In this document: piece by piece, positions 1 to 64,000 of the stretch | Numbering within the stretch: the first letter of the stretch is position 1 | How the letters are laid out: the number at the start of each line of letters is the position of its first letter | Virus record (IMG/VR): IMGVR_UViG_3300027917_000018 | Location: 64,001 to 128,000 of that record | Source of the DNA: a virus | Taxonomy: Duplodnaviria > Caudoviricetes | Strand: one strand, 5' to 3' | Length of the DNA: 64,000 nt | Notes under the pieces: generated by a model | What the model was told of the DNA's origin: nothing | Seen by the model: only the letters and a program-made list of their open reading frames with translations | The model's database searches: none | Translations under genes and position numbers: made by a program

Positions 1-2
1 CC

Positions 3-353
3 ATTATTTGGGATGACGCCTCGATGTGGAACGCGTCAGCGACGCCAACGCCAGGCTTCAATGTGCTCGGCGTTGACGCCTACATGCTTAACTGGAGCCT
101 CGGCCAGAATTCTCCTTTGGTCATTCCGGCGGGCGTCTCGCTGGAAATTGGTTTGGGGTTCTGGTCGGTGAGCAGCTACCAGGGAACGGCTTATCAGCAA
201 ATCGTGGGCGACGGCGTGACCGAGAACAAATTCTACGGTCAGACCAGGTTCACTGGGTTCACATCGGTTGCGATGCACCCTGTTTTCAGGCACAACCACA
301 CATCTCCCATTGCCGTGGGCCAGCCTTATTGGAGCATCTATCGTTTCACCTAG
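3..353 (+). CDS. Hypothetical protein, 5'-truncated by window edge (beta-rich, possibly virion-associated)
   Basis: Frame is open from base 3 (IIWDDAS-M...) to TAG 353; G/S/T/aromatic-rich. Confidence 0.55.
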   Translation: MIWDDASMWNASATPTPGFNVLGVDAYMLNWSLGQNSPLVIPAGVSLEIGLGFWSVSSYQGTAYQQIVGDGVTENKFYGQTRFTGFTSVAMHPVFRHNHTSPIAVGQPYWSIYRFT

Positions 354-904
354 ACCCAGTCCGGCAGCTGTTCGGGCCGGTAAGGCAATTGCTTCTGCTT
401 GAGCGCGACGCCCAGGCGATCACCGCGCTCCCTGAGCGAGGCTAGGAAGCCCATAATCGACTTGATGATGTGGGCTTCGGGGTCCTCCAAGCTTTCATCC
501 AGCGCCACGTAAACGGGCGGCCCACTGGCCTCCTTGCCCACCACGATTTGGATGGCGAACTCGCTTTTGATTTCGTCGGCCAGGCGGTAGATGCAGCCAC
601 CGTGTTTGGCCTTCCTACCCTGTGCCCCGACGGTCCAGGACGTGACATAGGCGACGTTCTCAGGCCGCTGAACCCGGAAATCGAGCAGAACGCCCGCGTA
701 GTGCATCGAGACGCTGTGCTCGCACTCGTAATGGGTCTGAAAGCCAAGATCGCGCAGGATGCCCGCCACGCGCTTTATTCCCGCCCTGTAGGCGTCGACG
801 CGTTCCTCGCGGGACAAGGCTCGGCGCGGCTGCGGCAGCTGATCTGAGCGAACAACAAGGCCGTTGGCGTCCGCGATCCACGTAAGCTGCTTCTGTTCAG
901 CCAT
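350..904 (-). CDS. Hypothetical protein
   Basis: 184-aa ORF with GC3-biased codons; GTTCT motif 7 nt before ATG. Confidence 0.7.
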   Translation of the reverse strand: MAEQKQLTWIADANGLVVRSDQLPQPRRALSREERVDAYRAGIKRVAGILRDLGFQTHYECEHSVSMHYAGVLLDFRVQRPENVAYVTSWTVGAQGRKAKHGGCIYRLADEIKSEFAIQIVVGKEASGPPVYVALDESLEDPEAHIIKSIMGFLASLRERGDRLGVALKQKQLPYRPEQLPDWV

Positions 905-916
905 ACCCTATAGAAC

Positions 917-946
917 AAAAAGCCGTCTCCCCGGAGGAAGACGGCT
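917..946 (-). terminator. Intrinsic terminator for the 968-1480 gene
   Basis: Stem AGCCGTCT (921-928)/AGACGGCT (939-946) followed on minus strand by T-tract (A917-921). Confidence 0.7.
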
Positions 947-967
947 GTGTGAAGACTGCTAACCAGA

Positions 968-1480
968 TTACTGGTAGCGCGGATCGGCGGTCGGGTCGAT
1001 GGCACCACTGCCAGAATTGACCGAACCCCACTTCTTCCGCAGCTCGGGCGGCGCAAACGCGTCGTCCACAGTCCAGCCACGGCGTCCGACGGCGACCAGG
1101 TCGATCTGCGCTCCACGGATGTCACCCTTGTTGTGGATGACCGCCGTGATGTTCGCAGTGGTGGACGTGACGTATTTGCTCACTCCACCCACGGTGACCG
1201 TCGCGGCAACGCCGGAGCCGAAAAAGCCGACCCGCCTTGAGAGCAGGTTGTAGCTGATCGTCCGTTTGCCACGGGCAGCGACCGAGTACTGGGCACCAAC
1301 GTTCGCATAGCCGGACGGCGAGGTCGTTCCGTCGTACCGGCGCAGCTGGAAGGCCAGCGCAATATCACCAGTATTCTCGACAAGGAAGTCGACCGCACCG
1401 AGCCGTTCGTTTGCGGCCTGGGCGTAGCCACGCAAGGTGGTTGCGTCATTGCCGAAACCGATTGAGCTTAGTTGGTTCAT
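968..1480 (-). CDS. Hypothetical, likely virion structural protein
   Basis: ORF from ATG 1480 (MNQLSS...); beta-strand/Gly-Thr-rich; followed by terminator. Confidence 0.65.
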   Translation of the reverse strand: MNQLSSIGFGNDATTLRGYAQAANERLGAVDFLVENTGDIALAFQLRRYDGTTSPSGYANVGAQYSVAARGKRTISYNLLSRRVGFFGSGVAATVTVGGVSKYVTSTTANITAVIHNKGDIRGAQIDLVAVGRRGWTVDDAFAPPELRKKWGSVNSGSGAIDPTADPRYQ

Positions 1481-1620
1481 ACTTTGTTCCTGTTGGTTTC
1501 TGTTGCCCGCCACTCAGCGAGCTGTTGTTCACGCTAAAAACCTGGTAACGGGCCTCGGTGCTTCCTTCGATTGAACTTCAATTGTTAAAGTTGGCGGCCC
1601 GTAACAGCGAGTGCGATCCG

Positions 1621-2658
1621 TTATTCCGCTTCAACCAGCTCCAAGCCAAGTTCCACTAGCTCCTCGGGCTCGATTTCGATGTTGCGGGTTCCAGGCGGCA
1701 CGCGCTCTGTGTAGCGCCGCATCACGTCCTCCCTGGACCAAAGTTTTTGCGCATCGGCGGCCTTGGCGACTTCGGTCGGAAGCTCGAAGCTGTAGACCGG
1801 TTCGGCGCGGCCCATCAGTGGATGAGCGTAGAACGCTTCCGCCTCGTCCGAATTGGCCAACAGGACCTGGAAGCGGTCTTCGCTTTTATCGCTCGCCTCC
1901 TTGCGCCAGGTATCGAAATCGACCACGCGATAGCGCGGGTAGCCAGGCAGCGGGACCCAGGTGATGTCGAAGGTATCCAGGTCAAAGACGGCCACGCGCT
2001 TGTCTTCGTCGCGTTCCCCGAAGTCCTGCTGGAACGGGCTCCCCACGTAGAAGCCTGATTTGCCGACTTTCTGCGGCTTGTGGATGTGTCCCAGGAATGT
2101 GACGCTGAAAGGCTTGAGCGCTGCCGCTGGAATGCCAGTTACGGCCTGGCCGCTGTTGAGCAAGCTGCCGACGACCTGGAAATGGCCGAGCAGCACGGAA
2201 TCGCGTCCGTGTACTTTGTGCCCGGTGTGCTTCAGCCAGTCGGTAAGGACACCGTCCGTCGACGGAAACGCGGCGCAGGCAATATAGAGGTCGTCAAACT
2301 CAATCAGGTCCGTGCGGTCGACGATCCGAAACGTTTTCCTAAACATTCTGCCGACGTGGACGGTGGTGTCGCGCAGGTACTGCTCGTGGTTGCCGATCAG
2401 CTTGATGTTCAGGTCGTGGGTCGGGAACGGCTCCAGGCCCTCCATGACCGCGTCGATCGCGGGGACGGGCAAGGAACTGCGGTCATCGGTCGTGTCCCCG
2501 AGGTCCCACAGGCAGTCGCAGCGGTGTTCCTCAAAGACGGCGTGGAGGTCCCGGTAGAACTTGCGCACGCGCATCAGCTGGAGCGGCACGTTGGCATCGA
2601 GAAAGGACATTTCATGCCCGTCGGTGGCCTGGAGGTCGGTGTAAATCAGGGCTTTCAT
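1621..2658 (-). CDS. Mre11/SbcD-family metallophosphoesterase nuclease (T4 gp47-like)
   Basis: Motifs D-L-Q, LGD, GNHE, GHFQ, GHIH and GSPFQQDFGE. Confidence 0.9.
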   Translation of the reverse strand: MKALIYTDLQATDGHEMSFLDANVPLQLMRVRKFYRDLHAVFEEHRCDCLWDLGDTTDDRSSLPVPAIDAVMEGLEPFPTHDLNIKLIGNHEQYLRDTTVHVGRMFRKTFRIVDRTDLIEFDDLYIACAAFPSTDGVLTDWLKHTGHKVHGRDSVLLGHFQVVGSLLNSGQAVTGIPAAALKPFSVTFLGHIHKPQKVGKSGFYVGSPFQQDFGERDEDKRVAVFDLDTFDITWVPLPGYPRYRVVDFDTWRKEASDKSEDRFQVLLANSDEAEAFYAHPLMGRAEPVYSFELPTEVAKAADAQKLWSREDVMRRYTERVPPGTRNIEIEPEELVELGLELVEAE

Positions 2659-2939
2659 GAATTTGGTTTACGGCACGGGCCGCCTGGCTTAAAAAGGAGC
2701 GTGCCCGCGCTTCGACATAAGAGAAGAACGGCGGAAGCGTTGACGTTGGGCGAATTGATCACGGCGGCTTACTCCCTCTTTCCAGAGCCCATCGCGGCCT
2801 GGCTGTTGCGGGAAATGATGCGCCGTGGCTCCATCAAGCGCCTTGCCTGAATACCGTTGACGTAATTGACGTACCGTTTTTTAAGACGCAAACCCCAGGC
2901 TCCACCGATAGCGTTCTATAAGGTGCGGAGCTAAGGGTG

Positions 2940-3095
2940 ATGCGACTCTACACGCTTCAAGTCAACAACGAGACCGTGATCCAGGTCGACGCGGAGCTTC
3001 CGAGCTGGTTGCCAAGAAGGCCCCGGCTCAACCTTCGGTGGCTTAGGAACCTGCTGGCGTCGTCTCTGCGTGAGCTGCTCTTGGATGCCGCGTAG
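2940..3095 (+). CDS. Small hypothetical protein (51 aa), not in ORF track
   Basis: ATG 2940 to TAG 3095; stop overlaps the GTAGTTA motif of the next gene. Confidence 0.4.
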   Translation: MRLYTLQVNNETVIQVDAELPSWLPRRPRLNLRWLRNLLASSLRELLLDAA

Positions 3096-3102
3096 TTAAG
3101 GC

Positions 3103-3474
3103 ATGAATCTGAAGCAGCTGGCTCAGCTGTTGATTGAGGGACCGAATGCTGCCGAGCAGGCTCCTGAAATCGACAAGAAGATCGCGGTTTTCCTCAACCG
3201 CGTGCTGCTGCGGCATTGGAATACGCCCAGTTTCCTCTCCTTCCTCAAAGACGTGGCGATGTTCCCGAAGGACGATGAAAGCGGCCAAGTCGTAATCCAA
3301 TTCGTTTACAATCGCCTGCCCGAGGAAGCGATCCCTTCCCTGGCCCGTTTGCTGGCTTCGCCTTCGGACCCCAAGTACTCGCGGTTTGTCGACAACGGCC
3401 AAGCCTATACCGGCGTTGAGCTGTGCGTTAAGCCGGATGACTTCGGCGGCGAGGAATACGACTACGCTTACTGA
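3103..3474 (+). CDS. Hypothetical protein with N-terminal LAQLLIEG peptide
   Basis: 123-aa ORF; GTAGTTA at 3092-3098. Confidence 0.7.
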   Translation: MNLKQLAQLLIEGPNAAEQAPEIDKKIAVFLNRVLLRHWNTPSFLSFLKDVAMFPKDDESGQVVIQFVYNRLPEEAIPSLARLLASPSDPKYSRFVDNGQAYTGVELCVKPDDFGGEEYDYAY

Positions 3475-3485
3475 CGTAAACGAAA

Positions 3486-3794
3486 ATGAGCGCGGTCGCA
3501 AAGAGGATCATGGGCACGTACATCGCGGACGCGGCCCTTCCTATTTCTTCCACACGGGCTTGGCTCCAGACTCAGATGCGGCAAGGCGTCCTGCGGGGCG
3601 TCATCGAGAGGTTTGTCCGGGAGCAGCCCGAGGACTTGGACGCAGGCTTGGTGCTCGTGGAAAAAGTGGATGAATCCGTGGTAGTTGGGCGGATTCCGTG
3701 CTACGCCTACGATCACGAGAATCCGCACCCGTTTCGCACGGAAGTCCGGTTTAGCCTGGACTTGGCCAGGCGCGCCTTCACCCGGCTGGTGTAG
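3486..3794 (+). CDS. Hypothetical protein
   Basis: 102-aa ORF directly downstream, same strand. Confidence 0.6.
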   Translation: MSAVAKRIMGTYIADAALPISSTRAWLQTQMRQGVLRGVIERFVREQPEDLDAGLVLVEKVDESVVVGRIPCYAYDHENPHPFRTEVRFSLDLARRAFTRLV

Positions 3795-4029
3795 CCACCG
3801 CCGCCTTGGCCACTTCGACTTCGTAGGTGGTCTTTCGGGCTTTCTCAGTTTTCCAGCGGAGTCGCCCCATCGCGTAGTCCATCGCCAATTTGCGGCACAT
3901 GTCGAACGCGCTGCGCACGCCCTGGATGTCCGTTTTGTCCTGGTCGTAGGCTTTCTCGAAGAGGGCGTACTCTTCAGGGGTTAGCCGGAACGCGACCACT
4001 TTGCTCTTGATGACTTTGCCGTTTGCCAT
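3778..4029 (-). CDS. Ribbon-helix-helix-like DNA-binding protein
   Basis: KVVAFRLTPEEYALFEKA beta-strand/helix pattern; GTTCT motif 7 nt before ATG. Confidence 0.55.
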   Translation of the reverse strand: MANGKVIKSKVVAFRLTPEEYALFEKAYDQDKTDIQGVRSAFDMCRKLAMDYAMGRLRWKTEKARKTTYEVEVAKAAVATPAG

Positions 4030-4079
4030 GCTTGGTAGAACGGCATTTTCCAGTTCTTATGTCTCGGTAGTTAAAGCAA

Positions 4080-5999
4080 ATGGCACAGACCATCGGAACC
4101 AATCTTCTGCGCTACTTGGGCATGGTCGGCTCGACTGGCGTAAACACGGGGCGGCTTGTACCTCCTGCGGCCAGCGCCATCGCCAATCAGTTCCTTTTCA
4201 GGGAATTCGAGGAATCGGGCGCGGTGGCCGACCCCGACATCTGGACCAAGTACAACAGCGTCATGAAGCGTCCGACGACCTTCGACGCGATGCTCCAGCT
4301 GTGGGAAGAAATGGCCGATTGGGACCTGATGCACGCCGCTTTGGTCGAGGTCGTGGATGAGGCGACCGCCGTGGATATTACCAGCCCAGGCGCGATTTGG
4401 TACCAGTGCAACGACAAGGCTTTTGAGGACGAGCTGAACAGCCTGCTGGTCAAGGTGGATGCGGAGACCATCATTCGCAGCCAGGTCTGGCACGTTGCCG
4501 CCGTCGGAAACCACTTTGAGAAGATCGAGTACGCCCCGGTGGAGGGCGTGTTGGGGCTGTCCTTCGTTCATCCGATGGACATGCGGCGGTATTGGCTGGA
4601 GCGGAACCGGAAGTGCATCGGCTTTAAGTGGGCTGGGCACCGCCCGGACAAGGAGCCGGTGTTTGTTGGGCCGGACAACCAGACGCCGGTTGAGCGCGTC
4701 GCGCTTTCCACAGGCCAAAACGTTGAGGAATTGTGGTATCCGTGGGATTTCCTGCACATGCGCCGGATGTACCGGCTGCGCATTTCCGAACACGGCGAGC
4801 CCCTCTTCGCCGAGGCCGAGGGCATCTACAAGAAGCTACGGATCGCCATTGACCAGATGGTGGTTCACCGTGCCCAGGTTCAGCCCGACCGCTACGCCAT
4901 CAACATCGACGTTCAGGAGCAGCCTCCGGCAGAGCAGATGCGCACGGTCCAGCGGTGGAAGCAGCAGCTTCGGGCGAAGCTGGCGTTCGGCCAAACTGGA
5001 AACGTAAACAGTTTGAACGCGCCCACGGACTTCAGCAGCTACTACAACGCCTGGGCGCTGGACACCATCCTCTACGTGGCCCAGCCCAAGGGCTTCAATC
5101 ACGTGGTCAACAAGCTTCAGGGCACGCAGCAAGTCCCTGACGTTTACGATATTGAGCTGCTCACCGACCTTTTCTACAGCATCATCGGCATGCCGCGTTC
5201 CTGGTTTGGCGGCCAAAAGGAGGGCCAGACTTCACCGTCGGGCAAGGCGCTCCTGGCCCAGGACATCCGGTTCCTGCGCAAGATCAAGTCCATTCGAGCG
5301 CCCATCATCCAGGCGTACGTGTGGCTGGCCTACTTCCACGCAGTCCTCAAGGGCAAGGACATCCGGGAGCTGGACATCAAGGTCCTCATGCCGCCCATCG
5401 GGAGCTTGGAGGACCAGATGAAGCTGGAGATGCTCAAGCTCCAAACTGAAGTCCTGTCCGAGCTGGCCGACGTGATGCAGAAGTACAACCTGCCGCAGGA
5501 AGCCTGGGTCGAGACGGTTTTCAAGCGCTACATGCACCTGCCGGATGAGGTCGTGAACATGTTCATCACGGCCATGCCGCTGCCGTCGGAATCCTCCGAT
5601 GTGACGGGCGGCCCGGCGGAAGGCCGCAAGCCCGCGCCCAGGGTTGGAAAGCTCATCCAGGAGGCTGAAGCCCTGGCGGACAAGAATCCCAGGCTGCGCC
5701 AACTGCTGGGTCAGATGCGCGAGGCGCAATGGGGTGTCAATGTCACGGATGTCAACCGGGCCGTGCTCCGCCGCTTCAAGACTCGCGACGATGTCGCCCT
5801 TGCGCCGCAGCTTAAGGAGAACGATCTGATCATCAGTTCCTTTGGCAAGCACCCGCTCGAACTCAAACGCGTAAACGGAAATGGTTCGAGCCAGGGGCGT
5901 ATGTCTTTGACCGAGCAGTTGCAGGAAGGCATCACCCAGGGCGAGCCGGTCGCCCAGCCTAATGGCGGTTGGCGGCAATTCTATCCTGAGAAGTTCTGA
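4080..5999 (+). CDS. Portal protein (T4 gp20-like) with C-terminal extension
   Basis: YKKLRIAIDQMVVHRAQVQPDRYAINIDV and LLAQDIRFLRKI resemble gp20 conserved blocks; context next to gp25-like gene; GTAGTTA at 4067-4073. Confidence 0.85.
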   Translation: MAQTIGTNLLRYLGMVGSTGVNTGRLVPPAASAIANQFLFREFEESGAVADPDIWTKYNSVMKRPTTFDAMLQLWEEMADWDLMHAALVEVVDEATAVDITSPGAIWYQCNDKAFEDELNSLLVKVDAETIIRSQVWHVAAVGNHFEKIEYAPVEGVLGLSFVHPMDMRRYWLERNRKCIGFKWAGHRPDKEPVFVGPDNQTPVERVALSTGQNVEELWYPWDFLHMRRMYRLRISEHGEPLFAEAEGIYKKLRIAIDQMVVHRAQVQPDRYAINIDVQEQPPAEQMRTVQRWKQQLRAKLAFGQTGNVNSLNAPTDFSSYYNAWALDTILYVAQPKGFNHVVNKLQGTQQVPDVYDIELLTDLFYSIIGMPRSWFGGQKEGQTSPSGKALLAQDIRFLRKIKSIRAPIIQAYVWLAYFHAVLKGKDIRELDIKVLMPPIGSLEDQMKLEMLKLQTEVLSELADVMQKYNLPQEAWVETVFKRYMHLPDEVVNMFITAMPLPSESSDVTGGPAEGRKPAPRVGKLIQEAEALADKNPRLRQLLGQMREAQWGVNVTDVNRAVLRRFKTRDDVALAPQLKENDLIISSFGKHPLELKRVNGNGSSQGRMSLTEQLQEGITQGEPVAQPNGGWRQFYPEKF

Positions 6000-6748
6000 T
6001 GGCCTTGAGGATTTACGACGCGGGCGGCACGGACATTCTGGCCAACAAGCCAGCGGAGGTCACCTTTCGGATTCCGAGCGGCACCTATGCGGTGGCCGTC
6101 TATGCCGAAATCGTGGAGGATGACCTGTGTCTGCCCTACCGGCTGCTCAAGGCAACGTTGGATTGGAATGACGGAACCCAGCCCGTCTCCTTCCCCGAGA
6201 CGAACTATTCGACCTCGCCTTTAATCGTAAACACTTCTCGCCGACTTGGGTTTGGCGCGTACGCGATCACGCTCATCGTGGAGAACAACCGCCTGCCGAT
6301 CCGTGATTCTGAAAAGATCACGTTCTATGTGAACGTAGAGCCGGTCCAGGCGACGACCGAGCAGACCAAACTGTTGCTCGGGCCGATCTTGCCGAAGGAC
6401 ACGGGATTGCCCAATCGGCAGACGTGGATGTTCGACGTGGAAAACGACATCGCGCTCCTGGCCAGCTCCGTGAAAATGCTGCTGTTGACGACCAAGGGTG
6501 AGCGGGTGATGCAGCCCACCTACGGCACGAACCTGCGGCGCATATTGTTCGAGCTGAACATCGAGAGCGTGGAGTCGATCGTGCAACAGGAAATTTCGAC
6601 CGCCCTTGCCGCCTGGGAGCCTCGGGTGGTGATTCAAAGCCTTGGAATCACCCGGTACCCCAATGAGCGCAAAGTCGAGGTCCTAGCGTCCTTCCTGGCG
6701 AGAACTGCGGCCCAGCCTTTCGAGGTTCAGTTGAGCTTTGGCTCCTGA
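5999..6748 (+). CDS. Baseplate wedge subunit, gp25/GPW-like, with N-terminal PKD-like domain
   Basis: SVKMLLLTTKGERVMQPTYGTNLRRILFE...AWEPRV is the typical gp25 signature; LDWNDG PKD-like strand. Confidence 0.85.
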   Translation: MALRIYDAGGTDILANKPAEVTFRIPSGTYAVAVYAEIVEDDLCLPYRLLKATLDWNDGTQPVSFPETNYSTSPLIVNTSRRLGFGAYAITLIVENNRLPIRDSEKITFYVNVEPVQATTEQTKLLLGPILPKDTGLPNRQTWMFDVENDIALLASSVKMLLLTTKGERVMQPTYGTNLRRILFELNIESVESIVQQEISTALAAWEPRVVIQSLGITRYPNERKVEVLASFLARTAAQPFEVQLSFGS

Positions 6749-7077
6749 TGGGCAAACGCAACGTAGTCACCCGTCGAGACTTCATCCGCAAGTTCATGGA
6801 CTGCGGATTGACGTTCGACCAGGCGTGCCGCTGCTACACCGGCATGGTCTCGGTGTTCGAGGACGCCGTTGTGCGCGCCGAGAAGATCGGCATTGGCCGC
6901 GTAGGTTGCCTCACGCCCACCATTTGCCCTCCACGAGACGTGGTCATGGGATTTCAGCGCGGAAAAGGCGGCAAGGTCGTTCGGACCAAGCGCCTCTACC
7001 ACTTGGATGAAAGAGTCAAATACCGGTTCACCCTGTACCGGGAATTCAAAACGAAACACGGCCTTCAGGGTAGTTAA
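6748..7077 (+). CDS. HU/IHF-like DNA-binding protein
   Basis: Two N-terminal helices then IGIGRVGCL and basic beta-arm; 109 aa. Confidence 0.65.
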   Translation: MGKRNVVTRRDFIRKFMDCGLTFDQACRCYTGMVSVFEDAVVRAEKIGIGRVGCLTPTICPPRDVVMGFQRGKGGKVVRTKRLYHLDERVKYRFTLYREFKTKHGLQGS

Positions 7078-7080
7078 GAC

Positions 7081-8547
7081 ATGAGCGACATCCGCCCACT
7101 TGATTTGCCGACCGCTGCCGGTATGGACTTCGGCTCGGGAGACGTGCGCCATTTCAGCGAAGACGACGCCGTAAACGTGCCGGGGCTCCAAAACCCGACG
7201 CGGATGCTCGCGGAGCGCGATAATCTGATCGCGGTCAAGCTCAACGAGGTCGTCACGGAGGTCAACAACAAGGAGCAGGTTGTCCCGCTGCCCATTCCGC
7301 GCACCGGTATTCCGTCCTCGACCGAAGAGGTTGTCTTCAATTTCAAAATTCCCGACGGCTTTGAGGCCCGCATTCTGAGCGCCGCCATCGGCAGCAGCCC
7401 CGTCACGACCGACCTGACCCTCAAGATTTACTTCAGCACCGGCTACGGCAACACCACTGGAACTGAGCTGGTCTCGACCACTGGCTCTTTCGACAGTGGC
7501 GTGGCCTTTTACAACACGGGCGAGTTCATCGTCGCCGTGGTCAACGATGGCAGCCAAAGCCTCGACGCCGTGGCCAGCGTGATCCTAACGGTCCGTCCGA
7601 TGGGCTCCGAGGCCAGTCTCCTGGTCGGCAGCATCATTCGGGGTGCTCGCGGCTATACGGGCGGTAGGGGCGACAAGGGCGACAAGGGTGATCCGGGCGT
7701 TGGCGGCGCTGGCACGCCTGGCCTTTCCTGGGCCGGAACTTTCTCCTCCGCAACCAGCTACAATCCTCCCCAGGCGGTTTATTACACACGCGAGAACGGA
7801 TCGACCGAAAGCTACATCGCGATTGCGGCCAATCCGTCCCCGGCCAAGCACCCGACCGACTCGGCTTATTGGGACCCGCTGGCGGCGGGTGCGGCGGCAG
7901 TGCTGACGTGGCGCGGGCCTTGGACCTCGGGGCAAAACTACTATCTGAACGACGCGGTTAAGCACAACGGGTCCTCTTACATCTGCATTCAGACGGTCAT
8001 CAACAGTACCGTCAACCCGGCCACGGATACGACAAATTTTGACCTCCTGGCCGAAGCCGGTACCGATGGCACCGACGGCACTTCAGTCTCCTTTGCCAGC
8101 CAGCCTGTTGGTTTCCCGGCGGCGGACGGCGGCAGCCTCGCCTCCACCGCTCCGGCGGAGGGCGACTACGAGCTGATCAATGTTGGCGGTTTGCCCGGAA
8201 CGATCACCGGCAAAGCCACGGAGTACTGCATCCTGGGCGGGCCGGACGACAGCTACCCTGGCCGTTACGTGATCATGAACGGGGCCTTCCTGGCGAAGTT
8301 CGTGGGCACGCTCAGCATCACCATGCCGGTGTCCTACTACACCCAGCAGCAGTACACCCAAAGCAATGTCCAGGTGACCGCTACCGCTCAGGGCGATCAG
8401 CCCGTGCCGTTCCCTTCACCGGCAGGAACGCACGCGGGCGGGGTGCGGATCGATTGGCCGTCCTCGACGCAGGTCGACATCATTGTGACCGAGACCGTGG
8501 GAGAGCAAAAGGTCGTCGTCAATGCGACGGGATTTCAGATAGCCTGA
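7081..8547 (+). CDS. Fibre-like virion protein with collagen triplets and two carbohydrate-binding-like repeats
   Basis: GARGYTGGRGDKGDKGDPGVGGAGTPG (G-x-y x9); WxGxF/W-x4-Y-x4-V-x3-GSxY repeats; GTAGTTA at 7070-7076. Confidence 0.75.
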   Translation: MSDIRPLDLPTAAGMDFGSGDVRHFSEDDAVNVPGLQNPTRMLAERDNLIAVKLNEVVTEVNNKEQVVPLPIPRTGIPSSTEEVVFNFKIPDGFEARILSAAIGSSPVTTDLTLKIYFSTGYGNTTGTELVSTTGSFDSGVAFYNTGEFIVAVVNDGSQSLDAVASVILTVRPMGSEASLLVGSIIRGARGYTGGRGDKGDKGDPGVGGAGTPGLSWAGTFSSATSYNPPQAVYYTRENGSTESYIAIAANPSPAKHPTDSAYWDPLAAGAAAVLTWRGPWTSGQNYYLNDAVKHNGSSYICIQTVINSTVNPATDTTNFDLLAEAGTDGTDGTSVSFASQPVGFPAADGGSLASTAPAEGDYELINVGGLPGTITGKATEYCILGGPDDSYPGRYVIMNGAFLAKFVGTLSITMPVSYYTQQQYTQSNVQVTATAQGDQPVPFPSPAGTHAGGVRIDWPSSTQVDIIVTETVGEQKVVVNATGFQIA

Positions 8548-9976
8548 GCAACTGTTTGACCCAGCGAACGCCCCAGGCACAGTAGCCCAGCAGTCCGCAG
8601 ATGGGCCGGACCACGTTGAAGATCACGGTTCCGGCTAGGTTGTCTTTCGGATGCACCCCATGCAAATAGGCCATGTGGTAGGTCCACGCCTTGATGGCGG
8701 GCAGCCAAAGAAGCAAAAGCCAGTTGTGTCGGTAGAGCTGCCGCGAGAGCGGGAAAGCCCACAGCGCGTAGCCGTCCTTCACTGCGCGGCTCACGTGGCG
8801 CTGGGTGTAAATCAGGTCGGCCAAATAGATATGCTTCGGGATGTAGCCCCGGTGATAGGCCACGGTGCAGAGCCAGCTGGAGGACCGGTCCTTCATGTGG
8901 TTGTAAAACGCAGGGAAGCTAACGCTTGTGCCACCACTGTCTTCGTTGGTGATGGTTAAGCGCAAGTACCACGCGCCGCTGTCGTCACCGCCCGGTGTTC
9001 TTAGACCACATCTGAGAAAGACTTCGCCCGAAGCGTCCACAGCTTGTGCGATATAATCGTCCCCATCTGGAGGGTTATCGTCAATCTGGCACGGATTAAC
9101 GTCATCGCGGTTGGTCCAGTCAATAGGCGTCAGTCCGCAGCCGTTACCAGTTTGAAAACCTCCGCGAGGCACCCGCGTCCAATTGCCGGTGCCGATCTTG
9201 TACTCCCACAGGTAGCAAAGCGGCCTGGTTCCCTTGATTCCCGTGTACGTGAACCTGACATAACTCGGCCACGGATCGCCGCCGTCCACGTGGTAATAAA
9301 CGGTGTTGTTGCTCGTGTTGTAGTAGAAGGTGCCGTGGATTGGCGGCGCAAAGTAAACGCTCGGAGTAAGGCTACTGGTAAGGCGCGGATTCTGAAACGG
9401 ACCTCCCAGCCGGGTATCCGCCGGGATTTCCCAAACGAAGTTGTTGACCTGGATGCGCACGCGGTTGCGGCCCACGGTGTCCCCATTGCTGTCGAGGACA
9501 CTTGAGCTGAGCGCGCTTAAGGCGAAATGGGCGTTCTGCGACGACTTGCGGGTGTGCTCCAGGAGCAGGCTGTTGGTGTTGACCGCAGCCGCGCTTTCAA
9601 GCGTCACAAATTCGGTGATGAGCGTGGTGCCGATCGGCTCGTCCGAAATTGCGTCAGGCTCGACCAGTGCGCCAGTATCCTCGGGTTGGCCCGCTAAAGC
9701 CGTGTCGAGTGCTGGGGCGTAGTAGGGCTGCCCGTTGATGACGAACCGGATGAAGTTAAAAGCGTTTACGTCCGTGTTCGACCACGTGTCGCCGTTGGAG
9801 TCCTGGTAAATGCGCAGGTCATTGCCGTAGCCATCCACATAGCCCTTGACCAAAGCAACGCCGTGGCCTTTATCGAGCGGGCCATTGATGTGGTAGGCCA
9901 AGTTCTCGGCCAGGAGCGCCAGCGCCTCGTTGAATTCGCCCAGCTCACTTTGGGTTGCCAGTTGCTCGCTGCCCAT
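8519..9976 (-). CDS. Fibre-like virion protein with C-terminal WLCT...GYALWA domain
   Basis: Repeated H-x8-H/DSNGD modules; hydrophobic C-terminal domain after a Ser-rich linker. Confidence 0.65.
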   Translation of the reverse strand: MGSEQLATQSELGEFNEALALLAENLAYHINGPLDKGHGVALVKGYVDGYGNDLRIYQDSNGDTWSNTDVNAFNFIRFVINGQPYYAPALDTALAGQPEDTGALVEPDAISDEPIGTTLITEFVTLESAAAVNTNSLLLEHTRKSSQNAHFALSALSSSVLDSNGDTVGRNRVRIQVNNFVWEIPADTRLGGPFQNPRLTSSLTPSVYFAPPIHGTFYYNTSNNTVYYHVDGGDPWPSYVRFTYTGIKGTRPLCYLWEYKIGTGNWTRVPRGGFQTGNGCGLTPIDWTNRDDVNPCQIDDNPPDGDDYIAQAVDASGEVFLRCGLRTPGGDDSGAWYLRLTITNEDSGGTSVSFPAFYNHMKDRSSSWLCTVAYHRGYIPKHIYLADLIYTQRHVSRAVKDGYALWAFPLSRQLYRHNWLLLLWLPAIKAWTYHMAYLHGVHPKDNLAGTVIFNVVRPICGLLGYCAWGVRWVKQLLRLSEIPSH

Positions 9977-10500
9977 TATTCCTCCACCGTGACGTACGCC
10001 TCGGCGCTGGTAACCGAGCCGTACTGGTTGGTGATCACGCAGTAATAGGTTGCCTGGTCAGCTTTGACGACGCCCGTGTTCAAATAGAAGTTCGCGGTTG
10101 CCCCGCTGACGGCCTCATCGTCCTTGTACCACTGGTAGGTCATCGGAACCTCGCTGATCGCCACCGTGATGAGCGTCAGCTGATCGCCAACGCCGACCGT
10201 AATGTCAGTAGGCTGAACAACGATCTGTGGCGCGCTGCCAGGTGTAAACGCGGCTCCGTAGGCGATAATGGGCGTGATCACGGCCCGGTCGCCCGAAGTG
10301 TCGGTCAACAGCATGCGCAAGCTGTAGACAGCGCAGGTATGCCCGGCATCGTCCGCGAACTCTTGGTTGTAAACGCGAACGGCATTATGCCGACCCCAGT
10401 CACCGCCGGTATGCGCGGCTACACCGTTGCCAAAGCTGGCCAAAACCAGCTCCGCTGCCGCCTGGGCGGCCTGGGTAACCAGTGCGGTGTTGTCACTCAT
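9976..10500 (-). CDS. Immunoglobulin (I-set-like) domain virion protein
   Basis: PQIVVQP...TYQWYKD...DQATYYCVITNQYGSVTS canonical Ig pattern. Confidence 0.85.
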   Translation of the reverse strand: MSDNTALVTQAAQAAAELVLASFGNGVAAHTGGDWGRHNAVRVYNQEFADDAGHTCAVYSLRMLLTDTSGDRAVITPIIAYGAAFTPGSAPQIVVQPTDITVGVGDQLTLITVAISEVPMTYQWYKDDEAVSGATANFYLNTGVVKADQATYYCVITNQYGSVTSAEAYVTVEE

Positions 10501-10514
10501 TCCTTAGAAGAACG

Positions 10515-10946
10515 CTATTCGGCTGGCGGGGCAGGAAGCCCCTCCGGGCCACCGCGCAGAAGTTCACGCGGCGAGGGCACTTCCTCGGGGCCAATACCAC
10601 CGCCTGGGCCTTCCTCGGGGCCTTCTTCCGGCGGCGCTCCGGGGCCTACCGGCTCCTCGCCGGGCTTGGGAAGCAGGTCATCGGCACTGGGCTTGACGGG
10701 CCGTCCCTCCCCGGCTTCCTTGTCCGCCATGCCGCTTTCCTCGGCATCCTCGGCGGCTTTGATGTCCTCCTCGCTCTCGCCAGGGCCGGGAATGTTGTCC
10801 AAGTACCAGGTAAGCTCGGCGTACAGCTCATCGGCCAACGGATCGGCGTGATCAGCGGCCAGGGCGTTGCGCATGGCTTCGAGCTGCCCGAAGGACATCT
10901 CGACCTGGTAGTCGTTGTAGGTGCCTTTGATCTTCTTAATTTTCAC
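10515..10946 (-). CDS. Acidic protein with Pro/Glu-rich tail (possible scaffold/core)
   Basis: GTG start; low-complexity P/E/G C-terminus containing SPRELL. Confidence 0.6.
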   Translation of the reverse strand: MKIKKIKGTYNDYQVEMSFGQLEAMRNALAADHADPLADELYAELTWYLDNIPGPGESEEDIKAAEDAEESGMADKEAGEGRPVKPSADDLLPKPGEEPVGPGAPPEEGPEEGPGGGIGPEEVPSPRELLRGGPEGLPAPPAE

Positions 10947-10990
10947 AATGACCTCGTAAAAGCTTTCCCTAAATACTGTTCTTCCAAGGC

Positions 10991-12247
10991 ATGAACATCG
11001 TCACGTTCGCAGAACCTGTCACCGTTGCCTTCAAAAAGTCCGCTGGCGGGTCCACGGCGGTTTTTGAGCCCATGCGCCCGTACATCATCACCGGAGCGCA
11101 GCTAGACCGCATTACCCAGGACGAAAACGTCAGGAACCGGCTTTACAAGTGCTCCCGGCTGGAGCCCCGCCTCGGGCCGTTTCACCCCGGCATGCGCAAT
11201 CCCAATGGCTCCAACCGGCTGCTTTTCTACAACGGCAGCGGCGGCTACGGGGATGCCATGATGAGCTGGCCGCTAACCAAGTGGCTGGCCGAGCAGGGCT
11301 TTGAGGTCCACGTCCTCAGCGATCCGGGCAATCAGGTTTGCTGGTACGGCTTTCCCTGGATCAAAACCATCCAGATGACGCCCATCGCCTACGACGCCTG
11401 GAGGCTGTTTGACTTTCACTTCGTCATGGAGCACGTGAGCAACCTGGACGAGCACCAGGACCAGCTCCATCCGGTCGACGCGATGTTCACGAAGATGGGC
11501 GTTGACCACCGTTCAATCGACGCCAGTCATAAGGTCGTCCACCCAATTTTCACCTGGGCCGAGCAGCAGGGAGCCAGCCAGGACATGCCGAATCGGACCA
11601 AGCTGGGGTTCTACCAGCTATCAAGCGCCAATCCAGTCCGGGCCAGCCTGCCCAACGATTCAGCCTTTCTGTTGTCCCGGATCGCGGAAGCTTTCCCGGA
11701 CATCCACTGGCTGGCTCTTCACGATGAATTCGTGCCCAAGACTTACGTGGAGGCGCTCAAGTGCCGTACCTGCGGCGGTACTGGCACCCTGGGCGTGCCG
11801 GAGCAGGGCACCGTGGCCACGGAAGGCACGGCTGCTCCAGTGGTCCCCGCGCAGCCGTGCCCGGACTGCAAGGGCTGGAAATGGCTGGCCCCTAACGTCG
11901 AACCCTACGTTTCCGGCAGCCTGCGGGCGCTGTGGGCACTGATCTGGCGGCGGGCGACGGTCTGTGTCGGCCCGGACAGCATGATCGTCCACGTGGCCGG
12001 TTCTATGGGCATTCCGTGCGTTGGGTTGTGGGGACCTGTCGCGCCGCCCAACCGGGTTGGCTACTACAAAAATCACATGCCGGTTTGGCACCGAGAAGCC
12101 TGCCCGCACACGCCCTGCTACGCTTATCTGGCCAATTTCCCCAAATACTGCCCGCCTCGGGGCGCGGGAGCACGCACCGTCTGCGAGGTCATGGCCGCCG
12201 TAACCCCGGCAGAAGTCATTGACGCTATCGCCAAGATCAAGCGATAA
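10991..12247 (+). CDS. GT9-family (heptosyltransferase-like) glycosyltransferase with Zn-finger insertion
   Basis: GGYGDAMM N-lobe motif; VGPDSMIVHVAGSMGIPCVGLWGP C-lobe motif; CRTCGGTG...CPDCKG insert. Confidence 0.8.
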   Translation: MNIVTFAEPVTVAFKKSAGGSTAVFEPMRPYIITGAQLDRITQDENVRNRLYKCSRLEPRLGPFHPGMRNPNGSNRLLFYNGSGGYGDAMMSWPLTKWLAEQGFEVHVLSDPGNQVCWYGFPWIKTIQMTPIAYDAWRLFDFHFVMEHVSNLDEHQDQLHPVDAMFTKMGVDHRSIDASHKVVHPIFTWAEQQGASQDMPNRTKLGFYQLSSANPVRASLPNDSAFLLSRIAEAFPDIHWLALHDEFVPKTYVEALKCRTCGGTGTLGVPEQGTVATEGTAAPVVPAQPCPDCKGWKWLAPNVEPYVSGSLRALWALIWRRATVCVGPDSMIVHVAGSMGIPCVGLWGPVAPPNRVGYYKNHMPVWHREACPHTPCYAYLANFPKYCPPRGAGARTVCEVMAAVTPAEVIDAIAKIKR

Positions 12248-12264
12248 TTCGTTTACGAATTTGC

Positions 12265-14058
12265 ATGATCAAGCTGATTGAGCGCTCACGCTACATCCAT
12301 CTTGAAGGTGATCAGGAACAGCTGAAGTGGCTGCGTTCCAAGTTGCGCTATCGGCCCAAGAACTATTGGCGCAGTGATGCCTACCGGTGCTACCGGCAGA
12401 CCGACGGCAAGAAAGGCTGGGACGGGTACCGCTACCCATTGAGGTACTACGCCAACCAAGGCTGGGCTGTACTGCGGGGTCGGAAGGATGACATCCTGGA
12501 GCTGTGCGCCGAGGAAGGCATCCGCGTGGACCGCGACGGCCTATTCAAAAGCCCGTTTGCGGAATGGACCCTGGACGACATCCCGGATGACCTGATCCAG
12601 GCCGACTTCGCGCTGGACGACCACCAAAAGGAGGCGGTGCTTCAGTGGCTCCAGAACTGTTTCGGCATCGCCAATATGGCCGTAAACGCCGGGAAGACCG
12701 CGACATTCGCGGCGGCGGCTTCGCTGATCAAGCGCAACTACGGGAAGGCCAGGTTCCTTTACTTCACCTTCTCGGAGCGGCTCGTGCGCCAGGTCTACGC
12801 CGCCATGCGCGAGTTCCTGCCCGGCTGGGAGATTACCCAGTACGGCGGCGGCAAGAAGGACAAGACCGGCCAGGACATGGTGGTGGCGACCCAGGCCATG
12901 CTTAACAAGCACTTCCCGGAGCTTCAGCAGGAAGGCTGGTTTGATTCGTTTACGGGGCTTCTCCTGGACGAAAGCCACCACACCCAGTCGGAGACCGCGC
13001 AGAAGATCATTTTGGCCTCCAAGGCTCTGTTTAGGCTCGGGGCGTCCGACTCCACCAAGGAGGCCGACCCGGACAAATGGAACGCCATACGCGGGCTTTG
13101 CGGCCCGGTAAGGTGCGGTGTGAGCAGCTCCTGGCTGATCGACGAAGGCCGGAGCGCGGCCCCGGTCGTCTACATCGTCGACGTGCCGGAATGGAACAAC
13201 CTGTACGAGGGCGCACCCCATACGGCGGAGCCCAATAGCCCGGCCCGCTGGTTCCGGCATGGCCAGTGGGTGGACGGCGTTTATCGTGGTCCGGTCCTGA
13301 AGCGAGACGACGAAGGCAAGACGGTTTGGCGTAAGCGCCGGATTTGGGACGACGAAGAGGAAACCTGGAAGACGGAAACGGTGGCTGAAACCGAGCCCAG
13401 CCTTCACCGGGTTGAATTCGACGGCAGGATTTGGAGGGCGGACGCCCGCTACGTTCTGCTGGATCGTCGCTACGACGAGGCCATCATCCGCTTCGACCGG
13501 AGGAATCAGATGATCGCGGACTGGGTCCGCTTTTACAGCGGCAAGGGCTGGCCGACCCTGGTGGTCGCCACGCGCACCCCGCACGTTCTGCTGCTGGAGG
13601 AGATGCTCAGGGAGGTTGTGGGCAGCAAGGTGACACTGCTCTTCGGGGAGGACACGAGCGCTCACCGGGACAAGGTCTTCGACTGGTTCAAGCGGACGCC
13701 CGGATCAGTCCTGGTGACGCCGCTGGTCAAGGAGGGCGTGTCGATCAACGAAATCAAAGCCGGGGTCATCGCCGATCCGATCGCGGACATCGAGGTAGCC
13801 CGGCAGATCATCGGGCGATTCATGCGGCGCAAAAAGGACGAAAACGTCTGCCACATCACCTGGTTCCTGGATCGGCAGCACCCGAGGTTTCGGCGCAACG
13901 CCACCGAGATTATCGGGTCCCTGGAAAAACTGAAGGGGTTTACCTTCTACTACCCTTGCGCTGGCCCCGAGACGATCGGCCAGGCTTTGATCCATCGAGG
14001 CGGTTCCCCAGGCCAAAGTGCCACGCCTGGTCGGACGCGAATTCTAAAGCGTTCGTAA
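12265..14058 (+). CDS. Superfamily 2 helicase (UvsW-like)
   Basis: AVNAGKT Walker A, DESHH, GASDST, KEGVSI, QIIGRFMR motifs. Confidence 0.88.
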   Translation: MIKLIERSRYIHLEGDQEQLKWLRSKLRYRPKNYWRSDAYRCYRQTDGKKGWDGYRYPLRYYANQGWAVLRGRKDDILELCAEEGIRVDRDGLFKSPFAEWTLDDIPDDLIQADFALDDHQKEAVLQWLQNCFGIANMAVNAGKTATFAAAASLIKRNYGKARFLYFTFSERLVRQVYAAMREFLPGWEITQYGGGKKDKTGQDMVVATQAMLNKHFPELQQEGWFDSFTGLLLDESHHTQSETAQKIILASKALFRLGASDSTKEADPDKWNAIRGLCGPVRCGVSSSWLIDEGRSAAPVVYIVDVPEWNNLYEGAPHTAEPNSPARWFRHGQWVDGVYRGPVLKRDDEGKTVWRKRRIWDDEEETWKTETVAETEPSLHRVEFDGRIWRADARYVLLDRRYDEAIIRFDRRNQMIADWVRFYSGKGWPTLVVATRTPHVLLLEEMLREVVGSKVTLLFGEDTSAHRDKVFDWFKRTPGSVLVTPLVKEGVSINEIKAGVIADPIADIEVARQIIGRFMRRKKDENVCHITWFLDRQHPRFRRNATEIIGSLEKLKGFTFYYPCAGPETIGQALIHRGGSPGQSATPGRTRILKRS

Positions 14059-14356
14059 GCTTGGCGACGCGTTCGCCGCGCTCGCGGGTGGCGGGCTTCT
14101 TCATTTCCGCGTCCAGCGCCTTGATGACGGTGCGGCTCATTCCCACCAGATGCTTGAGCCAGCGCCGGACATTTTGGGCGTCCGAGCTGAGGGGCCGCAG
14201 CAGTGCGTAATGGTGCGTGACGCCTGGGAAGCTGTAGATGTCGCCCTGGTCCTGGTTTAGCCGCCACTCAAGCGCTTTGGCCAGCTCGCGATACCGGGCC
14301 TTGGTAACCGGGCCTTCAACAACCAGCCGAATGTGAAACTCGTGCTCCTCTTTCAT
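13940..14356 (-). CDS. Hypothetical protein
   Basis: 138-aa ORF, ATGA-coupled to upstream minus gene; 3' end overlaps helicase 3' end by 119 nt. Confidence 0.55.
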   Translation of the reverse strand: MKEEHEFHIRLVVEGPVTKARYRELAKALEWRLNQDQGDIYSFPGVTHHYALLRPLSSDAQNVRRWLKHLVGMSRTVIKALDAEMKKPATRERGERVAKLTNALEFASDQAWHFGLGNRLDGSKPGRSSRGQRKGSRR

Positions 14357-14667
14357 CGGTCGAAAAAGTGGGTGGGGTCGCTGTCCTCGTAGAAGGGTTT
14401 GGGCGGCAGCTTGGGTTTCGGCCTGGGTTCCTCTGGCCCTAAAACCTCCACATCAACAGGCGTGTCTTCCAGAAAGTCGGTTACAGGCGTCTCCTTGGGC
14501 GCGAACGTAAGCGGCATTTGGTTGTTGAGCATGAGCGGCTGGTTTAGAGCCGGGCACATTGCCCAAAAGACCCAGTGGCTCTCCGGGTCGTGATTGGTCA
14601 GCGGCGCAAACTCAAGGTCCTCGTGCGTGCCGCCGCACCGCTCGCACTGTATCACGGTCACTTTCAT
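14353..14667 (-). CDS. Hypothetical Zn-binding protein
   Basis: CERCGGxH ... CP; ATGA coupling. Confidence 0.6.
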   Translation of the reverse strand: MKVTVIQCERCGGTHEDLEFAPLTNHDPESHWVFWAMCPALNQPLMLNNQMPLTFAPKETPVTDFLEDTPVDVEVLGPEEPRPKPKLPPKPFYEDSDPTHFFDR

Positions 14668-14996
14668 TCCAGAATGCAGTCAAAATCGATCGGCTTTTCT
14701 TTCGGATCACTCTCGGCGCTGATGATTGCGTGGCAGGACCAGCCGTCGCACATGTCGACGCGGCACATCAGCCGAATCTTCAGCTCCCGGAACCGATGCA
14801 GCCGCCACGTCAGCTCGCGGGGCACGAAGCCAATATGGTGCCTGCCCTTGTAAACGGCGATGGCCCACGGGTCGTGGCCATTCTCCAAATCCCACTGCAA
14901 CGCCAGCAAGTCGCCCGGCTGCAAGTGGGCTGCATCGTAGGTTTTCTGGCGGTACTTGATGCCCGCCACGGCAAAGGAGGTAACGGGTCTGCTCAT
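14664..14996 (-). CDS. HIRAN domain protein
   Basis: VAGIKYR...LQWDLENGHDPWAIAV...HIGFVPRE is the HIRAN consensus. Confidence 0.88.
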   Translation of the reverse strand: MSRPVTSFAVAGIKYRQKTYDAAHLQPGDLLALQWDLENGHDPWAIAVYKGRHHIGFVPRELTWRLHRFRELKIRLMCRVDMCDGWSCHAIISAESDPKEKPIDFDCILE

Positions 14997-14998
14997 GA

Positions 14999-15685
14999 TT
15001 ATTCGATCATTTTGGTGGCTCTTTCTTCAAGCTGCTGGGCTACTGCGGCAGCTCCAGCGCTTTGCAAAAGCTGCTTGGTGTACGAAGACAAGTCTGACTT
15101 GGCCTCGTTGAGCATGTCGTCCAGAGCTTCGTTCCATTGGGACGCCATGAAGGGCAGATTCTGGCCGATTTGGCACTTGAGCATCTGGAGCGCCTTGACG
15201 AACTCCACGCGTTCCTTCTTGGGCACTCGGTCGGCCTGGGCCATCGTTTCGGCGGTGGTGATCACTGCGTCGCAAATCTGGTCCAGCTCCTGCATCTTCC
15301 GCCGAAATTCGGCCTCCAGCTCCTGGCGCTCGTTCTTCTCGGGGCAATCGGGCTGTTTCTCAAAGTTGATGGCCTCGATCGTGCAGGGAACGCCGTCCCC
15401 GACGTTCATGTGGCTCAAGAGCTGGCCAAATTGGGCCTCGGTTAAGCTGATTTCGATGATCGGCTTGGACATCATGTACCGATCGGCGTAAAGCTGCCGG
15501 TGCTTCTCGGCGTGCCCAATGCGGATGGTCACGCCCGCATGGTGCCGGATGGACGATCCGAAAAAGTTCTGAGGCGGCGTGCAAGTGTACCGGCTGACGC
15601 CGATCATGCCGTAGCTGGGGTGCTCCTCGATCGTGCTGTCGTGATCGCCTTTACGGATCGTCGGAGGGACTGTGGTTGTTTTCAT
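14999..15685 (-). CDS. Hypothetical protein with coiled-coil C-terminus
   Basis: Start re-chosen at ATG 15685 (MKTTT...); HPSYGMIGVSR N-terminal block. Confidence 0.65.
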   Translation of the reverse strand: MKTTTVPPTIRKGDHDSTIEEHPSYGMIGVSRYTCTPPQNFFGSSIRHHAGVTIRIGHAEKHRQLYADRYMMSKPIIEISLTEAQFGQLLSHMNVGDGVPCTIEAINFEKQPDCPEKNERQELEAEFRRKMQELDQICDAVITTAETMAQADRVPKKERVEFVKALQMLKCQIGQNLPFMASQWNEALDDMLNEAKSDLSSYTKQLLQSAGAAAVAQQLEERATKMIE

Positions 15686-15686
15686 A

Positions 15687-16052
15687 TCAGTTGCTGGCCG
15701 AAGCATCGGCCAAATCGAGCCTGGCAATTGAGCTTCGGCATTCGGCGCAGAAAACCTCAACAAAACCAGCGTTCCATTGGTAGGAAGCCCATACACCCGC
15801 TTTAGAATGGCAGACCGCCTTGATCTGCGTGGCTTGAAGCGGTTCACGCAGTTTAAGAACGACAATCGTTCGGTAGCACTCGCGGCACGAGATGGTCGCG
15901 ACCTGGCCCTTGATGTCGATTTGGGTCGGTTCATCCAGGTGGCACTTGCCGTGAAGAAAGACCTCCTTGGTATGGTTCTGGTGGTCACAGCCTGGCATCG
16001 TGCAGCCCCTGACCGCGATATTGTCCATTTGCTCTTTGCCTAGAGGGTTCAT
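15687..16052 (-). CDS. Hypothetical protein with two CH...CxxC repeats
   Basis: ATG 16052 overlaps upstream stop (ATGA); GKCH...CREC and AVCH...CAEC internal repeat. Confidence 0.6.
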   Translation of the reverse strand: MNPLGKEQMDNIAVRGCTMPGCDHQNHTKEVFLHGKCHLDEPTQIDIKGQVATISCRECYRTIVVLKLREPLQATQIKAVCHSKAGVWASYQWNAGFVEVFCAECRSSIARLDLADASASN

Positions 16053-16453
16053 GCCTTGAGTTTCTGAAAAGCTTCGCGCCATTTGGGGTCCACCCGGATG
16101 GCCGTCAGCATCTGGTAGATGACGCCGGGGCTGAAGAGCGCCTTGGCCATCTTGTCGGCGGGGCACAGGTTGGTGTCCACGATGAAGCGCGGCAGCGTGT
16201 CCCCGAGGTCGGTGATGAGCGGGTAAAGCTGGCATTCCAGCGGTTTGCGTTCCTGGACTTTGCACATGCCGCCCTCGTAGTAGACGCACTGGCCGTCCGG
16301 CTTCTTGGCGACGGTCTGAAATTCGACTCCCTCGAACGAGCGGGACTCGGTCTGGTAGCCCTTGTTCAGCTCGTGCGGAAACAGCACTGGGATCAGGTTT
16401 GGGTTGACGCAGCACTTGCCGCAGTCCATGCAGTTGATGATGACAGGAGTCAT
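16049..16453 (-). CDS. YkgJ-family (CxxCxxCC) Fe-S/Zn cluster protein
   Basis: CMDCGKCC, C-x6-C-x4-RKPLECQLYP. Confidence 0.85.
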   Translation of the reverse strand: MTPVIINCMDCGKCCVNPNLIPVLFPHELNKGYQTESRSFEGVEFQTVAKKPDGQCVYYEGGMCKVQERKPLECQLYPLITDLGDTLPRFIVDTNLCPADKMAKALFSPGVIYQMLTAIRVDPKWREAFQKLKA

Positions 16454-16656
16454 TGTCGGTAGAGCAAGTGGCGGATGATTTTTCCTTCGTGGTCGATGAA
16501 GCAGACGTGGCCTTCGCGCCCGCAAATGCAGCGGATGTCCCACTGTAACGGATCGCTGTAACGGCAGGAGCCGGGCACTTCCCAGGCGCGCCCACAGGGA
16601 CATGGGTGTTGGGCCATGTAATCTCGCATGCGTTGCAGCTCTTCTTCCTGGGTCAT
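16450..16656 (-). CDS. Small Cys-rich hypothetical protein
   Basis: CPC...CIC; coupled ORF. Confidence 0.55.
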   Translation of the reverse strand: MTQEEELQRMRDYMAQHPCPCGRAWEVPGSCRYSDPLQWDIRCICGREGHVCFIDHEGKIIRHLLYRQ

Positions 16657-17177
16657 AAATCCATGCGCCCTTTTCCAATGAAGTGGTCGAAAATTTCCGT
16701 GGTGAGGTAGATGCGCCTAACGAACAAGGGCAAAGGCTGCCTGGCTTGCCTCGCTTGCCTCATTTCGGCGTCGGTGGGCCGCCGAACAAGCCATCCGGTA
16801 AGCTCGCCAGGTTTTGGCGGCATGTCCCGAGGGTCAATCGGAGGAGACTGTAACGGAAAAGCGGTATTCACGGGCGACTGGCTGTAAGCCGCGAGCAGGT
16901 CTGTGAAACCGGCGTCCGTAACCGCCCAGGTTTCGTCGTGCATCAGCAAACTCAAAAAGTCATGCAACGACACGGTGGTCCAGGAATTCGGACTGACGTT
17001 CCGAAGGCTTTCCAGCTCAGTGCTGTTGACGAGAAGTGTCGCCCCGTTCCCGTCAGGGATGTTGACAGTGCGCAGCACGGTGTCTCCTTCGGCAGGAGCA
17101 CAACCGACTGTCAGCCCTTTGGCCTTTAGCACTTCAGCATCGATCATTTCATTGATATTGGCTTGTTCCGGGCTCAT
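16653..17177 (-). CDS. Hypothetical protein
   Basis: 174-aa coupled ORF. Confidence 0.6.
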   Translation of the reverse strand: MSPEQANINEMIDAEVLKAKGLTVGCAPAEGDTVLRTVNIPDGNGATLLVNSTELESLRNVSPNSWTTVSLHDFLSLLMHDETWAVTDAGFTDLLAAYSQSPVNTAFPLQSPPIDPRDMPPKPGELTGWLVRRPTDAEMRQARQARQPLPLFVRRIYLTTEIFDHFIGKGRMDL

Positions 17178-18070
17178 AGGTCTTCGCTCAGTTCATTCCA
17201 TTGTTCGGACACCGCCTGGAGCTTTTTACGGGCCGCCTCTTCGGCCTCGTCGCGCTCCGCCCAAAGGTCAGCGTCCCGTACAGAGAACACGGCGTCGCGG
17301 ATCAGGTCGGCAATAACTTGAGGTTCGAGTGCGTCCAGCTCCCAGCTGTCGTTGCCGAATTGGGCAATGTAGGCGGCGGCCCGTGAATCCGTGATCTTGG
17401 CCGGATTGGGCGGCGGCTGGAACTGGTCGATCTGGTCCATGTTGAGCGCCAGCCGCTTGATTTCGATGTCGCGGCCCGCAAACTCGGAGAGCCGGTCCAC
17501 GATGTCGCGGGTCATGTCCTTGCCGGAGGGGTCGTGGTCGCCCAAATGGAACACGAGCGGCGTCTGCCCCTGCCGGGCAAACTTGGCCAGGCGCTGCGCG
17601 GCGCTCCACATCTCCGATTGGCTGGTGTAGCCCCGGCAGGAGAAGTAGGGCACGTCGAGGTCGTTGCACACGCCCTCGATGACACCCACCAGCGCATCCT
17701 TCTCGATCCAGACCTCGACGTGGTAGGGCTGGTCATTCCATTTGTCGAAGCGGAACTGGTTCGCGCAGGCCCGAATGATGTCCGAGGGCGATTCCCAGTG
17801 GGCTAGGCTGCGCAAGTTCCGGGTCCGGTCGACGATGGCCTCCCAGTCAATCAGCCCCGCCAACCGGGCATCGCTGATGATGTCGCCGAGGTTCTTGTAG
17901 TCCTTCTGCGTATTGGGGATCAGGTCGCGGCTGACGAACTGGTAGTAGAGCTGGCGCAGTGTCAGGGTGAATCCCTGCTGCGCGTATTCCGCGATGATCT
18001 GGTTCGCGGTCTCGATCAGCGCCTGGCGGGCCGCGCTGAACCTCTTCTCTCGGTAGCAAATCTTTGGCAT
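17174..18070 (-). CDS. wHTH-Toprim protein (Topo VI-A/JetD-like fold)
   Basis: TLRQLYYQ wHTH; VWIEKDAL, SCRGYTS, HLGDHDPSG Toprim motifs. Confidence 0.8.
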   Translation of the reverse strand: MPKICYREKRFSAARQALIETANQIIAEYAQQGFTLTLRQLYYQFVSRDLIPNTQKDYKNLGDIISDARLAGLIDWEAIVDRTRNLRSLAHWESPSDIIRACANQFRFDKWNDQPYHVEVWIEKDALVGVIEGVCNDLDVPYFSCRGYTSQSEMWSAAQRLAKFARQGQTPLVFHLGDHDPSGKDMTRDIVDRLSEFAGRDIEIKRLALNMDQIDQFQPPPNPAKITDSRAAAYIAQFGNDSWELDALEPQVIADLIRDAVFSVRDADLWAERDEAEEAARKKLQAVSEQWNELSEDL

Positions 18071-18117
18071 GGTACTATCCTTATACCCAAATCTCGGCAG
18101 TTTTTAACCCTTGGCCC

Positions 18118-18426
18118 TTAAGGTTGAGGAAGATTGCCGCTTCCAACGGTGTCGTCCTGAATGGGCTTGTCCGACTCGTCGCGCACTGTCCAGCCCGCCA
18201 GGGGCAGGAGCGATTCGGTGGATTCGTCGCCGGGGCCGGTGCGCCAGAGGATACAATGCTTTTTGTCGACGCGGTAGATGGTCAGCGACCTGGGTATAGC
18301 CCAGGTTCCGCCGTCGTTTATGCGCCCCAGGTGCGCGAGAAGCCACGTCAGCGCCGGGGCAATGTCCTCCCGGCGGGCAAGACTCAGCTGGCCCTTACGA
18401 AGGCGCTCTAAAGCTTGCTTATTCAT
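18118..18426 (-). CDS. Hypothetical protein
   Basis: ATG 18426 (MNKQ...) ATGA-coupled to upstream micro-ORF. Confidence 0.55.
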   Translation of the reverse strand: MNKQALERLRKGQLSLARREDIAPALTWLLAHLGRINDGGTWAIPRSLTIYRVDKKHCILWRTGPGDESTESLLPLAGWTVRDESDKPIQDDTVGSGNLPQP

Positions 18427-18515
18427 AGTAGCGTGCTGGTGAAAGCCCAAACCAGAGCAACAAGCGCCGCCACGAGCAAAATAACGGCGGCGCAGCCAAG
18501 GTCTTCGCGGCTCAT
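18423..18515 (-). CDS. 30-aa single-pass membrane microprotein, not in ORF track
   Basis: MSREDLGCAAVILLVAALVALVWAFTSTLL; ATGA overlaps at both ends. Confidence 0.6.
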   Translation of the reverse strand: MSREDLGCAAVILLVAALVALVWAFTSTLL

Positions 18516-19702
18516 AGGTCCCTCTGAGAACAGGTCATGTAGTGTCCGGCGCTGGGTTCCGCGCTGCATTCGGGGCACGCAACTGGCAACGTTGCCAGTT
18601 CCTCTTCCACCTTGTCGGGAATGTCGGCGATAGCGATTTCAGGATGCTGCATGGCGTAGGCAATCCACGGAGCGGCCTCGGCCATCGTCTTTCCACGGCG
18701 GATGGCTTCGTCCTGAAGTGCGTTCCACCGGTCGAGCTTGGACTGGAACTGGGGCTCGGCGAGCACTGGGTTGGCCTTGGCGATGGCCTCCTCGTCGACC
18801 GCCAGCTTGAGGATGCGGAAGTTGGCGGGGCGCTTCCAAAAGCCGAATAACGGATCGCCTTCCTTGGGCTCGACCGTGGCCTTGAATTCGACCGTGTCGC
18901 CGACCTTGAGAATGTCGGACACGTAGGCGTCGTGCCCAGGCTTCTGCCAGTCGTGGCCCCGCGAGATGTTCACGTCGTCAAAAACCGTGCGCTCCGGGCA
19001 GCTGCCCCACAGCTTCACACCGTTGCCGAGGTCAACCAGGACCTTGGCCGTGTAAGTCGTCAGGGCCGAATAGCGCGACCGCTCGCGCTCCTCCAGGCGA
19101 ATCTTGCGGACGATGCCACGGATGACCTGCCGCCCGGCCTTGGCGGTCCCGGTCGCCTTGGCCCGACGGTCAATGTCGTCCTGGCGAACCTTCTCCAGCA
19201 GCGCGAGCTGCTTCTCGGAGATGTTGCCGTACCGGCGCAGCTTCTCGCAGATGTCCCGCGAAATGCGCGGAGCGTTGGGGCGCTTGGACCACTGGATGAC
19301 GCCGATCGCGTCGGGATTGGCGGCGAGGAAATCAGCCTCGCGCTTGTCGCACGCGATGCGCTGTGCCAGGGCCACCGTCGCGCCCTTGATAATGTCGCTG
19401 TAGCCCGCGAGCGCCTTGACGGTCTTGGCGCAGTCGCGGCCAATCCAGTAACCGTTGCCGGTGGGCCTGTGGGTGACGGCGCAGGCGATCTTCAGGCCGT
19501 GCCCGCACAGGGCGCACCGATTGGCCTCCTCCTTGGGCGCATTGAACTTCTCCCAGTCGGCCTCGTTAAGGACCTCCATCTCGACCACTGGAAGCTGCCG
19601 TCCCGTCTCCTCGTCCTCGTAAACGTCGGTGATTGACGCCACCGCCGTTATCGAAAGCTCGTTGAGGGGCAGGCCCTTGATGCTGTCGGCGCGGGGTGTC
19701 AT
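18512..19702 (-). CDS. Hypothetical protein with Zn ribbons and OB-fold-like region
   Basis: Start at ATG 19702; CALC...C..H, GDTVEFKATVEP...GFWKRP, C-terminal CPEC. Confidence 0.65.
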   Translation of the reverse strand: MTPRADSIKGLPLNELSITAVASITDVYEDEETGRQLPVVEMEVLNEADWEKFNAPKEEANRCALCGHGLKIACAVTHRPTGNGYWIGRDCAKTVKALAGYSDIIKGATVALAQRIACDKREADFLAANPDAIGVIQWSKRPNAPRISRDICEKLRRYGNISEKQLALLEKVRQDDIDRRAKATGTAKAGRQVIRGIVRKIRLEERERSRYSALTTYTAKVLVDLGNGVKLWGSCPERTVFDDVNISRGHDWQKPGHDAYVSDILKVGDTVEFKATVEPKEGDPLFGFWKRPANFRILKLAVDEEAIAKANPVLAEPQFQSKLDRWNALQDEAIRRGKTMAEAAPWIAYAMQHPEIAIADIPDKVEEELATLPVACPECSAEPSAGHYMTCSQRDL

Positions 19703-19704
19703 GG

Positions 19705-20073
19705 CTATTTCCTTCCGGCAAGGGTTTCGATGGCGGCGACGGCGGCGGCCATCTCGCGGCTGCGAGCGGCGGCGTTTTCGGCCTCGATGGCGGCGACGAA
19801 CTGCCCCACGGTGCGGTGCTTGCCCGCTTCGGCGGCGAAGCGCTCGGCGCGCTGGCCGTGCGTCTCGTCCTTGCGCAGCGCAGACCACTTGCTGACGAGC
19901 TGAAGCTGGCGCTTGGACTCGGTCGGGTCGTTGCTACCGGCCACCAAAACGGTGTCGCTGTAGCGGTTGATGCGCAGCTCCACGGAGCCGCCGCTGGGGT
20001 ACTGAACCTTCACCACGAGGCGGTCGTAAGAATCCCGTCGGGTGACCTTGGTTTCGGTAATTCGCTTTGTCAT
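19705..20073 (-). CDS. Hypothetical early protein
   Basis: 122 aa; first gene behind the sigma70-like promoter at 20083-20111. Confidence 0.65.
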   Translation of the reverse strand: MTKRITETKVTRRDSYDRLVVKVQYPSGGSVELRINRYSDTVLVAGSNDPTESKRQLQLVSKWSALRKDETHGQRAERFAAEAGKHRTVGQFVAAIEAENAAARSREMAAAVAAIETLAGRK

Positions 20074-20082
20074 AGCACCACC

Positions 20083-20111
20083 AATATGGCAGCAGCCACG
20101 ACCCAGCGCAA
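20083..20111 (-). promoter_or_regulatory. Sigma70-like promoter
   Basis: TTGCGC-17 nt-(TG-c)CATATT, AT-rich upstream element, 9 nt before ATG. Confidence 0.6.
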
Positions 20112-20147
20112 GAACAAATTAAAGATTTTTGGATACGTCTAACTGGC

Positions 20148-22337
20148 TCATGTGAGCGTATCTACGCCCCACCAACCCGCCGGGCGAGCGGCTATGACCA
20201 TCCAGCCCGTTGCCGCTACTGAAGTCCAGTCTCGCAGGTCGTAGGACGCGTCGTTGAAAAGCGTGTATGGGAAGCCGTTTGGCCCCAAAAGGTCCCTGAG
20301 CTGCGTGTGCAATGCGACCGCCTCGTCCCTGAGCCCGGCACCGACCCAGGCGTGAACCACGCCCGCCGTGCCCTCAATCCAGAGGCCGCCGGATGCGCCC
20401 GGATACCCGTAGTCCGGGCTGTAGGGCGTGTAGCCAACGAAGGTGCCGGACTGGGTGCCGTAGTAGGTGCCGCTGAACTCGCCGACCGGGGCAAAACTGC
20501 CGAAAAACGTGCCGTTGCTGTAAATGCCTCGGGTTTGGTAGTCGGGAATGATGTCCAGGACCACGGTGCCGTGCGGAGCGCCCACGTCCCGGACCACGCT
20601 GGAGTACCAACTGGCCACGTCCAGGGCGTGCGCCGTGTCCGGGCTGCTGTTGTTGGTCATGCCCTGGTAGGCCCGTGGCGGGCTGTAGGTGCCTTGCCAG
20701 AAGGTGGTGTTGAGGACCTGGCCGATGCGCGTGCCGTAGTCGTGCCACGCCTGGCTGCCGGTCATGGCGTAGTATTCCTTGGCAAACCAATAGGCGTCGG
20801 TATTGTGCTCGGTCGAGACCCACGGAACCTGGTAGGTGCCGTTGAATTCCCACACCGGAAGCTGATAGCGGCCCCTGCCGCCCCGGAAGGTGGAGACCTG
20901 CTTGTCATCGCTATCGACCCAGTACTCCGTGACCATCGTTCCGGCGAACTCGCCCAGGACGTGCTCGATCGAGCTTTGCAGGTCGGGCGGCACGGTCGGG
21001 GCCTTGTTCAGGTACCAGGCCAGGGCCGAGGCGCACCAGAAGTTGGCCCCGGTTCGGTAATACGGATCGGGAGGAACGGCGGAGACCGTGTTTACCGAGA
21101 AAGCCCACTGGCGATCCAGCGGGGTCCACGCGGCGACGAGGCCCCGCGACCAGCGCTCGGCGGTCTCCCAGTCCTCCATGCCCACGGCGGCCACAATTGA
21201 GAGAGCCTGATCGTAGGTGTAGGTGCGCTTGTAGAGGTAGGGCCACGACGGATCGCTCTGGTCCATGCCGTAGGAGCGGAGCAAGCCCTGACCCCAGTAA
21301 TGCTCGGCGATGAGGTTCTCCTCGGGAACCTTGACCAGTTTCAGGGTCTTGTAGCCAGGGGTGCCGAACGGGATTGAAAACCCGCCCAGCACCGCCCCGG
21401 ATTGCCCGACCGTGGTGCCATACGCGTTGGCCACCAAATCTGCGCGCTTGATGCCTGAATCGGTCTCCGCCACGAATCCGTAAACGAACGGCGCATAGGT
21501 GTGGCCGAAGATGCCACCGTCGCTTTTGCGGATGAGCTTGGCGATCTTGGTGCCCGTAAACGCTTGGGCCGCCGCCCAAGTGCCGTCGCCTTGGATCGTG
21601 CCGGTGGACTGGTAGTAATCCTGGTCGGTCTTGCTAAAGACCTGAATTTCATAGTCAGCGTACTGGCCGGGGTCCAGGCCCTCCACGCGGCCCACGATGG
21701 GGCCGAAGCTGCCTGAATACGGGTAGGGCTCGCTGAAAAGCACGGCTCCCGTAAACAGATTCGAGCGGGAAATCAGGTAGGGGATGTCGCTGACCGCGTA
21801 GATGTCCACGCGGAGGTCAGTGCCTGTGAAGTCGGACGGAAAGGCGGTGGCGCGACCAGCGGCACTTCCAGTATAGCCGTAGTCGTAGGTGCCCGTCTGG
21901 CTGTAGTCGAAGGTGCCGTCCGGGTTCGTTCCGTAGAAAACCAGTTCAGCCCGGTTGGGCGTGGCGCTCCCGACGAAGTAATCAACGTCGCTGGTGTTGT
22001 ATCCCCGGATCGAGTACTCGGTGTAAGCGTCGGTGCCGATGCCGGTGACGATGCCCGACACTTCGCCAACGTAGCTGGGCGCGTACGATCCTGTAAACGA
22101 AAGGCCGCTGGTGCCGTTGTAGAAGGTCGGCGGGTTCTCCAGCGTTTTGAGGACGGCGAAGGTTTCGTTTACGAAGTCGGCATCAAAATAGGCAAGCGGT
22201 GGCGTGGGAGGCGTGGGCGGAGCTGGATTGACCGGCCCGCTGCCATCGCTGCGGCCCGTGCGGCTGGTGTTCCAATAGGACGGAGCTGGCCATTTGTCCC
22301 CGGTCCTATCGAACGGGCGGATGACAAACGGAGGCAT
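20148..22337 (-). CDS. Six-hairpin (alpha/alpha)6 glycosidase-like protein with beta-rich N-terminal half
   Basis: YTYDQAL, WVSTEHN, LWIEGTAG, SVAATGW motifs; aromatic-rich. Confidence 0.65.
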   Translation of the reverse strand: MPPFVIRPFDRTGDKWPAPSYWNTSRTGRSDGSGPVNPAPPTPPTPPLAYFDADFVNETFAVLKTLENPPTFYNGTSGLSFTGSYAPSYVGEVSGIVTGIGTDAYTEYSIRGYNTSDVDYFVGSATPNRAELVFYGTNPDGTFDYSQTGTYDYGYTGSAAGRATAFPSDFTGTDLRVDIYAVSDIPYLISRSNLFTGAVLFSEPYPYSGSFGPIVGRVEGLDPGQYADYEIQVFSKTDQDYYQSTGTIQGDGTWAAAQAFTGTKIAKLIRKSDGGIFGHTYAPFVYGFVAETDSGIKRADLVANAYGTTVGQSGAVLGGFSIPFGTPGYKTLKLVKVPEENLIAEHYWGQGLLRSYGMDQSDPSWPYLYKRTYTYDQALSIVAAVGMEDWETAERWSRGLVAAWTPLDRQWAFSVNTVSAVPPDPYYRTGANFWCASALAWYLNKAPTVPPDLQSSIEHVLGEFAGTMVTEYWVDSDDKQVSTFRGGRGRYQLPVWEFNGTYQVPWVSTEHNTDAYWFAKEYYAMTGSQAWHDYGTRIGQVLNTTFWQGTYSPPRAYQGMTNNSSPDTAHALDVASWYSSVVRDVGAPHGTVVLDIIPDYQTRGIYSNGTFFGSFAPVGEFSGTYYGTQSGTFVGYTPYSPDYGYPGASGGLWIEGTAGVVHAWVGAGLRDEAVALHTQLRDLLGPNGFPYTLFNDASYDLRDWTSVAATGWMVIAARPAGWWGVDTLT

Positions 22338-22344
22338 GGACCAG

Positions 22345-22620
22345 CTACTTCTTCCTCATCACCTTGCCGGGCGGCTTCGCAATGACGTTGAGCATCTTTT
22401 TGGATCGTGCCTCGGCCACTGGCATTTCCACATCTTCCTGCCGGTAGCTGACCTTGCCCGGTGACTTGGCCACCGGAGCCGTGCCGCTGCTGGACGCGCC
22501 CTTTTGCTTGGCCTTCTTCATGGCCTTGGGCACGCCCATCTTAGCTTCGGGCATTTCGATCTTCTCGCCGCTCAAGAGTCGTTGCGCTACGCGCTCGGCT
22601 GTTTCGCGAATGTCGTTCAT
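22345..22620 (-). CDS. Small basic protein with ETAERVAQRLLSGE N-terminus
   Basis: Lys-rich; GTAGTTA on minus strand at 22628-22634. Confidence 0.65.
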   Translation of the reverse strand: MNDIRETAERVAQRLLSGEKIEMPEAKMGVPKAMKKAKQKGASSSGTAPVAKSPGKVSYRQEDVEMPVAEARSKKMLNVIAKPPGKVMRKK

Positions 22621-22664
22621 ACGTTCCTAACTACGGCGTCCAGGTTAACGCGTTCTATCTGGCC

Positions 22665-23765
22665 ATGCAGCAAATTCTCATTCACCGAAAACAGCGGGAC
22701 CCATTCAATCGGATTCCGAAAACGATCGCCGAAAATCCAGAGCTGACCCTGGCGCAAAAAGGGCTCTTCACCTACCTCCTGGGCAAACCGGAGGGCTGGC
22801 GCATCATCACCAACGACGTGGTCAAGCAAACCAAGGACACCGAGTACAAAGTCCGCAAGGTCATGAACGAGCTGAGAGCGCTGGGTTACATGGCCCTGGT
22901 TAAGGCACGAGAGGGCAGTCAGATCACGGCCTGGATTTGGCTCATCAGCGACGAGCCTATCTTCGCTACGCTTGAAGAGCTGGAAACCCTGGACCGGCAA
23001 TACGAGCTGGCTAATGTGGAATACTCACGCCTGGAACGGCTTAGGAAGAAAAGAGGCCCCAACGGCTCCGCTTCGAGCCAACTTCCTAAAAATCGAGAAG
23101 TTGTCGATTATGATGAGAATTTTCAACATGGGCCGGATCGCCACCATAGTAAGAAAGAGAGTAAGCAAGAACCAAATAAAGCAAGAACCACCACCACTAC
23201 CGCCGCTGGCGCGGGCGGTCCAGCCGCTGGCGCGGCTGGTGGTGGTAGTAGTGTCGCCCTATCGGGCGGGGAGGAGCAGGCTGCAAGCCCGCAGGCCGCA
23301 GGCGAGGAACCCAGCCGCAGGGGCAGGCCAGGTGGCAAGCCCAAACACAAAGAGCTGACCTTGCAGGAGCAGGAGGCAGGCGTCTTCCTGGCTCATTACA
23401 CCACCAAGCTGGGAAGGATGACCCGGAACTTCCAGATTCGGATTTCCCAGGAAACTGTGATCGAAGCCGGGAAGTTCTTCGAGGCGCATGGGCGGTGGGC
23501 AGGTTTGGACATAGTCCTGGTCTGCGCCCTGGCATGGGCCTGTGCCTACCAGAACCGCGCTCCGGGAAAGGGTAATTTCGACCGGTACTTCTACTCCAGG
23601 CGGTATGCCACCCGTCCAGAGAAGCTGTTCCAGGAAATGAACGGCCAAACCGTCATTGAACACATGGCCCACGAGGTCCGCTACGACTTCACCCAAACGT
23701 ACGATCAAGCCTGGGCCACCCTGGAGAGCTTGGTGGCCGAGGTTTCCAAGGGCTGGGGTAGTTAA
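22665..23765 (+). CDS. Phage replication initiator-like wHTH protein
   Basis: LTLAQKGLFTYLLGKPEGWRI...VRKVMNELRALGY; low-complexity linker; GTTCT 8 nt before ATG. Confidence 0.7.
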   Translation: MQQILIHRKQRDPFNRIPKTIAENPELTLAQKGLFTYLLGKPEGWRIITNDVVKQTKDTEYKVRKVMNELRALGYMALVKAREGSQITAWIWLISDEPIFATLEELETLDRQYELANVEYSRLERLRKKRGPNGSASSQLPKNREVVDYDENFQHGPDRHHSKKESKQEPNKARTTTTTAAGAGGPAAGAAGGGSSVALSGGEEQAASPQAAGEEPSRRGRPGGKPKHKELTLQEQEAGVFLAHYTTKLGRMTRNFQIRISQETVIEAGKFFEAHGRWAGLDIVLVCALAWACAYQNRAPGKGNFDRYFYSRRYATRPEKLFQEMNGQTVIEHMAHEVRYDFTQTYDQAWATLESLVAEVSKGWGS

Positions 23766-23769
23766 GGCA

Positions 23770-24633
23770 ATGGCAGACAAACCAAATCGCCCCGTGCGCG
23801 ACTGGCTCAAGAAGGTGGAGACCACCGGGCCGCTCACCACGCGATTACGGGCCGCCAAAATCAAGGACCCGACGCTGTACGTGGGCGCGGCAATCCGTGA
23901 AAACGGCAGGTACCCGCACTTCGGGGCTTTTGAGCCACAGGTAGAAGTCACCAGTGAGACCCAGGAGTCGGGCGACGAGTTCTATGACGCGATTCACAGC
24001 ACCCTGGTTGAGTGGCTGGCCGAAGAGGTTCAAAGCTTAAACCGCGAGTTTTTCAAAATTCTGGAGACCGAGTACGACTACCAGGTGAGCGATGAGGGCG
24101 TGGCCGACAGCCTGGACGCAAACGAAATGCACTTTGATGCTGATGGCCAGCCCGCCGACCTGAGCCACTACTACCACATCGATCAGTTGCCCAAACCGGT
24201 GGCGGTCAAGGTCATCGGCCTGTACTCGCGGATGTTTGGTAAAACGGAAGAGGAGGTTGCCGAGGCGCTCCTGGCCAACAAGATCAAGTTCGACAAGCGG
24301 GGCAACCGCGTGGACACCGACGAGTTCAAGCGCGTCAGCGAGCTGCCGCCCGAAGTTCGCAAAAAGGTCCTCGAAAAGCATCGTTACTGGAACGTTGAGG
24401 ACAACGACTGGGCGCACTGGCTTCAGGAAAACTTCGCCGAGGAACGCTTGCAGGGCTGGCGGAACCCACAGTTTGAGTGGGAACTTTACGGATCGGTCCA
24501 CGCTGCCCGAATTCTGACGGACAACGTCGACCTGGACACTTTCATTCCCGAGGCGGAAAAGCACCGGCAGAGCCAGTCAAGAAAGCAAACGAGCGAGGCC
24601 CGGCAGGTGGCACAAAGGGTTCTCGTAACATGA
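23770..24633 (+). CDS. Hypothetical protein with internal ~40-aa repeat
   Basis: Start re-chosen at ATG 23770 after GTAGTTA (23758-23764); EYDYQVSDE...ANEMHFD block. Confidence 0.7.
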   Translation: MADKPNRPVRDWLKKVETTGPLTTRLRAAKIKDPTLYVGAAIRENGRYPHFGAFEPQVEVTSETQESGDEFYDAIHSTLVEWLAEEVQSLNREFFKILETEYDYQVSDEGVADSLDANEMHFDADGQPADLSHYYHIDQLPKPVAVKVIGLYSRMFGKTEEEVAEALLANKIKFDKRGNRVDTDEFKRVSELPPEVRKKVLEKHRYWNVEDNDWAHWLQENFAEERLQGWRNPQFEWELYGSVHAARILTDNVDLDTFIPEAEKHRQSQSRKQTSEARQVAQRVLVT

Positions 24634-25073
24634 AACTCGACGCGGAAACCCATGACTACATCGCCCAACGAGCGCAGTGGTACTTCGACGTTTACCCGGC
24701 GGGCTACCCATACTCGGTTGAGAATTTCGTTCTCACCGGGGACGGCGTGGACGATCTTGATTTCGCCATCACGCGGATCGAGGCGTACGGAACCATCCGC
24801 CCGCCTCGCATTGTCTGCGAGGTCGGCACGAGCGGCACGGTCATGCTCGGGAACGCCTTTCCCAAATATCTTCCCTGCGACGTTGAAGATGTTAGAGCAA
24901 TTCGTGAAGCGTTTATCGCATGGTATGGGACGGTCAACAGGCCGGACATCTACGCGACCGGGACCGGTGCGTCTATGGAGACACCCTGCCAGCCACAAGC
25001 TGTTTGCGTGTGGTGTACCACCGGGTCCCTCACCGGGACTTACGCGGGTACGGTCTTTCCGGGACAATGCTGA
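24630..25073 (+). CDS. Hypothetical protein
   Basis: ATG 24630 coupled to upstream stop; Cys cluster near C-terminus. Confidence 0.6.
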   Translation: MKLDAETHDYIAQRAQWYFDVYPAGYPYSVENFVLTGDGVDDLDFAITRIEAYGTIRPPRIVCEVGTSGTVMLGNAFPKYLPCDVEDVRAIREAFIAWYGTVNRPDIYATGTGASMETPCQPQAVCVWCTTGSLTGTYAGTVFPGQC

Positions 25074-27103
25074 TGAAGAAGGTTACGGAAGCGGACGGCG
25101 GAGCTGAGCGCGCCCGGCGCGACTTCAAAGCCATGATTCAGGCCCAGCGCGACGCTGAGGCCGCCAAGGCGCGTGCCCGCGAGGCGGAACGGGCCACGGC
25201 CCGCCACCAAAAGGTCTTGGATAACGGGCCGCCGCTGCGGGACGGCGAGGAGGATAACCCGAAGATGATGTGGTTTCGGGAGAACCTGGAATGGGAGCCG
25301 CACCCGGAACTGTGGTGCCCGCCGAGTACTGGCTACAGCGACGGCAGCGGCAGCTTCGTCGAGCGCTCCAACGCCAAGTGGTTCACCGAAAACATGGGTG
25401 AAATCTTCAGCCAGGTCGGCGGCGGCTACGGCACGGTATGGACCGGCATTACCGATGAGGACCGGTGGGTCATCACCGACGAGCAGTTTGAGCAGCTCAA
25501 GGATGTGGTCGAGGGCCTGGAGGGCTACCCCATCATCGACGAGCAGCTCTACAGCGAAATGGAGTACGACGCCTACAACGAGTACTACCAGGGCGAAGGG
25601 CGCAAGGACCTGCGCCAGGCGCTCCTGCAAAGGTTCTCCGGCGACCCCGAGGCGCAGATGGCCGTGCGCTTCAGCTCGGTCGACGCGTTCGACCACCTGG
25701 CCTGGAATAGCGACATCAGCCAGGCTTTTGAGACAGAAACGGGCGGCGGCGTTTACTTTCGGGCCAACGCGGCTGCCGAAGGCTTCAACCGGGACGAGGT
25801 CGTGGACCTGGTCAGCGAGGAGGAGGCCCGCACGGCAATGGCCAGCGCGTGGGCCGAGCGTATTCAGCCTGGGTGGATCGACACGCTGGCTGAGGTTCGA
25901 CGCGACGATGAACGGCTGGTCAACACGGTCGCGGAGCTGGAGCCCTCGTCAGGCTTCAATTTGTTTACGAAATTGATGGTTAAGGTTGGAGCCGACTGGG
26001 AATGGGATCAGCGGGAGGATGAGGCCAGGGACGCGTTCGACATCGATAGTGATTCTATGAAGGAAATGGCGCAGGCACTGGAGCCGGGCATGCTGAGCGG
26101 TCTTCGCCCCGAGGACCCGCGCCAGCTGCGCTTGGCCATCGAGCAGATTCTCAATGGCGAGCCGACCTTCACGCTCTTCGAGGGGTTTAAGGAGAAGAAG
26201 CAGCTTTTCGTCAGCCAAGGCGCGAGCCCCGAGGAAGTCGACGCACTCCTTACCCAGTTCAAGCGCCTGAAGCAACGCGGCCTGCTCCAGGGTGAGGAGG
26301 CCGACATCGACCGGTACACTGACTTGGATTCGCTGCGGCAGGCGGTCGAAGCCGCGTCGCAGAAACAGAGCAAAACGGGGCGCAAGCGGGAGGTTCGGCA
26401 CAAAGAGGCTATCGTGCTCCGGGATGACGAGGAGATGCAGATTGTCGTTCCGAAAACCTGGGCCGCCGCGAAAGCCTACGGCAAGGGGACCAAGTGGTGC
26501 ATCAGCATGAAGGAGTACCCGAGCCACTGGACCGAGTACCACAAGAAGCTCGCCAAGCATTACATGATCTGGAACAAGCGGCTGCCCGCGCCCACGATGG
26601 GCACCCACGGCGAGCCGATCGGCGGCAGCCCGCTCTACAAGATTGCCGTTACGATTTACCCGGACGGCCATTCATCGATCTACAATGCGCAGGACCAGGC
26701 CATCACCGAGCAGGACCTGAAACGAGCCACCGGTTTCAGCCTTTCGGATTTCAAGTCTTGGGAGGAGCACGAGCTTGCGGGCCGCGACCTGTTCCGCCTG
26801 ATGGGCGCGAAGAACGTGCCGTTCCGCGAGCGTGTGGAGCGGATCGGGGCCGAGGGCTGGGCCGAGATGGGCAAGAATGTGGCCATGCGCGAACTGTGGT
26901 CCAGTGACCAGGCCGAGGACCTGAAGGGCAAAAGCAAAGAGGAGGTCGACGCGGCCTGGGACGAGTTCTGGCAGAAGGCCCGGCAGGAGCTGCTGGACTA
27001 CCCGGACGACGAGGACTACGAAAAGAGCCTGAAGTTCTACGTCGAGTCGCTGCGGCTGCCGCCCGGCAAACAGCTGGCACTGCTGGAGGACGCCGATGAA
27101 TAG
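25067..27103 (+). CDS. Multi-domain protein (YPIIDE domain plus GTKWC-motif domain)
   Basis: LEGYPIIDEQLYSEME; IVVPKTWAAAKAYGKGTKWCISM; linkers with LFE/LLE. Confidence 0.7.
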   Translation: MLMKKVTEADGGAERARRDFKAMIQAQRDAEAAKARAREAERATARHQKVLDNGPPLRDGEEDNPKMMWFRENLEWEPHPELWCPPSTGYSDGSGSFVERSNAKWFTENMGEIFSQVGGGYGTVWTGITDEDRWVITDEQFEQLKDVVEGLEGYPIIDEQLYSEMEYDAYNEYYQGEGRKDLRQALLQRFSGDPEAQMAVRFSSVDAFDHLAWNSDISQAFETETGGGVYFRANAAAEGFNRDEVVDLVSEEEARTAMASAWAERIQPGWIDTLAEVRRDDERLVNTVAELEPSSGFNLFTKLMVKVGADWEWDQREDEARDAFDIDSDSMKEMAQALEPGMLSGLRPEDPRQLRLAIEQILNGEPTFTLFEGFKEKKQLFVSQGASPEEVDALLTQFKRLKQRGLLQGEEADIDRYTDLDSLRQAVEAASQKQSKTGRKREVRHKEAIVLRDDEEMQIVVPKTWAAAKAYGKGTKWCISMKEYPSHWTEYHKKLAKHYMIWNKRLPAPTMGTHGEPIGGSPLYKIAVTIYPDGHSSIYNAQDQAITEQDLKRATGFSLSDFKSWEEHELAGRDLFRLMGAKNVPFRERVERIGAEGWAEMGKNVAMRELWSSDQAEDLKGKSKEEVDAAWDEFWQKARQELLDYPDDEDYEKSLKFYVESLRLPPGKQLALLEDADE

Positions 27104-27803
27104 CCAGGCCCTCCGTCTCGCCCGATGCCTGCTGGAGCAGAAGTTCAGCTACAGCACAACGCAGATCAATCTGCCGTCGCCGCTCGACGATTTCGTCGTG
27201 AAGTGGGGCCGGATGCACGTGCAGGACCAGGACCTCTACTACTTTGACGATGGCGGCGGTGGCCGTGAAACCGAACCTCATATCACGGTGCTTTACGGGC
27301 TGCTGGAACCCGAGCCCAGCGATGCGCTCCGGCAAATCGTCCGCCGGACTTCGCCCTTCTGGATTCGGTTGGGGCCGACGAGCCTCTTCGAGAACGAGGA
27401 CTTTGACGTGCTCAAGTTTTCCGTGGTGAGCCCCGACTTGGAGGCGCTCAGCGGTGCGATCCGCCAGGCGTGCCCAAACGAGAACAAGTACCCGAAGTAC
27501 ATCCCGCACGCCACAATAGCCTACGTGAAAAAGGGCCGCGCCAAGCACTTGAACGGGCTGTACCCGTTCGAGGGTTATCCGCCCGTTCCCAGCGAGTTCG
27601 AGGCTAACACGTTGATTTTCAGCGCTGCCGGGGATGACGACGACCCGAAGCGCCGAACAGTGAGGCTTCCATTCAACCGGACGAGGAACGAAAGTCTCAA
27701 TCAGGACAGCCCATTCCAGGGTTTATGGTTCCCGGCAGACGCGTCCGAGCTGGCCAGCAAGATTCTCGGACTCAAGAAACAAGACCCAAAGCAGGTTGTT
27801 TAG
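27096..27803 (+). CDS. 2H phosphoesterase (T4 gp57B/Acb1-like)
   Basis: Two H-x-T motifs: EPHITVLYG and PHATIAYVKKG. Confidence 0.85.
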   Translation: MNSQALRLARCLLEQKFSYSTTQINLPSPLDDFVVKWGRMHVQDQDLYYFDDGGGGRETEPHITVLYGLLEPEPSDALRQIVRRTSPFWIRLGPTSLFENEDFDVLKFSVVSPDLEALSGAIRQACPNENKYPKYIPHATIAYVKKGRAKHLNGLYPFEGYPPVPSEFEANTLIFSAAGDDDDPKRRTVRLPFNRTRNESLNQDSPFQGLWFPADASELASKILGLKKQDPKQVV

Positions 27804-27836
27804 CACTCATCCTGCGAAGGGGTAGTTAGAGCAGGC

Positions 27837-30800
27837 ATGAGCTTAATCAACCTGACCGAAGATTTCCTCTACGACCGGCTGCCCGAGGGGCTGATCCAGC
27901 TGGACGAGAGGGGTCTGATCCAGGCTGTCCTCGGTGGGTTTCAGGACCGCATCGAGGATTTGCGCTTCTACGCCAAGCGCTTCCAAAGCTTCTACACGCC
28001 GATCCCCGAGGCGCTTTATCGCCCAAACGTCGTGCTGGTCACTTATCGCACCGATCAGGGGCGCGACATCACGCGGAGCATTGACCTGGAGACCGAAACG
28101 CCGCAGGACGGGACGAGCGACCTGCTGGTATGGGCCGCCACGCAGCTGAATGTCGATACGGACCGAGTCTCCAACGCCCGCTATGGCGTGGACCCGCTGC
28201 GAGACATCGAACCCAGCCTGCTCGATTACCTGGCCACCAACGTCGGGGCCGTCCTCTACGCCAGCGCGATCCTCAAGGAGAGCCCGTCGGTTACGACCAG
28301 CACGGGCACACTGACCGCCGCCAATTACGCCTACAGTAAGCTCTTGGAGACGTACTTCCCTCGGCTCAAGTTCAAGGGCACGGCCAAGAGCTTCGAGGCG
28401 CTTGGCAAACTGCTGGGATGGGATGACGTGCGGGTCACGCCGCTTTGGGGCCGGGTGAGCCCACGGCTGCCAAACGATCCAGGCAGCGACGTGAACGACC
28501 CGGACTTCTCGGAGATGCCGGAATTCTGGCCGCAGCAAACGATCGGGCCTTTTTACGACCCGCTCGACCAGGCCGATGGGCCTTTTTACGACTGGACCGG
28601 GACCGCGTCGGCGGGCACTGCGTCAACGAAGTTTTACAGCCAGGTCGTAAACGGATTTCAGCCGTACGTGGAGGTTCTCGTGACCGGGACCGCCTCCGGC
28701 ACGGTCATCCAGCACCCGTCCAGCGGCAGTTACGTGCTGGCCGACGGAGCGCCGCACCAAAAGGCGATGGTCGACGCCGGGGACATTCAGTTCCGGGCGC
28801 TGGGCGAGGGCGAAAGCTACAACGGCGTCACGGTCACCGTCTTCGACGTGGTGGACGCGGACTTGCGGGGCGTCAACGTGGATGGACGCCTTTCCTCGAT
28901 CAAGTACCGGACCAGCTTCTACAACCTGGGTCTGACCATCACATCGGAGAAGGCGCAAGCGGTTTTCGGAACCCTGACGGCCAAGGCCAACAAGGACCTG
29001 GCGGTCGCGCCCCACGAGTACCAGAGCTTTGTCGGCAACCTCACGGCGGTCAGCCCCTACCGGCCATTCACCAGCGGCACCGTGGCCCTGGACACGCTGA
29101 CCACGGACTGGCTGACGCCGTTTACCGGGACGATTTCAACCTACACCGAGCGTCGGGAAGCCGGGTTGGGCGATCGGCAGGAGAATTGGGACGACCTGTC
29201 CCGCGCCGGAGCCCAGGCCACGCAGGCGCTGGAGGAAGTGCGGGCCGCCACCCGGCGTCCTCGCGTCAGCTCCTTCGGCTATCTGCAAAAGGACCAGGTG
29301 GGCTACGCGCCCTATCCGGCGCAGGACTGCCTGTTTACACTTTACGGTTCGATCGTCGCGGGGACGTATCACGGCACGTTCAGCACTTACCCGCTGCCGC
29401 CCTATTACGCCGACGTAGGCTATGTGAGCGGTGGCTTTGTGACCGTTTTCGACGCGGGGACCAATCCGGCCTTTCCAGGCATCGTCACCTATCAAAATTG
29501 CGCGGACGGCGGGACGATCGCGGGTACGATCGGCTACACCGGCACAGGCACGAACTCCTATTTGTTTACGGCGACGGGCACGTGGCCTCAATGGGGTACT
29601 GTTTGTGCGCTGTTCACGGTGACCGACACTGAAGTTGTCCGGCCAGAGCCCTTCAGTTGGTCGACCGGCACGACGGTCCTGGCTGCCTTGGCGGATTACG
29701 GCCTGGCGGGCACGAACCACGATGAGGTCGCCGCGCTCATCAACAGCTGGAGCCCGCAGGCGGTCGTGGCGATGGGCGACAACAACTACCCGGACGGACA
29801 GGCGGCCACGATTGCGGCCAATAACGTCGGGTACGAGAGCTACATTGTCAGCGACCGTTTCTTCCCGGCGATCGGCAACCACGATTACTGCTGCTCCTCG
29901 ACCGGGACCGACCTCACGCCGCACCTGACCTATTTCTTTGACGGCACCGCTCCAGGCGAAGGTGGTCGCTACTACAGCCGCCGGATCGGCAACGTCGAAA
30001 TCTTCTGCCTCAACGCGGGCTGGAACAGCAGCCAGGCAGCGGCAGCCGTCGGCGACCCTTATTACGTGACCACGCAGGAGCCCAGCGGGAACAGCCTGAC
30101 CAGCACCCAGGCGCTCTGGCTCAAGCAGGCCCTCCAGGAATCGACGGCGACGTGGAAAATCGTTTACAGCCATTACCCGCCCTACGCGTCGGAGACCACA
30201 ACGAACAACTATGCGCCCGGTTACCCAAGGCTGCGCTGGCCGTTCAAGGCGTGGGGTGCTGATCTGTACCTGGCCGGGCACGTTCACGCCTACGAGCGGC
30301 TGGAGGTCGATGGCCTGACCTACATTACGTGCGGCGTGGGCGGGGCGGGAAATCGCGTCTTCGACGGTTACGTGTCTCCAGGGAGCGTGGTCCGCTATGC
30401 GCCCTTGGGCGCAACGACCGAGCATGGGGCGCTCCGCATCTTCGCGACCGGCCAAGGGCTCCAGATTGATTTCATTCTCGACACCGGCCAGGTCATCGAC
30501 CGCGTGTTCTTGGACGCCACCAAGAAGTATCTGGCGCGGCCCGAGGACGAGATTGACGACGATGAGGTCTACGGCACCGCCGACATGTACCCGTGGCGGC
30601 GCGACATCGTGGGCAACGGCGAGCTGGTCGAGCAGGACTACTACACGGCTGGCACCAACAACCTGGCCGTCTCGATCCTGGAGAAGACCATGACCGTGCC
30701 GGACCAGACCGGTGCGGAATACGACGTTTACGCGATTAAAGGCCAGGAGCCTTACCGTCTGGTGGCGGCGCTTCGCGCCACGAGTCCGGCCTCGGATTAC

Positions 30801-33125
30801 GTGCCCGGCCAGCCCAGCGTGGCCTTCAGCGGCACGTTCCGGGATCAGGCTGGCCTCGGGGCCGACGACCTCAATCCGTACGTCAACCCACACGACCCGG
30901 ACAATTTCCGAACCCAATTCAGCCGGATTGACTACGACACGGTTTTCAATCCCGGCTGGGCGATTTACAACGCGGGCCTGGTTCAGGGCGTTTTGGTCGC
31001 CGACCCGGACAAGTTCGGCGGGGCCTACCACACCGAGAACCTGGTGGGCTGGCTGCCGTTTAACGAGCACCCGCTTGATGACCTCACTGTCACGGATCAC
31101 GCCCGCACGCTGGCTGTGAGCCAGTTTCTGAACGCAGCACCCGAGGACCGCGTTTGGGACGACACCTTTGGGTGGGTCCTCTACATGCGGCCCGGTGCCA
31201 CACTTCAGGTTTTCGCCGACCGGGAGATGACGACCGAGGGGCTGATGACCTTCTGGATCAACGTGGACTCGACCACAACCGGCCCCACACAGGAAATCAT
31301 CTTTGAGTTCGGCCCGATGCGCTGGACGTTGGACGCCGGGGCCAACCAGATCACGTCCTGGGGCAATGTTCCTGGGGTTGGCTGGACGGTTAGCTCCAAC
31401 TACCCTGTGACGCCCGGCCAATGGCATCTGTTCGGTATGGGATTCACCACGACCGCCGACGTGTTCCTCGATGGCGACCTGTCATCGTTCAACTATTCGG
31501 CGCTCGGCGGAGGCGGCCTGGTGGCCACAACCGACGACACGGTTCTGTCGCTGTCCGGCAAGTCGCGGCGCTACAAGATTCACGACCTGCGCATTTGGAC
31601 CGAGGTCAAGACCTACGGTCAGATGGAGCTGGTCCACAACTACCAGCCGAGGCCGACGCAAACCCTTTACAGCCTGGGCCACATTCTGGCCGCCAACGAT
31701 GGCGACCGGTTTGGGCTGAAAGTGCTGCCCCGTGGCTGGCTGGTTCCAGCACAGCTTCCGGCCTGGGTTCGCACGCCCAAGTACGCCCGCGTGGAGCGCT
31801 ACGACGGCGGCGGGGAATACCAGGGCGAGGCGCGTTTTAAGGAGGTCGGGCTCGGCGGCGGACAGATGCCTCCCTACAATTGGCAATTGGGCACGCAGGG
31901 GCCGACTTTGACCGGCGCTGGGACTGTGGTGGTAAGCACGCAGATCGGCGCGTACCCCGGCACGAACGCCTACTGGGGCAAAGATTCGATTCCCGGCACC
32001 TATATCGAGTTGAGCGGTTCGACGGCGAGCGGGTCGATCGCCGTGGTTCAGACGTGGGGAAGCGGTGGACTGCCGTGGCCGCACCACATGGAGGCGACCA
32101 ATCCCTGCTTTGACGCGGTGTGGGTGCCGGACCAAACTGGCCACGTTTACAAAGTCACGCTGGAGGCTGGCTCGGATTACACCGCCAGGTTTGTGGCGAC
32201 TCCGGGCACCTACGGTAACCAGGAGGAGACCGGCGCGCACGTGGGTTTGAGTGGCACGACGGCGGCGAACTACCTGGTCGTGACCGGCTACGGATCGGTT
32301 GTTCAGCAGCCCTACGCGGGGACACTTACCACGCCTCCGCTTTACATGTACCTCCATGACGTGCTGCTGGAGGATGTGGGCGGCTCCACGACCTACAACC
32401 GGTGGACTGATCCGAACGTGGATGGGCAGTCCATTGGCTACCCGACCATCGATCAAGCTGGTGAAATCTCGCTGACCAACAGCACCAGCCTGCGGGCCGG
32501 AACCTACCGGCTCAAGGTGACCAGCGGCAACTTGGGCAAGGTTGACGAGGCGTTCGACGGATTCAGGGTGCTCATTACCGTTGGTGACGCCACCATCGAC
32601 CGGACACTGCTGGCAGGCTACGGCGGCAACAACTTCACCGGCACGGATGAATTTGAGTTCAGCCTGGACCACGACATCGACGGTGAGTGGTTGCTCACTT
32701 TCGACTGGACCAATCCCTATGAGGACGTGACACGGGGCACGATCCGCCAACTGGTCATTTACGGCTACCAGCTCCGGCGGCTGGAGACCAACATTTACAA
32801 GGTTGACGTTCAGGTCGCCGGGACGGAGCCCGACGTGGAACGCATGGCTATCTTTGGTGAGACGGGCGACGGCGGCGTGACGCCCGGCGGCTGGATGGCC
32901 CAGTACAACGACTACGGCACGGTCGCGACTTGGCGGCACGAGGGCACGGTTTACCCCTCCAACGACACGCTGACCAGCCGGTACCCGTTGGCGAATTTGC
33001 TCACCGGGATGACCGGGGACAAGCGGGAGGACGTTCTATTCACTGTCTACGGCACCCGTAGCTGGTTTGTCCTGCCGACGGCCTCGACAACCACCTTGAG
33101 CGGGACCTCGACCATTGTGACATGA
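27837..33125 (+). CDS. Large baseplate/tail protein with inserted metallophosphoesterase and LamG domains
   Basis: N-terminal LLDYLA...LKFKGTAKSFEALGKLLGW wedge-like block; DYG/GDNNY/GNHD/H/GHVH motifs; GWLPFNE...IHDLRIW; GTAGTTA at 27822-27828. Confidence 0.8.
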   Translation: MSLINLTEDFLYDRLPEGLIQLDERGLIQAVLGGFQDRIEDLRFYAKRFQSFYTPIPEALYRPNVVLVTYRTDQGRDITRSIDLETETPQDGTSDLLVWAATQLNVDTDRVSNARYGVDPLRDIEPSLLDYLATNVGAVLYASAILKESPSVTTSTGTLTAANYAYSKLLETYFPRLKFKGTAKSFEALGKLLGWDDVRVTPLWGRVSPRLPNDPGSDVNDPDFSEMPEFWPQQTIGPFYDPLDQADGPFYDWTGTASAGTASTKFYSQVVNGFQPYVEVLVTGTASGTVIQHPSSGSYVLADGAPHQKAMVDAGDIQFRALGEGESYNGVTVTVFDVVDADLRGVNVDGRLSSIKYRTSFYNLGLTITSEKAQAVFGTLTAKANKDLAVAPHEYQSFVGNLTAVSPYRPFTSGTVALDTLTTDWLTPFTGTISTYTERREAGLGDRQENWDDLSRAGAQATQALEEVRAATRRPRVSSFGYLQKDQVGYAPYPAQDCLFTLYGSIVAGTYHGTFSTYPLPPYYADVGYVSGGFVTVFDAGTNPAFPGIVTYQNCADGGTIAGTIGYTGTGTNSYLFTATGTWPQWGTVCALFTVTDTEVVRPEPFSWSTGTTVLAALADYGLAGTNHDEVAALINSWSPQAVVAMGDNNYPDGQAATIAANNVGYESYIVSDRFFPAIGNHDYCCSSTGTDLTPHLTYFFDGTAPGEGGRYYSRRIGNVEIFCLNAGWNSSQAAAAVGDPYYVTTQEPSGNSLTSTQALWLKQALQESTATWKIVYSHYPPYASETTTNNYAPGYPRLRWPFKAWGADLYLAGHVHAYERLEVDGLTYITCGVGGAGNRVFDGYVSPGSVVRYAPLGATTEHGALRIFATGQGLQIDFILDTGQVIDRVFLDATKKYLARPEDEIDDDEVYGTADMYPWRRDIVGNGELVEQDYYTAGTNNLAVSILEKTMTVPDQTGAEYDVYAIKGQEPYRLVAALRATSPASDYVPGQPSVAFSGTFRDQAGLGADDLNPYVNPHDPDNFRTQFSRIDYDTVFNPGWAIYNAGLVQGVLVADPDKFGGAYHTENLVGWLPFNEHPLDDLTVTDHARTLAVSQFLNAAPEDRVWDDTFGWVLYMRPGATLQVFADREMTTEGLMTFWINVDSTTTGPTQEIIFEFGPMRWTLDAGANQITSWGNVPGVGWTVSSNYPVTPGQWHLFGMGFTTTADVFLDGDLSSFNYSALGGGGLVATTDDTVLSLSGKSRRYKIHDLRIWTEVKTYGQMELVHNYQPRPTQTLYSLGHILAANDGDRFGLKVLPRGWLVPAQLPAWVRTPKYARVERYDGGGEYQGEARFKEVGLGGGQMPPYNWQLGTQGPTLTGAGTVVVSTQIGAYPGTNAYWGKDSIPGTYIELSGSTASGSIAVVQTWGSGGLPWPHHMEATNPCFDAVWVPDQTGHVYKVTLEAGSDYTARFVATPGTYGNQEETGAHVGLSGTTAANYLVVTGYGSVVQQPYAGTLTTPPLYMYLHDVLLEDVGGSTTYNRWTDPNVDGQSIGYPTIDQAGEISLTNSTSLRAGTYRLKVTSGNLGKVDEAFDGFRVLITVGDATIDRTLLAGYGGNNFTGTDEFEFSLDHDIDGEWLLTFDWTNPYEDVTRGTIRQLVIYGYQLRRLETNIYKVDVQVAGTEPDVERMAIFGETGDGGVTPGGWMAQYNDYGTVATWRHEGTVYPSNDTLTSRYPLANLLTGMTGDKREDVLFTVYGTRSWFVLPTASTTTLSGTSTIVT

Positions 33126-34393
33126 ATCAGGTAGGCGACGACAAGACGTTTTACGTGGCGGCCCACACCAGCGGTGCCCGCTACGTCTGGAAGTACTGGG
33201 ACGGGGCCACGGCGGTCTCGGCGCAGAGCGCTGGCAGCAACGTCAAGCGCCTCAACCTGGGCGGCAATCCGGCGGAGGGTTTCACCGTGCCGGTGCGGTG
33301 CGAGGTCGTCGACCCGATCAAAGGCGAAACCGTTTACATCACGACGGGCCGCCTCCCGGTCAACAACCAGCCGACGCTTTACGGCAGCCCGACGGTCAGC
33401 AACAACGACGCGGCTTTCCCCTACCAGACCACCATCGCGATCCGGGCTTATGACTTGGAGGACGCCGGAATTCAGTTCCTGTGGTACTCCGGCAGCAACC
33501 CGGTTAGCGGGTTGGACACGACTTCGGCGAGCATCAGCGTTGAGGGCACCTACTACGGCACGCTGACGGGCCTGACCCGCCAAACCTACCTCAACCAGTT
33601 TAGCACGACGATTTACGGATCGGGCACGACGATGACCTGCAAGATCATCGACGGGGACGCCGGGACGCGCAGGCTGAATTTCGACTTCCGGGGCTACGAT
33701 CCGGCGGCCCCGTCCTTCTCGGTGGCCGCCACGCCCGACGCGCTGACCGCGCAAGCTACCGCCCTGACGACTCAGTTCATCGCGCCGGGCCAGGTGGCCA
33801 ACTTGAGCGCCTACGCCTATGATCCGGTGCCCGGCCAGTTGGTGTTTACGTGGGACCTGAACGGCACCAACGGCTGGAGCGCCCCGGACATTCCCTTCAT
33901 CTACGCCAACGACGGCACGTCGGTCGAGCAGGGCTACAAGAGCGAGTGGCAGCGGCAGTTGGAGGACGAGACGGTCGGTGGCCGAAAGCGGGTGATTGTT
34001 TGGGTGACCAATCCGACCACGAACAAAACCACCAGCACCTATTTCGACATCAACACGGCCATTAACCAGGCCCCGAGCTTCAGCAGCGTCGACATGTACG
34101 ACCCCATTAGCGGGGAGCAGATCACCAGCATCACCAAGGCGGCCTTGCCCACCAGGACCCTCGTCCGGTTTTCCGGCACGGCCAGCGATCCCAACTCGGA
34201 CGTGGTGACCTACAAGTGGGATTTCACGGTTCCGGTTTCGCCCAGCACCTACACACTTTATGGGCGCGATGCGTTCGTCGATGTCAGCGATTGGCCGTCC
34301 GGGGCCTACAGCACTTTGGGTATCGTCACGGCCTACGACCGGTTCGAGCAGGCCAGCAGCCCGGCCAACATTCCCAGTCTGACGGTGACTTAA
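33122..34393 (+). CDS. Virion protein with PKD/Ig-like repeats
   Basis: NNQP...AYDLED..IQFLW, AYDPVPGQLVFTWD, NQAP...ASDPNSDVVTYKWD repeats. Confidence 0.75.
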   Translation: MNQVGDDKTFYVAAHTSGARYVWKYWDGATAVSAQSAGSNVKRLNLGGNPAEGFTVPVRCEVVDPIKGETVYITTGRLPVNNQPTLYGSPTVSNNDAAFPYQTTIAIRAYDLEDAGIQFLWYSGSNPVSGLDTTSASISVEGTYYGTLTGLTRQTYLNQFSTTIYGSGTTMTCKIIDGDAGTRRLNFDFRGYDPAAPSFSVAATPDALTAQATALTTQFIAPGQVANLSAYAYDPVPGQLVFTWDLNGTNGWSAPDIPFIYANDGTSVEQGYKSEWQRQLEDETVGGRKRVIVWVTNPTTNKTTSTYFDINTAINQAPSFSSVDMYDPISGEQITSITKAALPTRTLVRFSGTASDPNSDVVTYKWDFTVPVSPSTYTLYGRDAFVDVSDWPSGAYSTLGIVTAYDRFEQASSPANIPSLTVT

Positions 34394-34402
34394 AGATTAT
34401 TG

Positions 34403-34431
34403 TTGACGGCTAGTTGCTTCAGTGCCATATT
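34403..34431 (+). promoter_or_regulatory. Sigma70-like promoter
   Basis: TTGACG-17 nt-(TG-c)CATATT, 9 nt before ATG 34441. Confidence 0.65.
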
Positions 34432-34440
34432 ACTCCCGCT

Positions 34441-35094
34441 ATGGCACTAAAACGTCTTAAAGTCAAAACGGTCCCGGCCTCTGCGAAGCCGGGAGAAATT
34501 CCTGAAATCTCCATCGAGGGCGACCTCGTTCGGCAGTACAACAAGGCCAGCGATGCGGCCAAGCAGGCGGAGGCCACGATGAAGGAGCTGAAGCCCGATG
34601 TCCTGGAAATTGGGCAGGGCGAGGTCCTCACGCGCTCCGTTGCCGACCCCATTCACCCGACCTTCACGGTCAAGCTGGTCGACGAGACTGGCGAGGCGCT
34701 GCGGGTCCAGTTCACCAAGCGCTATGGGCAGATTGCCGACGTGGACGCCTTGGAGCAGCTCTTCGAGGAAGCCGACGTGGACATCAACCAGCACGTTCAG
34801 GAGAAAGTGGTTGGTGTTTTCGATTCCAAGGTTTTCCTCGACGACAAGGGCGAGTTCAGCCGTAAGAAGTACGATGCCTACCTCAAGGCGGTACAGGCGG
34901 TCGCGGCCAAGTTCGGCGACAGCTGCCCGTTGTCCACCGACAAGCAGATCACGCCCAAGGATACGTGGCACGACAAGCGGTGGTCGGTCTTCACGAGCGT
35001 TGAATCCCAGGCCGAGCTGGTGCGTCTGATGCCCAATACGACTCAGATTGTGCCGGTCCGGGCCAAGAACGGCGACAAATTGCCTGCTGAGTAG
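34441..35094 (+). CDS. Hypothetical protein
   Basis: Start at ATG 34441; bracketed by its own promoter and terminator. Confidence 0.7.
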   Translation: MALKRLKVKTVPASAKPGEIPEISIEGDLVRQYNKASDAAKQAEATMKELKPDVLEIGQGEVLTRSVADPIHPTFTVKLVDETGEALRVQFTKRYGQIADVDALEQLFEEADVDINQHVQEKVVGVFDSKVFLDDKGEFSRKKYDAYLKAVQAVAAKFGDSCPLSTDKQITPKDTWHDKRWSVFTSVESQAELVRLMPNTTQIVPVRAKNGDKLPAE

Positions 35095-35120
35095 TCCCTA
35101 AGTCCCAGCCCAACCCCAGG

Positions 35121-35151
35121 CGGGCCACCAGCAATGGTGGCCCGTTCTTTT
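35121..35151 (+). terminator. Intrinsic terminator
   Basis: Perfect 10-bp stem CGGGCCACCA/TGGTGGCCCG, GCAA tetraloop, TTCTTTT tail. Confidence 0.8.
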
Positions 35152-35466
35152 ATGGTGATGAAGAACAACGGCAGACCCAAGCATCAGACAAAGCCAGAAC
35201 GTTTACGCGAGCGACTTCGGGGCCGACCAGACAACGACTTCAAAGTCGCTATGATTCAAGCCATTCAGAAGGTGGAAATAGTGAGCCATCCCAGCCAGCA
35301 GGAAGCCTTTGACCTGTTGGGCATGGCGATCACATTCTACGACCGCAAGGACGCGCTTCGGGCGCAACTGGCCATGTTTTTCGCCGGGGCCATCGCGGAT
35401 GACCGGGTGGCCGAAAAGGTCCGTGCCCTGGTGTTCTCCCATACGACCGTCCCCAAGCGGAATTGA
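35152..35466 (+). CDS. Hypothetical protein
   Basis: ORF after terminator; start uncertain (35152/35158). Confidence 0.55.
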   Translation: MVMKNNGRPKHQTKPERLRERLRGRPDNDFKVAMIQAIQKVEIVSHPSQQEAFDLLGMAITFYDRKDALRAQLAMFFAGAIADDRVAEKVRALVFSHTTVPKRN

Positions 35467-35564
35467 AAATTATTGATTACCTGTAGCAGATCGTTTACAT
35501 TAGGTGTGTGCCTCATTACTGGTGGTTTTATGAGCCAGCACACCGGCAGCGCGGTCGGCATTCT

Positions 35565-36110
35565 ATGCAACCTGAATCAGTCAAAGAGAAAGCAGTCGAG
35601 GATTTCCGCCGTGGTGACCCCTTAAAGGACATTGCGATCCGTTACGGCGTATCCGAAGGATCGGTCAGTCTATGGGCCAAGGCGGCGGGCTTGCGCCGCA
35701 GCCGAGGTTGTCGGCCCAAGCTGCGGCCTAGCCGCACGGACTGGGAAATCGTCGAAGCCGTGCGCTCCGTGACCAACGGCCACCCGACGCTCAAGGAGAT
35801 TGGCGAGCAGTTCGGCGGCATGTCGCGGGCCGGGGTTCATCGCATCTACAAGAAATGGCGGCACTGGAAACCCAAGATGCCATTCCCGAAGGGCTCGGTG
35901 ATTCGGTACGGCAAGCACGACTACGAGGTCGTCGAGCCGGGACTTTTTGCCGGGCTGGTTCGTGGAATCGATACGGGCCGGACCCGCGAGGTTGAATGGG
36001 TGACCACAACCACACAGGCGGTCCTTCTCAAGGGCCGCCGCCGTTCAAAGACTCTTTCGTATGAGGAGCCTGTTTCAAACCATCGGAAGATGGCTCGACG
36101 GCTGGAATGA
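35565..36110 (+). CDS. Double helix-turn-helix DNA-binding protein
   Basis: LKDIAIRYGVSEGSVSLW and TLKEIGEQFGGMSRAGVHRIY. Confidence 0.7.
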   Translation: MQPESVKEKAVEDFRRGDPLKDIAIRYGVSEGSVSLWAKAAGLRRSRGCRPKLRPSRTDWEIVEAVRSVTNGHPTLKEIGEQFGGMSRAGVHRIYKKWRHWKPKMPFPKGSVIRYGKHDYEVVEPGLFAGLVRGIDTGRTREVEWVTTTTQAVLLKGRRRSKTLSYEEPVSNHRKMARRLE

Positions 36111-36198
36111 GCATCCGAGCCATATTATCACCCTTGGCGTCGTCGCCCTGATCCTGGGCGGGTTGGCCATAACCTTTGCGTTATTGGCCACCCCATGA
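36061..36198 (+). CDS. 45-aa single-pass membrane protein, not in ORF track
   Basis: ...HIITLGVVALILGGLAITFALLATP; ATGA-coupled to next gene. Confidence 0.55.
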   Translation: MRSLFQTIGRWLDGWNEHPSHIITLGVVALILGGLAITFALLATP

Positions 36199-36743
36199 GG
36201 ATTCGACTCAACCCAAACCGGGGCCGCCTGGCCTTAACCCTCGGAGGACTGATTGTCGGCATCATGCTTTTGATCGTCGGCTTCGCCGTCGTTTTCCTGC
36301 TCTTGCGTTTGGCCAAGATCAAGCCGCGTGAGCTTCCCGACGACGTTCAGGAGGAGATGGAGCGGGAGTACCCAGGCTACGAGACCAACCACAGCGCTCA
36401 GGCGTGGCCGGTACACTACGTTCCAGCGGCCCTGGACTTGGTAACGCCCGAACCCAACGCGCCGATTTACGAGAAGGTCCTCATCGACAACGACTTTCTG
36501 GTTCAAAAGTGCATCGACGGGACGCTGACCAACTGGCTGACCGAGTTCCACTGGATCATCAGCGGGTACTCCTTCGACATGGCTGAGGACGAGAACGGCG
36601 TGCCGTGGGTTTCCGGCTTTGCTGCGTTTACGAACGAGGGTGTCTCGTATCGAATGAAGGAGGACTACTCGGGCTTCGACATCCAAGTCGCGCCCGAGGT
36701 CATGGCCACCAACCGGGCGATGTTCTGGAGGACGACCAAGTAG
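36195..36743 (+). CDS. Single-pass membrane protein
   Basis: N-terminal hydrophobic helix LALTLGGLIVGIMLLIVGFAVVFLLL. Confidence 0.65.
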   Translation: MRIRLNPNRGRLALTLGGLIVGIMLLIVGFAVVFLLLRLAKIKPRELPDDVQEEMEREYPGYETNHSAQAWPVHYVPAALDLVTPEPNAPIYEKVLIDNDFLVQKCIDGTLTNWLTEFHWIISGYSFDMAEDENGVPWVSGFAAFTNEGVSYRMKEDYSGFDIQVAPEVMATNRAMFWRTTK

Positions 36744-36765
36744 TTCCGCGCCCTGTAATTAGGGT

Positions 36766-37278
36766 GTGATCTATCGGTTCCGCAGTCCCGCCTTCGTCGG
36801 TGCGCTCGGTGGACGGCCCAACGACCAAATCGAGGGCTATACCGCCGGGCCGTACGACACCTTCGAGGGGTACACGCCTGCCGACCCCGTCACCAAGACT
36901 CTGAACTACGGCTACGGCTGGACTGGCCCGTGGGTTCTAGCCTCAAGCGAGTTTGGGGCGACGGCTGAGGATTCGTACGAGAGCTATCCGACACAAGACC
37001 CAATTGGCACGCTGAACCAGGGCACTGGCTGGCAGGGCCAATGGATCGCGTCAGACAGTGCTTACGGCCTTCAGTCCACAGAGACGTTTGAAGATTACGG
37101 CACCGGCCAGGTCACGGAAGTTTTGCAAGGCGGTACCAACTGGACCGGCACAGCTTCGTTCTTCCTGAACTACCTTGGCACCGAAACCTTTGAGTATGGA
37201 ACCGGGACAGCCGTTCCGTCGGCGATGATCGACGGCCTTGGATGGAACGGCACGACGAGCATCGAAACCAACGTTTAG
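36766..37278 (+). CDS. Repeat-containing virion-like protein
   Basis: Four [DE]-[TS]-[FY]-E...[LM]-x2/3-G-x2-W-x-G repeats; GTAATTA variant motif at 36755-36761. Confidence 0.7.
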   Translation: MIYRFRSPAFVGALGGRPNDQIEGYTAGPYDTFEGYTPADPVTKTLNYGYGWTGPWVLASSEFGATAEDSYESYPTQDPIGTLNQGTGWQGQWIASDSAYGLQSTETFEDYGTGQVTEVLQGGTNWTGTASFFLNYLGTETFEYGTGTAVPSAMIDGLGWNGTTSIETNV

Positions 37279-37280
37279 CT

Positions 37281-38015
37281 ATGGCACTGATTGGCCTGAC
37301 AACCTTCGGAGACGGCGACCACAAATACCTCCAGCTTGGCAACGAGGAATGGGGCCGCGAGTACTCAATGGGCACCAACTGGACCTTGCTGCGGGTTGTG
37401 GCGCTCGTAAACGTCGTGCCCAGCGGCACCAGCAACATCCCCAACGGCCATCTGCGCTTGGGCGTTTCAGCTGCCAGGGATGATCACCTTGGCAGTGGGA
37501 GCGCGGGATTATGGTACGGCTCAATCGCTTGTGGGAACAACACATCCGCTTCGTTGGTAGGTGGCGTTTGGACGTACAACGCGGGCGGCGGCGAGCCTTA
37601 TTTCAGCAGCTCCAGCCACTATCGCATGCGGTCTGTCGGCGGTGTGCTGAGCGGCAGCTCCAACGCGGGCGGCCATTACATTCCGACCACAGAAGGAACG
37701 CCGCGCCGGGGTATCCTGGCCACCGAATGCTACAAGAGCGGCCTGAACATGATTGTCGGGGCCAACTACGTTACGGCCTCGACAGTCGACTTCACGCTCA
37801 GTAATGCGATCGAGTTGGCTGAAACCGGGTTCACCAAAGTTTTGGGTGCAGGCTTCAGTGTAGCCGGTCAAACGGTCAACGGCGGGAGCACCACCTTTGG
37901 CGCTCACGACACGAACGCCGCGCTCTACGGGGACTCAATCGCCGCCCACATTTCCTGGAGTTCAACCGTCTATCCCCTACGTGTTTACGCCGTAGCCGTA
38001 GCCCGGATCGCCTAG
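37281..38015 (+). CDS. Putative fibre/receptor-binding protein (paralog A)
   Basis: G/S/T-rich; GTNW-x2-LR motif shared with next gene. Confidence 0.65.
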   Translation: MALIGLTTFGDGDHKYLQLGNEEWGREYSMGTNWTLLRVVALVNVVPSGTSNIPNGHLRLGVSAARDDHLGSGSAGLWYGSIACGNNTSASLVGGVWTYNAGGGEPYFSSSSHYRMRSVGGVLSGSSNAGGHYIPTTEGTPRRGILATECYKSGLNMIVGANYVTASTVDFTLSNAIELAETGFTKVLGAGFSVAGQTVNGGSTTFGAHDTNAALYGDSIAAHISWSSTVYPLRVYAVAVARIA

Positions 38016-38018
38016 CTT

Positions 38019-38768
38019 ATGTCTGCGTCAATCATCATTCGTGACTTCGAGGCCGCCGATCAAAAGCGGATCGTGCTCAGCAATTCCGAGATGGCCAGGA
38101 TTTTCGACATTGGCACGAATTGGAATCAGCTCAGAATCGGTGTCCACTACATCCTGACCGACCCAGGCCACGACCTGTACACACCCAGGAATTACTACGG
38201 CGTGATTGCCAGCCCCAACGGCAGCAACGGCGTGCTTACCTCCTCCACGAGCCATTTCCTGGGTTGTCGTAACAATCCCTCAATCGCAATGGTTCGGATC
38301 GGGATCGTTGGGGACACGCCCGGCCAGTCCTACTTCCGGGCGAACAACACCAGCAGCCACCAGGTTGTCAAGCGCATCGGTTCAACCGATACGGCAGTTG
38401 CCGTTGCGACTGGCAACCAGTCCTTGGTTGGAACGCCGACGACCCGGCGCAGCGTGCTCCTGGTGGAAATCACCAAGGGTAGCCCAAACTTCACGGTTCA
38501 GGCTGCCGCTTTGCGCGGCGACCAGGCCCTTACGACTACCGGCGTGCTGGATACGACCACCGCAAATTTGACGGCGGCAATGGAGGCTGCCGACATGACT
38601 GGAGCGGTAACGGCGCTCAACCTGGGCATCAGCTATCTGCTGCGGACTGCGAGCACCATCGCCGTAAACGAGGCCGCCGACGGCTATTTCAATGCTGTCT
38701 GTATCGGCTGGGGCCATACGACGCACTTGATGGAGGTCAGCAACCTGCTGGTCTCGAAGGTCAGCTAG
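38019..38768 (+). CDS. Putative fibre/receptor-binding protein (paralog B)
   Basis: Similar termini to paralog A. Confidence 0.65.
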   Translation: MSASIIIRDFEAADQKRIVLSNSEMARIFDIGTNWNQLRIGVHYILTDPGHDLYTPRNYYGVIASPNGSNGVLTSSTSHFLGCRNNPSIAMVRIGIVGDTPGQSYFRANNTSSHQVVKRIGSTDTAVAVATGNQSLVGTPTTRRSVLLVEITKGSPNFTVQAAALRGDQALTTTGVLDTTTANLTAAMEAADMTGAVTALNLGISYLLRTASTIAVNEAADGYFNAVCIGWGHTTHLMEVSNLLVSKVS

Positions 38769-39270
38769 TCAGGAAGCGGTCGTCGGTGACCTGGATCGGC
38801 ACGCCCTTCAGGTCGATGGGGAACCAAAGATTGACGGCTTCCTTGGCCGGACCCATTGGCTCCATCTCCACCGCCTCGGACTCGCGCACGAGTTTTTGGA
38901 TGCCAAAGAGGTTGAGGATGCGCTGGACGCTGCCGATGTCCGGGTAAAGGCGGGGCAGGCTGCTGCTGACCTGGAAATGGGCTTTCCAGCCGTCGGTATG
39001 CTGCTCGATGACGAAAACGACCCGGCAGGCGTTCTTGCTGCGCTGTGCCGTGTCCGGTTCCGGGCTGCTGGAGGGCCGCTGTACCGGCTCCAGGGCGTCG
39101 AGCATCAAGACATGGTTCGGATCAGCGCCGGGCGGCTTGGTGCCCGCAGCGAGCCGTTTACGCATGTCCGTGAGGCTGTAGCGGTGGGCCAGGGCAAATT
39201 CGCGCACCTGGGCGGCCCGCTGCTTGGCTTCCTCGTCGATGATGTAGGTCCGCAAATCGGTGTTGGCCAT
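38761..39270 (-). CDS. Hypothetical protein
   Basis: Start re-chosen at ATG 39270; GTTCT 7 nt upstream. Confidence 0.65.
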   Translation of the reverse strand: MANTDLRTYIIDEEAKQRAAQVREFALAHRYSLTDMRKRLAAGTKPPGADPNHVLMLDALEPVQRPSSSPEPDTAQRSKNACRVVFVIEQHTDGWKAHFQVSSSLPRLYPDIGSVQRILNLFGIQKLVRESEAVEMEPMGPAKEAVNLWFPIDLKGVPIQVTDDRFLTS

Positions 39271-39284
39271 ATCTCCTAGAACGG

Positions 39285-39584
39285 TTAATTGATGGCGGCG
39301 GCAAAGCCCCGGACCGTTTCCCGCCACCATCCCAGGACGACCGGATCGGCTTTGAGGACATCCGCCAGCGCGTCGTACGGCTGCTCGAAGGTTTCCGCCA
39401 CGAACGTCTGGTGGGGCAGGAGCGTCAGGTCCACGGGCTCGAAGAGCACCACGTCGCAGGTGGTTGTGTCCGGGTCCCATTTCCACATGAACCCGATGAT
39501 CTGGTCCCCGTTGAAGATGGCCTGACCTGGCCGGACATCCAGCGAGTGATCCCGCATCTGCATTTGATAGTGCTGAACTCTCAT
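39285..39584 (-). CDS. Hypothetical protein
   Basis: 99-aa ORF in minus-strand run. Confidence 0.55.
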   Translation of the reverse strand: MRVQHYQMQMRDHSLDVRPGQAIFNGDQIIGFMWKWDPDTTTCDVVLFEPVDLTLLPHQTFVAETFEQPYDALADVLKADPVVLGWWRETVRGFAAAIN

Positions 39585-39588
39585 TTGT

Positions 39589-39879
39589 TTACAAATCTAT
39601 CAAGGCCGCTTCACGCTTGTTCTCTTGTAGAACGGCTTCGCCTTTGTCCCGGTCAGCATCCAGGAGCGTGAGCTGCTTTTCGTGGTACCACGCGGTAACG
39701 TGCCAGCCATCCGGCTCGTGGACCAGCAGGTTGTAATCGTGATGGTTGTTGCCGCCGTAGGCATCGCTGTAGCTGTGGACGACGATCGCCTCAAGCCCCG
39801 CTGGAAAGTGGGTCATTGCCGGGCCAAGATTGTCAGCGATCCTGACGCGGTGTCCCCGAAAGAATTTCTGCTTTTTCAT
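39589..39879 (-). CDS. Small SH3/KOW-like hypothetical protein
   Basis: MKKQKFFRGHRVRI...AWYHEKQL; start at ATG 39879. Confidence 0.6.
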   Translation of the reverse strand: MKKQKFFRGHRVRIADNLGPAMTHFPAGLEAIVVHSYSDAYGGNNHHDYNLLVHEPDGWHVTAWYHEKQLTLLDADRDKGEAVLQENKREAALIDL

Positions 39880-40394
39880 AATGCGACGTGCCCGTAGAAG
39901 ACCCGCTCGGCCCGGTAGTTGAAGTTGGAGCCGGTGACCGCCGCGATGAAGCTGACGCGGTTGTTCTTGTCCCAGCCGTCCAGTTCGCACTGGCCGTGCC
40001 ACATGCCGTGAGCCAGCAGGTAGCAGTTGCACCTGAACTTGGCCCATATCATCCGTATTCGGCTGGGCGGGCTCTTGCAGGATTCCACCAGCTCCACCTT
40101 GGCCGTCGGGCTCAAGGTGATGCTGAAAGCGTGGTCGCCGGTCAGGAACCGGTAATCGCCCTGGAGCAGGTCGCCGTAGCCGAAGGGCTTGCGATCCCCG
40201 CACCGGATGCACTCATCCCATTGGTTGCCCGTGATGTCCCGGTTGCCGTGATAGTCGCAGGGCGTGGCCACGCATTGGGTGACCCAGCGCTCCCTGGGGT
40301 GATAGGGATTGCCGATCACGTGCGGCCCGGCGTGGCCCTCGGCCATCGTGCATGGGCTGCCGGTATCGGGGTTGGTGCTGGGGCACGGCTTCAT
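39876..40394 (-). CDS. Cys/His-rich hypothetical protein
   Basis: CP...C..H, C.H...CIRC motifs. Confidence 0.55.
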   Translation of the reverse strand: MKPCPSTNPDTGSPCTMAEGHAGPHVIGNPYHPRERWVTQCVATPCDYHGNRDITGNQWDECIRCGDRKPFGYGDLLQGDYRFLTGDHAFSITLSPTAKVELVESCKSPPSRIRMIWAKFRCNCYLLAHGMWHGQCELDGWDKNNRVSFIAAVTGSNFNYRAERVFYGHVAL

Positions 40395-40420
40395 AAGGAA
40401 GTGAGGAGGCCGCAGGTGGA

Positions 40421-40777
40421 CTACTTGCTCGCGTGTGTCGCAGGTTCCGTTCTAGCGCCACGCCCTTTCTTGCGAGGGCGGCTCCGGCGCGGCTTTGATC
40501 CGGGAGGCGCGGCCTCCTCAAAGGCTTTCTTGACGATCGACTGGTCCAAGGGCGCGAACTTCTTGCTGAAGTGAACGGTCTCCCGGAGCATCCGGCTCAC
40601 GATTTCCAGCCGGAGCGCGGTCAGCTCGTGGGCCACCTGGTCGAATTCGTCCCGGAAGTAGAGGATGACCTCCACCAGCTCGGCCTTGGTGGTCTTGGGC
40701 GAGAGCATGTCCTCCGAGATGTCGTTGCTGATCTGGAGGATTCGGTCGATTGGAATGCGATAATGTTTACGCTTCAT
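40421..40777 (-). CDS. Hypothetical protein with basic tail
   Basis: Start at ATG 40777. Confidence 0.55.
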   Translation of the reverse strand: MKRKHYRIPIDRILQISNDISEDMLSPKTTKAELVEVILYFRDEFDQVAHELTALRLEIVSRMLRETVHFSKKFAPLDQSIVKKAFEEAAPPGSKPRRSRPRKKGRGARTEPATHASK

Positions 40778-41144
40778 AAAGTCGAATTGCGGTTCGTTCC
40801 CAGTAGGCTTGCCGCTCCCGCTTACCGTCAAACACCCAGCTGGCGTGCTGGACGACGTTGTCGGTCGCGTCGTCCGTAAACACCCACCCGCCCTCGGTTG
40901 CCAAGAGAATCGTGCCGTCCCGGCGCGGCCCGACCGCCACCAGGCAGAACGGCCACCGAAGATACTCGAAGTTGTGGCACCACAGCTCTTTGGCGACCAC
41001 GTAAACGGCTGCCGCGTCGATCCGCCTGGCCACGTGAATCAGCTTCTCGGGCAGCTGGAACCGGATGAAAGGCACGGCTTCGTCGGGCGTGTGGATGGCC
41101 TCGGTCGCCTTGATCGCCCGCAAAGCTCGTTCCTTCAGGTTCAT
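40767..41144 (-). CDS. Hypothetical protein
   Basis: Start at ATG 41144 (MNLKERAL...), ATGA coupling. Confidence 0.55.
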   Translation of the reverse strand: MNLKERALRAIKATEAIHTPDEAVPFIRFQLPEKLIHVARRIDAAAVYVVAKELWCHNFEYLRWPFCLVAVGPRRDGTILLATEGGWVFTDDATDNVVQHASWVFDGKRERQAYWERTAIRLYEA

Positions 41145-41419
41145 CGCGCCATCTTCAAAAGCCGCTCCGCATGCTCCTTGCGCAGGACTTCGGCCATTTT
41201 GATCAGCGCCTCGCCCATGACCTGGTTCATTTCGTTGGTTTCGATGCCTTGCAGGGCGTGGCCGTAGCTTTCCAGCACTGCCGCCTCGTAAAGGGGCTTC
41301 TGCTTGAGCCAGTCGATCTGCTCCTGGTACTGCTGCGGCGTCGGGCATTTGTGCAGCAGCATGACCGTGAGCAACGTCGCGCACACGGCGGACCAGAGCA
41401 CTCGTTCTTTGTTTCTCAT
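41141..41419 (-). CDS. Membrane-anchored helical protein
   Basis: N-terminal hydrophobic stretch VLWSAVCATLLTVMLL. Confidence 0.55.
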   Translation of the reverse strand: MRNKERVLWSAVCATLLTVMLLHKCPTPQQYQEQIDWLKQKPLYEAAVLESYGHALQGIETNEMNQVMGEALIKMAEVLRKEHAERLLKMAR

Positions 41420-41862
41420 GACGTGCGGTTCAACAGAATTCGGGTCAAAGCGACCGATCTTTGGGTATAGAACAGCAATTCGTCGCCGTAGTGGTAGCCC
41501 GTCATGTTCATGAGCCAGTGGAGCACGTCGCCAATTTGCTCCTCGCCCGCGCCTTCCAGGACACAAGCCAGCTCGAACGCCTTGGCGTGCTTGTCTGATC
41601 CGCCGCACTTCTTGAAGGTCGCCGACAGGATGTCAGGCCGGTCGAACCATTCCCGCAGCTCCGGGGTGATCTTCACGTTTTTGATCTGGAAGGCGACCCG
41701 CTTGCTCAAGTGGTCGCTGTAGCGGGCAAAGAACAGCGGCTCGCCAAAGTGCTCCCGGAGCGCCTTGCCCGTCTCCAACGCCCACCGGCAGTAGTCCTCG
41801 TGGGACATGTCCGTGTCCAGTTCCACGGTGACCATCGTCCACTTCCTGGCAAACAAGCCCAT
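41416..41862 (-). CDS. Hypothetical protein
   Basis: Start at ATG 41862; FFARY and LHWLMNMTG blocks. Confidence 0.6.
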   Translation of the reverse strand: MGLFARKWTMVTVELDTDMSHEDYCRWALETGKALREHFGEPLFFARYSDHLSKRVAFQIKNVKITPELREWFDRPDILSATFKKCGGSDKHAKAFELACVLEGAGEEQIGDVLHWLMNMTGYHYGDELLFYTQRSVALTRILLNRTS

Positions 41863-41863
41863 A

Positions 41864-42079
41864 TCAGCCCTTTTTCGACCGGCGCTTCTTCTCTTTTTCA
41901 CGCTGTTCCTTCCAATGACGTTCCATAGATTCCAGCTCAGCCCGGAGAACCGCGACAAAGCCTGGGTTGTCTGCGTAGAGGCGGATGCGCTCCTGAAGCT
42001 TGGCCCTTTGTTTGTAGTAGCGGTTGCGCAAATAATTGCGCTGCGTTTCCTCCATCGCGGCTTGTTGCATCGATCCCAT
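41864..42079 (-). CDS. Small coiled-coil protein
   Basis: Charged helical ORF in coupled run. Confidence 0.55.
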   Translation of the reverse strand: MGSMQQAAMEETQRNYLRNRYYKQRAKLQERIRLYADNPGFVAVLRAELESMERHWKEQREKEKKRRSKKG

Positions 42080-42080
42080 A

Positions 42081-42452
42081 TCAGCTTTCCTCCGGCTCAC
42101 GGCTCTCGATGGACGACGGCAACGGCGGCAAGGGCACGGCCAGGATGTCGGGGTGCTTGGGCGCGGTCATGATCTTGCGGGCGGCGCAGAAGCGCTTGCT
42201 GTAGGCCAACAGAGCGTCGCGTTCCCTTTCCGGCACGCTGTTCAATTCGTCCTCGGTAGCCCGTCGCACTTCCAGGTCCTCGCCAAAGCGCATGATGCAC
42301 CCGCACATGGCGCACACTGACCAGTCTCCAGGCTCAGGCATGCGGCCCGTAGGACTGGAGGCAGCGTCCATCTTCTCGTGGCAGTCCGGGCAATACCCCG
42401 CCTCGGGCACCCGCCGCCGTTTCAAGCCTGCTGGAATGATGATTCGTGACAT
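42081..42452 (-). CDS. Zn-ribbon protein
   Basis: CPDC ... CAMCG. Confidence 0.65.
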   Translation of the reverse strand: MSRIIIPAGLKRRRVPEAGYCPDCHEKMDAASSPTGRMPEPGDWSVCAMCGCIMRFGEDLEVRRATEDELNSVPERERDALLAYSKRFCAARKIMTAPKHPDILAVPLPPLPSSIESREPEES

Positions 42453-42455
42453 AAT

Positions 42456-42848
42456 TCAAGCGCCGTGGTTCTTGCACACGGCCATCAACGTCTGTAGAAC
42501 GTGGTTGTAATCCCCGCTCATGGCCTCGTCGGTCAGCTCCTTGATGCGGGCGTCCGGCCACCCAGCCTTTCGAGCGCCCCGGCGAACCTGTGCGATCAAG
42601 TTCATGGCATTGCCGTCAAGGCCGACGAGCCGCACAGGCACCTTGGGCAGGTCGGCGAATCGGGCTTCGAGGGAGCCTGCGGCATTCCATTGTTGGCTGT
42701 ACTTCTCCACAGCGGCACGAGCCTCATCCATGCTGATGTCACCGGGGACGCAGGCGTAGGTCGCCTGGGCGAATTCGGCGGGTGTGCCGTGCTTTTTGGC
42801 CAGCTTCCTTTGAGCGGGCGTCAGGGTGTCAGTGAGCTTGGGTGGCAT
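42456..42848 (-). CDS. Hypothetical early protein
   Basis: VRLVGLDGNAMNLIAQVRR...SGDYNHVL C-terminal domain; AT-rich upstream region. Confidence 0.65.
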   Translation of the reverse strand: MPPKLTDTLTPAQRKLAKKHGTPAEFAQATYACVPGDISMDEARAAVEKYSQQWNAAGSLEARFADLPKVPVRLVGLDGNAMNLIAQVRRGARKAGWPDARIKELTDEAMSGDYNHVLQTLMAVCKNHGA

Positions 42849-43001
42849 GGATTAAAGAATTACATTGACCAGTAAGTCATGCAAGCGTAATCTGTTCGGG
42901 CATTTCTGCTAAATCGCACGCGCCGAGTTAAAAACGTTTGACGGGAAAGCGCTCACGGTTTACGCCAGCGATGCGTAGTCAGCCGGTTTATGCAACGAGC
43001 A

Positions 43002-43031
43002 AAATAACGGATCGCCAAATAACGGATCGCC
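43002..43031 (+). repeat. Tandem 15-bp repeat x2
   Basis: AAATAACGGATCGCC twice, ending 1 nt before ATG 43033. Confidence 0.95.
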
Positions 43032-43032
43032 C

Positions 43033-43848
43033 ATGAAGGAACCAAGAAACGCTGCTGACCCCAAAGCGCTCCAGCGGTTTGTCGATAGGGTGCGCAGGCA
43101 AGCTCACCGCCAGTTCGGCGAGGACATCTTCGTTGATGTTTACGACAGCGCCGTGGCCCAGCGGCTTCAGCTGCTGGCAGTGCCCCACTACCATCTTTGC
43201 GAAACCAACGAGGAATTGCTGCGCGGAGCGGAGCTGGCGATTGCCAACTTGAGGCACGTCTGCGACTACACTGACGCGTGGCTGCGGCATATTGAGTTGG
43301 CGCACCGCGACGACCGCGAAATGCGCGAGCTGGAGGCGCTGGCCAAAAAGCTGTGGCCAGGATTCCCCGTTGCTTTTTCGACAAGCTACTCGGGTTTTGA
43401 CCGGCGCTCGGACGAGGTCATTCGGCGGCCCAAGCAGCTTGCAAGCTTGCGCACGGACAGTGATTCGCGTGCTGGGCTTCACAAAGAGCGCCTGGCCTAC
43501 CTTCATCTGGCGGCTAAGGAAATGGCCAAGCCTACGTGGCGGCGCGGCATCACGATCAAGGAAATCCTGGTCACGATGACGAGCTATTCCATGAGCGTGT
43601 ACGCCAGGACCAACATCACGCAGGAAGAGCTGCGGCGTGCGGCGGCGTACCGGGAAACGATGCGTGACGCCGACAAGGCGGTGGCTGAATGGGCAGCGGC
43701 GCACGGCCTTGAAAAAGAAGGTATTTCCCGTCGAGAGCTGACGCGAATGATTGAGTTCTTTGCTAAGCAGACGCTGAAGGCTTACGCCAAGAAGCGGCGA
43801 TCCGTAACACGGCGATCCGTAACACGGCGATCCGTAAAACGAGGATAG
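43033..43848 (+). CDS. Hypothetical helical protein flanked by inverted repeat arrays
   Basis: 271-aa ORF; C-terminus RRSVT x3 encoded by the repeat array. Confidence 0.7.
   Translation: MKEPRNAADPKALQRFVDRVRRQAHRQFGEDIFVDVYDSAVAQRLQLLAVPHYHLCETNEELLRGAELAIANLRHVCDYTDAWLRHIELAHRDDREMRELEALAKKLWPGFPVAFSTSYSGFDRRSDEVIRRPKQLASLRTDSDSRAGLHKERLAYLHLAAKEMAKPTWRRGITIKEILVTMTSYSMSVYARTNITQEELRRAAAYRETMRDADKAVAEWAAAHGLEKEGISRRELTRMIEFFAKQTLKAYAKKRRSVTRRSVTRRSVKRG
43795..43839 (-). repeat. Tandem 15-bp repeat x3, inverse of the 43002 core
   Basis: CGGCGATCCGTAACA x2 plus CGGCGATCCGTAAAA; reverse complement contains ACGGATCGCC. Confidence 0.95.
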
Positions 43849-43851
43849 GAT

Positions 43852-44130
43852 ATGAGCGCAGAAAGTGAGCAGCTGAAGGCTTTGGCCAAGGCGGTAGAGG
43901 GTTTGGCCAAAGAAGCAGGCTCAATCGGCATGCTCAGCATGTCGCTTGACGATCTGAAGGATAAAGTTTCCGCCAACCAGGAGTACACTATCGCGCATCT
44001 GCTTGGTGAGATTTCTCTTTCAGGTTACAGGATAGCTGACGGCCTTGTGCTGGTCGCTCACGCAATCAATCCTGATCTGATCACCAAGGAAGACGTGGAG
44101 GGTTTGATGGCTAGGCATCCACGAGCATAG
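43852..44130 (+). CDS. Hypothetical protein (lower GC)
   Basis: 92-aa ORF with GGA-containing upstream sequence. Confidence 0.55.
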   Translation: MSAESEQLKALAKAVEGLAKEAGSIGMLSMSLDDLKDKVSANQEYTIAHLLGEISLSGYRIADGLVLVAHAINPDLITKEDVEGLMARHPRA

Positions 44131-44231
44131 AATGAGCAAAGCAACGATTTGGGGAGCCGCCCAACGGGTGACGACTGGAGGCGCTGAGTGGCGTCTTCGG
44201 GCTCCCCTTAACATCCGATCCGTAATACCAC

Positions 44232-44696
44232 ATGGAATCCAAACTCAAGCTCGGACAGACGGTCACGGACAAAATCACCGGCCTGACCGGCGTCATTACC
44301 TGCATCGCCGAATTCATGCACTCGCCGCCCCGCGTCTGCGTGACGCCGCGCAAGAAGCCCAAGGACGCGGAGAAAGAGAGCGACCACTGGCTGGACGAGG
44401 CCAGGCTCAAACCAGGCAAGATCGCGCTGAAGGTGGAACGGAAGCCCGCCACGGTTCCTTTTGGCCAGAAGGTCAAGGACCCGATCAGCGGTTTCAGCGG
44501 CGTGGCCACCGCCCGGTTCTTCCACATCAACGGGTGTATCCAAATCGAGGTCACCCCGGACAAGCTCAAGGCGGACGGCAGCATCATCAAACCGTGGGCC
44601 TTTGACGAGCAGCGCCTGGAATGGAAAGGCAAAACCGAGAGTAAGGCAGGTCCGGGCGGCCCGTCGATCGAATGCCCAGGTTTACCGACATGCTAG
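44232..44696 (+). CDS. Tandem SH3/KOW-like repeat protein
   Basis: GQTVTDKITGLTGVIT...WLDEARL and GQKVKDPISGFSGVAT...FDEQRL. Confidence 0.7.
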   Translation: MESKLKLGQTVTDKITGLTGVITCIAEFMHSPPRVCVTPRKKPKDAEKESDHWLDEARLKPGKIALKVERKPATVPFGQKVKDPISGFSGVATARFFHINGCIQIEVTPDKLKADGSIIKPWAFDEQRLEWKGKTESKAGPGGPSIECPGLPTC

Positions 44697-44953
44697 CAAA
44701 ACTTGCCAGACTGACAGTTTGTGACTGTGGTTTTCCGACGCTCGATGAGCGCATTCCGCTGGGCACGGAGTACGAGATTGATCCCGACAAGCGAAAGCAG
44801 GCCACGATGTTTTGTGGAGGTTGCGGCAAGCCAATAGAACTTGTGGTGGTGTACGCCGCCCCGCGCCTGTTTGGGCAAACGGGCGGTTTTTTGCCGGAAT
44901 GTTTGTTCGACAATTTGCCCCGGCGGGCGTCGGCGGAGGCACAGCCGGACTGA
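44690..44953 (+). CDS. Small Zn-binding protein
   Basis: CDC ... CGGCG. Confidence 0.55.
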   Translation: MLAKLARLTVCDCGFPTLDERIPLGTEYEIDPDKRKQATMFCGGCGKPIELVVVYAAPRLFGQTGGFLPECLFDNLPRRASAEAQPD

Positions 44954-45007
44954 AAATCCGTCGAGTGAGACCGTCCGGTCGCCGGGGCACCTATTACAGG
45001 AGTAGCT

Positions 45008-45295
45008 ATGACGAAGGAACAAGCGGAAAGACTGATCGTAGTGCTTGAGACCTTGGTAAACGGAGGATTGTCTGACGCGGCTGCCGCAGCCTGCGCGGGC
45101 GCTGTCAGCGACAATGTTGAGTCAATAGCCACGAGTTTAGCTGACGTGGCCAACTCAATTTCTGACGGCAGGTTGCCCTCTCTTAGGCCAGCTAGTCCAG
45201 AGCCGTCGTTGTCAGAAGCGGTAAAAGGAGCTGGGCAGAATATCCGCAAAGGTCTGGAAACCTTAGCCGACGCCATTCTGGCAGGCAAGTCCTGA
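45008..45295 (+). CDS. Hypothetical helical protein (lower GC)
   Basis: 95 aa; repeated ESIATSLADVA / KGLETLADAI helices. Confidence 0.55.
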   Translation: MTKEQAERLIVVLETLVNGGLSDAAAAACAGAVSDNVESIATSLADVANSISDGRLPSLRPASPEPSLSEAVKGAGQNIRKGLETLADAILAGKS

Positions 45296-45387
45296 TGATT
45301 TGCGCTGGGTGGCCCCAGTGCGGCGGCGGGCGCGCCTCTGTGAGGCTTAAACGGGTTGTAGCCCGCCGCCTTTCCGTTCTATTGGGT

Positions 45388-45711
45388 ATGAGCGCACAAT
45401 CGTTTACATCCAATCATTGGACCACCCCGGACGGCGTGCCAGCTGGTGGCTGCTCCTTCGGCACGGGCTTCTGCATCTCCTGGCAAAACGGGCCGCTCGG
45501 TCGCGGCGAGGATCGCTTGCCGCACAACGGGGCGTTTGTCGAAACTTTGCTGGAGGTCGTGGCCGACCGGCTGGTGTACTACCAGAACAGCCGGTTCGCG
45601 TGCGACGAGAACACCGACGCCCTTGAGCACATCGGCAAGGCGCTGGAAACACTGCGTTCCAGGACGGCCAAGCGGGAGGCCCGCCAGGTGGAGGGTACTG
45701 CGGAGGTTTAA
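45388..45711 (+). CDS. tad1: Tad1-like anti-Thoeris nucleotide-sponge protein
   Basis: ISWQNGP...NG...LLEVVADRL..YQ...F...EN..AL.H...AL..L..R...R..RQVEGT matches the Tad1 pattern recalled from memory; GTTCT 7 nt before ATG. Confidence 0.75.
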   Translation: MSAQSFTSNHWTTPDGVPAGGCSFGTGFCISWQNGPLGRGEDRLPHNGAFVETLLEVVADRLVYYQNSRFACDENTDALEHIGKALETLRSRTAKREARQVEGTAEV

Positions 45712-45713
45712 CA

Positions 45714-46202
45714 ATGCCACGCGATACCAGTGCGGAGGCGTACGCAGCTATCAGGGAGTCCGGCTACTTGGGGCAAACACTGTGGGCTGTTTACGATTGC
45801 CTTTACAGGTTCGGTGGGCGCTACGGTGACGGCCAGGGGCTTTCTCAGACCGAATGCTACCACACCGCAATCGATAAGGGGCTTGTTGAGGCCGACAAAA
45901 AGGACTCATTAGGCCCGCGCTTTGCGCCGCTGGAGCGAATGGGCATCATACAGCGCGTGGCCAAACGTCAGTGCCACTATACCGAACGAACGGTTTGGTG
46001 CTACGATGCGACAAGCTTTGTGCCTACTTCCGAGCAAGTCGCGGAGGCGCTTCGACGCCCGAGGACATTTTGGGCCGTGTTGGGTAAAGGCGAGCGGGCT
46101 GGCGTTCTTTGGCTGGACAAGAAGGAGGCCAAGGAAGACTTGCGACAAACAAGCGCCGAGCTGCCCGGCAGCGAGATGTTTGAGGTTACGGAGAGGGTAT
46201 GA
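45714..46202 (+). CDS. Winged-helix-like hypothetical protein
   Basis: TSAEAYAAI N-terminus; PRFAPLERMGII. Confidence 0.6.
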   Translation: MPRDTSAEAYAAIRESGYLGQTLWAVYDCLYRFGGRYGDGQGLSQTECYHTAIDKGLVEADKKDSLGPRFAPLERMGIIQRVAKRQCHYTERTVWCYDATSFVPTSEQVAEALRRPRTFWAVLGKGERAGVLWLDKKEAKEDLRQTSAELPGSEMFEVTERV

Positions 46203-46684
46203 GGTCGACGGGCACTCACATTCCCTTCACAGTGCTGGCGGCGACGCTTTGCCCAAGCTTGCCGATGGCGGAGCTGGGCATGGGCCATTACAGCACGCCC
46301 ATCTTCAATGCCTTGGCCCGCCTGGGCCGCCGGGTGCTGAGCTACGAGACGAACGAGACCTGGCTCAAGGTTTTCCAGCCCTTAGCCCACCCCAACCACC
46401 AGATGCTGCTGGTCAAGGACGGCTGGGAGAACGAGCGGCTGGAGCAAAAGTGGGGCTTCGTCCTGGTAGACATGGAGCCGCCCGAGGCCAGGGCTCCGGT
46501 GATTCGGCGCTTATCGGACTGGGCGCAAGTCCTCGTTCTCCACGACACCCAGGACCCGATCTACGGCTACGCGCCCATTTGGCCGCTGTTCAAGTACCGA
46601 GCGGACTATACGTTTTGGCCGACAACAACGGCAGTCGTGAGCAATGCCATTGACGTGCGGAAGTTCTTTCCGGGACCAGAATGA
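46199..46684 (+). CDS. Class I SAM-dependent methyltransferase-like protein
   Basis: ELGMGHYST motif I, VLSYE, FVLVD, LVLHD. Confidence 0.75.
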   Translation: MRSTGTHIPFTVLAATLCPSLPMAELGMGHYSTPIFNALARLGRRVLSYETNETWLKVFQPLAHPNHQMLLVKDGWENERLEQKWGFVLVDMEPPEARAPVIRRLSDWAQVLVLHDTQDPIYGYAPIWPLFKYRADYTFWPTTTAVVSNAIDVRKFFPGPE

Positions 46685-46701
46685 GAATTATGGAAATTTC
46701 A

Positions 46702-46730
46702 TTGACGGCTATCTTATGCCGTGAGAACGT
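46702..46730 (+). promoter_or_regulatory. Sigma70-like promoter (weak -10)
   Basis: TTGACGGCTA identical to 34403-34412; 17-nt spacer; TG-a-GAACGT. Confidence 0.4.
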
Positions 46731-46736
46731 GTAAGC

Positions 46737-47321
46737 ATGAAGCTTTCTCCAGAACTGGCTGACAGCCTGCCCAAAGCCGAGACCCCGGCCAGGCTGGTGG
46801 GCTCGCCTCGGCAAATCGGATGGGCTGAAACCATCCGGCAGCAGATGCTCGACAAGGTTTCCAGGGCCACCGCCGGGCTTGGCGAGGGATGGGCCGGGCA
46901 GGTCGAGGTCTACAGCGTCTTGCTTGCCGCCGACGACGCCTCTTGGTTCATCGCCAACAAGGACAAGGAATTTTGGGAAATGAACTGGGACTGGCTCGGG
47001 CTGACGCCGGAACAGCGGCAGGAGCGGAAGCAGGCGCACTATCGAGCGAGTGGCAGGCCCAGCGGGCGCACCAAAGGCATTCAGGAAGACACTGAAGATA
47101 CCCCGGCACCCCAGGCCAAAAGGCGCGAGCAGGCACAAGCTTACCTGGTTTCTTTCCGTCAGTCCATTAACGGCAAAGTCAAAATCGCAAATGCGCTGAC
47201 CACACGGAATCCGGTCGACTGGCTGACCGGCGTGCTGGAGCGCGGGGACGATGTGGCGCTTGTAAACGCGTGGGCCATCTCGCCGGAGCAGTACACCGCC
47301 CTTGCCCGGAAGCTTCCGTAA
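46737..47321 (+). CDS. Hypothetical protein
   Basis: LVGSPRQIGWAETIR motif common in phage early proteins. Confidence 0.65.
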   Translation: MKLSPELADSLPKAETPARLVGSPRQIGWAETIRQQMLDKVSRATAGLGEGWAGQVEVYSVLLAADDASWFIANKDKEFWEMNWDWLGLTPEQRQERKQAHYRASGRPSGRTKGIQEDTEDTPAPQAKRREQAQAYLVSFRQSINGKVKIANALTTRNPVDWLTGVLERGDDVALVNAWAISPEQYTALARKLP

Positions 47322-47326
47322 CGCGT

Positions 47327-47893
47327 ATGAGTATTTGGGACCGAGACTTTTCCATCAGGCTGACGAGCAGCCGGGTCATTGGCAAAACCCGCAAGCTCAA
47401 GACCCGCTGGAGGGTTGAGGAGGGGCAAGACCTTCAAGCTTTCCATTCTGCCGACGCCGAGGACGCGTTGGCCGTTGAACTGGGATACGAACCGCCACCC
47501 GGAGTAAGCACCATGAGACAAATCCACATCAACAAGACCGAACTGCTCGCGATCGTGCGGAAGAACCGCGCCGAGCACCGCGACATCTTCCTGAAGTCGC
47601 AGAAGAAGTACCGCCAGGTCGCCATCAAGGCCCTGGACGCCCAGCTCAAGGCGGCCCGTAACGGCAGACCGTTCCAGCTTGCCAGCCTGATCCAGCTCGA
47701 AGCGCCCGAGGACCACACCGAGGAATACGACCGAGCGATCAAGATGCTGGAGATGAGCACCGACGAGACCATCCTGATCACCAACGACGAATTCAAGTGC
47801 TACGTCGAGGACAAGTGGCACTGGAGCCGCGAGTGGGCGGTCAGCAACATGCGCTACACCAAATCCGCCAAGCTGTCCGCCTTGGCAAGATGA
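47327..47893 (+). CDS. Hypothetical protein (alternative start 47513)
   Basis: INKTELLAIVRKNRAEH helical domain. Confidence 0.6.
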   Translation: MSIWDRDFSIRLTSSRVIGKTRKLKTRWRVEEGQDLQAFHSADAEDALAVELGYEPPPGVSTMRQIHINKTELLAIVRKNRAEHRDIFLKSQKKYRQVAIKALDAQLKAARNGRPFQLASLIQLEAPEDHTEEYDRAIKMLEMSTDETILITNDEFKCYVEDKWHWSREWAVSNMRYTKSAKLSALAR

Positions 47894-47894
47894 C

Positions 47895-48296
47895 GTGGAG
47901 GCCCCGTATCCAGCCCACATGCCGTACGCGCCGGAGCCGGTGGAGAGCGCCCGCAAGCGCATGCCCGCCGCGCTCCACGACGTTTACGATCCGCTAGAGG
48001 TTGAGGCTGGCAAGCAAACCAGGCCAGGGCTGCTGCGCAAGCATGTCTTTGACTTTGAGGACGGGATGCGCATGATCGTTTCCCGAGAGACAATGGACGG
48101 CAAGCTCTGGATTCATGCCAGCTTCAGTTGGTTTGCGCCACCGCCGGTTCTGGAGATTGCGGAATCAAGGATCGAGGAACGGCTGCGACAGGCGGTTGGC
48201 TACACCGGCTTCATGCAGTTGGTGATGCGGTTTGCCACGCCCAAGGGAATTCTGCATCTCCTCATGGACCCGGACCGGGTCGACTCGTCACCGTGA
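47895..48296 (+). CDS. Hypothetical protein
   Basis: GTG start; HVFDFEDGMRMIVSRE. Confidence 0.55.
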   Translation: MEAPYPAHMPYAPEPVESARKRMPAALHDVYDPLEVEAGKQTRPGLLRKHVFDFEDGMRMIVSRETMDGKLWIHASFSWFAPPPVLEIAESRIEERLRQAVGYTGFMQLVMRFATPKGILHLLMDPDRVDSSP

Positions 48297-49189
48297 AAAA
48301 CAAGCCCGAAAAAACCCACGTTTGTCCGCACTGCGCGGAAAAGTTTGAATACCCAGCTTGGTTGAAAAGGCACATCAAGAGGCATCATGCGACCGCCCAA
48401 ACGGACCGCTTCCAAATCCTTGGCGCACTGGCGCAGAAAGGTCCCGAGTCGTCCGTGGAGGACATGCTTGGCCAGGCCCACGCGGCGCTGAACCGGCGGC
48501 TGGTAAATCTCGCCGAGGAGCGGGCAAGCCTTAACAAGCAAGCCGACCAGCTCAACGAGAAAGCCGACAGGGTTGTCCGCCGGATCAGGGAAGTTGAGGA
48601 GGAGATACGGCGGCTGGAGGCGGAGCGCCAAAAGGCTGAGGCGGCTCTCAACGCGATTCCCAGCCTCCCGGACTTGCCGCAGCCTCAGCTTCCGGCTCAA
48701 AGCCCGCTTGCCGCTGAGAGCGAAATGCAGGAGGTCCCAGTAGAAAGGCGACGGCGCAGGCTTAACGAAAAGCTGGGCAAGGTCGTGGTTCAACAGGGCG
48801 TAAGAGTCTCCGTGAACGACAATCCAAGGTTTTTGCGCTTTCGCCGCATGCTGGAGCTGATGTTTAGAGGCGACCCGGCCTGGAACAGGCAGATGATCAA
48901 CTCGGCTTACAAGGCGTACGTCATCACGAGCCTGAAGCTGTATCCGGCAAACGACCCTGTGCGCGTCAAGTGCGGCAAGGGCAGTAAACTCAGCAATACC
49001 AAGGTCGACATCGATTGGCTGGCTTCGCAGCTGGCCAACCGGTGCCCGAAGTACGGCCAGAAGCCTGATGAGGTTGCCAAAGCAATCGCCGATGCCGAGC
49101 GCGACGCAGCGGCGTTGAACAGGGCATGGCGTGACCGATGCCTCGAACAGCGCGACAAGCTCAGGGGTCACGCCGATGAAGACGCATGA
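48293..49189 (+). CDS. C2H2 zinc-finger plus coiled-coil protein
   Basis: CPHCAEKFEYPAWLKRHIKRH = C-x2-C-x3-F-x5-L-x2-H-x3-H; GTG start overlapping upstream stop. Confidence 0.75.
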   Translation: MKNKPEKTHVCPHCAEKFEYPAWLKRHIKRHHATAQTDRFQILGALAQKGPESSVEDMLGQAHAALNRRLVNLAEERASLNKQADQLNEKADRVVRRIREVEEEIRRLEAERQKAEAALNAIPSLPDLPQPQLPAQSPLAAESEMQEVPVERRRRRLNEKLGKVVVQQGVRVSVNDNPRFLRFRRMLELMFRGDPAWNRQMINSAYKAYVITSLKLYPANDPVRVKCGKGSKLSNTKVDIDWLASQLANRCPKYGQKPDEVAKAIADAERDAAALNRAWRDRCLEQRDKLRGHADEDA

Positions 49190-49559
49190 GGAGAAGGTCC
49201 GCACCGCCGAGGCCAGCCTGATTAGGTTGAGCCGGACCCGCCGTATTGGCTTTGTGATCTTCGGTTTTGGCGTGCCCATGCAGTTTCTTCAGGTGGCGGC
49301 GTGGGCGCTCTCCTTGAGCCTGGGGTTCGACTGGCTGGAGGTCATTCCGCTGGTGATCAACACGGTCATCCTGTTTTGGTGGGCGCTTCTAGCACGCAAC
49401 AACTACCTGGAGTGGAAAGAGGTTGAGGCGATCCGTAAGCTTTGGGCGCAGTTGAAGCAGCCCCTGCCGCACGGCTACTTGCTCCATGTTCAGGACCAGA
49501 TCGAGGCGTTTTGCGAGCGCGTGGCCAAACGGCCATCTCTGTGGACGGGCCGTTGTTAG
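49176..49559 (+). CDS. Membrane protein with two predicted TM helices
   Basis: IGFVIFGFGVPMQFLQVAAWALSL and VIPLVINTVILFWWALLA. Confidence 0.65.
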   Translation: MKTHEEKVRTAEASLIRLSRTRRIGFVIFGFGVPMQFLQVAAWALSLSLGFDWLEVIPLVINTVILFWWALLARNNYLEWKEVEAIRKLWAQLKQPLPHGYLLHVQDQIEAFCERVAKRPSLWTGRC

Positions 49560-49566
49560 TTAAAGC

Positions 49567-50001
49567 ATGGTAGCATCGAAGATCGATTCGACGTTTTGGA
49601 TCGGCACCAGCCAGGCTCCCGGCTATTTGGTCGATGGCGGCAAAATCAAGGGTGTCATGAACTGCGCGTTCGACCTGGACATCCAGGTGCCTGACGGCGT
49701 GCTCTACGCGAAGGTGCCCTTGGTCGATGGCCCCGGCAATGCGCTCCACGCGCTCATCGGCGCGGCCCTTTGCCTGCGGCAAATCGTGGAGCTGGGCAAA
49801 GTGCCGGTGCTGGTCCATTGTCACAGCGGGTCTTCTCGTAGCGTGGTGGTTTTAGCAACGTACCTGGCATGGCAAAAGAAATGGACAGTGCAAAAGGCCC
49901 TGGCCCTGATTCAGAGCCAGCGCGAGATTGCCGCCCCGAAGCCGGAGCTGGTGGAGCTGGCCAGCCGCAGTGTCGACCTGCTGAGCGTCCTGCTCTGGTA
50001 A
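49567..50001 (+). CDS. Dual-specificity protein phosphatase
   Basis: VLVHCHSGSSRS (HCx5R) and PLVD general-acid loop; TTAGTTA variant motif upstream. Confidence 0.88.
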   Translation: MVASKIDSTFWIGTSQAPGYLVDGGKIKGVMNCAFDLDIQVPDGVLYAKVPLVDGPGNALHALIGAALCLRQIVELGKVPVLVHCHSGSSRSVVVLATYLAWQKKWTVQKALALIQSQREIAAPKPELVELASRSVDLLSVLLW

Positions 50002-50311
50002 TCAAGGACCATGCCTGTCGAGCGCTTGCCGAGCCGCTGACTGTGTGGGTGCCGCTCCGGCTTCCTCAAGGTCCGATCGGAACAGCTCTTTCCGCGCAGT
50101 TGATCGGGCTTGCCGAACAAGGCATACCCATTTCCACTGGCGGGCGCATCGCGCATCCGCTGTTCCAGTGTGACTTCGACTTAGAGCATAGGCGCGTGCT
50201 CGTGCCGAAATTACGGATCGGCGAAATAGTTAACGTTTCTGTGCGGTGGGGCATTGGTCGTGACGGCGAGCCCGAGGTTCTCGGCATGGACCTTTGCCGT
50301 TCTTCAAAGTC

Positions 50312-50773
50312 ATGAGAGCCACCGTGAGCATCAGCACTGCCGCTGAGGCCATCGACGAAATCAAGAGCTACAAGCGCATTCGTCGTTCCAACGACCCAAG
50401 CAAGAAGTTCCGAGACTGGCACTTCTCACTTGGGCACGGACTGCCTTCGATGGACATTGATTTTGTCGAGTACCGCCCGAACAGGGAAGGCGAGCTTATC
50501 CCGGTGGCGATGTACGAGCTGACCTGCTCTGAAGTGGTGCCGATACCGCCGCGCTACCTCGACCAGGTTTGGACCCGGCTATTTCACGACAAGCCCCAGG
50601 CGCGGGTGATGCGCTACATTGCCAGGATCATCAATGTGCCCGCGTTGATCGTGCTTCACACCGAGGACTTGACCGACATTTGGGTCTACAACGTGCTGAA
50701 GATGGGCCGCTGGTACCACACGACCCTGGAAGATTTAGGTGAGTGGATTGACGGCCTGAGAGTACGCGAATGA
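50312..50773 (+). CDS. PD-(D/E)xK-like hypothetical nuclease-fold protein
   Basis: MDIDFVEY...VAMYELT; GTTCT 8 nt before ATG 50312. Confidence 0.5.
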   Translation: MRATVSISTAAEAIDEIKSYKRIRRSNDPSKKFRDWHFSLGHGLPSMDIDFVEYRPNREGELIPVAMYELTCSEVVPIPPRYLDQVWTRLFHDKPQARVMRYIARIINVPALIVLHTEDLTDIWVYNVLKMGRWYHTTLEDLGEWIDGLRVRE

Positions 50774-51549
50774 TCGAACATGTGGTCCAGTACAGTGGTG
50801 GGGCCTGCTCGTTTTGGGCGGCCAAACGGGTGATTGACCGTTACGGATCGGACACGGTGGTCCTGCTCTTCGCCGACACGAAGATGGAGGACGAGGACCT
50901 CTACCGGTTCCTGGACGAGACCAGCCAGTTCCTGCGCGTGCCCATCACCAAAATCGAGGACGGGCGGACCCCGTGGCAGGTGTTCTTCGACGAGCGTTTC
51001 CTGGGCAATACCCGCGTCGATCCGTGCTCCAAGATTCTCAAGCGGGAGCTGCTTTGGAAGTGGATGACTGAGCACGCCCCGAAGGCCACGGTCCACGTGG
51101 GTCTGGATTGGACCGAGGACCATCGCCTGGAGCGCCTGCGCACTTATCGGCCTGAATTCAAGATTGAAGCACCGATGATGTGGGACCCGCTGGTGGACAA
51201 GCCAGACATGCTCATCGAGCTGAAGAAGCTTGGGTTCGAGCTGCCTCGGCTCTACAAGCTCGGGTTCGCCCACAATAACTGCGGCGGCTTTTGCATCAAG
51301 TCAGGCCAGGCGCAGTTTCGTTTACTGCTCACCGAAATGCCCGAGCGCTACGCGTTCCACGAGGAACAGGAGCGCAAGCTGCGGGCCTTCCTGGACAAGG
51401 ACGTGGCCGTGCTGCGGGACCGGCGCGGTGGAAAAACCAGGCCGATGACGCTTGAAGAATTTCGTAAACGCCTTCAAGCTGACGGTGATGAGCCCTCTGA
51501 CTGGTATGCAAGGGACGAATTTGGAGGTTGTGGTTGCGCCATAGACTGA
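50770..51549 (+). CDS. PAPS-reductase-like PP-loop protein with Cys clusters
   Basis: QYSGGACS PP-loop, LFADT, RVDPC, HNNCGGFC, C-terminal GGCGC. Confidence 0.8.
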   Translation: MIEHVVQYSGGACSFWAAKRVIDRYGSDTVVLLFADTKMEDEDLYRFLDETSQFLRVPITKIEDGRTPWQVFFDERFLGNTRVDPCSKILKRELLWKWMTEHAPKATVHVGLDWTEDHRLERLRTYRPEFKIEAPMMWDPLVDKPDMLIELKKLGFELPRLYKLGFAHNNCGGFCIKSGQAQFRLLLTEMPERYAFHEEQERKLRAFLDKDVAVLRDRRGGKTRPMTLEEFRKRLQADGDEPSDWYARDEFGGCGCAID

Positions 51550-51767
51550 TGAGACTTGCACGAGGCATCCAGTTCACCGTTGGCCAATCTTTGGCGGAGA
51601 CAGTGGAGCCGAGGTCAGGCGGATGGTGGGTGTGCATCGTAGAGGATCATGCGTACGACGTGCGCATTCACGAATTCGCCATCGCTGAGGCGCTTGCCAG
51701 GGAGGCGTCACGATCAAGAGACCATGAAGAAGGAATCAAATCCACCGCCGGTACTGCCGCGCCCTAA
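51549..51767 (+). CDS. Small hypothetical protein
   Basis: TGATG coupling. Confidence 0.4.
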   Translation: MRLARGIQFTVGQSLAETVEPRSGGWWVCIVEDHAYDVRIHEFAIAEALAREASRSRDHEEGIKSTAGTAAP

Positions 51768-52113
51768 TCCGCCGCCCGCGCCGCCCGCTTCGGACGGATA
51801 CCGCAAGCTGGGCAGCCTCTTCGTCCCGGAATCGGTGACGGAGACGCAACCGATCGTCAACTGGTTCGCGACCGAGATGGAGCGCCAACTGGCCGCCGCC
51901 AAGCACAAGGACAGTCCGGCCCACTGGCGGTCGACCGACGTTTTCAGTCTCAAGAAGCGGCTTTGGGACTGTCGAGCCAACCTTAATGCCGCCACCAACG
52001 AAAACCCAACCCAGGTCCTCCAGGAGGCCGCCGCGATGGCCAACGTGCTGTTGATGATCGCGGACTGGTACGAGAGCCGACTGGTGATCCTGGACATCGA
52101 CGGAACAGAATAG
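51724..52113 (+). CDS. MazG-like (all-alpha NTP pyrophosphohydrolase) protein, degenerate
   Basis: FATEMERQL...HK...W...VLQEAAAMANVLLMIAD pattern. Confidence 0.5.
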   Translation: MKKESNPPPVLPRPNPPPAPPASDGYRKLGSLFVPESVTETQPIVNWFATEMERQLAAAKHKDSPAHWRSTDVFSLKKRLWDCRANLNAATNENPTQVLQEAAAMANVLLMIADWYESRLVILDIDGTE

Positions 52114-52133
52114 CCTAACCTAGAGGATTACCT

Positions 52134-52766
52134 ATGTGGCACCAATGCTTGGACGATTTGGAAGACCCTTGTTTGGTCATCACAGACGCCGGGAGCTTGC
52201 AGTACCTGATGAACCGTTTCGTTGAACACCTGTGCGCCGATTTGGAAGACCGCGACTTTAAGCCAAAAAAGGCGTGGCTGGCTTTACGCAAGAAAGTCTT
52301 TGACGTGCCAGAAGACGAAGACCTGCCTTATGACAGTGACGTGAGTCAGGATGACTTGGACAAAATCTTCCAACTTTGGCTCTCGGACTGTTCAGCACAA
52401 CACGTTGAAGATGAAACTTACAGCGTGGCTGCCAAATTAAGATATGGGCTCGCTGCGGGAGCTGTGTGGTTCACCGCTTTAGAATGCTACAAGTTTTGGG
52501 AGGGCGTGGCTTGGTCTGAGAACAGTCCGGCTGAATTCTATGACGTTGACGATGGAGATGATGAACATGCCAGAGAGGTCGCGCTGTGGGGTGCGCTGCT
52601 GAATATATGCCAGCCGTCAGATGCAGAAGACGGTGAGATGGACGCGGAGGACGCGGGCCTCGAAGAGGAAGCGGCTGAAAGCCTGCAAAATCAACGGAAT
52701 CTTTTTGAGAAGTTCGGAATAGAGATTAAGTGCCGCAAGCTTAGCCGTGGTGACACAGATGAGTAG
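52134..52766 (+). CDS. Highly acidic protein, low-GC gene
   Basis: About 51 D/E versus 19 K/R in 210 aa (hand count); about 47-50% GC in sampled lines. Confidence 0.65.
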   Translation: MWHQCLDDLEDPCLVITDAGSLQYLMNRFVEHLCADLEDRDFKPKKAWLALRKKVFDVPEDEDLPYDSDVSQDDLDKIFQLWLSDCSAQHVEDETYSVAAKLRYGLAAGAVWFTALECYKFWEGVAWSENSPAEFYDVDDGDDEHAREVALWGALLNICQPSDAEDGEMDAEDAGLEEEAAESLQNQRNLFEKFGIEIKCRKLSRGDTDE

Positions 52767-53055
52767 CCCGCCCGGACCTGATGCCGGTGCGCCCCGCCGT
52801 TTTCATCAGGCGGCGGGGACGGCCACTTTCAAACCGAGGCGCAGGAGCATGATTCGGGTCCTGCGCGAGAAATGGCCGCAGCTGACCTGGACGGCGCACC
52901 GGGTCGGTTTCGGATCGTGGCTCTACGAAGCCTCCAACGGCTGGATGGGCTGGTGGACCGCGTCGATGGATGAGGACGCCGATCCGTTGTGGCACCGCTT
53001 CTACGTTTACAAGTCCTCGACCAACGAACCGCCCGAGCAAGTTTTCCTATCGTGA
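52759..53055 (+). CDS. Trp-rich hypothetical protein
   Basis: ATG 52759 overlapping upstream gene end. Confidence 0.5.
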   Translation: MSSPPGPDAGAPRRFHQAAGTATFKPRRRSMIRVLREKWPQLTWTAHRVGFGSWLYEASNGWMGWWTASMDEDADPLWHRFYVYKSSTNEPPEQVFLS

Positions 53056-53067
53056 TATAGTTTGGTC

Positions 53068-53298
53068 ATGAACTACGCGAGCGCCTACGAGCTGGTGATG
53101 GCCGGGTTTGTCCGGCACCACCGGAGGAAACCAACACAAATGGAGGCCAGGATGCTGATGAAGTGCCTCAAGTCGCGCCAGTTTCACCAGCACCTGGAGC
53201 AGGTCACCGCAGCCCATCCTGGCGCTGAATACGTCGTGACTTTCGACGGTGAATTCCTTTCCATCACGCCCACGGACGAGCAGGCTTTCTCCGCATGA
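53068..53298 (+). CDS. Small hypothetical protein
   Basis: Coupled run of small ORFs. Confidence 0.5.
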   Translation: MNYASAYELVMAGFVRHHRRKPTQMEARMLMKCLKSRQFHQHLEQVTAAHPGAEYVVTFDGEFLSITPTDEQAFSA

Positions 53299-53513
53299 GC
53301 CAGGTATTCTGGAAATCCTCGATGGGTGAGTGGCACTGTTACGGATCGGACGGTTGGAGCCTGTGCGGCTTCTTTCAGCTCAAAGCGCAGCGCAAAGGGC
53401 CGCAGAAGGAGCCAAAGTTCCAGGAAGCCTTTGACCGCATTGAAGCCTGCCAGCGCTGCTGGAACGAATACCAGCGAATAAAGGCTTCCACCAATGGCGG
53501 ATCACGTTCTTGA
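53295..53513 (+). CDS. Small Zn-binding protein
   Basis: WHC...SLCG...CQRC. Confidence 0.55.
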   Translation: MSQVFWKSSMGEWHCYGSDGWSLCGFFQLKAQRKGPQKEPKFQEAFDRIEACQRCWNEYQRIKASTNGGSRS

Positions 53514-53718
53514 TCGCATGAACGATCGAGAACGCCTGGAGTTTTTGAAGGCGCTGGACAAGGCGGATTTTGAGGTTTCCGATTGGGAAGCCCAGTTTAT
53601 CGAGAGCCAGCTGCGGCGCGAGCAGGAGTACGGCGATTTTGAAGAGATTTCGTTTACGCCGAAGCAGCGCCAGTGTATTGATGACCTGGTTTCCAAGTAC
53701 GACCAGCGACTGAAATAA
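53494..53718 (+). CDS. Small hypothetical protein
   Basis: SDWEAQFIES...FTPKQ. Confidence 0.55.
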   Translation: MADHVLDRMNDRERLEFLKALDKADFEVSDWEAQFIESQLRREQEYGDFEEISFTPKQRQCIDDLVSKYDQRLK

Positions 53719-53722
53719 GCTT

Positions 53723-54145
53723 ATGAGCACCTGGTTTGAAGTCTATCACGAAAAGCTGCCGCTGAAGGTCACCGTGCCCACCGAAGAGGATGCGAGGAAG
53801 CTTGCGGAATCCTTCGATGGGCTGGCAGCCAACGGTGTGTGGAGGTACCGACGCGTCGGCGTAAACGATTGCCCGAGGCCGCCACAGGCACCAGAGCCAA
53901 CGCACCCAACCGTCGAGGAGCTGCTTCAGCTCATGCTCCAGCACGGCCAGGACGTGGCGGTATTGTTTGTATGGAACAGCAAGACAGGCCCCACCGTTTT
54001 GACAGCAGGGCACCAGGAGCAGGACTCACTCGCGGCCATCGAGGCTGGCCAGAAGCTTCGTGTGGCCTTGGGCTTGGGCGACGATATGACGGAAATCGAA
54101 AACCGAACCGACGAACACGGACCATGTGGGACGCCGTCAAACTGA
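53723..54145 (+). CDS. Hypothetical protein
   Basis: 140-aa ORF. Confidence 0.55.
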   Translation: MSTWFEVYHEKLPLKVTVPTEEDARKLAESFDGLAANGVWRYRRVGVNDCPRPPQAPEPTHPTVEELLQLMLQHGQDVAVLFVWNSKTGPTVLTAGHQEQDSLAAIEAGQKLRVALGLGDDMTEIENRTDEHGPCGTPSN

Positions 54146-54336
54146 CTGGCTTTTGGATAGTCGCGGCGATCCTGGCCGTTCCAGCGATCGTTGGTGCGGT
54201 TGTTGCCGTCGTTCTGGCCGTGGTTGCGCTGGGAATTGCGGCCATCGGCATCATTCCGGTGCTCATCTGGCTTATCCTGGCTGATGCCCGCTACTGGAAA
54301 AATCTCGCTACCCGAGGGGTTGAGCACCGCAATTAA
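54124..54336 (+). CDS. Very hydrophobic small membrane protein
   Basis: About 45 consecutive apolar residues. Confidence 0.6.
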   Translation: MWDAVKLTGFWIVAAILAVPAIVGAVVAVVLAVVALGIAAIGIIPVLIWLILADARYWKNLATRGVEHRN

Positions 54337-54526
54337 GCGGCGGGCACTAGAGGTCTTGACCACAGCCTGTCACTGGTGCGGTGCTCCGGGTGCCACGCGT
54401 CAGCCCTGCCGGACGGCCTACGCGGATGACCGGCTCAATGAGGTCCATGCGCTATGCCCTGAGTGCGCGGAGGAATACCACGCCTACTGGGACGCAATGT
54501 GGGCCGAATATCACGCATCGCGATGA
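54320..54526 (+). CDS. Small Zn-binding protein
   Basis: TTG start; CHWC ... CPEC. Confidence 0.5.
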   Translation: MSTAIKRRALEVLTTACHWCGAPGATRQPCRTAYADDRLNEVHALCPECAEEYHAYWDAMWAEYHASR

Positions 54527-54753
54527 ACGAAGAAGAAAAAGCCAAGCTGTGGAAGCTGGTGGCCCGGTGGCATAAGGACGCCGACCAGTACGCCAAGCAG
54601 GTGGAGGAGGCGCGAGCTGCTGGAACACCGTACGAGCAAATGCTGGCGGCCAAGACCTTTCTGCGCCAGTGCGGCAAGGATTTGGAAGCAGTCGTTCATG
54701 AAATCACGGCCCCGAAAGAACAGCCGAAGCCCGAAAAGTCAGCTGAAGGCTAA
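54523..54753 (+). CDS. Small helical protein
   Basis: ATGA coupling. Confidence 0.55.
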   Translation: MNEEEKAKLWKLVARWHKDADQYAKQVEEARAAGTPYEQMLAAKTFLRQCGKDLEAVVHEITAPKEQPKPEKSAEG

Positions 54754-54902
54754 GCTGGCGAGACTGGCACTTGAGTACGCTCACTGCATTGCCCGCAAGA
54801 ACTACTGGGCGCAGCGGGCGGAAAACGTCGCCATCCGCAAGACGCTCCTGAGTAATCCCACGATGACCCTCCAGGAGCTTCGCCCGCGTAGTTAAAGGCA
54901 AG

Positions 54903-55934
54903 ATGCCAAAGTATGCAGTCGTGCCAAGCCACCTGATGGGCGGCCCGGAGAATCCCGGCATGCGCTGGGATGCCGCCTATTTGATGATCCTGGCCGACCT
55001 GCTCAATCCCCAGCTGTCGATCGAGGAGGCTACCGATCTTTTGGAGAAGCACCTGGAGGAGAAGAAAATCCGGGTAGGCGACCTGTGGCGGCTTTCCGGG
55101 ACCCCATCCGCCGTCAAGGAGCTGGGCAAGAAGTTTGGTCTCGAAGTTACGGATCGCGTTCGCCCGCGATTCACGGCGGTCTTCATGGAGCTGCTCCGGC
55201 GGCACAAGGACCGGCTCCGGCACCAGGCCAAGAGCATCGAGCAGCAACTGGACGACCTTGACCAGCGTTTCCAGGCTGAAGCCCTCGCCGCCAGCGTGCT
55301 CGAAGGCTACAGGGAGACGGATGATTACAGCGCCGAGTACGCCAAGTTCAACGATCTATCCAAATGGCCAATTTCTGCAAAAAGAGGCGCTTTCTTGGAC
55401 TATGGACTGGCCAAGGAATGGGCTCGGTATTTGGCAAACGGAACCTACACACTTGATTGGTGGGGCACGCGGCTGGAGGACATTCCTTGGGCTGCCGAAA
55501 GCATAGCCAGGTTTTTTGGGTCCAAATGGGAACGGAAAGAAGACAGGGAAGCCGTTCAAACTCTCAATAATGCAGCGGCTCAAGTCATTGACGTTGAGAC
55601 GATCCACGAGCCACTAGCGCTCCCGCCTCCGCGCACGACCGGCGAATCCTTGGCCGCCAGCGTGCTCGAAGGCGTCGTATTGGAGGGTGAGGGCATCGAG
55701 GCCCGCCTCAAGGCTGCCGCCAAGAAGATCAAGCATTCCGGGGATTACGGGATGCTTTACTACCATCCCGAGAAGCACGAGGTCCACTGGACGGCGGCGG
55801 ATTCGGACGGTGAGCCGGAGCACACGGGCGGCCCCGAAATCATCAAGCTGCTGAAGCTGGATGGCATCAAGCACGTCGAGGTCGGTGACGAGTGGTCCCC
55901 GGACGAGGACGAAGGCTGGAAACGCCTGATATGA
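54903..55934 (+). CDS. Three-module protein with repeated AASVLEG linkers
   Basis: GTAGTTA at 54888-54894; EALAASVLEG and ESLAASVLEG. Confidence 0.75.
   Translation: MPKYAVVPSHLMGGPENPGMRWDAAYLMILADLLNPQLSIEEATDLLEKHLEEKKIRVGDLWRLSGTPSAVKELGKKFGLEVTDRVRPRFTAVFMELLRRHKDRLRHQAKSIEQQLDDLDQRFQAEALAASVLEGYRETDDYSAEYAKFNDLSKWPISAKRGAFLDYGLAKEWARYLANGTYTLDWWGTRLEDIPWAAESIARFFGSKWERKEDREAVQTLNNAAAQVIDVETIHEPLALPPPRTTGESLAASVLEGVVLEGEGIEARLKAAAKKIKHSGDYGMLYYHPEKHEVHWTAADSDGEPEHTGGPEIIKLLKLDGIKHVEVGDEWSPDEDEGWKRLI
55287..55673 (+). repeat. Exact 21-bp direct repeat flanking a low-GC module
   Basis: GCCGCCAGCGTGCTCGAAGGC at 55287-55307 and 55653-55673. Confidence 0.95.
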
Positions 55935-57124
55935 CGCCCAATCAGCAAGATCGCGCTCTGAAGAATGCCAGCCGGTGGCTGCACAAGTACCGGCGGGCCG
56001 CCCGGCAGACCCTTGGCCCGGAGCGCGCCAAGTATCAGCAAGCCGCCCGGAATTATCGTGGATGGATTTCAACGCTGCGCCGGGACATTGCGAACCGGCC
56101 CACAGAAGAAGGAATTGAGATGAGCAAACTGCACGAAGCTTACGGCTGGGTGGTCAGCTATGACGCCCCAGGTGGCACGAAATGGTACTGGGGCCAGAAA
56201 GGCTGGGTTCAGGACCGGCATCAGGCCAAAGCCTCGATGAAGAAGGCCGATATGATCAGCCTGGCGCAAAGCTTGGTGCGCAACGCCCCGGCCTTGCAGG
56301 ACCGCATCGGCGTTCAGGTGAACGCACCGAAGTTGGAGGGCATTCCTGCAAACACGGGCGAAGATGAAGGGTTCCGTCGGATGAAGCGCCTGGCCGCCAG
56401 ACCGGACAGCGAGCTTGGACCAAGCGCACGCCGCGCCAAAGCGCGGTTCCTGGCGAACAACAAGAAGGCCGATGCCATGTTCAAATGGGCTAAGGGCGTC
56501 AAGGAGGACGTGCCTTTTGCCCAGCCTGCCGGTGGGCCGGACGACCCGTGGCGGCAAAGCATAGTGAAGGTGCCTTACGACCAGTTCGATTTCAGCGGCA
56601 AGCGCGGCAAAGAAGACGTGGAGGACGAGGACGACGAGGAAAAAGAGACCGAGAAGCCCAAGGCCAAAAGCCGTTTTGACCTCAAGTTCGATGAGTCCGA
56701 GACGCTCGCCTCCAGGGTCCTGGAGACTGGCGAACGCAGCAAGCGCGACATCTACAATGAGCTGGAGCGCTTGTGGGCGGAGCGCGACGAGATGCAGCGG
56801 CTCCAGCGGTTCATGGCCAAGTGGGCGCTCATCAAGGACGAGCTGGGCATCAGCGACGCGGACATCCAGGCCCTGGACATCGAAACCAAGGGCGACGGCA
56901 GCAAATGGGCGGTGGGCATCTACCTCAAGGAGCCGCGCTATGACCTGAAGATGCAGCGGGCCGACGCCCGCCGTAAACGTTTGGATCGTGAGTGGGCCGA
57001 GAAGAATCCTCATTTGCACCGCAGTCAGAAGCCGTCGTGGTCGCCGGGTCACCGGCATTCCAGCTCCAGCTACATCGCTTTGGAGCAGCCGCTTTATCTG
57101 CCCAAAGCCTACTTCAAGAAATGA
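55931..57124 (+). CDS. Multi-module hypothetical protein
   Basis: ATG 55931; linkers LHE, KLEG, ETLASRVLETG. Confidence 0.7.
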   Translation: MTPNQQDRALKNASRWLHKYRRAARQTLGPERAKYQQAARNYRGWISTLRRDIANRPTEEGIEMSKLHEAYGWVVSYDAPGGTKWYWGQKGWVQDRHQAKASMKKADMISLAQSLVRNAPALQDRIGVQVNAPKLEGIPANTGEDEGFRRMKRLAARPDSELGPSARRAKARFLANNKKADAMFKWAKGVKEDVPFAQPAGGPDDPWRQSIVKVPYDQFDFSGKRGKEDVEDEDDEEKETEKPKAKSRFDLKFDESETLASRVLETGERSKRDIYNELERLWAERDEMQRLQRFMAKWALIKDELGISDADIQALDIETKGDGSKWAVGIYLKEPRYDLKMQRADARRKRLDREWAEKNPHLHRSQKPSWSPGHRHSSSSYIALEQPLYLPKAYFKK

Positions 57125-59262
57125 AGGTTGCCGGGCACGAGGTTGAGACCGTCACCCATCCGCATCACGGCGGCTGGATGGCGATAGCCTACCTCGAAGG
57201 CGGCAAGCAAGTGGCCGGAGCGCCGTGCGACACCAAAGAGCTGGCCGAGAAAGACCTTCACGACAAGCTCTACGACATGCTGCGGCCCAAGTTCGATCCG
57301 AAGAAAACCTACGAGCAATCCGAGGAATACCAGCAGCGCGTGATTGCGAGAGCAGAAACGTTTACGCCTTTCAAGCGAGCGATGTGGGACCTCGATGTGG
57401 CACTGACTGACCGCGCCTTCGAGGCCGCCAGCCAGTACCACCACTACCCGGATACGCCGGATAAGTGGTTTGCCCAGGGCGGCGAATGGTACCTGAGCGA
57501 TGGAGGTTACAGCCGCGTCGTTTACAGCGAGGAGACCGGGAGGCTGTTCCTGACCAGCAACAGCCGCGACCAGGTCAAGGCGCGGTGGGACGAGGCGCTG
57601 CCCCAGCGGGCCAAGGCCGAGGCCATCATTAACGACTACATGCGCCAGGAGCTGGGCGAGGCCAAGACCAAGTTTGCCGCCGTGGTGCTGCTGAAGGACA
57701 AGGACGACCCCAAGGCTCTGATCATCAAGCGGGATGACGAGCCCGAGGCGGGCAAGTGGGCCTGTCCTGGTGGCCACTGCGATCCGGGCGAGGACGACGA
57801 GGCGGCAGCCCACCGGGAGCTGAAGGAGGAGACGCGCTTGTCCGCCGAGAGCCTGGTTCCGCTGGGCAAGACCGCCGATGGCACGGCCATGTTCTGCGGC
57901 TGGGCCAAGACCGAGGACGCCAAAGGCACAGCCACCGACGACGCCGAGGGCCTCAAGTGGGTCTCGGTCGACAACCTGCCGGAGCTGGCATTTGGCAACG
58001 AAAAGCATATCCGCCAGGCCGTTCGCAAGCTCAAGGCCAAGGAGGAGGCACTCCAGCTCGCCCGCGAGGTTCTTAATGAGGTCACGCCTCGGGAGCTTTT
58101 AAGTCGGCACCCCGGAGAGGCAGAGCCGTACGTTTTCTTTCAGCCGTCGGGCATAGAATCGTTCAAGCTACCCCTCCAAAAAGTGGCTTCGACTTACGGT
58201 TGGGATTACACACAGGCTGAGCTTAGCCAGGAACAGCTAAACTGGCTCGACCTCCACGGTGAGTCTGTTTTTATAGCCTTGAACGACTACGGAGCAATCA
58301 ATAGCGACATTCTGGACGCAAACGACGAAACTGCGGGTACTTTCAGCGTCGTTGGTAACCTCGATAGCGCTACAGAAGTCAACAGTCTCGAACGTCTCAC
58401 GCCGCCGTGGCGCACGGAAGGCAAGATCGGCAGTCCGCGCCAGAACCGTTGGAACCCGATGGGGCTTCACCGCAATCACCGGGGCCAGCTCGTGGACAAG
58501 TACGGGCGCGTCATGGACGTGGACTGGGATGAGTTTGAGCGCAAGCGCCTGAAGCCCGGCGAGGAATTGAAGAGCCCGAAGGTGCTCAATCCGCTTCACC
58601 AGGCGGCCAAGGCCACCGGCCAGGTCGAGGCGCGGGAGCCAGAAAAACCGGGAAAGCCGATCAGTCCCCGCGAGCTGCTCAGGAAGTACCCGCGTGAACA
58701 GCCCTATCTGCTCAAGGGCGAGATTGAAGACACCCAGCGCCTGGTCAAGGTCCTGGACCGGTTCGACAACGAGGAGCACATCTACGATGACGGCTACGGG
58801 CCGCTGTGGGTCATGCGGGAAAGCCTGGGCATCACCGGCATTGCCCGAGCCCGTTCGTGGGAGGATGCCTATAGCATCGCCGAGGACGAGTTCTTCCATG
58901 AGGCGGATGAAACGGTCGAAGAGCTTCAGAAGGAGTACGGCTTTCGGCGCGAGCACGTCAAGATCGTGCGCGATCCGAAAACCGGCGAGGAGCGAGATGT
59001 TCAGCAGGGCGACTATCCGTTTGCGGAAACCGGCGTCGAGTTCGTGCGTTGGGAGACTAGGGAAACCCCTGACCCGGACGGCTGGATTGACAACGAGCTG
59101 TTCCAGGAGGCGTACGGCTTCAGGCCAAACGGCCCCAATGCCCGCGACACGCACCAGCACGGTATTTACCAAAAGGACCTCAACGGCGAGGTCTTGGACG
59201 AGCTGACGCCAGCCCTGGCCGAAGAGCTTCAGTTGAGAATCTACGTGGAGGACGAAGAATGA
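57121..59262 (+). CDS. Multi-module protein containing a Nudix hydrolase domain
   Basis: PGGHCDPGEDDEAAAHRELKEETRL Nudix box; linkers LAREVLNEVTPRELL and ISPRELL. Confidence 0.8.
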   Translation: MKVAGHEVETVTHPHHGGWMAIAYLEGGKQVAGAPCDTKELAEKDLHDKLYDMLRPKFDPKKTYEQSEEYQQRVIARAETFTPFKRAMWDLDVALTDRAFEAASQYHHYPDTPDKWFAQGGEWYLSDGGYSRVVYSEETGRLFLTSNSRDQVKARWDEALPQRAKAEAIINDYMRQELGEAKTKFAAVVLLKDKDDPKALIIKRDDEPEAGKWACPGGHCDPGEDDEAAAHRELKEETRLSAESLVPLGKTADGTAMFCGWAKTEDAKGTATDDAEGLKWVSVDNLPELAFGNEKHIRQAVRKLKAKEEALQLAREVLNEVTPRELLSRHPGEAEPYVFFQPSGIESFKLPLQKVASTYGWDYTQAELSQEQLNWLDLHGESVFIALNDYGAINSDILDANDETAGTFSVVGNLDSATEVNSLERLTPPWRTEGKIGSPRQNRWNPMGLHRNHRGQLVDKYGRVMDVDWDEFERKRLKPGEELKSPKVLNPLHQAAKATGQVEAREPEKPGKPISPRELLRKYPREQPYLLKGEIEDTQRLVKVLDRFDNEEHIYDDGYGPLWVMRESLGITGIARARSWEDAYSIAEDEFFHEADETVEELQKEYGFRREHVKIVRDPKTGEERDVQQGDYPFAETGVEFVRWETRETPDPDGWIDNELFQEAYGFRPNGPNARDTHQHGIYQKDLNGEVLDELTPALAEELQLRIYVEDEE

Positions 59263-59705
59263 GCGACGTTGTCAGGCGCATGTTAGGTGAGAGCGTGTGG
59301 GACCCGCCCAAGGGCATGGTTCAGTGTCCGGCTTGCGAGGCAATGGGCTACGTCGATGAGGAAGGCAATCCCCACGGTCCCGACACGCCCGGCGCGGAGC
59401 CTTGCTACTTGTGCCACGGCAAGCGCTTTGTGAAACCCGAGGTTGCCAAGGACCATGAGGGCAGGACCAAGGCCAAGATGCGGGAGTACGGCATGGAGTC
59501 TCGGGATGAAGTGCGAGCCGTTATCGAGGACACGCGGCCCGTGAAGTTTTACCGGTGCCCGCACTGCAACGAGGAGATTTTCGAGAAGCACGACTACGTT
59601 GACGAGTCCGGCGTGACCCGCCACCGGGGCTGTGGCGGAGCGTTTAAGTGGCCACCGCCGAGCCCGGAACAAAAGGCGTGGCTGGACAAACTACTGAGCA
59701 GGTAA
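59259..59705 (+). CDS. Protein with two Zn-finger modules
   Basis: CPACEAMG...CYLCHG and CPHC...HRGCG. Confidence 0.65.
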   Translation: MSDVVRRMLGESVWDPPKGMVQCPACEAMGYVDEEGNPHGPDTPGAEPCYLCHGKRFVKPEVAKDHEGRTKAKMREYGMESRDEVRAVIEDTRPVKFYRCPHCNEEIFEKHDYVDESGVTRHRGCGGAFKWPPPSPEQKAWLDKLLSR

Positions 59706-59708
59706 GCT

Positions 59709-60278
59709 ATGCCAATTGTCAAAAACTTCACCCGGCAGGCCAGCAGTGCTGGCGGCGACCTCGTGCCCGTGCTCAAGAGCCTGGGCGGCGACCAGTTTGA
59801 TGAGCGCACGATGGAGCTGCGCAATTTCTTTGGCATCAAACTGACGACCACGGACGTTAATCGCAGCGGCGCGTCTACTCCGGTGGACGACCAGTTCACG
59901 GTGGCGCTCACGCAAGGTGTTCAGGTCATGCTGGAATATCGAATTGCCTGGACGCTTCCGGCGTCTCCGACTGCTACAGGCATTGAGTTTGGCTGGAATT
60001 TTCCGCTCTCTCCAGCCTTCACGGACGGCTACCAAATCAACTGGTATGAGTCGATCGCCGCAGGTGCCAGCACTATTGTAGGTCTTGTTTCCAATGGCGA
60101 GGGAGCGCCTGTGCCCATCTTTGCCAACACCACTGCCATTCGGAACAACGGCAGGTGGCACGTCGAGGGCTTCTTTGTTGTGACACCCACGTCGAGCGGC
60201 AACGCCGAATTCTTTTGGGGCAATTGCACGGATGTTACCCGCAGCGCGGGCAGCCACGTGCGCGTCACACCTGTATGA
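59709..60278 (+). CDS. Beta-rich putative virion protein
   Basis: T/G/V-rich beta-sandwich-like composition. Confidence 0.6.
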   Translation: MPIVKNFTRQASSAGGDLVPVLKSLGGDQFDERTMELRNFFGIKLTTTDVNRSGASTPVDDQFTVALTQGVQVMLEYRIAWTLPASPTATGIEFGWNFPLSPAFTDGYQINWYESIAAGASTIVGLVSNGEGAPVPIFANTTAIRNNGRWHVEGFFVVTPTSSGNAEFFWGNCTDVTRSAGSHVRVTPV

Positions 60279-60610
60279 GTCGAGCCCGCGCCATCTTGGA
60301 AGCGGAGACGCCCAAGAGCGTTATGGCGGAGCTGCCATCGGATGAAATTGAAATCCGTTGTCACCTTCAGGACAATCGGCTTCACAGCGGGCGGGAGGTT
60401 TCCGATCCTGGCAGTCACTTTGACCGCGTGGTTGTTTCGGGCCGCGATTGGCCAAAGGTCGAGCAGCTTGGGCTTTGGCTGGAGCCCGACCCGGACGAGC
60501 GTGGCGTTTACTGGTGCGGCGACCTTTACGTCACCGAGCTGCAAGGTGCGCTTGACGATGCCGGGATCAAGCATGACTGGTGGGAAAGCGATCCCCTGGA
60601 GGACGAATGA
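60275..60610 (+). CDS. Small acidic protein with MSRARAILEAE leader (copy 1)
   Basis: ATG 60275 overlapping upstream stop. Confidence 0.65.
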   Translation: MSRARAILEAETPKSVMAELPSDEIEIRCHLQDNRLHSGREVSDPGSHFDRVVVSGRDWPKVEQLGLWLEPDPDERGVYWCGDLYVTELQGALDDAGIKHDWWESDPLEDE

Positions 60611-60945
60611 GCCGCGCCCGAGCCATCCTGGAGGCTGAGCCTCGCGACCTGATGCGCCGCGCCGCCCAGCGTGAGAAGGCCGAGGCAGGCAAGTGGCCGG
60701 TTCAACCCGGCGACAAGGGCTTCCTTTTCATTCTCGGCGAGAATCCGAACCTTTCTTTGAACGTCTACGCGCCGACCACCGCCCTGGCCGTCGAACGCTG
60801 CAATCAGGTTCTTAAGGAGCTGTTCCCCGACGGCTTGATGCACCGGAATGACCGCTGGGACACGACCTTTCATTTTGATTGGACGAAATTGGAGGCCAGG
60901 GACTCGGACATCTACGATGAGTGGGCGCTGGATGCTGAGCGGTGA
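60607..60945 (+). CDS. Small protein with MSRARAILEAE leader (copy 2)
   Basis: ATG 60607 overlapping upstream stop. Confidence 0.65.
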   Translation: MSRARAILEAEPRDLMRRAAQREKAEAGKWPVQPGDKGFLFILGENPNLSLNVYAPTTALAVERCNQVLKELFPDGLMHRNDRWDTTFHFDWTKLEARDSDIYDEWALDAER

Positions 60946-60981
60946 TTGACGGACAGCTACTAAAGTGAAACGTTTTAGCAG

Positions 60982-61143
60982 ATGGTTAGTATCAAACAGC
61001 GCGCCCTGGTGGCGTTGGTGCTGTTCGCCCGCCGCGAGAAGGCGCGGGCGCTTCGGGCCAAACATGCTTTGGCTCAGCAGGTAACGCGTGCATACGCCAG
61101 AAAAAAGATCAGGAAGTCATGGTACGTCCGTATCCGTGTTTGA
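60982..61143 (+). CDS. Small basic protein (53 aa), not in ORF track
   Basis: MVSIKQRALVALVLFARREK...; fills gap between coupled genes. Confidence 0.4.
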   Translation: MVSIKQRALVALVLFARREKARALRAKHALAQQVTRAYARKKIRKSWYVRIRV

Positions 61144-61151
61144 GAAAGCGG

Positions 61152-61307
61152 ATGAAGCTGCGGCAGCTTGCCATTCTGCGTCAGCAGCGGGCGGAGACGG
61201 CTATCCTCGAAAATCTTCCCAACTTCACCCGTGAAGAGATTGAAAGCCTGCGCGGTTTCTGTGTCCCTGTGGAAAAGCTGCGCAAGCTGTTGCTGGAGCA
61301 TTCTTGA
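61152..61307 (+). CDS. Small helical protein
   Basis: MKLRQLAIL...AETAILENL. Confidence 0.45.
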   Translation: MKLRQLAILRQQRAETAILENLPNFTREEIESLRGFCVPVEKLRKLLLEHS

Positions 61308-61352
61308 AGAATTTTGTTTACGACATAAGCGTGCGGGCTTAAATTCGTTTAC

Positions 61353-61664
61353 ATGAATCGAGTCCGCATCACCCTCGAAGTCGACAGTAGTTTCCTCAAT
61401 CTTCTCCGGGCCAAATGTACGCTCAAAGGCTGGACCCGCTGGTCGCCCAACTACAAAGGTGAAGAGCTTCCTCCAGAGCTTGATCCGGCAGGCGTGCTGG
61501 CCATTCTGGTTCTTGGGGAAGGATTGGGCCAGGTCTCTGAGGTAATCGACGCGACGGTGCCGCCGACGTGGCGGCCCCACGTGGATGTGATCCACGACGA
61601 ACGCCGCGTTTACAGCGAAGGAAAGCAGATCGGCGGACCGAAGTATGAGGTACCCACCAGTTAA
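61353..61664 (+). CDS. Hypothetical protein
   Basis: 103-aa ORF. Confidence 0.55.
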   Translation: MNRVRITLEVDSSFLNLLRAKCTLKGWTRWSPNYKGEELPPELDPAGVLAILVLGEGLGQVSEVIDATVPPTWRPHVDVIHDERRVYSEGKQIGGPKYEVPTS

Positions 61665-61851
61665 GATCATCGAGGCTGTCCTGCGGGGCAGCATAGACCA
61701 TCGCGTGCGGCGCTCCGTAACGCATTTCAGGCACTTCTTCCGGGCGTACGACGCCAACGGGGAGATAACCTCCGAGCCGGACCAGGTCGTCCGGGTAGAA
61801 CCCACCCAGCGGTGCCTGGAGTACCAGGAAAGCCTCTCGGCTACAGCCTAA
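61645..61851 (+). CDS. Small hypothetical protein
   Basis: 68-aa ORF overlapping upstream gene. Confidence 0.45.
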   Translation: MRYPPVKIIEAVLRGSIDHRVRRSVTHFRHFFRAYDANGEITSEPDQVVRVEPTQRCLEYQESLSATA

Positions 61852-61877
61852 CCGCCCGCCCGGCGGGTAGTTAGAGA

Positions 61878-62045
61878 GTGAAGAAACCGGCCACAGACCA
61901 GGTCTTTGCGGGTCTGGCAGCCCTCTCGTTTCTGGCGGGAATCGTTTTGATCTTCTATGGGGAAAAGGCCATTGGGTCCGCCTGTGTCTGCCTGGGAACA
62001 TTTTTCCTGTTTCTTTCGGTAATCCTTCAGACGCCTGAGACTTAG
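61878..62045 (+). CDS. 55-aa two-TM membrane protein (holin-like topology), not in ORF track
   Basis: MKKPATDQVFAGLAALSFLAGIVLIFYGEKAIGSACVCLGTFFLFLSVILQTPET; GTAGTTA at 61867-61873. Confidence 0.65.
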   Translation: MKKPATDQVFAGLAALSFLAGIVLIFYGEKAIGSACVCLGTFFLFLSVILQTPET

Positions 62046-62071
62046 CCGTATCCAATAATCTTAAATTCTGC

Positions 62072-62108
62072 TTGAAGAGGCGTGGCGGCTGGTGTAAGTT
62101 CAAGCCGC
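62072..62108 (+). promoter_or_regulatory. Sigma70-like promoter with flanking inverted repeat
   Basis: TTGAAG-17 nt-TAAGTT, 9 nt before ATG 62110; GCGGCT-N12-AGCCGC brackets the -10. Confidence 0.5.
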
Positions 62109-62109
62109 T

Positions 62110-62376
62110 ATGACAGGTCATCTTGATGAACGGTGTTTTCGGTGTCACCAGCCTTTGTCCTTTGAGTCCACGGGTGCGGGCTGGACGGTTTTCTGCGGCT
62201 ACGGCCCCTGCAAGCTGGTTCCAGCCAATACAGGCGCTACGGGCCGGACCCAGGAGGAGGCCCTTGCCGCATACAAGGCGCTGGAGGACCAGCTGTGCCC
62301 GGATTGCGACGGCAACGGGGTGGACGAGGACGAGAACTGCTGCCCAGCCTGCAAAGGCTCCGGCCTGGAGGTATGA
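62110..62376 (+). CDS. Zn-finger protein
   Basis: CFRC, CGYGPC, CPDCDGNG...CPACKGSG. Confidence 0.7.
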   Translation: MTGHLDERCFRCHQPLSFESTGAGWTVFCGYGPCKLVPANTGATGRTQEEALAAYKALEDQLCPDCDGNGVDEDENCCPACKGSGLEV

Positions 62377-63491
62377 ACTACGACGACTACAACCGCATGT
62401 GCGAGAACATCGCGCCCGAGGCCGCCAAGGTTTGGTGCTCGATCGTCGACTTCATGAAGCAGGTCAGCGAGCACCATTCAAAGGACGTGGTTTGGAATCT
62501 GGTCGAGCCTCGGCGCACGGTCGCCCCGAACGGCTATCACCCGCATAAGATCGTGGCCTCGATGCTCTACACGACGCTGGTGGAGGCGCACGACAAGGCT
62601 GCTCACCAAATCGATCCAGTCGGCATGGAGATTACGGCCACGGCCATTGCCTACCAGGTCGTGCGCCACGAGGTCCCGGTCTATTACGTGAAGGAGGAAT
62701 TTGCCCGCGCCGTGGCCGCAACCGATTTGCCCGACGACTTCTTTTTGGCTGACCTACATTGGCCGCGCCCCGCGATGGTGATTGGCTGGCCGGTGGCGTT
62801 CATGAAGGAGATGGTCGGGGCCGATGTCTCCTACGTCTTTGCCGCGAGCTTCCAAAAGAATGTCGACTACAAGCCGCCCTTTCCGCTCCAGGGCAAGGTC
62901 ATCTTCATGCCCGACGACAAGGTTGCCTGGCATCACGTGTTGTGGGAGCAGGGCAACGTCGGCAGCTACCTCTCAGCCTACTGGACGAGGGATCGCGTGG
63001 CGGACACGGTGACCAAGTACACCTACACCGATTTTACCGGCAGGCACGACGAAGCTAGGATTATGGTCGACGAGGAGCGCAGCAACAAGATCAGCGGCCT
63101 CATGCTCAAGCTGCTCCTGGTGCTCAACATGATGCCCCACCTGATCGAGACCGGCACGATTCAGCGCAAGGAGAAGGTCAAGAAGGGCATTGTGCGCCAG
63201 GCGCTCTGGAATCCGAACATCATCGGCGGCAAGTACCGCGTCAGCACATCGGGCCAGGGCGATGGCACCCACGCCAGCCCCAGGATGCACTGGCGGCGCG
63301 GACATGTCGCCTTCGTGGCCCGACGGAAAAAAGGAGCAGACTTTCTGTCGGTCGGCGTCATGCCGCGCCGAACAGATGGTAACATCGATTGGGACAGAGT
63401 CACGCCTGAGCAGCGGGAACTTTTCTGGTCCTGCCATGAGCGCAAATGGCTGGAGCCGGTCCTGGTCATGGCCCCGGAGGATGTGGAATGA
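62373..63491 (+). CDS. Hypothetical phage protein with HASPRMHWRRGH motif
   Basis: ATG 62373; H-x-R-R-G-H C-terminal motif seen in many phage hypotheticals. Confidence 0.7.
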   Translation: MNYDDYNRMCENIAPEAAKVWCSIVDFMKQVSEHHSKDVVWNLVEPRRTVAPNGYHPHKIVASMLYTTLVEAHDKAAHQIDPVGMEITATAIAYQVVRHEVPVYYVKEEFARAVAATDLPDDFFLADLHWPRPAMVIGWPVAFMKEMVGADVSYVFAASFQKNVDYKPPFPLQGKVIFMPDDKVAWHHVLWEQGNVGSYLSAYWTRDRVADTVTKYTYTDFTGRHDEARIMVDEERSNKISGLMLKLLLVLNMMPHLIETGTIQRKEKVKKGIVRQALWNPNIIGGKYRVSTSGQGDGTHASPRMHWRRGHVAFVARRKKGADFLSVGVMPRRTDGNIDWDRVTPEQRELFWSCHERKWLEPVLVMAPEDVE

Positions 63492-63772
63492 GCTGTCACC
63501 ACACCTGGCACCAAGTCGACACGACCGAGGCTGTCGAGGACGGCGTGACGGTCCGCACCTACGTTCACGAGTGTCCCGCCTGCGGCAAGCGCAAGCGCAC
63601 CAAGCGGGCGATTAACGCCATGCCGACTTACGCCAAATGGAAGCGGGAGCTGGAAAAACTGGTGGAGAAAGCCTGGGACGCCGGGCTGGCCTTCGACGTG
63701 GACGGCAAGCCCCTGACCCTGGACCGGGTGTCGACCCGGTACTTAAGGCATGAAGACGGAGCGAAAGGGTGA
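63488..63772 (+). CDS. Small Zn-ribbon protein
   Basis: CHHTW...HECPACG. Confidence 0.55.
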   Translation: MSCHHTWHQVDTTEAVEDGVTVRTYVHECPACGKRKRTKRAINAMPTYAKWKRELEKLVEKAWDAGLAFDVDGKPLTLDRVSTRYLRHEDGAKG

Positions 63773-64000
63773 CGTTTGGAAGTGCTGGACACGACAGATC
63801 AGCCGCTTCAAGCACGTGGAGCTGCAAGCCAGCCGATGGAAGCATTGGTGCTGGTTTTCTTTTGTTGCCGAGTGGACCAGGTGTCAGGACCACGCCGGGC
63901 TGCGGCTGGAGGCCGAGGTCCTGGGCTACAGCCTCATCTTCCTCATCTACGACCAACGTCATTGGGACCACGATCGCAACGATTGGAGCCGACTGCCCTA
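63750..64000 (+). CDS. Trp-rich hypothetical protein, runs to window end
   Basis: ATG 63750, open to end of window. Confidence 0.45.
   Translation, partial: MKTERKGDVWKCWTRQISRFKHVELQASRWKHWCWFSFVAEWTRCQDHAGLRLEAEVLGYSLIFLIYDQRHWDHDRNDWSRLP

What the first reader, a model, noticed from the sequence alone, without database searches (positions are those of the whole stretch)
29670..30530. Intact purple-acid-phosphatase-type enzyme inserted in a giant baseplate protein
Seen: inside the 1762-aa late protein all five metal-ligand blocks are present in order (ADYG, GDNNY, GNHD, SHYPP, GHVH), upstream of a LamG domain (about 31.0-31.6 kb). Known: these motifs define calcineurin-like/purple acid phosphatases. 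Virion depolymerases are usually glycosidases, lyases or peptidases. Inference: a baseplate-mounted phospho(di)esterase that strips phosphate from lipid A, LPS, capsule or S-layer at attachment, which is unusual for a structural protein.
Basis: partly seen in the sequence, partly recalled or inferred. Interest (0 to 1): 0.8.

Follow-up and report, generated by a model that had tools for sequence, protein, structure and literature searches.

The report
Phosphatase cassette in phage baseplate protein
A giant tail-baseplate protein of an uncultured 203-kb T4-like phage carries a complete, apparently working purple-acid-phosphatase enzyme spliced in as a removable cassette, while sister phages carry a different phosphatase (PhoD) on the same protein, which suggests these viruses cut phosphate esters on the host surface when they attach; no activity has been measured.

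Summary
ORF 27837-33125 (+, 1762 aa) holds all five purple-acid-phosphatase (PAP) blocks in order, with all seven metal ligands (D620, D648, Y651, N681, H779, H815, H817). Pfam Metallophos scores 44.5 bits against a cut-off of 21.5. The predicted fold matches pig PAP at Z 26.9.

- **Cassette:** the domain (aa 607-896, nt 29655-30524) is a clean ~290-aa insert between flexible linkers. 14 of 54 family members have it, and about 26 have no more than 22 residues at that site.
- **Not a mis-assembly:** eleven other full-length family members, known from other contigs, align straight through the whole insert.
- **PhoD alternative:** a sister clade carries a PhoD-type phosphatase at the C-terminus instead. 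No protein has both.
- **Baseplate identity:** this is supported only indirectly. The N-terminal 480 aa are homologous (hhalign probability 100%) to a family in which 16 of 28 members match Pfam Tail_P2_I (P2 gpI class). Members of that family sit beside gp25 genes. P0001 is the only such gene in its genome.
- **Lectin domain:** a ConA/LamG-type domain (aa 1058-1271) is confirmed by fold.

Enzyme activity, presence in the virion and the substrate are all untested. I class it as a new variant of a known kind; the nearest precedent is the GlpQ-like phosphodiesterase domain in the baseplate spike of phage 812. Earlier notes of this scan report PAP/PhoD enzymes in particle genes of other uncultured phages.

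The parts
27837..33125 (+). Whole ORF, 1762 aa (P0001): modular giant baseplate-wedge-class protein
   Evidence: 53 homologs of 1009-2333 aa on phage-sized contigs. Only 173 relatives among 1.84 billion representative proteins.
27837..29306 (+). N-terminal conserved module, aa 1-490, P2 gpI / TssG-class (Tail_P2_I-homologous core around aa 105-220, with an inserted beta domain)
   Evidence: Family alignment A1 has 42% mean column identity. hhalign of A1 against the distant family A4 gives probability 100%, E 5.5e-61 over 417 columns. 16 of 28 A4 members match Pfam PF09684; P0151 scores 28.7 bits against a cut-off of 20.6. The wide fold search's top 50 includes about 13 baseplate entries at Z 5.5-8.2.
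29307..29642 (+). Ig-like beta-sandwich, aa 491-602, just before the insert
   Evidence: Model m19ce157a31af. Sandwich-type matches at Z 6-7.8 over aa 491-602.
29655..30524 (+). Purple-acid-phosphatase (small ACP5-type) domain, aa 607-896. Metal ligands D620, D648, Y651, N681, H779, H815, H817; helper H682. Flanked by low-confidence linkers aa 590-610 and 895-917.
   Evidence: Free-standing homologs of 260-520 aa are 36-42% identical over more than 90% of the domain.
30585..31007 (+). Conserved beta-rich domain, aa 917-1057, fold not assigned. This is the first part of the C-terminal arm that all family members share.
   Evidence: The BLAST mapping resumes at about q896 in all homologs. Model.
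31008..31649 (+). ConA/LamG-like lectin jelly roll, aa 1058-1271
   Evidence: VIA Z 19-20, rmsd about 2.5 A, against the lectin-like jelly rolls of clostridial toxin binding domains; Z 17.8 to the AbnA carbohydrate-binding domain; Z 17.0 to the cyanopodophage Pan3 tailspike 9vyh_q. Homologs P0015 and P0013 carry weak or precomputed Laminin_G_3 hits.
31704..33122 (+). Conserved C-terminal beta-rich module, aa 1290-1762, no known family
   Evidence: Alignment A5 has 38% mean identity. No significant Pfam or PDB sequence match. Its fold was not tested separately.
33122..34393 (+). Downstream 423-aa ORF whose start overlaps the stop of the giant ORF (ATGA); a conserved neighbour and probable partner
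   Evidence: weak PKD_4. The same neighbour (413-515 aa, faint PKD) follows the homologs in L004, L005 and the P0032 contigs.

Best explanation
P0001 is the gpI/TssG-class wedge protein of the contractile-tail baseplate of an uncultured T4-like jumbo phage. T4 gp7 belongs to the same structural class; that is published knowledge, not tested here. The N-terminal ~490 aa would anchor the protein in the baseplate. The rest forms a peripheral, host-facing arm: an Ig-like domain, a ConA/LamG lectin domain and a conserved C-terminal module. Between the Ig-like domain and the arm, a complete bacterial-type small purple acid phosphatase has been inserted on two flexible linkers.

Shown: the domain is complete, it keeps all seven metal ligands, it is a gain-or-loss cassette, and a sister clade carries a PhoD phosphatase at another site of the same scaffold instead.

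Inferred: the enzyme is active and is carried on the virion. On adsorption it would hydrolyse phosphate mono- or diesters in a host envelope polymer. Candidates are a teichoic-acid-like or other phosphodiester-linked glycopolymer, a capsule, or phosphorylated LPS. The neighbouring lectin domain would hold the glycan. The effect would be to expose the receptor or clear the way to the membrane.
For: PAP identity and integrity:
- Motifs are present in order. Pfam Metallophos scores 44.5 bits against a cut-off of 21.5.
- All 16 PDB profile hits are PAPs. Fold match Z 26.9; Foldseek E 3e-13.
- Six of the seven ligand columns are at least 90% conserved across the 14 inserts and the seventh (H815) is kept in 12 of 14, against 36% mean column identity.

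Cassette:
- Flanks q1-605 and q896-1735 are conserved in all homologs.
- About 26 homologs have no more than 22 aa at the site.
- Both linkers have pLDDT below 50.
- Free-standing ~300-aa homologs are 36-42% identical.

Selection for a phosphoesterase:
- 14 of 54 carry PAP, 14 of 54 carry a PhoD domain (C-terminal in the three re-scanned), and none carries both.
- The two groups are split by a branch with 99/99 support.

Baseplate class:
- hhalign A1 against A4, probability 100%.
- 16 of 28 A4 members match Tail_P2_I, one above Pfam's cut-off; 5 of 54 of the protein's own family match weakly.
- Distant homologs lie 0.6-2 kb from GPW_gp25 genes.
- P0001 is the only match to that profile in the 203-kb genome.
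- The genome also encodes gp25-like, Baseplate_J-like and T4 Gp23 proteins.
- The wide fold search's top 50 includes about 13 triplex or baseplate chains.

Host-facing arm:
- Lectin fold, and a cyanopodophage tailspike match at Z 17.
- The family is 35-52% identical, against 57-84% for the gp6-like protein of the same phage group; some members of both families have longest contigs of identical length.
Against: - Pfam Tail_P2_I does not match P0001 directly.
- T4 gp6, gp7 and gp10 show no detectable sequence similarity.
- The baseplate fold matches are only Z 5.5-8.2 with rmsd 7-11 A, and Foldseek finds nothing for the N-terminal module.
- In this genome the gene is not next to other baseplate genes: the gp25-like gene is 21 kb away and the gp6-like gene 91 kb away.
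- There are no proteomic, expression or activity data, and the host is unknown.
- One family member (P0052) has lost most metal ligands. Three others have single changes: P0004 lacks the Tyr, and P0002 and P0006 have GDSH. Catalysis is therefore not indispensable everywhere.
- About half the family carries no phosphatase at all.
Confidence: 0.58

Rival explanations
1. The PAP domain is kept as a binding or structural module, a pseudoenzyme-like receptor binder for phosphorylated surface groups. It would not turn over substrate during infection.
For: PAP-fold proteins without catalysis exist: GAP50 (3tgh) is the second-best fold match at Z 25.1. Family member P0052 keeps the domain with a degenerate site (GNFG, GNNNY, GVKD, VILP, GHVG). 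The domain sits next to a lectin domain in a receptor-binding-type arm.
Against: P0001 keeps all seven ligands plus the GNHD histidine, and 10 of 14 inserts keep all seven. The sister clade uses a different phosphatase fold branch (PhoD) at another site, which points to selection for chemistry rather than shape.
Confidence: 0.15
2. The protein is not a fixed baseplate part. The phosphatase would act elsewhere: as released or injected cargo, on nucleotides or signalling molecules, or in phosphate scavenging.
For: The conserved upstream neighbour carries a 2H / Acb1-like phosphoesterase module. The genome mixes structural and metabolic genes. No direct Tail_P2_I hit in P0001 and no virion data.
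Against: Transitive gpI homology, and it is the only gpI-class gene in the genome. The lectin and tailspike-like domains fit an extracellular binding role. There is one chance-like match to the cargo leader word, at aa 944 and not at a domain border.
Confidence: 0.12
3. The insert is a recent, nearly neutral passenger, a captured bacterial gene with no role in infection.
For: The distribution is patchy, with several losses inside the PAP clade: P0010, P0011, P0012, P0014 and P0050. About half the family lacks any phosphatase.
Against: The insert is retained across lineages only 33-53% identical to P0001's in the insert itself, with the ligand columns conserved. PhoD occurs in parallel in the other clade.
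Confidence: 0.08
4. The long ORF is an assembly chimera that joins a bacterial phosphatase gene to a phage gene.
For: None beyond the general risk of metagenome assemblies.
Against: Eight full-length proteins from other contigs and sources (Logan, NCBI, ENA) align continuously across both junctions, at 48-52% identity. Three further full-length members and one contig-truncated one also carry the insert.
Confidence: 0.01

Closest known systems
Small (35-kDa, ACP5/TRAP-type) purple acid phosphatases, e.g. human 1war and pig 7ov8/1ute, and their bacterial ~300-aa homologs
   Same: The same five motif blocks with seven metal ligands. The same fold: Z 26.9, TM 0.67 by target. The same size, with no N-terminal fibronectin-like domain.
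   Different: Here it is not a free secreted enzyme. It is a domain spliced into a 1762-aa phage structural-class protein. Metal content, colour, pH optimum and substrate are unknown.
P2 gpI / Mu gp48 / T6SS TssG / T4 gp7 class of baseplate wedge ('triplex') proteins (Pfam Tail_P2_I PF09684)
   Same: The N-terminal module is homologous to a family whose members match PF09684. It is single-copy in the genome and co-occurs with gp6/J-like and gp25-like genes. Large peripheral C-terminal additions occur in T4 gp7 and in Afp12/Cis12-type proteins (the last point is from my own knowledge of the published structures).
   Different: No direct Pfam hit and no detectable similarity to T4 gp7. The core carries an inserted beta domain. 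At 1762 aa the protein is far larger, and I found no report of an enzyme domain in this class.
[quoted passage not shown] Also phi29 appendage gp12, reported to degrade teichoic acid (my own knowledge, not checked here).
   Same: A phosphate-ester-cleaving domain carried on the host-facing end of a phage tail, thought to cut a phosphodiester-linked wall polymer.
   Different: A different fold (TIM-barrel GDPD or beta-helix, against a dinuclear metallophosphoesterase sandwich). A different carrier (central spike or appendage, against a wedge protein). A Gram-positive host is known there; here the host is unknown.
Bacillus subtilis PhoD (2yeq; Pfam PF09423)
   Same: Related dinuclear metallophosphoesterase fold (Z 21.0). 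PhoD domains occupy the C-terminus of sister proteins of this family.
   Different: P0001's own domain is PAP-type, not PhoD: Pfam PhoD scores 14.8 bits against a cut-off of 27.

Membership tests
Purple acid phosphatase (metallophosphoesterase superfamily) | Five blocks GDxG / GDxxY / GNH(D/E) / VxxH / GHxH supplying seven metal ligands (D, D, Y, N, H, H, H) | tested here: met
   ADYG, GDNNY, GNHD, VYSH and GHVH at aa 619-817. They align block for block with human ACP5.
Purple acid phosphatase (metallophosphoesterase superfamily) | Significant match to the Pfam Metallophos model, with nearest solved relatives being PAPs | tested here: met
   44.5 bits against a cut-off of 21.5. 10 of 10 phmmer hits and 16 of 16 profile hits in the PDB are PAPs.
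Purple acid phosphatase (metallophosphoesterase superfamily) | Beta-alpha-beta-alpha-beta sandwich fold of PAPs | tested here: met
   Z 26.9, rmsd 3.1 A, 262 aligned residues to 7ov8_A. The top five matches are all PAP-family. Foldseek E 3e-13.
Purple acid phosphatase (metallophosphoesterase superfamily) | Fe(III)-M(II) centre with Tyr-to-Fe charge transfer (purple colour) and phosphatase activity | not testable with these tools
   Needs purified protein.
P2 gpI / TssG / T4 gp7-class baseplate wedge protein (Tail_P2_I) | Sequence homology to the Tail_P2_I domain | tested here: inconclusive
   Direct test: no hit in P0001; 5 of 54 family members match weakly, best E 1.3e-4. Transitive test: positive. 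A1 against A4 gives probability 100%, and 16 of 28 A4 members match PF09684, one at 28.7 bits against a cut-off of 20.6.
P2 gpI / TssG / T4 gp7-class baseplate wedge protein (Tail_P2_I) | Fold like the gpI/TssG chain of solved baseplates | tested here: inconclusive
   About 13 of the top 50 wide-search entries are baseplate or injection-system chains, and short gpI-size chains align almost fully. But Z is only 5.5-8.2 and rmsd 6.6-11 A. Foldseek finds nothing.
P2 gpI / TssG / T4 gp7-class baseplate wedge protein (Tail_P2_I) | One gene per genome, together with gp6/J-like and gp25-like baseplate genes | tested here: met
   It is the only match to profile A4 in the 203-kb record. Baseplate_J-like and GPW_gp25-like genes are present. 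Several members of the two families have longest contigs of identical length. Distant homologs lie beside gp25 genes.
P2 gpI / TssG / T4 gp7-class baseplate wedge protein (Tail_P2_I) | Physical presence in the baseplate, bound to two copies of the gp6/J-like protein | not testable with these tools
   Needs virion proteomics or cryo-EM.
T4 gp7 itself | Detectable sequence similarity to T4 gp7 | tested here: not met
   hhalign of A1 against T4 gp7: probability 0.5%. I therefore file the protein under the wider gpI/TssG class, not as a gp7 ortholog.
ConA-like lectin / LamG | Jelly-roll lectin fold; Pfam Laminin_G_3 | tested here: met
   The fold is met: Z 19-20 over aa 1058-1271. The Pfam model does not hit P0001 at E <= 0.1. 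Homolog P0015 scores 24.1 bits against a cut-off of 27.6.
PhoD-like phosphatase (PF09423) | Match to the PhoD model above its cut-off | tested here: not met
   14.8 bits against a cut-off of 27 for P0001. Sister proteins P0015, P0018 and P0037 do meet it, at 80-86 bits, but at their C-termini.

The most novel reading that the evidence does not exclude
Phosphate-ester hydrolysis is a general, so far unrecognised class of virion-borne 'depolymerase' or receptor-modifying activity in environmental contractile-tailed phages. PAP and PhoD would be interchangeable cassettes plugged into the gp7/gpI-class wedge protein, and swapping or losing them would retarget the phage to hosts with different phosphorylated surface polymers.
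Probability: 0.35. Interest if true: 0.75.

Novelty: new variant of a known kind. Interest (0 to 1): 0.6.

Why it matters
Known tail-borne enzymes are almost all glycosidases, lyases, esterases or peptidases. The few phosphodiesterases known belong to other folds, and all are from phages of Gram-positive hosts.

Here one baseplate scaffold has recruited two different dinuclear metallophosphoesterases, in two clades and at two different sites. That is comparative evidence that cutting phosphate esters matters for infection in a whole group of uncultured jumbo phages.

If the activity and its target were found, three things would follow: a new enzyme class for phage depolymerases, a marker for host-surface chemistry (phosphodiester-linked polymers or phosphorylated LPS), and an example of enzyme cassettes in the gp7/gpI wedge protein.

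Tried and rejected
- **Phage records:** blastn and tblastn of the ORF against 50,697 phage records gave no DNA match and one weak 27.7% protein piece in an unannotated record. PHROGs gave no family for P0001 or for eight distant homologs.
- **N-terminal profile against the PDB by sequence:** nothing significant; T4 gp10 2fkk at E 0.86. hhalign against T4 gp6, gp7 and gp10 gave probabilities of 0.5-3.6%.
- **N-terminal model in other libraries:** Foldseek PDB, BFVD and AFDB clusters, and the VIA re-alignment of Foldseek's own list, gave no clear family. The Atlas feature search scored below 0.8.
- **Own genome:** no Pfam T4_gp9_10_N, Tail_P2_I or Phage_sheath_1 match. These are absences only.
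- **Complex prediction:** a job with the gp6-like protein (P0308, full length) and P0001 aa 1-212 ended with no verdict, 0.31 against a mark of 0.32. It counts neither way.
- **C-terminal module, aa 1290-1762:** no Pfam or PDB sequence match.
- **Host or donor clues:** cluster names of free-living PAP homologs gave no organisms.
- **Cargo leader word:** one match to A-x-x-[VIL]-L-E, at aa 944 and not at a domain border. Rejected as chance.
- **Literature:** searches for PAP, PhoD or calcineurin-like domains in baseplates found no report of such a fusion.
Full report
**1. Observation**

The window is bases 64001-128000 of a 202,975-bp IMG/VR virus record, which CheckV estimates as 89% complete. 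ORF 27837-33125 (+) encodes 1762 aa, stored as P0001.

| Block | First residue |
|---|---|
| ADYG | aa 619 |
| GDNNY | aa 647 |
| GNHD | aa 680 |
| SHYPP | aa 778 |
| GHVH | aa 814 |

The blocks fit the purple-acid-phosphatase pattern GDxG / GDxxY / GNH(D/E) / VxxH / GHxH. The seven metal ligands are D620, D648, Y651, N681, H779, H815 and H817, with H682 as helper.

- Pfam Metallophos matches aa 634-819 at E 3.2e-11, 44.5 bits against a curated cut-off of 21.5. PhoD is sub-threshold at 14.8 against 27.
- By sequence, all ten PDB matches of the domain are PAPs.
- With a profile of the 14 homologous inserts (alignment A3), all 16 PDB matches are PAPs. The best is human ACP5 1war at E 1.1e-12, aligned across all five blocks.

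**2. Structure**

An AlphaFold2 model of aa 590-1762 was built with a 54-row alignment and has mean pLDDT 76.8.

- **PAP domain, aa 607-896.** Z 26.9, rmsd 3.1 A, 262 aligned residues to pig PAP 7ov8_A. The five best chains are all PAP-family. PhoD 2yeq follows at Z 21.0 and other metallophosphoesterases lie lower. Foldseek gives E 3e-13 and TM 0.67 by target.
- **Linkers.** The domain is bounded by low-confidence stretches at aa 590-610 and 895-917.
- **Lectin domain, aa 1058-1271.** A ConA/LamG-like jelly roll with Z 19-20 and rmsd about 2.5 A. It also resembles a carbohydrate-binding domain of the arabinanase AbnA (Z 17.8). The wider stretch aa 956-1301 resembles the tailspike of cyanopodophage Pan3 (Z 17.0).
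- **C-terminal module, aa 1290-1762.** Conserved, but it matches nothing by sequence.

**3. It is an insert, not an assembly error**

53 homologs of 1009-2333 aa were found, many on contigs of 100-260 kb.

- BLAST mapping shows q1-605 and q896-1735 conserved in all of them. q606-895 is present in only 14 of 54 proteins: P0001-9, 13, 16, 33, 48 and 52.
- About 26 proteins have no more than 22 residues at that point. For example, P0010 goes from s616 to s622.
- Eight full-length proteins from other contigs and sources align continuously through both junctions, and three further full-length members and one truncated one also carry the insert. This rules out a chimera.
- The insert has hundreds of free-standing homologs of about 260-520 aa, 36-42% identical over more than 90% of its length. 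JGI labels them tartrate-resistant acid phosphatase type 5. It therefore looks like a whole bacterial-type small PAP captured as a cassette.
- Across the 14 inserts, six of the seven ligand columns are at least 90% conserved and the seventh (H815) is kept in 12 of 14, against 36% mean column identity. There are exceptions. P0052 has lost most ligands, P0004 lacks the tyrosine, and P0002 and P0006 read GDSH. P0016 has two extra long inserts inside the domain.

**4. A second phosphatase on the same scaffold**

Fourteen other family members carry Pfam PhoD. In the three I re-scanned it lies in a ~450-aa C-terminal extension, not at the insert site:

| Protein | PhoD position | Protein length |
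|---|---|---|
| P0015 | 1628-1895 | 1969 |
| P0018 | 1451-1778 | 1865 |
| P0037 | 1706-2027 | 2127 |

A maximum-likelihood tree of the N-terminal modules separates PAP-bearing from PhoD-bearing proteins by a branch with 99/99 support. No protein has both. Phosphatase-free proteins are scattered in both halves, for example P0012 next to P0008. Two different phosphoesterases, recruited at two sites of one scaffold, are the best available argument that the chemistry is selected. The losses show that it is accessory.

**5. What the carrier is**

PHROGs, Pfam and the PDB give nothing direct for aa 1-610. A model of aa 1-610 has pLDDT 78.5. In the search against one representative chain per PDB sequence cluster, done without Foldseek, it gives only middling scores, Z 5.5-8.2 with rmsd 6.6-11 A. 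However, about 13 of the top 50 entries are baseplate chains of contractile systems: diffocin 8v3w_E, pyocin R2 6u5b_m, Mu 9ki1_H, phiCD508 9gb2_M, P1 9ay5_a, A-1(L) 8kea_b, Bas63 9ndy_M, phi812 9euf_C, AlgoCIS 7aeb_G, Anabaena CIS 7b5h_AD, Streptomyces CIS 9gtp_E and T6SS TssG 6n38_G. The short gpI-sized chains align almost end to end.

The sequence evidence is stronger.

- The family profile finds only 173 proteins in 1.84 billion. These include a distant tier of 1000-1350-aa proteins.
- 16 of 28 proteins in that tier match Pfam Tail_P2_I, best E 1.4e-7. P0151 scores 28.7 bits against a cut-off of 20.6.
- The two family profiles align with probability 100%, E 5.5e-61, over 417 columns.
- Two distant members lie 0.6-2 kb from GPW_gp25 genes in T4-like contigs.

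In the window's own genome, the distant profile matches only P0001. The genome also has a gp25-like gene at window 5999-6748, a Baseplate_J-like gene of 786 aa (P0308) and a T4 Gp23-type capsid gene. The gp6-like protein is 57-84% identical across the same phage group, while P0001's family is 35-52% identical. That difference is expected for a peripheral, host-contacting part.

I therefore read P0001 as the gpI/TssG-class wedge protein. The link of T4 gp7 to that class is published structural knowledge that I did not test, and T4 gp7 itself shows no sequence similarity.

**6. Mechanism**

- **Shown:** an intact PAP site, a flexible two-linker tether, an adjacent lectin domain, cassette behaviour, and the PhoD alternative.
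- **Inferred:** the domain sits at the baseplate rim and hydrolyses phosphate esters of a host envelope polymer during adsorption, with the lectin domain binding the glycan.
- **Substrate:** the choice among teichoic-acid-like polymers, phosphodiester-linked capsules and phosphorylated LPS or lipid A cannot be made here, because the host is unknown.
[quoted passage not shown] That is a different fold on a different baseplate protein.
- **Literature:** I found no paper describing a PAP or PhoD domain in a baseplate protein.
- **Earlier scan notes:** unchecked notes report PAP or PhoD enzymes among particle genes of other uncultured phages, so the theme may be wider than this family.

**7. Limits**

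No activity, metal content, expression, virion location or host is known. The baseplate assignment is transitive. A complex prediction with the gp6-like protein gave no verdict and counts neither way.

**8. Verdict**

It is a new variant of a known kind, and I score interest at 0.6.

Noticed in passing
window 27096-27803 (+), with 24920-27103 (+) upstream: The 235-aa ORF just upstream is a 2H / 2'-5' RNA-ligase-type phosphoesterase (PF13563, E 5.7e-13). It is 43% identical to the middle (aa 624-812) of a 1212-aa protein that precedes the P0001 homolog in relatives; there the precomputed Pfam also lists Acb1 (weak). So two phosphoesterase-bearing genes are conserved neighbours. The 727-aa ORF before it shows no similarity to the rest of that 1212-aa protein.
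   Followed up: partly
window 33122-34393 (+): This 423-aa ORF starts inside the stop codon of the giant ORF (ATGA overlap) and has a weak PKD hit. The same neighbour (413-515 aa) follows the homologs in three other contigs. It is probably a co-translated structural partner.
   Followed up: partly
window 27823-27828: The word TAGTTA lies 8 bases before the ATG of the giant ORF. The spacing here differs slightly from the 4 or 6-7 bases it reports.
   Followed up: no
proteins P0052, P0004, P0002, P0006 and P0016 (homologs, alignment A3): P0052 keeps the PAP fold region but has lost most metal ligands, so it is a likely pseudoenzyme. P0004 lacks the tyrosine ligand. P0002 and P0006 read GDSH instead of GHxH. 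P0016 has two extra inserts of about 45-65 and 140 aa inside the PAP domain.
   Followed up: partly
homologs P0008, P0009, P0012, P0014, P0037, P0039 and P0044: Other accessory modules occur on the same scaffold: CarboxypepD_reg-like, a vWA-like domain, a PA-IL lectin-like stretch and an SdiA-regulated-type domain. The protein appears to be a general docking platform for swappable modules.
   Followed up: no
window 20148-22337 (-) and 7081-8547 (+): Two tail-fibre-like ORFs (phrog_13714 at E 3e-38; phrog_5073 at E 1e-18) lie scattered among helicase and topoisomerase genes and a replication-initiator-like DNA-binding gene. The structural genes of this phage are not in one block.
   Followed up: no
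window 5999-6748 (+): The gp25-like baseplate protein carries a ~150-aa N-terminal extension before the GPW_gp25 domain. In distant relatives the gp25-like genes are 343-347 aa.
   Followed up: no
window 47348-47482 (genome 111348-111482, +): A second, short match to the T4 Gp23 capsid model (24.4 bits, profile positions 134-178) inside a 240-aa open frame. It may be a vertex-protein relative or a fragment.
   Followed up: no

Follow-up and report, generated by a model that had tools for sequence, protein, structure and literature searches.

The small open reading frame at positions 45388..45711 (+ strand) of an uncultured phage genome raises the question of whether its product captures an immune signaling molecule, and if so, which one. 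The first-pass annotation had proposed a Tad1-like sponge at this site, and the ORF is indeed present, running from ATG to TAA over 107 codons plus the stop, with a translation that contains the residue strings quoted there. The window, by which is meant the whole stretch of 64,000 bases analyzed, comprises bases 64001-128000 of a 202,975-base IMG/VR virus record that is rated 89% complete and has a G+C content of 59-64%. Portal, tail fibre, and helicase genes and a gene for a very large baseplate-type protein lie within the window, and a Gp23-family major capsid gene is located elsewhere in the genome (G000:C1:19314-20438; 6.7e-28). Because this capsid gene is present, the record is read as that of a distant T4-type phage, uncultured, 203 kb in size, and derived from sediment. 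A megablast search with 12 kb around the gene revealed no near relative among 50,697 phage records. The tad1-like gene, of which the genome carries one copy, resides within a same-strand run of small genes without assigned function. PADLOC returned zero matches for this gene and six of its neighbours, and Tad2 (PF11195) was not found in a profile search of the phage genome.

One uncertainty concerns where the protein begins. Public gene calls place the start at ATG 45295, which yields a 138-aa product (P0001). The public model probably includes 31 codons too many, and the true start is probably ATG 45388, based on three lines of evidence. First, of the 120 homologs listed, most have lengths of 104-110 aa, and their N termini fall no more than one or two residues from M1 of the shorter form. 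Second, in the spacer immediately upstream, at 45296..45387 (+), two adjacent G+C-rich stem-loops are predicted, at 45302-45321 and at 45322-45370 (-49.7 kcal/mol, z -2.1); their stems comprise 8 and at least 10 base pairs, and TTTCC follows them. Third, GC content by codon position is flat in these 92 bases (0.68/0.61/0.65) versus 0.62/0.50/0.79 inside the gene, and this latter pattern is also seen in the neighbouring genes.

The longer product, which would carry an extra basic, Cys-rich N-terminal segment, nevertheless has some points in its favor. No stop codon interrupts the frame between 45295 and 45388, and the ATG at 45295 shares bases with the TGA that ends the upstream gene, an arrangement resembling that of coupled translation. 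Moreover, this is the start chosen by the public gene calls, and 138 aa is near the length of the solved Tad1 chains (132-138 residues, purification tags included). However, the 31-codon extension is unmatched in any homolog, and the same stretch is occupied by the stem-loops and exhibits the flat codon-position GC, which makes the 138-aa form very improbable. The stem-loops could represent a terminator, or alternatively a regulatory or recombination hairpin. Hairpins of this kind have been described between accessory genes of T4-type phages.

The 107-residue protein almost certainly belongs to the Tad1 (Thoeris anti-defence 1) family. A phmmer search against all PDB chains retrieved CmTad1 (8kbb, 9.3e-6), CbTad1 (7uav, 1.3e-5), and PhiKZ gp184 (4.5e-5), with the remaining matches being noise. 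A profile built from 23 close homologs matched the same three proteins at 5.4e-13, 2.7e-10, and 1.3e-7, respectively, and retrieved no Acb2 chains from the PDB at E values up to 1. Relatives were located by tblastn in 116 phage records, including those of Bacillus, Pseudomonas, Vibrio, Aeromonas, Agrobacterium, and other phages. Among these is the annotated Tad1 of Bacillus phage SBSphiJ7, the founding member of the family, which was matched at 6e-9 with 50% identity over 60 residues of the helical hairpin. The best PHROG match is phrog_2428 (4.7e-20). As judged from these sequence comparisons, the similarity to Tad1 greatly exceeds what chance would produce, with the alignment to the solved Tad1 proteins covering the C-terminal two thirds of the query.

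The Pfam family in which Acb2 and Tad1 hairpins are placed together (PF24729.2, Acb2_Tad1_hairpin; curated cut-off 27 bits) gave a different result. Neither it nor any other Pfam-A model matched the protein at E values up to 1 or the 23 homologs at E values up to 0.01, and PF24729.2 matched nothing in the phage genome at E values up to 1. This silence appears to reflect the version of the model rather than absent homology, because a precomputed PF24729.3 match is recorded for many homologs that are 55-66% identical to the query. Overall, the profile comparison that had been suggested for evaluating the Tad1 identity came out strongly in its favor through the homolog profile, even though PF24729.2 itself was silent.

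Structure comparisons lead to the same assignment. An AlphaFold2 model generated from 69 sequences (pLDDT 93.8, pTM 0.81) has strands at residues 6-12, 18-25, and 28-32, a loop at residues 33-50, helices at residues 51-66 and 73-98, and a VEGT tail at the C terminus after the second helix. It therefore combines the N-terminal antiparallel beta-sheet and the two long C-terminal helices by which the Tad1 fold is recognized. Foldseek returned 17 matches in the PDB at E values up to 1e-3, and the matches listed are all CbTad1 or CmTad1 chains (probability 1.00, TM 0.65-0.76 on the query, with TM 0.75 for CbTad1); the next match is unrelated and has an E value of 0.27. When VIA-align was used to search 48,161 representative chains, the two Tad1 representatives were the only ones to reach Z >= 8. 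CbTad1 scored Z 9.5 (2.7 Å over 102/107 residues, spanning residues 1-107) and CmTad1 scored Z 9.0 (spanning residues 1-103). Thus, the predicted model shows a Tad1 fold over the whole length of the query, and both structure searches, which had likewise been proposed as a check, convincingly match Tad1 only. Compared with the solved Tad1 proteins, the query lacks roughly 20-35 residues of the N-terminal sheet.

Acb2 proteins (PaMx33 Acb2 and T4 Vs.4; PDB 8H2J and 7UQ2) also are small phage sponges constructed on a two-helix hairpin. In contrast to the query, classical Acb2 lacks the N-terminal sheet, and T4 Vs.4 (VIA Z 6.1, rmsd 10 Å) falls within the helical-hairpin background.

The match to PhiKZ gp184 raises the prospect that the protein is a structural component residing inside the virion, which has only the helical hairpin in common with Tad1. 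PhiKZ gp184 (PDB 8Y6V chain I) is a 230-aa inner minor capsid protein that is located under the capsid vertices and is proteolytically processed by the head protease. Its C-terminal 60 residues are homologous to the query, with the family profile matching residues 168-228 of 8y6v_I, and some phage homologs bear the annotation 'structural protein'. However, the 165-residue N-terminal part of gp184 is missing from the query, and the whole-length match found by Foldseek and VIA-align is to Tad1 rather than to gp184. In addition, a direct reading of the sequence reveals no A-x-x-[VIL]-L-E leader, so that a capsid-targeting leader of the kind used by this phage is rejected for the protein, and the gene is situated among small accessory genes and not among head genes. 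A virion-internal role is therefore extremely unlikely. As a separate matter, the homology between the gp184 C terminus and the Tad1 hairpin poses the question of whether virions might package some Tad1-like domains.

If the gene encodes a stand-alone Tad1 protein, as these findings indicate, the next issue is which ligand sites it retains. In CbTad1, residues F82, N92, R109, and R113 hold both gcADPR and 2',3'-cGAMP, and their mutation abolishes binding, whereas cyclic trinucleotides are held at a three-fold interface by R90 and T97, equivalent to R88 and T95 of CmTad1 (Li et al., bioRxiv 10.1101/2023.11.15.567273). The same study describes how the CbTad1 pocket is closed by the R57 loop and a C-terminal lid (residues 116-122), and how CmTad1 M102, W103, and K106 form a hydrophobic contact between the dimers of the hexamer, a trimer of dimers (Li et al., bioRxiv 10.1101/2023.11.15.567273). 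To map these positions, the numbering of the HMMER chains was offset relative to the paper by 1 for CbTad1 and by 10 for CmTad1, after which all the named residues fit the expected letters.

The HMMER alignment places the four CbTad1 pocket residues at Y65, N75, R92, and R96 of the query, with F82 to Y65 being a conservative change. These residues are encoded within 45580..45675 (+). The loop arginine R57 corresponds to R39, and the lid reads A-R-Q-V-E-G-T. Therefore, CbTad1 (from a Clostridium botulinum prophage; PDB 7UAV, 7UAW, 8SMD, and 8KBE-H) and the query have in common the fold, all four pocket positions, the loop arginine, and the lid. Differences are evident in overall identity (about 24-27%), in the shorter N-terminal sheet of the query, and in the lid, where CbTad1 L119 is replaced by E102. 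The C-terminal helical hairpin is closely similar to that of CmTad1 (Clostridioides mangenotii; PDB 8KBB-D), and both CmTad1 and SBSphiJ7 Tad1 carry the motif C-x-E-N...R-T-x-x-R...V/I-E-G-T that is also found in the query. At 142 aa, the SBSphiJ7 protein is longer, being extended at its N terminus by about 35 residues.

The other two sites have been altered. The cyclic-trinucleotide contacts R90 and T97 of CbTad1 are replaced by D73 and E80, and the hexamer contact residues M102, W103, and K106 of CmTad1 are replaced by E87, T88, and S91, all of which are encoded in the same stretch as the pocket residues (45580..45675). Across this region, CmTad1 R88, T95, K96, Q98, E99, M102, W103, and K106 correspond to D73, E80, H81, G83, K84, E87, T88, and S91. 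Conservation was evaluated with 69 sequences, and also with 284 related domain instances by HMM-guided alignment. In the larger set, the four pocket positions are 93-95% conserved. The arginine plus threonine or serine pair of the trinucleotide site is kept in 14/284 domains, aspartate or glutamate occupies the arginine position in 132/284, and the interface tryptophan is kept in 25/284. Cyclic-trinucleotide binding is a secondary activity of some Tad1 proteins and does not define the family.

This mapping also bears on a detail of the first-pass annotation, which had noted KALETL in place of EALMW and had suggested that the change might alter ligand specificity. The difference is real, but it lies outside the gcADPR pocket and does not bear on gcADPR specificity. 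The altered residues map to the M102/W103 hexamer contact of CmTad1, near the trinucleotide site, and therefore are relevant to assembly and to trinucleotide binding. Furthermore, KALECL is present at the equivalent place in a Tad1 protein that still blocks type I Thoeris (Tad1 no. 49, discussed below).

Taken together, the retained pocket and the predicted fold make it fairly likely that the protein serves as a gcADPR sponge directed against type I Thoeris, perhaps also capturing cyclic dinucleotides but probably no cyclic trinucleotides. In such a mechanism, the protein would form at least a Tad1-type dimer, and pockets at the dimer interface, composed of Y65 and N75 together with R92 and R96 and the closing VEGT tail, would hold 1''-3' or 1''-2' gcADPR. 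Since this signal is made by ThsB of type I Thoeris, the sponge would keep it from the ThsA effector, and with ThsA deprived of gcADPR the infection would proceed. The same pocket may also accept some of the cyclic dinucleotides used by CBASS. Because the arginine and threonine have been exchanged for D73 and E80, and the Met-Trp pair for Glu-Thr, cyclic-trinucleotide binding is not expected, and higher-order assembly might be different or weaker. The position of the gene amid small accessory genes in a Gp23-type phage is consistent with a sponge role.

The ligand might nonetheless differ from that of characterized Tad1 proteins. The N-terminal sheet of CbTad1 supplies part of the pocket (Q8 and L13), and the shortened sheet of the query could, by analogy, shift specificity. 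It is unlikely, although far from negligible, that the protein is a Tad1-fold sponge for a different or new signal, such as an ADPR-derived compound or a cyclic mononucleotide, and does not block type I Thoeris. Specificity is known to shift readily in sponges, with some Acb2 homologs binding 3'cADPR and some Tad2 homologs binding cUMP or N7-cADPR. Moreover, among the query and its close relatives the N-terminal sheet is remodelled and shorter, and the loop preceding helix 1 is variable, with large Cys-rich insertions in some relatives. Also pertinent is that 19/84 of the sponge homologs tested in one screen, about a quarter, inhibited none of the seven systems examined (Hadary et al., bioRxiv 10.1101/2025.08.24.671296). 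Retention of the C-terminal lid motif VEGT argues against a shifted signal.

The gcADPR sponge assignment can be placed in the context of a large clade of ~106-residue proteins with a shortened N-terminal sheet, to which the query belongs. A profile search of a library clustered at 50% identity yielded 4,786 clusters at E values up to 1e-3 and 129 at E values up to 1e-30. The N terminus of close relatives follows the pattern H-W-x-D-x-x-G-x-P-A-G-G...G-F-x-I-S-W-Q-N-G-P-L-G-R-G...P-N-G-A-F-V-E and lacks about 35 residues found in SBSphiJ7 Tad1. Some members (P0197, P0231, and P0259) have this type of N terminus yet carry the canonical C-R-E-N-A-L-A-I-T-K-L-E-E-A-L-H-W, and therefore shortening of the sheet is a trait separate from loss of the trinucleotide site. 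Because the trinucleotide site and the Met-Trp contact have been lost and the N-terminal sheet has been trimmed, the clade might constitute a distinct Tad1 variant that assembles differently (for example, as a dimer) and binds gcADPR only or an as yet unassigned signal, a proposal that should be considered tentative and rather doubtful.

Several relatives (P0121, P0122, P0144, P0162, P0197, and P0231) display other architectures. In some, two Tad1 units are fused in tandem within a single chain, and in some the loop leading into helix 1 carries a Cys-rich insertion of 25-45 residues. One Tad1 fusion is preceded by an N-terminal region that resembles Clp N-domain repeats.

A preprint from 2025, in which 1,587 non-redundant Tad1 homologs were collected from IMG/VR, already lists this protein among the Tad1 homologs (Hadary et al., bioRxiv 10.1101/2025.08.24.671296). 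The sheet 'homologs_Tad1' of Table S1 contains the exact 138-aa gene call twice, as IMGVR_UViG_3300001687_000017|WOR8_10000170 and IMGVR_UViG_3300027917_000018|Ga0209536_100000027. The short-form clade, however, appears to lie outside the functional screen, given that the clade motifs NGAFVE, WQ[NDH]GP, and GPLGR occur in none of the 20 tested Tad1 proteins of Table S2 (Hadary et al.). The best available precedent for the query is Tad1 no. 49 of that table (IMGVR_UViG_3300029622_000038, 124 aa), which inhibits type I Thoeris and is inactive against type II and type IV Thoeris, two CBASS systems, and two Pycsar systems (Hadary et al., bioRxiv 10.1101/2025.08.24.671296). Like the query, it has C-D-E-N at the position of the trinucleotide arginine, and K-A-L-E-x-L replaces E-A-L-M-W-L. 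It differs in its long-form N terminus, in F-Q-K-G versus W-Q-N-G-P-L-G-R-G of the query, and in its V-L-G-K tail.

These results are relevant in several ways. The annotation of this uncultured 203-kb phage from sediment gains one correctly identified counter-defence gene, and the presence of this gene suggests that the host of the phage uses TIR- or cGAS-type signalling immunity. In addition, attention is drawn to a large short-form clade that has been catalogued, though it is seemingly absent from the published functional screen.

The immediate neighbourhood of the gene offers further observations. A gap of 2 bases separates the tad1-like stop codon from the next gene, at 45714..46202 (+), which encodes 162 aa and is preceded by a GGAGG within the 3' end of the tad1-like gene. 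Based on this short gap and the embedded GGAGG, the two genes are probably co-transcribed and their translation is apparently coupled. The downstream product gives a weak match to phrog_1123 (8e-6) and no Pfam or PADLOC match. A conserved operon was not found, because four IMG/VR loci with relatives have only the tad1-like gene in common. Such unshared neighbourhoods are as expected for a mobile accessory gene.

Other features of the window might merit attention. A small accessory ORF (47270..47893), located about 1.6 kb beyond the 3' end of the tad1-like gene, contains a stretch at 47348-47482 whose 45 residues match positions 134-178 of the Gp23 major capsid family at 24.4-25.8 bits, which is at or just above the 24.4-bit cut-off. 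The arrangement GTTCT, 8 bases, and ATG occurs 5 times in the window versus 1.3 expected (10978, 22652, and 50299 on the + strand; 10513 and 54802 on the - strand), and three of these copies read GTTCTTCnAAGnnATG. The tad1-like gene has a GTTCT with a 7-base spacer. This arrangement may, on weak grounds, be a common upstream signal. Finally, a NUDIX hydrolase domain (phrog_1198, 8e-19) is embedded in the product of a 756-aa ORF at 56992-59262, where it occupies residues 225-336.

Follow-up and report, generated by a model that had tools for sequence, protein, structure and literature searches.

In bacteriophage T4, the internal proteins IPI–III and Alt carry a short N-terminal leader, the capsid-targeting sequence, which heads unrelated and fast-evolving proteins, ends with [LI]-x-E about 8–10 residues from Met1 and is removed by the prohead protease gp21. 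This sequence corresponds to the first 10 residues of IPIII; proteases of the gp21 type act within proheads, and gp21 itself cuts after L/I-x-E, a cleavage originally observed at a Glu-Ala bond (PMC9026906). Among the T-even internal proteins, the targeting sequence is the sole shared part (PMC3012670). Polyvalent proteins are long phage proteins that combine two to fifteen unrelated conflict-type domains and whose genes lie with late or virion genes. They are predicted to enter the capsid, to be injected and to be divided into units, a step ascribed to an embedded MPTase-type peptidase (PMC5512222). The jumbo heads of phiKZ, 201phi2-1 and SPN3US are loaded with numerous proteins, which a diverged homologue of gp21 cleaves after Glu, and the SPN3US paralogues gp53 and gp54 have identical N-termini (PMC5694885). 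The Dar proteins of P1 (DarA, DarB, Hdf, and DdrA/B) are large anti-defence proteins, with a role against restriction, that enter the head as it is assembled and reach the host together with the injected DNA.

The window analysed here is a stretch of 64,000 nucleotides (positions 64,001 to 128,000 of the IMG/VR record IMGVR_UViG_3300027917_000018) from an uncultivated phage, a distant member of the T4 superfamily with a genome of 202,975 bp (~203 kb) and 251 called proteins. The phage was recovered exclusively from marine sediment metagenomes. Contigs from one run of a second study match the region almost identically, and the region is therefore not an assembly artefact. No match to isolated phages was obtained by blastn for the region, and the capsid protein is <29% identical to that of any isolated phage. 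The ‘Moraphage’ lineage (PMC12619734) was considered as relevant kin and rejected, as it forms another clade and is Bacteroidota-associated.

A first-pass annotation had proposed that effector modules in this region share the motif A-x-x-[VIL]-L-E. The enrichment of the motif was confirmed: in all 251 called proteins, it occurs 27 times compared with 6.5 ± 2.6 times in shuffles, and LA..[VIL]LE occurs 12 times compared with 0.45 times. The motif is, however, just the first half of a longer, two-part element of ~22 residues, (M)SRARA-[IV]-L-E/A-E-[ST]-P-[RK]-x-[FLIV]-[LIM]-K-K (slashes mark the proposed cut here and below), and the core [ILVM]-x-[ED]-x(1-4)-[STNDE]-[PA]-[RK]-x-hydrophobic-hydrophobic was found 22 times versus 1.3 ± 1.2 times in shuffles. 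An HMM made from the copies gave 20 six-frame matches at E ≤ 0.002, every one of them within 118–200 kb of the genome, and the significant copies number at least 20. The element is present in at least 21 genes in approximately seven late-type operons, which comprise ~30–40 otherwise unrelated modules. In small genes it is located at Met1, and in long ORFs it separates domains that also occur independently.

In nearly all copies, I/V-L/I-E occupies leader residues 7–9 and is followed by Ala; [ILV]-x-E by itself is a short, common pattern. Leaders keep I/V/L at P3, Glu at P1 and Ala at P1′, internal copies retain just these residues and the tail, and [IVL]-x-E-Ala survives even in copies with a decayed upstream helix. 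In T4, an Asp in place of the P1 Glu prevents processing yet leaves targeting intact. The best conserved part of the internal copies is the tail that follows the proposed cut ([ST]-P-R-x-F-L-K-K in the present phage, G000). In agreement with the earlier description of the modules as unrelated, the sequences behind the 13 N-terminal copies share no common family. Identical residues in these 13 copies use the same codon in 44% of pairs compared with the 39% expected from codon usage, indicating that conservation is at the peptide level and is not that of a DNA repeat; judged from this comparison, selection acts on the leader peptide and the synonymous sites are randomised. The exception is a pair of LAASVLEG copies in one gene (A1 below), which have 21 identical bases in common and may represent a recent duplication.

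The cluster under study (54888–61307, with all features on the plus strand) is preceded by a GTAGTTA start-proximal motif (54888..54894) of a class common to virion genes. It contains genes A1–A7 and a small ORF, and all eight peptides originally reported from it are present in the coding frames named. A1 (54903..55934; 343 aa, three modules) belongs to no Pfam or PHROG family, and its product gave no usable match in the ESM Atlas, whose own model was poor. Its two linkers are EALAASVLE/G (aa 126–135, 55278..55307; HMM 21.5 bits, E 5e-5) and ESLAASVLE/GVVLE/G (aa 248–260, 55644..55682; 17.5 bits). A2 (55931..57124; 397 aa, two modules, no family), the start of which overlaps the A1 stop (ATGA), contains the linker ETLASRVLE/TGERSKRDIY (aa 257–275, 56699..56755; 24.0 bits, E 8e-6). 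A3 (57121..59262; 713 aa) has at least five modules (aa 1–65, aa 68–185, Nudix, aa 435–512, and aa 533–713), each of which matches separate small proteins elsewhere; the first matches a protein of the related phage G001, and stand-alone homologues of the last start at query residues 533–535. The predicted Nudix hydrolase domain was verified (57676..58005; PF00293, E 2.5e-17). Directly 3′ of this domain lies the linker EEALQLAREVLNE/VTPRELLSRHP (aa 309–332, 58045..58116; the originally listed peptide is at 58042), a core match that scored just 5.8 bits with the HMM (at 58054) and fits the core pattern as LNE/VTPRELL, and a half linker, ISPRELLRKYP (aa 514–524, 58660..58692), is located immediately 5′ of the last module. 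The linkers lie between domains, as had been claimed, and these domains occur alone elsewhere. None of A1, A2 and A3 has a leader at Met1.

A4 (59259..59705; 148 aa) encodes two zinc-ribbon modules. Its Met1 peptide, MSDVVRRMLGES, provides a leader-like N-terminus (MSDVVRRMLGE/S), and an internal copy, EVRAVIE/DTRPV, is found at 59508; the second half of the protein is homologous to a G004 gene headed by the leader of G004 itself, MKPIQLVEALLG/DTQPV. A5 (59709..60278; 189 aa, no family) lies within the cluster and has no leader anywhere. A6 (60275..60610; 111 aa, acidic), for which no homologue was found in four of five relatives, and A7 (60607..60945; 112 aa) carry the canonical leaders MSRARAILE/AETPKSVM (60275–60340; 33.9 bits, E 6e-9) and MSRARAILE/AEPRDLM (60607–60669; 29.0 bits), respectively, which differ from one another by seven synonymous and zero non-synonymous changes. 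An AlphaFold2 model of the A7 protein made without an alignment was too poor to use (mean pLDDT 46); it showed the leader as a helix, without confidence. The small ORF (61119..61307) contains RAETAILE/NL at 61188; its coding score is weak and the HMM misses the motif, and both gene and motif are uncertain.

Five additional peptides had been listed in other parts of the window, under 3103, 22345 (minus strand), 23770, 25067 and 27096. All five are present (the true positions of those listed under 23770 and 25067 are 24595 and 27068, both C-terminal), but they do not rise above chance and the HMM misses all of them; 5 of the 13 listed peptides are accordingly indistinguishable from chance. Two other statements from the same source proved correct. 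A 2H phosphoesterase is present (the gene at 27096; PF13563, E 5.7e-13), and GTAGTTA heads runs with listed peptides as well as portal and baseplate genes; it is found at 3092, 4067, 7070, 22628 (minus strand), 23758, 27822, 54888 and 61867, 4–10 nt 5′ of the start codons. TAGTTA or TAATTAA opens the leader operons A, B1, B2 (both strands), D, E and F, and the GTAGTTA motif also precedes the portal, tail sheath, baseplate hub and tail fibre genes; one leader gene is located directly 5′ of the baseplate wedge gene. A second motif, GTTCTT, is found on genes for DNA metabolism (exonuclease and resolvase) and on no true leader gene, the single regex match (32209) being due to chance. Automatic operon calls placed 10 leader genes in TAGTTA units versus one in GTTCTT units (Fisher p = 0.17, underpowered), manual inspection gave seven leader operons with TAGTTA/TAATTAA versus none with GTTCTT, and the promoter association at the operon level has p ~0.07 (7 operons). 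Neither a late-type nor a GTTCTT motif was recognisable in cluster C. We infer the timing of both motif classes, with TAGTTA as a late promoter.

The genome contains the gene for a prohead protease of the gp21 family (Peptidase S77; PF03420, E 1.3e-21), which matches T4 gp21 (PDB 5JBL) at E 3.3e-10 and keeps the positions of a His (LEHP) and a Ser (SSRG), which we take to be the catalytic residues of the gp21 motifs. The protease is fused to the scaffold, forming a protein of 554 aa in full (ORF at genome positions 17334–18998), of which residues 1 to ~215 make up the protease domain. The propeptide (~72 residues) of the gp23-type capsid protein (PF07068, E 6.7e-28) ends with A-I-M-L-E/N in 56 of 60 relatives and with V-I-A-E/S in the other four, and [LIV]-x-E-[SA] is kept at the scaffold C-terminus in ~39 of 40 relatives. 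In addition, small proteins of the head module begin with MNKSAIVAKLLGE/AE and MNSLVARMTGIKE/N. A complex prediction for the 554-aa protease-scaffold and the A6 protein gave a score of 0.00, which is evidence neither way.

Every testable precondition of a capsid-targeting and cleavage role was found at the sequence level, and this reading is partly, and indirectly, supported. With moderate confidence, we regard the peptide as serving both as leader and as linker in a T4-style system for loading capsid cargo. The amphipathic first half and the tail would dock each protein or polyprotein onto the scaffolding core during prohead formation, and the activated protease would then cut after the Glu of [IVL]-x-E/A, removing N-terminal propeptides of 8–10 residues and splitting the polyproteins into single modules. 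The released modules (a Nudix domain, zinc ribbons and many of no known function) would stay in the head and exit with the DNA at infection, each mature module retaining the tail (A-E-[ST]-P-R-x-F-L-K-K). Several observations speak against this reading: internal copies are best conserved beyond the proposed cut, A1–A3 lack a leader at Met1 and A5 lacks one altogether, cluster C shows no late-type motif, the promoter association is weak at the operon level, and [ILV]-x-E is a pattern that is readily met.

The relatives of the phage provide further information on the element. A homologue in four relatives was found for 4 of 21 leader genes compared with 121 of 230 other genes (p = 0.005), and by this measure the cargo is hypervariable, as are the T-even internal proteins. 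The G000 leader HMM gave no match of ≥12 bits on the four whole related genomes, and this failure led to the finding that each relative carries its own leader family. Homologous cargo bears the leader of its own genome, indicating that selection acts on all copies within each genome. The tails differ by lineage, being SPR-x-FLKK in G000, EDPK-x-FFKR in the L130 lineage and DDFDLKDL in G001, and the leaders of G005 and G004 have I-D-E at residues 7–9 and L-V-E at residues 6–8, respectively. The close relatives L128 and L130 differ by modules shuffled exactly at the linker. An exact degenerate DNA pattern of the leader was not found in IMG/VR, and the same pattern gave nine matches in metagenomes, of which three are true relatives (L127, L128 and L130); the other six are chance matches in bacterial genes. 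The copies in a genome change together, and a basic tail and a net acidic scaffold are found in one and the same lineage only (−19 versus +1 to +13): G000 combines a basic tail with an acidic scaffold, whereas G001 combines an acidic tail with a basic scaffold. Both observations support a co-evolving dock. It is conceivable, though we put it forward tentatively, that the element is a genome-specific address label and cut site co-evolving with the scaffolding core, by which this clade of uncultivated T4-like jumbo phages loads ~40 freely shuffled, injected effector modules, either singly or as polyproteins cut in the head.

The present system shares with that of T4 the short leader on unrelated proteins, its end and position relative to Met1, and a gp21-family protease together with a gp23-type capsid protein bearing a long propeptide. 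To judge from the start-proximal motif, leader genes may also be co-regulated with virion genes, as in T4. The system differs from T4, which has only a handful of such genes, in its scale of at least 21 genes and ~30–40 modules, and in also placing the element as a linker inside polyproteins, the longest of which has 713 aa here and ~1500 aa in a relative. Moreover, a conserved tail follows the cut site, whereas the T4 targeting sequence is wholly removed; many cargo proteins are acidic, unlike the basic T4 internal proteins; and leaders differ between phages with capsid proteins that are 70–84% identical. PHROG and Pfam searches linked neither leader nor cargo to the internal proteins of T4 by sequence, and on this evidence the resemblance is functional and positional only.

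The likeness to polyvalent proteins lies in long proteins of unrelated conflict-type domains encoded with late or virion genes, for which packaging, injection and splitting are predicted. A3, with at least five modules including Nudix, falls within the described range of domain numbers, and the 2H, Nudix and InPase domains (the last found in the L130 polyprotein; PF18823, E 5.9e-47) are phage polyvalent-protein domains of the type predicted to be packaged (PMC5512222). Unlike in polyvalent proteins, no peptidase family was found in A1–A7, a 703-aa polyprotein, two G001 polyproteins or the L130 polyprotein, the repeated linker fits the head protease, and the linker also heads single-domain genes. 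As predicted here, phiKZ, 201phi2-1 and SPN3US cut many head proteins after Glu, but the phiKZ/SPN3US type has an A/S/G-x-E site and propeptides often of >100 residues, whereas the leaders found here have ~10–22 residues and a hydrophobic P3 (I/V/L), as in T4; repeated inter-domain linkers have not been described for that type. Head loading and injection as in P1 are likewise predicted, although P1 Dar loading follows an ordered protein hierarchy and uses no common leader or repeated linker.

Alternatively, the element may be a docking peptide for another partner (a phage chaperone, a host hub protein, a tail export or ejection device, or a compartment), with the capsid not involved and cleavage incidental or absent. 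The conservation of the tail in internal copies (also seen as D-F-D-L-K-D-L in G001) resembles that of a short linear binding motif, one leader gene is adjacent to the baseplate wedge gene, and a direct link to the head is absent. We nevertheless consider this unlikely: [IVL]-x-E-Ala persists in copies whose upstream helix has decayed, the capsid protein and scaffold have conserved sites that match the gp21-type protease of the phage, the N-terminal site lies 8–10 residues into the protein as in the T4 targeting sequence, and a pure docking tag would be redundant if repeated ahead of each module in the same polypeptide. Processing of polyproteins in the cytoplasm by the prohead or another protease, with the linker as a cut site alone and the enzymes acting late in the producing cell, is less probable still. 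It would explain linkers at true domain boundaries and a site fitting [ILV]-x-E/A, but gp21-type proteases work inside proheads (PMC9026906), the scan of cargo proteins revealed no further peptidase domain, and the loss of nine residues after Met1 from single-module genes would have no evident purpose without targeting. A third possibility is that the element has no signalling role and is either a DNA cassette for recombination at gene starts or the conserved first helix or linker in a family of paralogues that expanded recently. The shared bases of the LAASVLEG pair and the shuffling between L128 and L130 at linkers would suit this idea, and T4-type phages are known to shuffle genes at conserved gene-start sequences, but it is highly improbable given the unrelated sequences behind the leader, the genome-specific leaders on homologous cargo and the randomised synonymous sites, the last of which led us to reject the DNA cassette.

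Returning to the capsid-cargo reading, the element most likely brings together the T4 capsid-targeting sequence and polyvalent proteins, at a scale much greater than in T4. If so, this clade would tag every injected protein recognisably, and ~7% of the genome (no fewer than 4,500 codons, the bulk of them without a known family) could be a catalogue of first-strike effectors, a class that has yielded anti-restriction and other anti-defence activities in T4 and P1. Were the address-label reading also true, the leader would allow pre-packaged anti-defence proteins to be spotted by sequence in metagenomic phages. The lineage-specific leaders would offer a natural experiment on how targeting code and receptor evolve together, and they suggest short tags by which foreign proteins could be brought into capsids, a use to which the T4 sequence has already been put. 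The T4 capsid-targeting sequence and polyvalent proteins, so far treated separately, would be united, with the head protease rather than an embedded peptidase releasing the modules.

Operon A of the leader-bearing genes (54903-60945) comprises seven genes, A1 (54903-55934, 343 aa), A2 (55931-57124, 397 aa), A3 (57121-59262, 713 aa), A4 (59259-59705, 148 aa), A5 (59709-60278, 189 aa), A6 (60275-60610, 111 aa) and A7 (60607-60945, 112 aa), and overlapping stop and start codons join most neighbours. These boundaries were called independently and match those of the first-pass annotation, and all of the peptides quoted there were found in the frames claimed. The proposed sharing of an A..[VIL]LE peptide is non-random (27 occurrences in the whole proteome vs. 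6.5 ± 2.6 in shuffles), as is LA..[VIL]LE (12 copies vs. 0.45 expected); however, the listing of hits reveals a longer motif, (M)SRARA-[IV]-[LI]-E-A-E-[ST]-P-[RK]-x-[FLIV]-[LIM]-K-[KR], with a subtype LA-x-x-V-L-E-G-(x)-E-S-P-[RK]. The sharing of leaders and linkers is confirmed, departs strongly from chance and extends over the genome. Five further matches claimed in the structural region are present but were missed by the HMM, and their generic pattern shows no enrichment after removal of the family; they are best treated as unproven members.

In an iterated HMM search of the six-frame translation, 20 copies were detected at E ≤ 0.002, all at 118-200 kb of the genome, together with approximately 10 weaker ones, and the core pattern across both halves occurs 22 times (1.3 expected). 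Thirteen copies are located at a start codon, and the remainder are internal to long ORFs, ca. 80-250 residues apart. When all two-part copies are aligned, the near-invariant core consists of a hydrophobic position (I, V or L), a position open to any residue, Glu (in rare cases Asp) and Ala (sometimes Gly), followed by one or two residues and then [ST]-P-[RK]-x-hydrophobic-hydrophobic; the portion downstream of the proposed cut (↓) is the most conserved. Internal copies have kept this core, and their upstream 'SRARA' helix has decayed (e.g. VAE↓AVDPRSLL, VKE↓AVSPRELL, VVE↓AVNPREFF, LVE↓AVSPRALL and LAE↓AAETPRSVL). The linkers of A1 and A2 are of the LA-x-x-VLE↓G subtype, and their tail (the half following the cut) is weak; A3 carries LNE↓VTPRELL directly after its Nudix domain and a copy of the tail alone, ISPRELL, before the last module. 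Some first modules, as well as gene A5, have no leader.

Exhaustive HMMER searches matched A3 to separate small proteins at residues 68-185, ~177-317 (Nudix), 435-512 and 533-713, and residues 1-65 resemble the N-terminus of a protein of the related phage genome G001. For the last module, many homologues are stand-alone proteins whose match starts at their own residues 2-10 and at A3 residues 533-535, and the tail-only linker lies just ahead of these points, at residues 514-524. In a 703-aa polyprotein encoded outside the window, a DUF6166 domain is placed exactly between two linkers, and two closely related metagenomic loci, L128 and L130, have one module in common and different upstream modules, the junction falling exactly at a linker. 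The linkers fall on real domain boundaries.

The last module of A3 (58717-59259) represents a widespread unnamed family (YDDGYGPLW ... EDEFFPEA ... GFRPNGPN ... HGIY-KDLNG), and many metagenomes encode members as separate proteins of 140-260 aa. A3 is matched at E ≤ 1e-30 by 33 representatives, in most cases over this module.

The genome is a single viral contig of 202,975 bp (~60% G+C; the window is its bases 64001-128000), linear according to IMG/VR and 89% complete by the CheckV estimate. Isolated phages gave no nucleotide matches, and the capsid protein is <29% identical to that of every isolated phage; 62 related IMG/VR loci encode capsid proteins that are 65-84% identical. T4-type virion genes were identified within the window (portal, tail fibres and baseplate) and outside it (tail sheath, baseplate hub and baseplate wedge). 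Near-identical leader-region DNA was found in contigs of marine-sediment runs from two studies. Several strain variants of A2 and A3 occur, with the reading frames remaining open, and one run of the second study, X2, has an in-frame 3-nt deletion (56653-56656) in the acidic stretch of A2.

The capsid protein belongs to the gp23 family (PF07068, E 6.7e-28) and the prohead protease to the gp21 family (PF03420, E 1.3e-21; PDB 5JBL, E 3.3e-10). The T4 gp21 protease cleaves after the Glu of L/I-x-E, a specificity first found at a Glu-Ala bond, and in IPIII the first 10 residues form the T4 capsid-targeting sequence, within which targeting and processing residues have been mapped (PMC9026906); T-even internal proteins are diverse and have only the targeting sequence in common (PMC3012670). 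In the present phage, one ORF of 554 aa (genome 17334-18998; L118:17334-18998) joins the gp21-type protease to a charged, coiled-coil-like and scaffold-like region of ~350 aa, whereas genes 21 and 22 of T4 are separate. The true start of the capsid gene (genome ~19041-20498; L118/L119) lies ~58-72 codons upstream of the first called ATG, yielding a propeptide of ~72 aa that is conserved among relatives; of 60 relatives, 56 have A-I-M-L-E↓N at its end and 4 have V-I-A-E↓S. The spacing from this site to the conserved QPM motif presumably equals that of the L-T-E↓A site of T4 gp23. The scaffold carries [LIV]-x-E-[SA] just before its conserved C-terminal tail in ~39 of 40 relatives, and two small proteins encoded upstream of the protease (the position of T4 gp67/gp68) have the N-termini MNKSAIVAKLLGE↓AE and MNSLVARMTGIKE↓N. 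The leaders, with I-L-E at residues 7-9, agree with these structural-protein sites and therefore satisfy the inferred protease specificity; the head protease is the leading candidate for the putative cutting of leaders and linkers. We somewhat favour the reading of the leader as a T4-like signal for capsid targeting and processing, used on an unusual scale, that would double as a polyprotein linker.

The leader was not found in the four whole related genomes compared (G001, G003, G004 and G005), each of which has a family of its own: H-L-L-E-D-D-x-x-D-F-D-L-K-D-L in G001 (at least 25 copies, many within two polyproteins, one of 1145 aa and one of 1509 aa that contains Nudix), L-V-E-K-L-L-G-E in G003, (M)K-P-x-x-L-V-E-x-L-L-x-E in G004 and M-x-A-R-x-x-I-D-E in G005. 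Hydrophobic-L-E near the N-terminus is in two- to four-fold excess in all five genomes. Homologous cargo (leader- or linker-bearing modules) bears the leader of its own genome: LARAVLE↓DGESPKRVL corresponds to QLVESVE↓DEDDIKDIL of G001, the last module of the 703-aa protein (LAE↓AAETPRSVL) to a G001 gene starting with MAKEIIQHLLE↓DDDESWKDL, and the second half of A4 (EVRAVIE↓DTRPV) to a G004 gene starting with MKPIQLVEALLG↓DTQPV. All copies in the metagenomic sister lineage read ILE↓AEDPK-x-FFKR. Leader copies within one genome thus change in concert, as expected if all must fit one common partner. That this partner is something other than the capsid, the leader being a docking tag, is a less likely alternative; complex and fold predictions were uninformative. 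The scaffold part has a net charge of -19 in this phage vs. values between +1 and +13 in each of the 40 relatives compared, and the basic leader tail is confined to its lineage; the acidic scaffold is a possible partner of that tail, a lead drawn from a single evolutionary contrast.

In the sister lineage, L130 also encodes a ~600-aa polyprotein (L130:8956-10761, minus strand) that contains an InPase domain (PF18823, E 5.9e-47) as well as four ILE/xxE↓AEDPK-x-FF linkers.

TAGTTA (variants TAATTAA and CAGTTAC) precedes the start codons of virion genes by 10-14 nt, namely those for the portal, capsid protein, tail sheath, baseplate hub, tail fibres, 1762-aa baseplate protein and a head-core gene; sites of this class in the window are at 3092, 4067, 7070, 22628 (minus strand), 23758, 27822, 54888 and 61867. 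A second motif, GTTCTT, at the same distance, precedes exonuclease, Holliday-junction resolvase and other non-virion genes. The TAGTTA class stands at the start of leader operons A (54888), B1, B2 (both strands), D, E and F, no true leader gene is in the GTTCTT class, and cluster C has neither (association with TAGTTA, about p = 0.07 for only seven operons). This is suggestive of an expression class shared with virion genes, the timing of both classes being inferred. Processing of the polyproteins in the cytoplasm, without packaging, is an unlikely reading. No embedded peptidase was found in the cargo proteins scanned. The nearness of the motifs to ATG implies that mRNA leaders are very short or absent or, as the motif contains TAG and TAA, that stop and restart are combined in one signal.

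Cargo turnover is fast: a homologue in any of the four relatives was found for 4 of 21 leader genes vs. 121 of 230 other genes (p = 0.005). Most modules belong to no known family; those recognized include Nudix (A3), zinc ribbons (A4) and, outside the window, DUF6166 and a 2H/CPD-like domain with a phosphoribosyltransferase-like domain. A 2H phosphoesterase (27096-27803; PF13563, E 5.7e-13), whose gene immediately precedes that of the 1762-aa baseplate protein, has a leader-like but unproven N-terminus, MNSQALRLARCLLE↓Q. Phage polyvalent proteins, which are predicted to be packaged and injected, have InPase, 2H and Nudix among their listed or associated domains (PMC5512222). Several leader proteins are strongly acidic (net -15 in 111 aa, 60275-60610; -48 in 264 aa, genome 175001-175795; -24 in 143 aa, genome 182454-182885) and are reminiscent of DNA-mimic anti-restriction proteins.

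Among the 13 N-terminal copies, identical residues share codons in 44% of pairs vs. 39% expected from codon usage; this near-random choice indicates conservation of the peptide rather than of the DNA, and the leader is very unlikely to be no more than a family helix or a recombination cassette. The principle of the favoured reading is already known from T4 and polyvalent proteins; what would be new is the combination of a T4-type signal with polyvalent proteins, its scale, the motif tail and lineage-specific concerted evolution.
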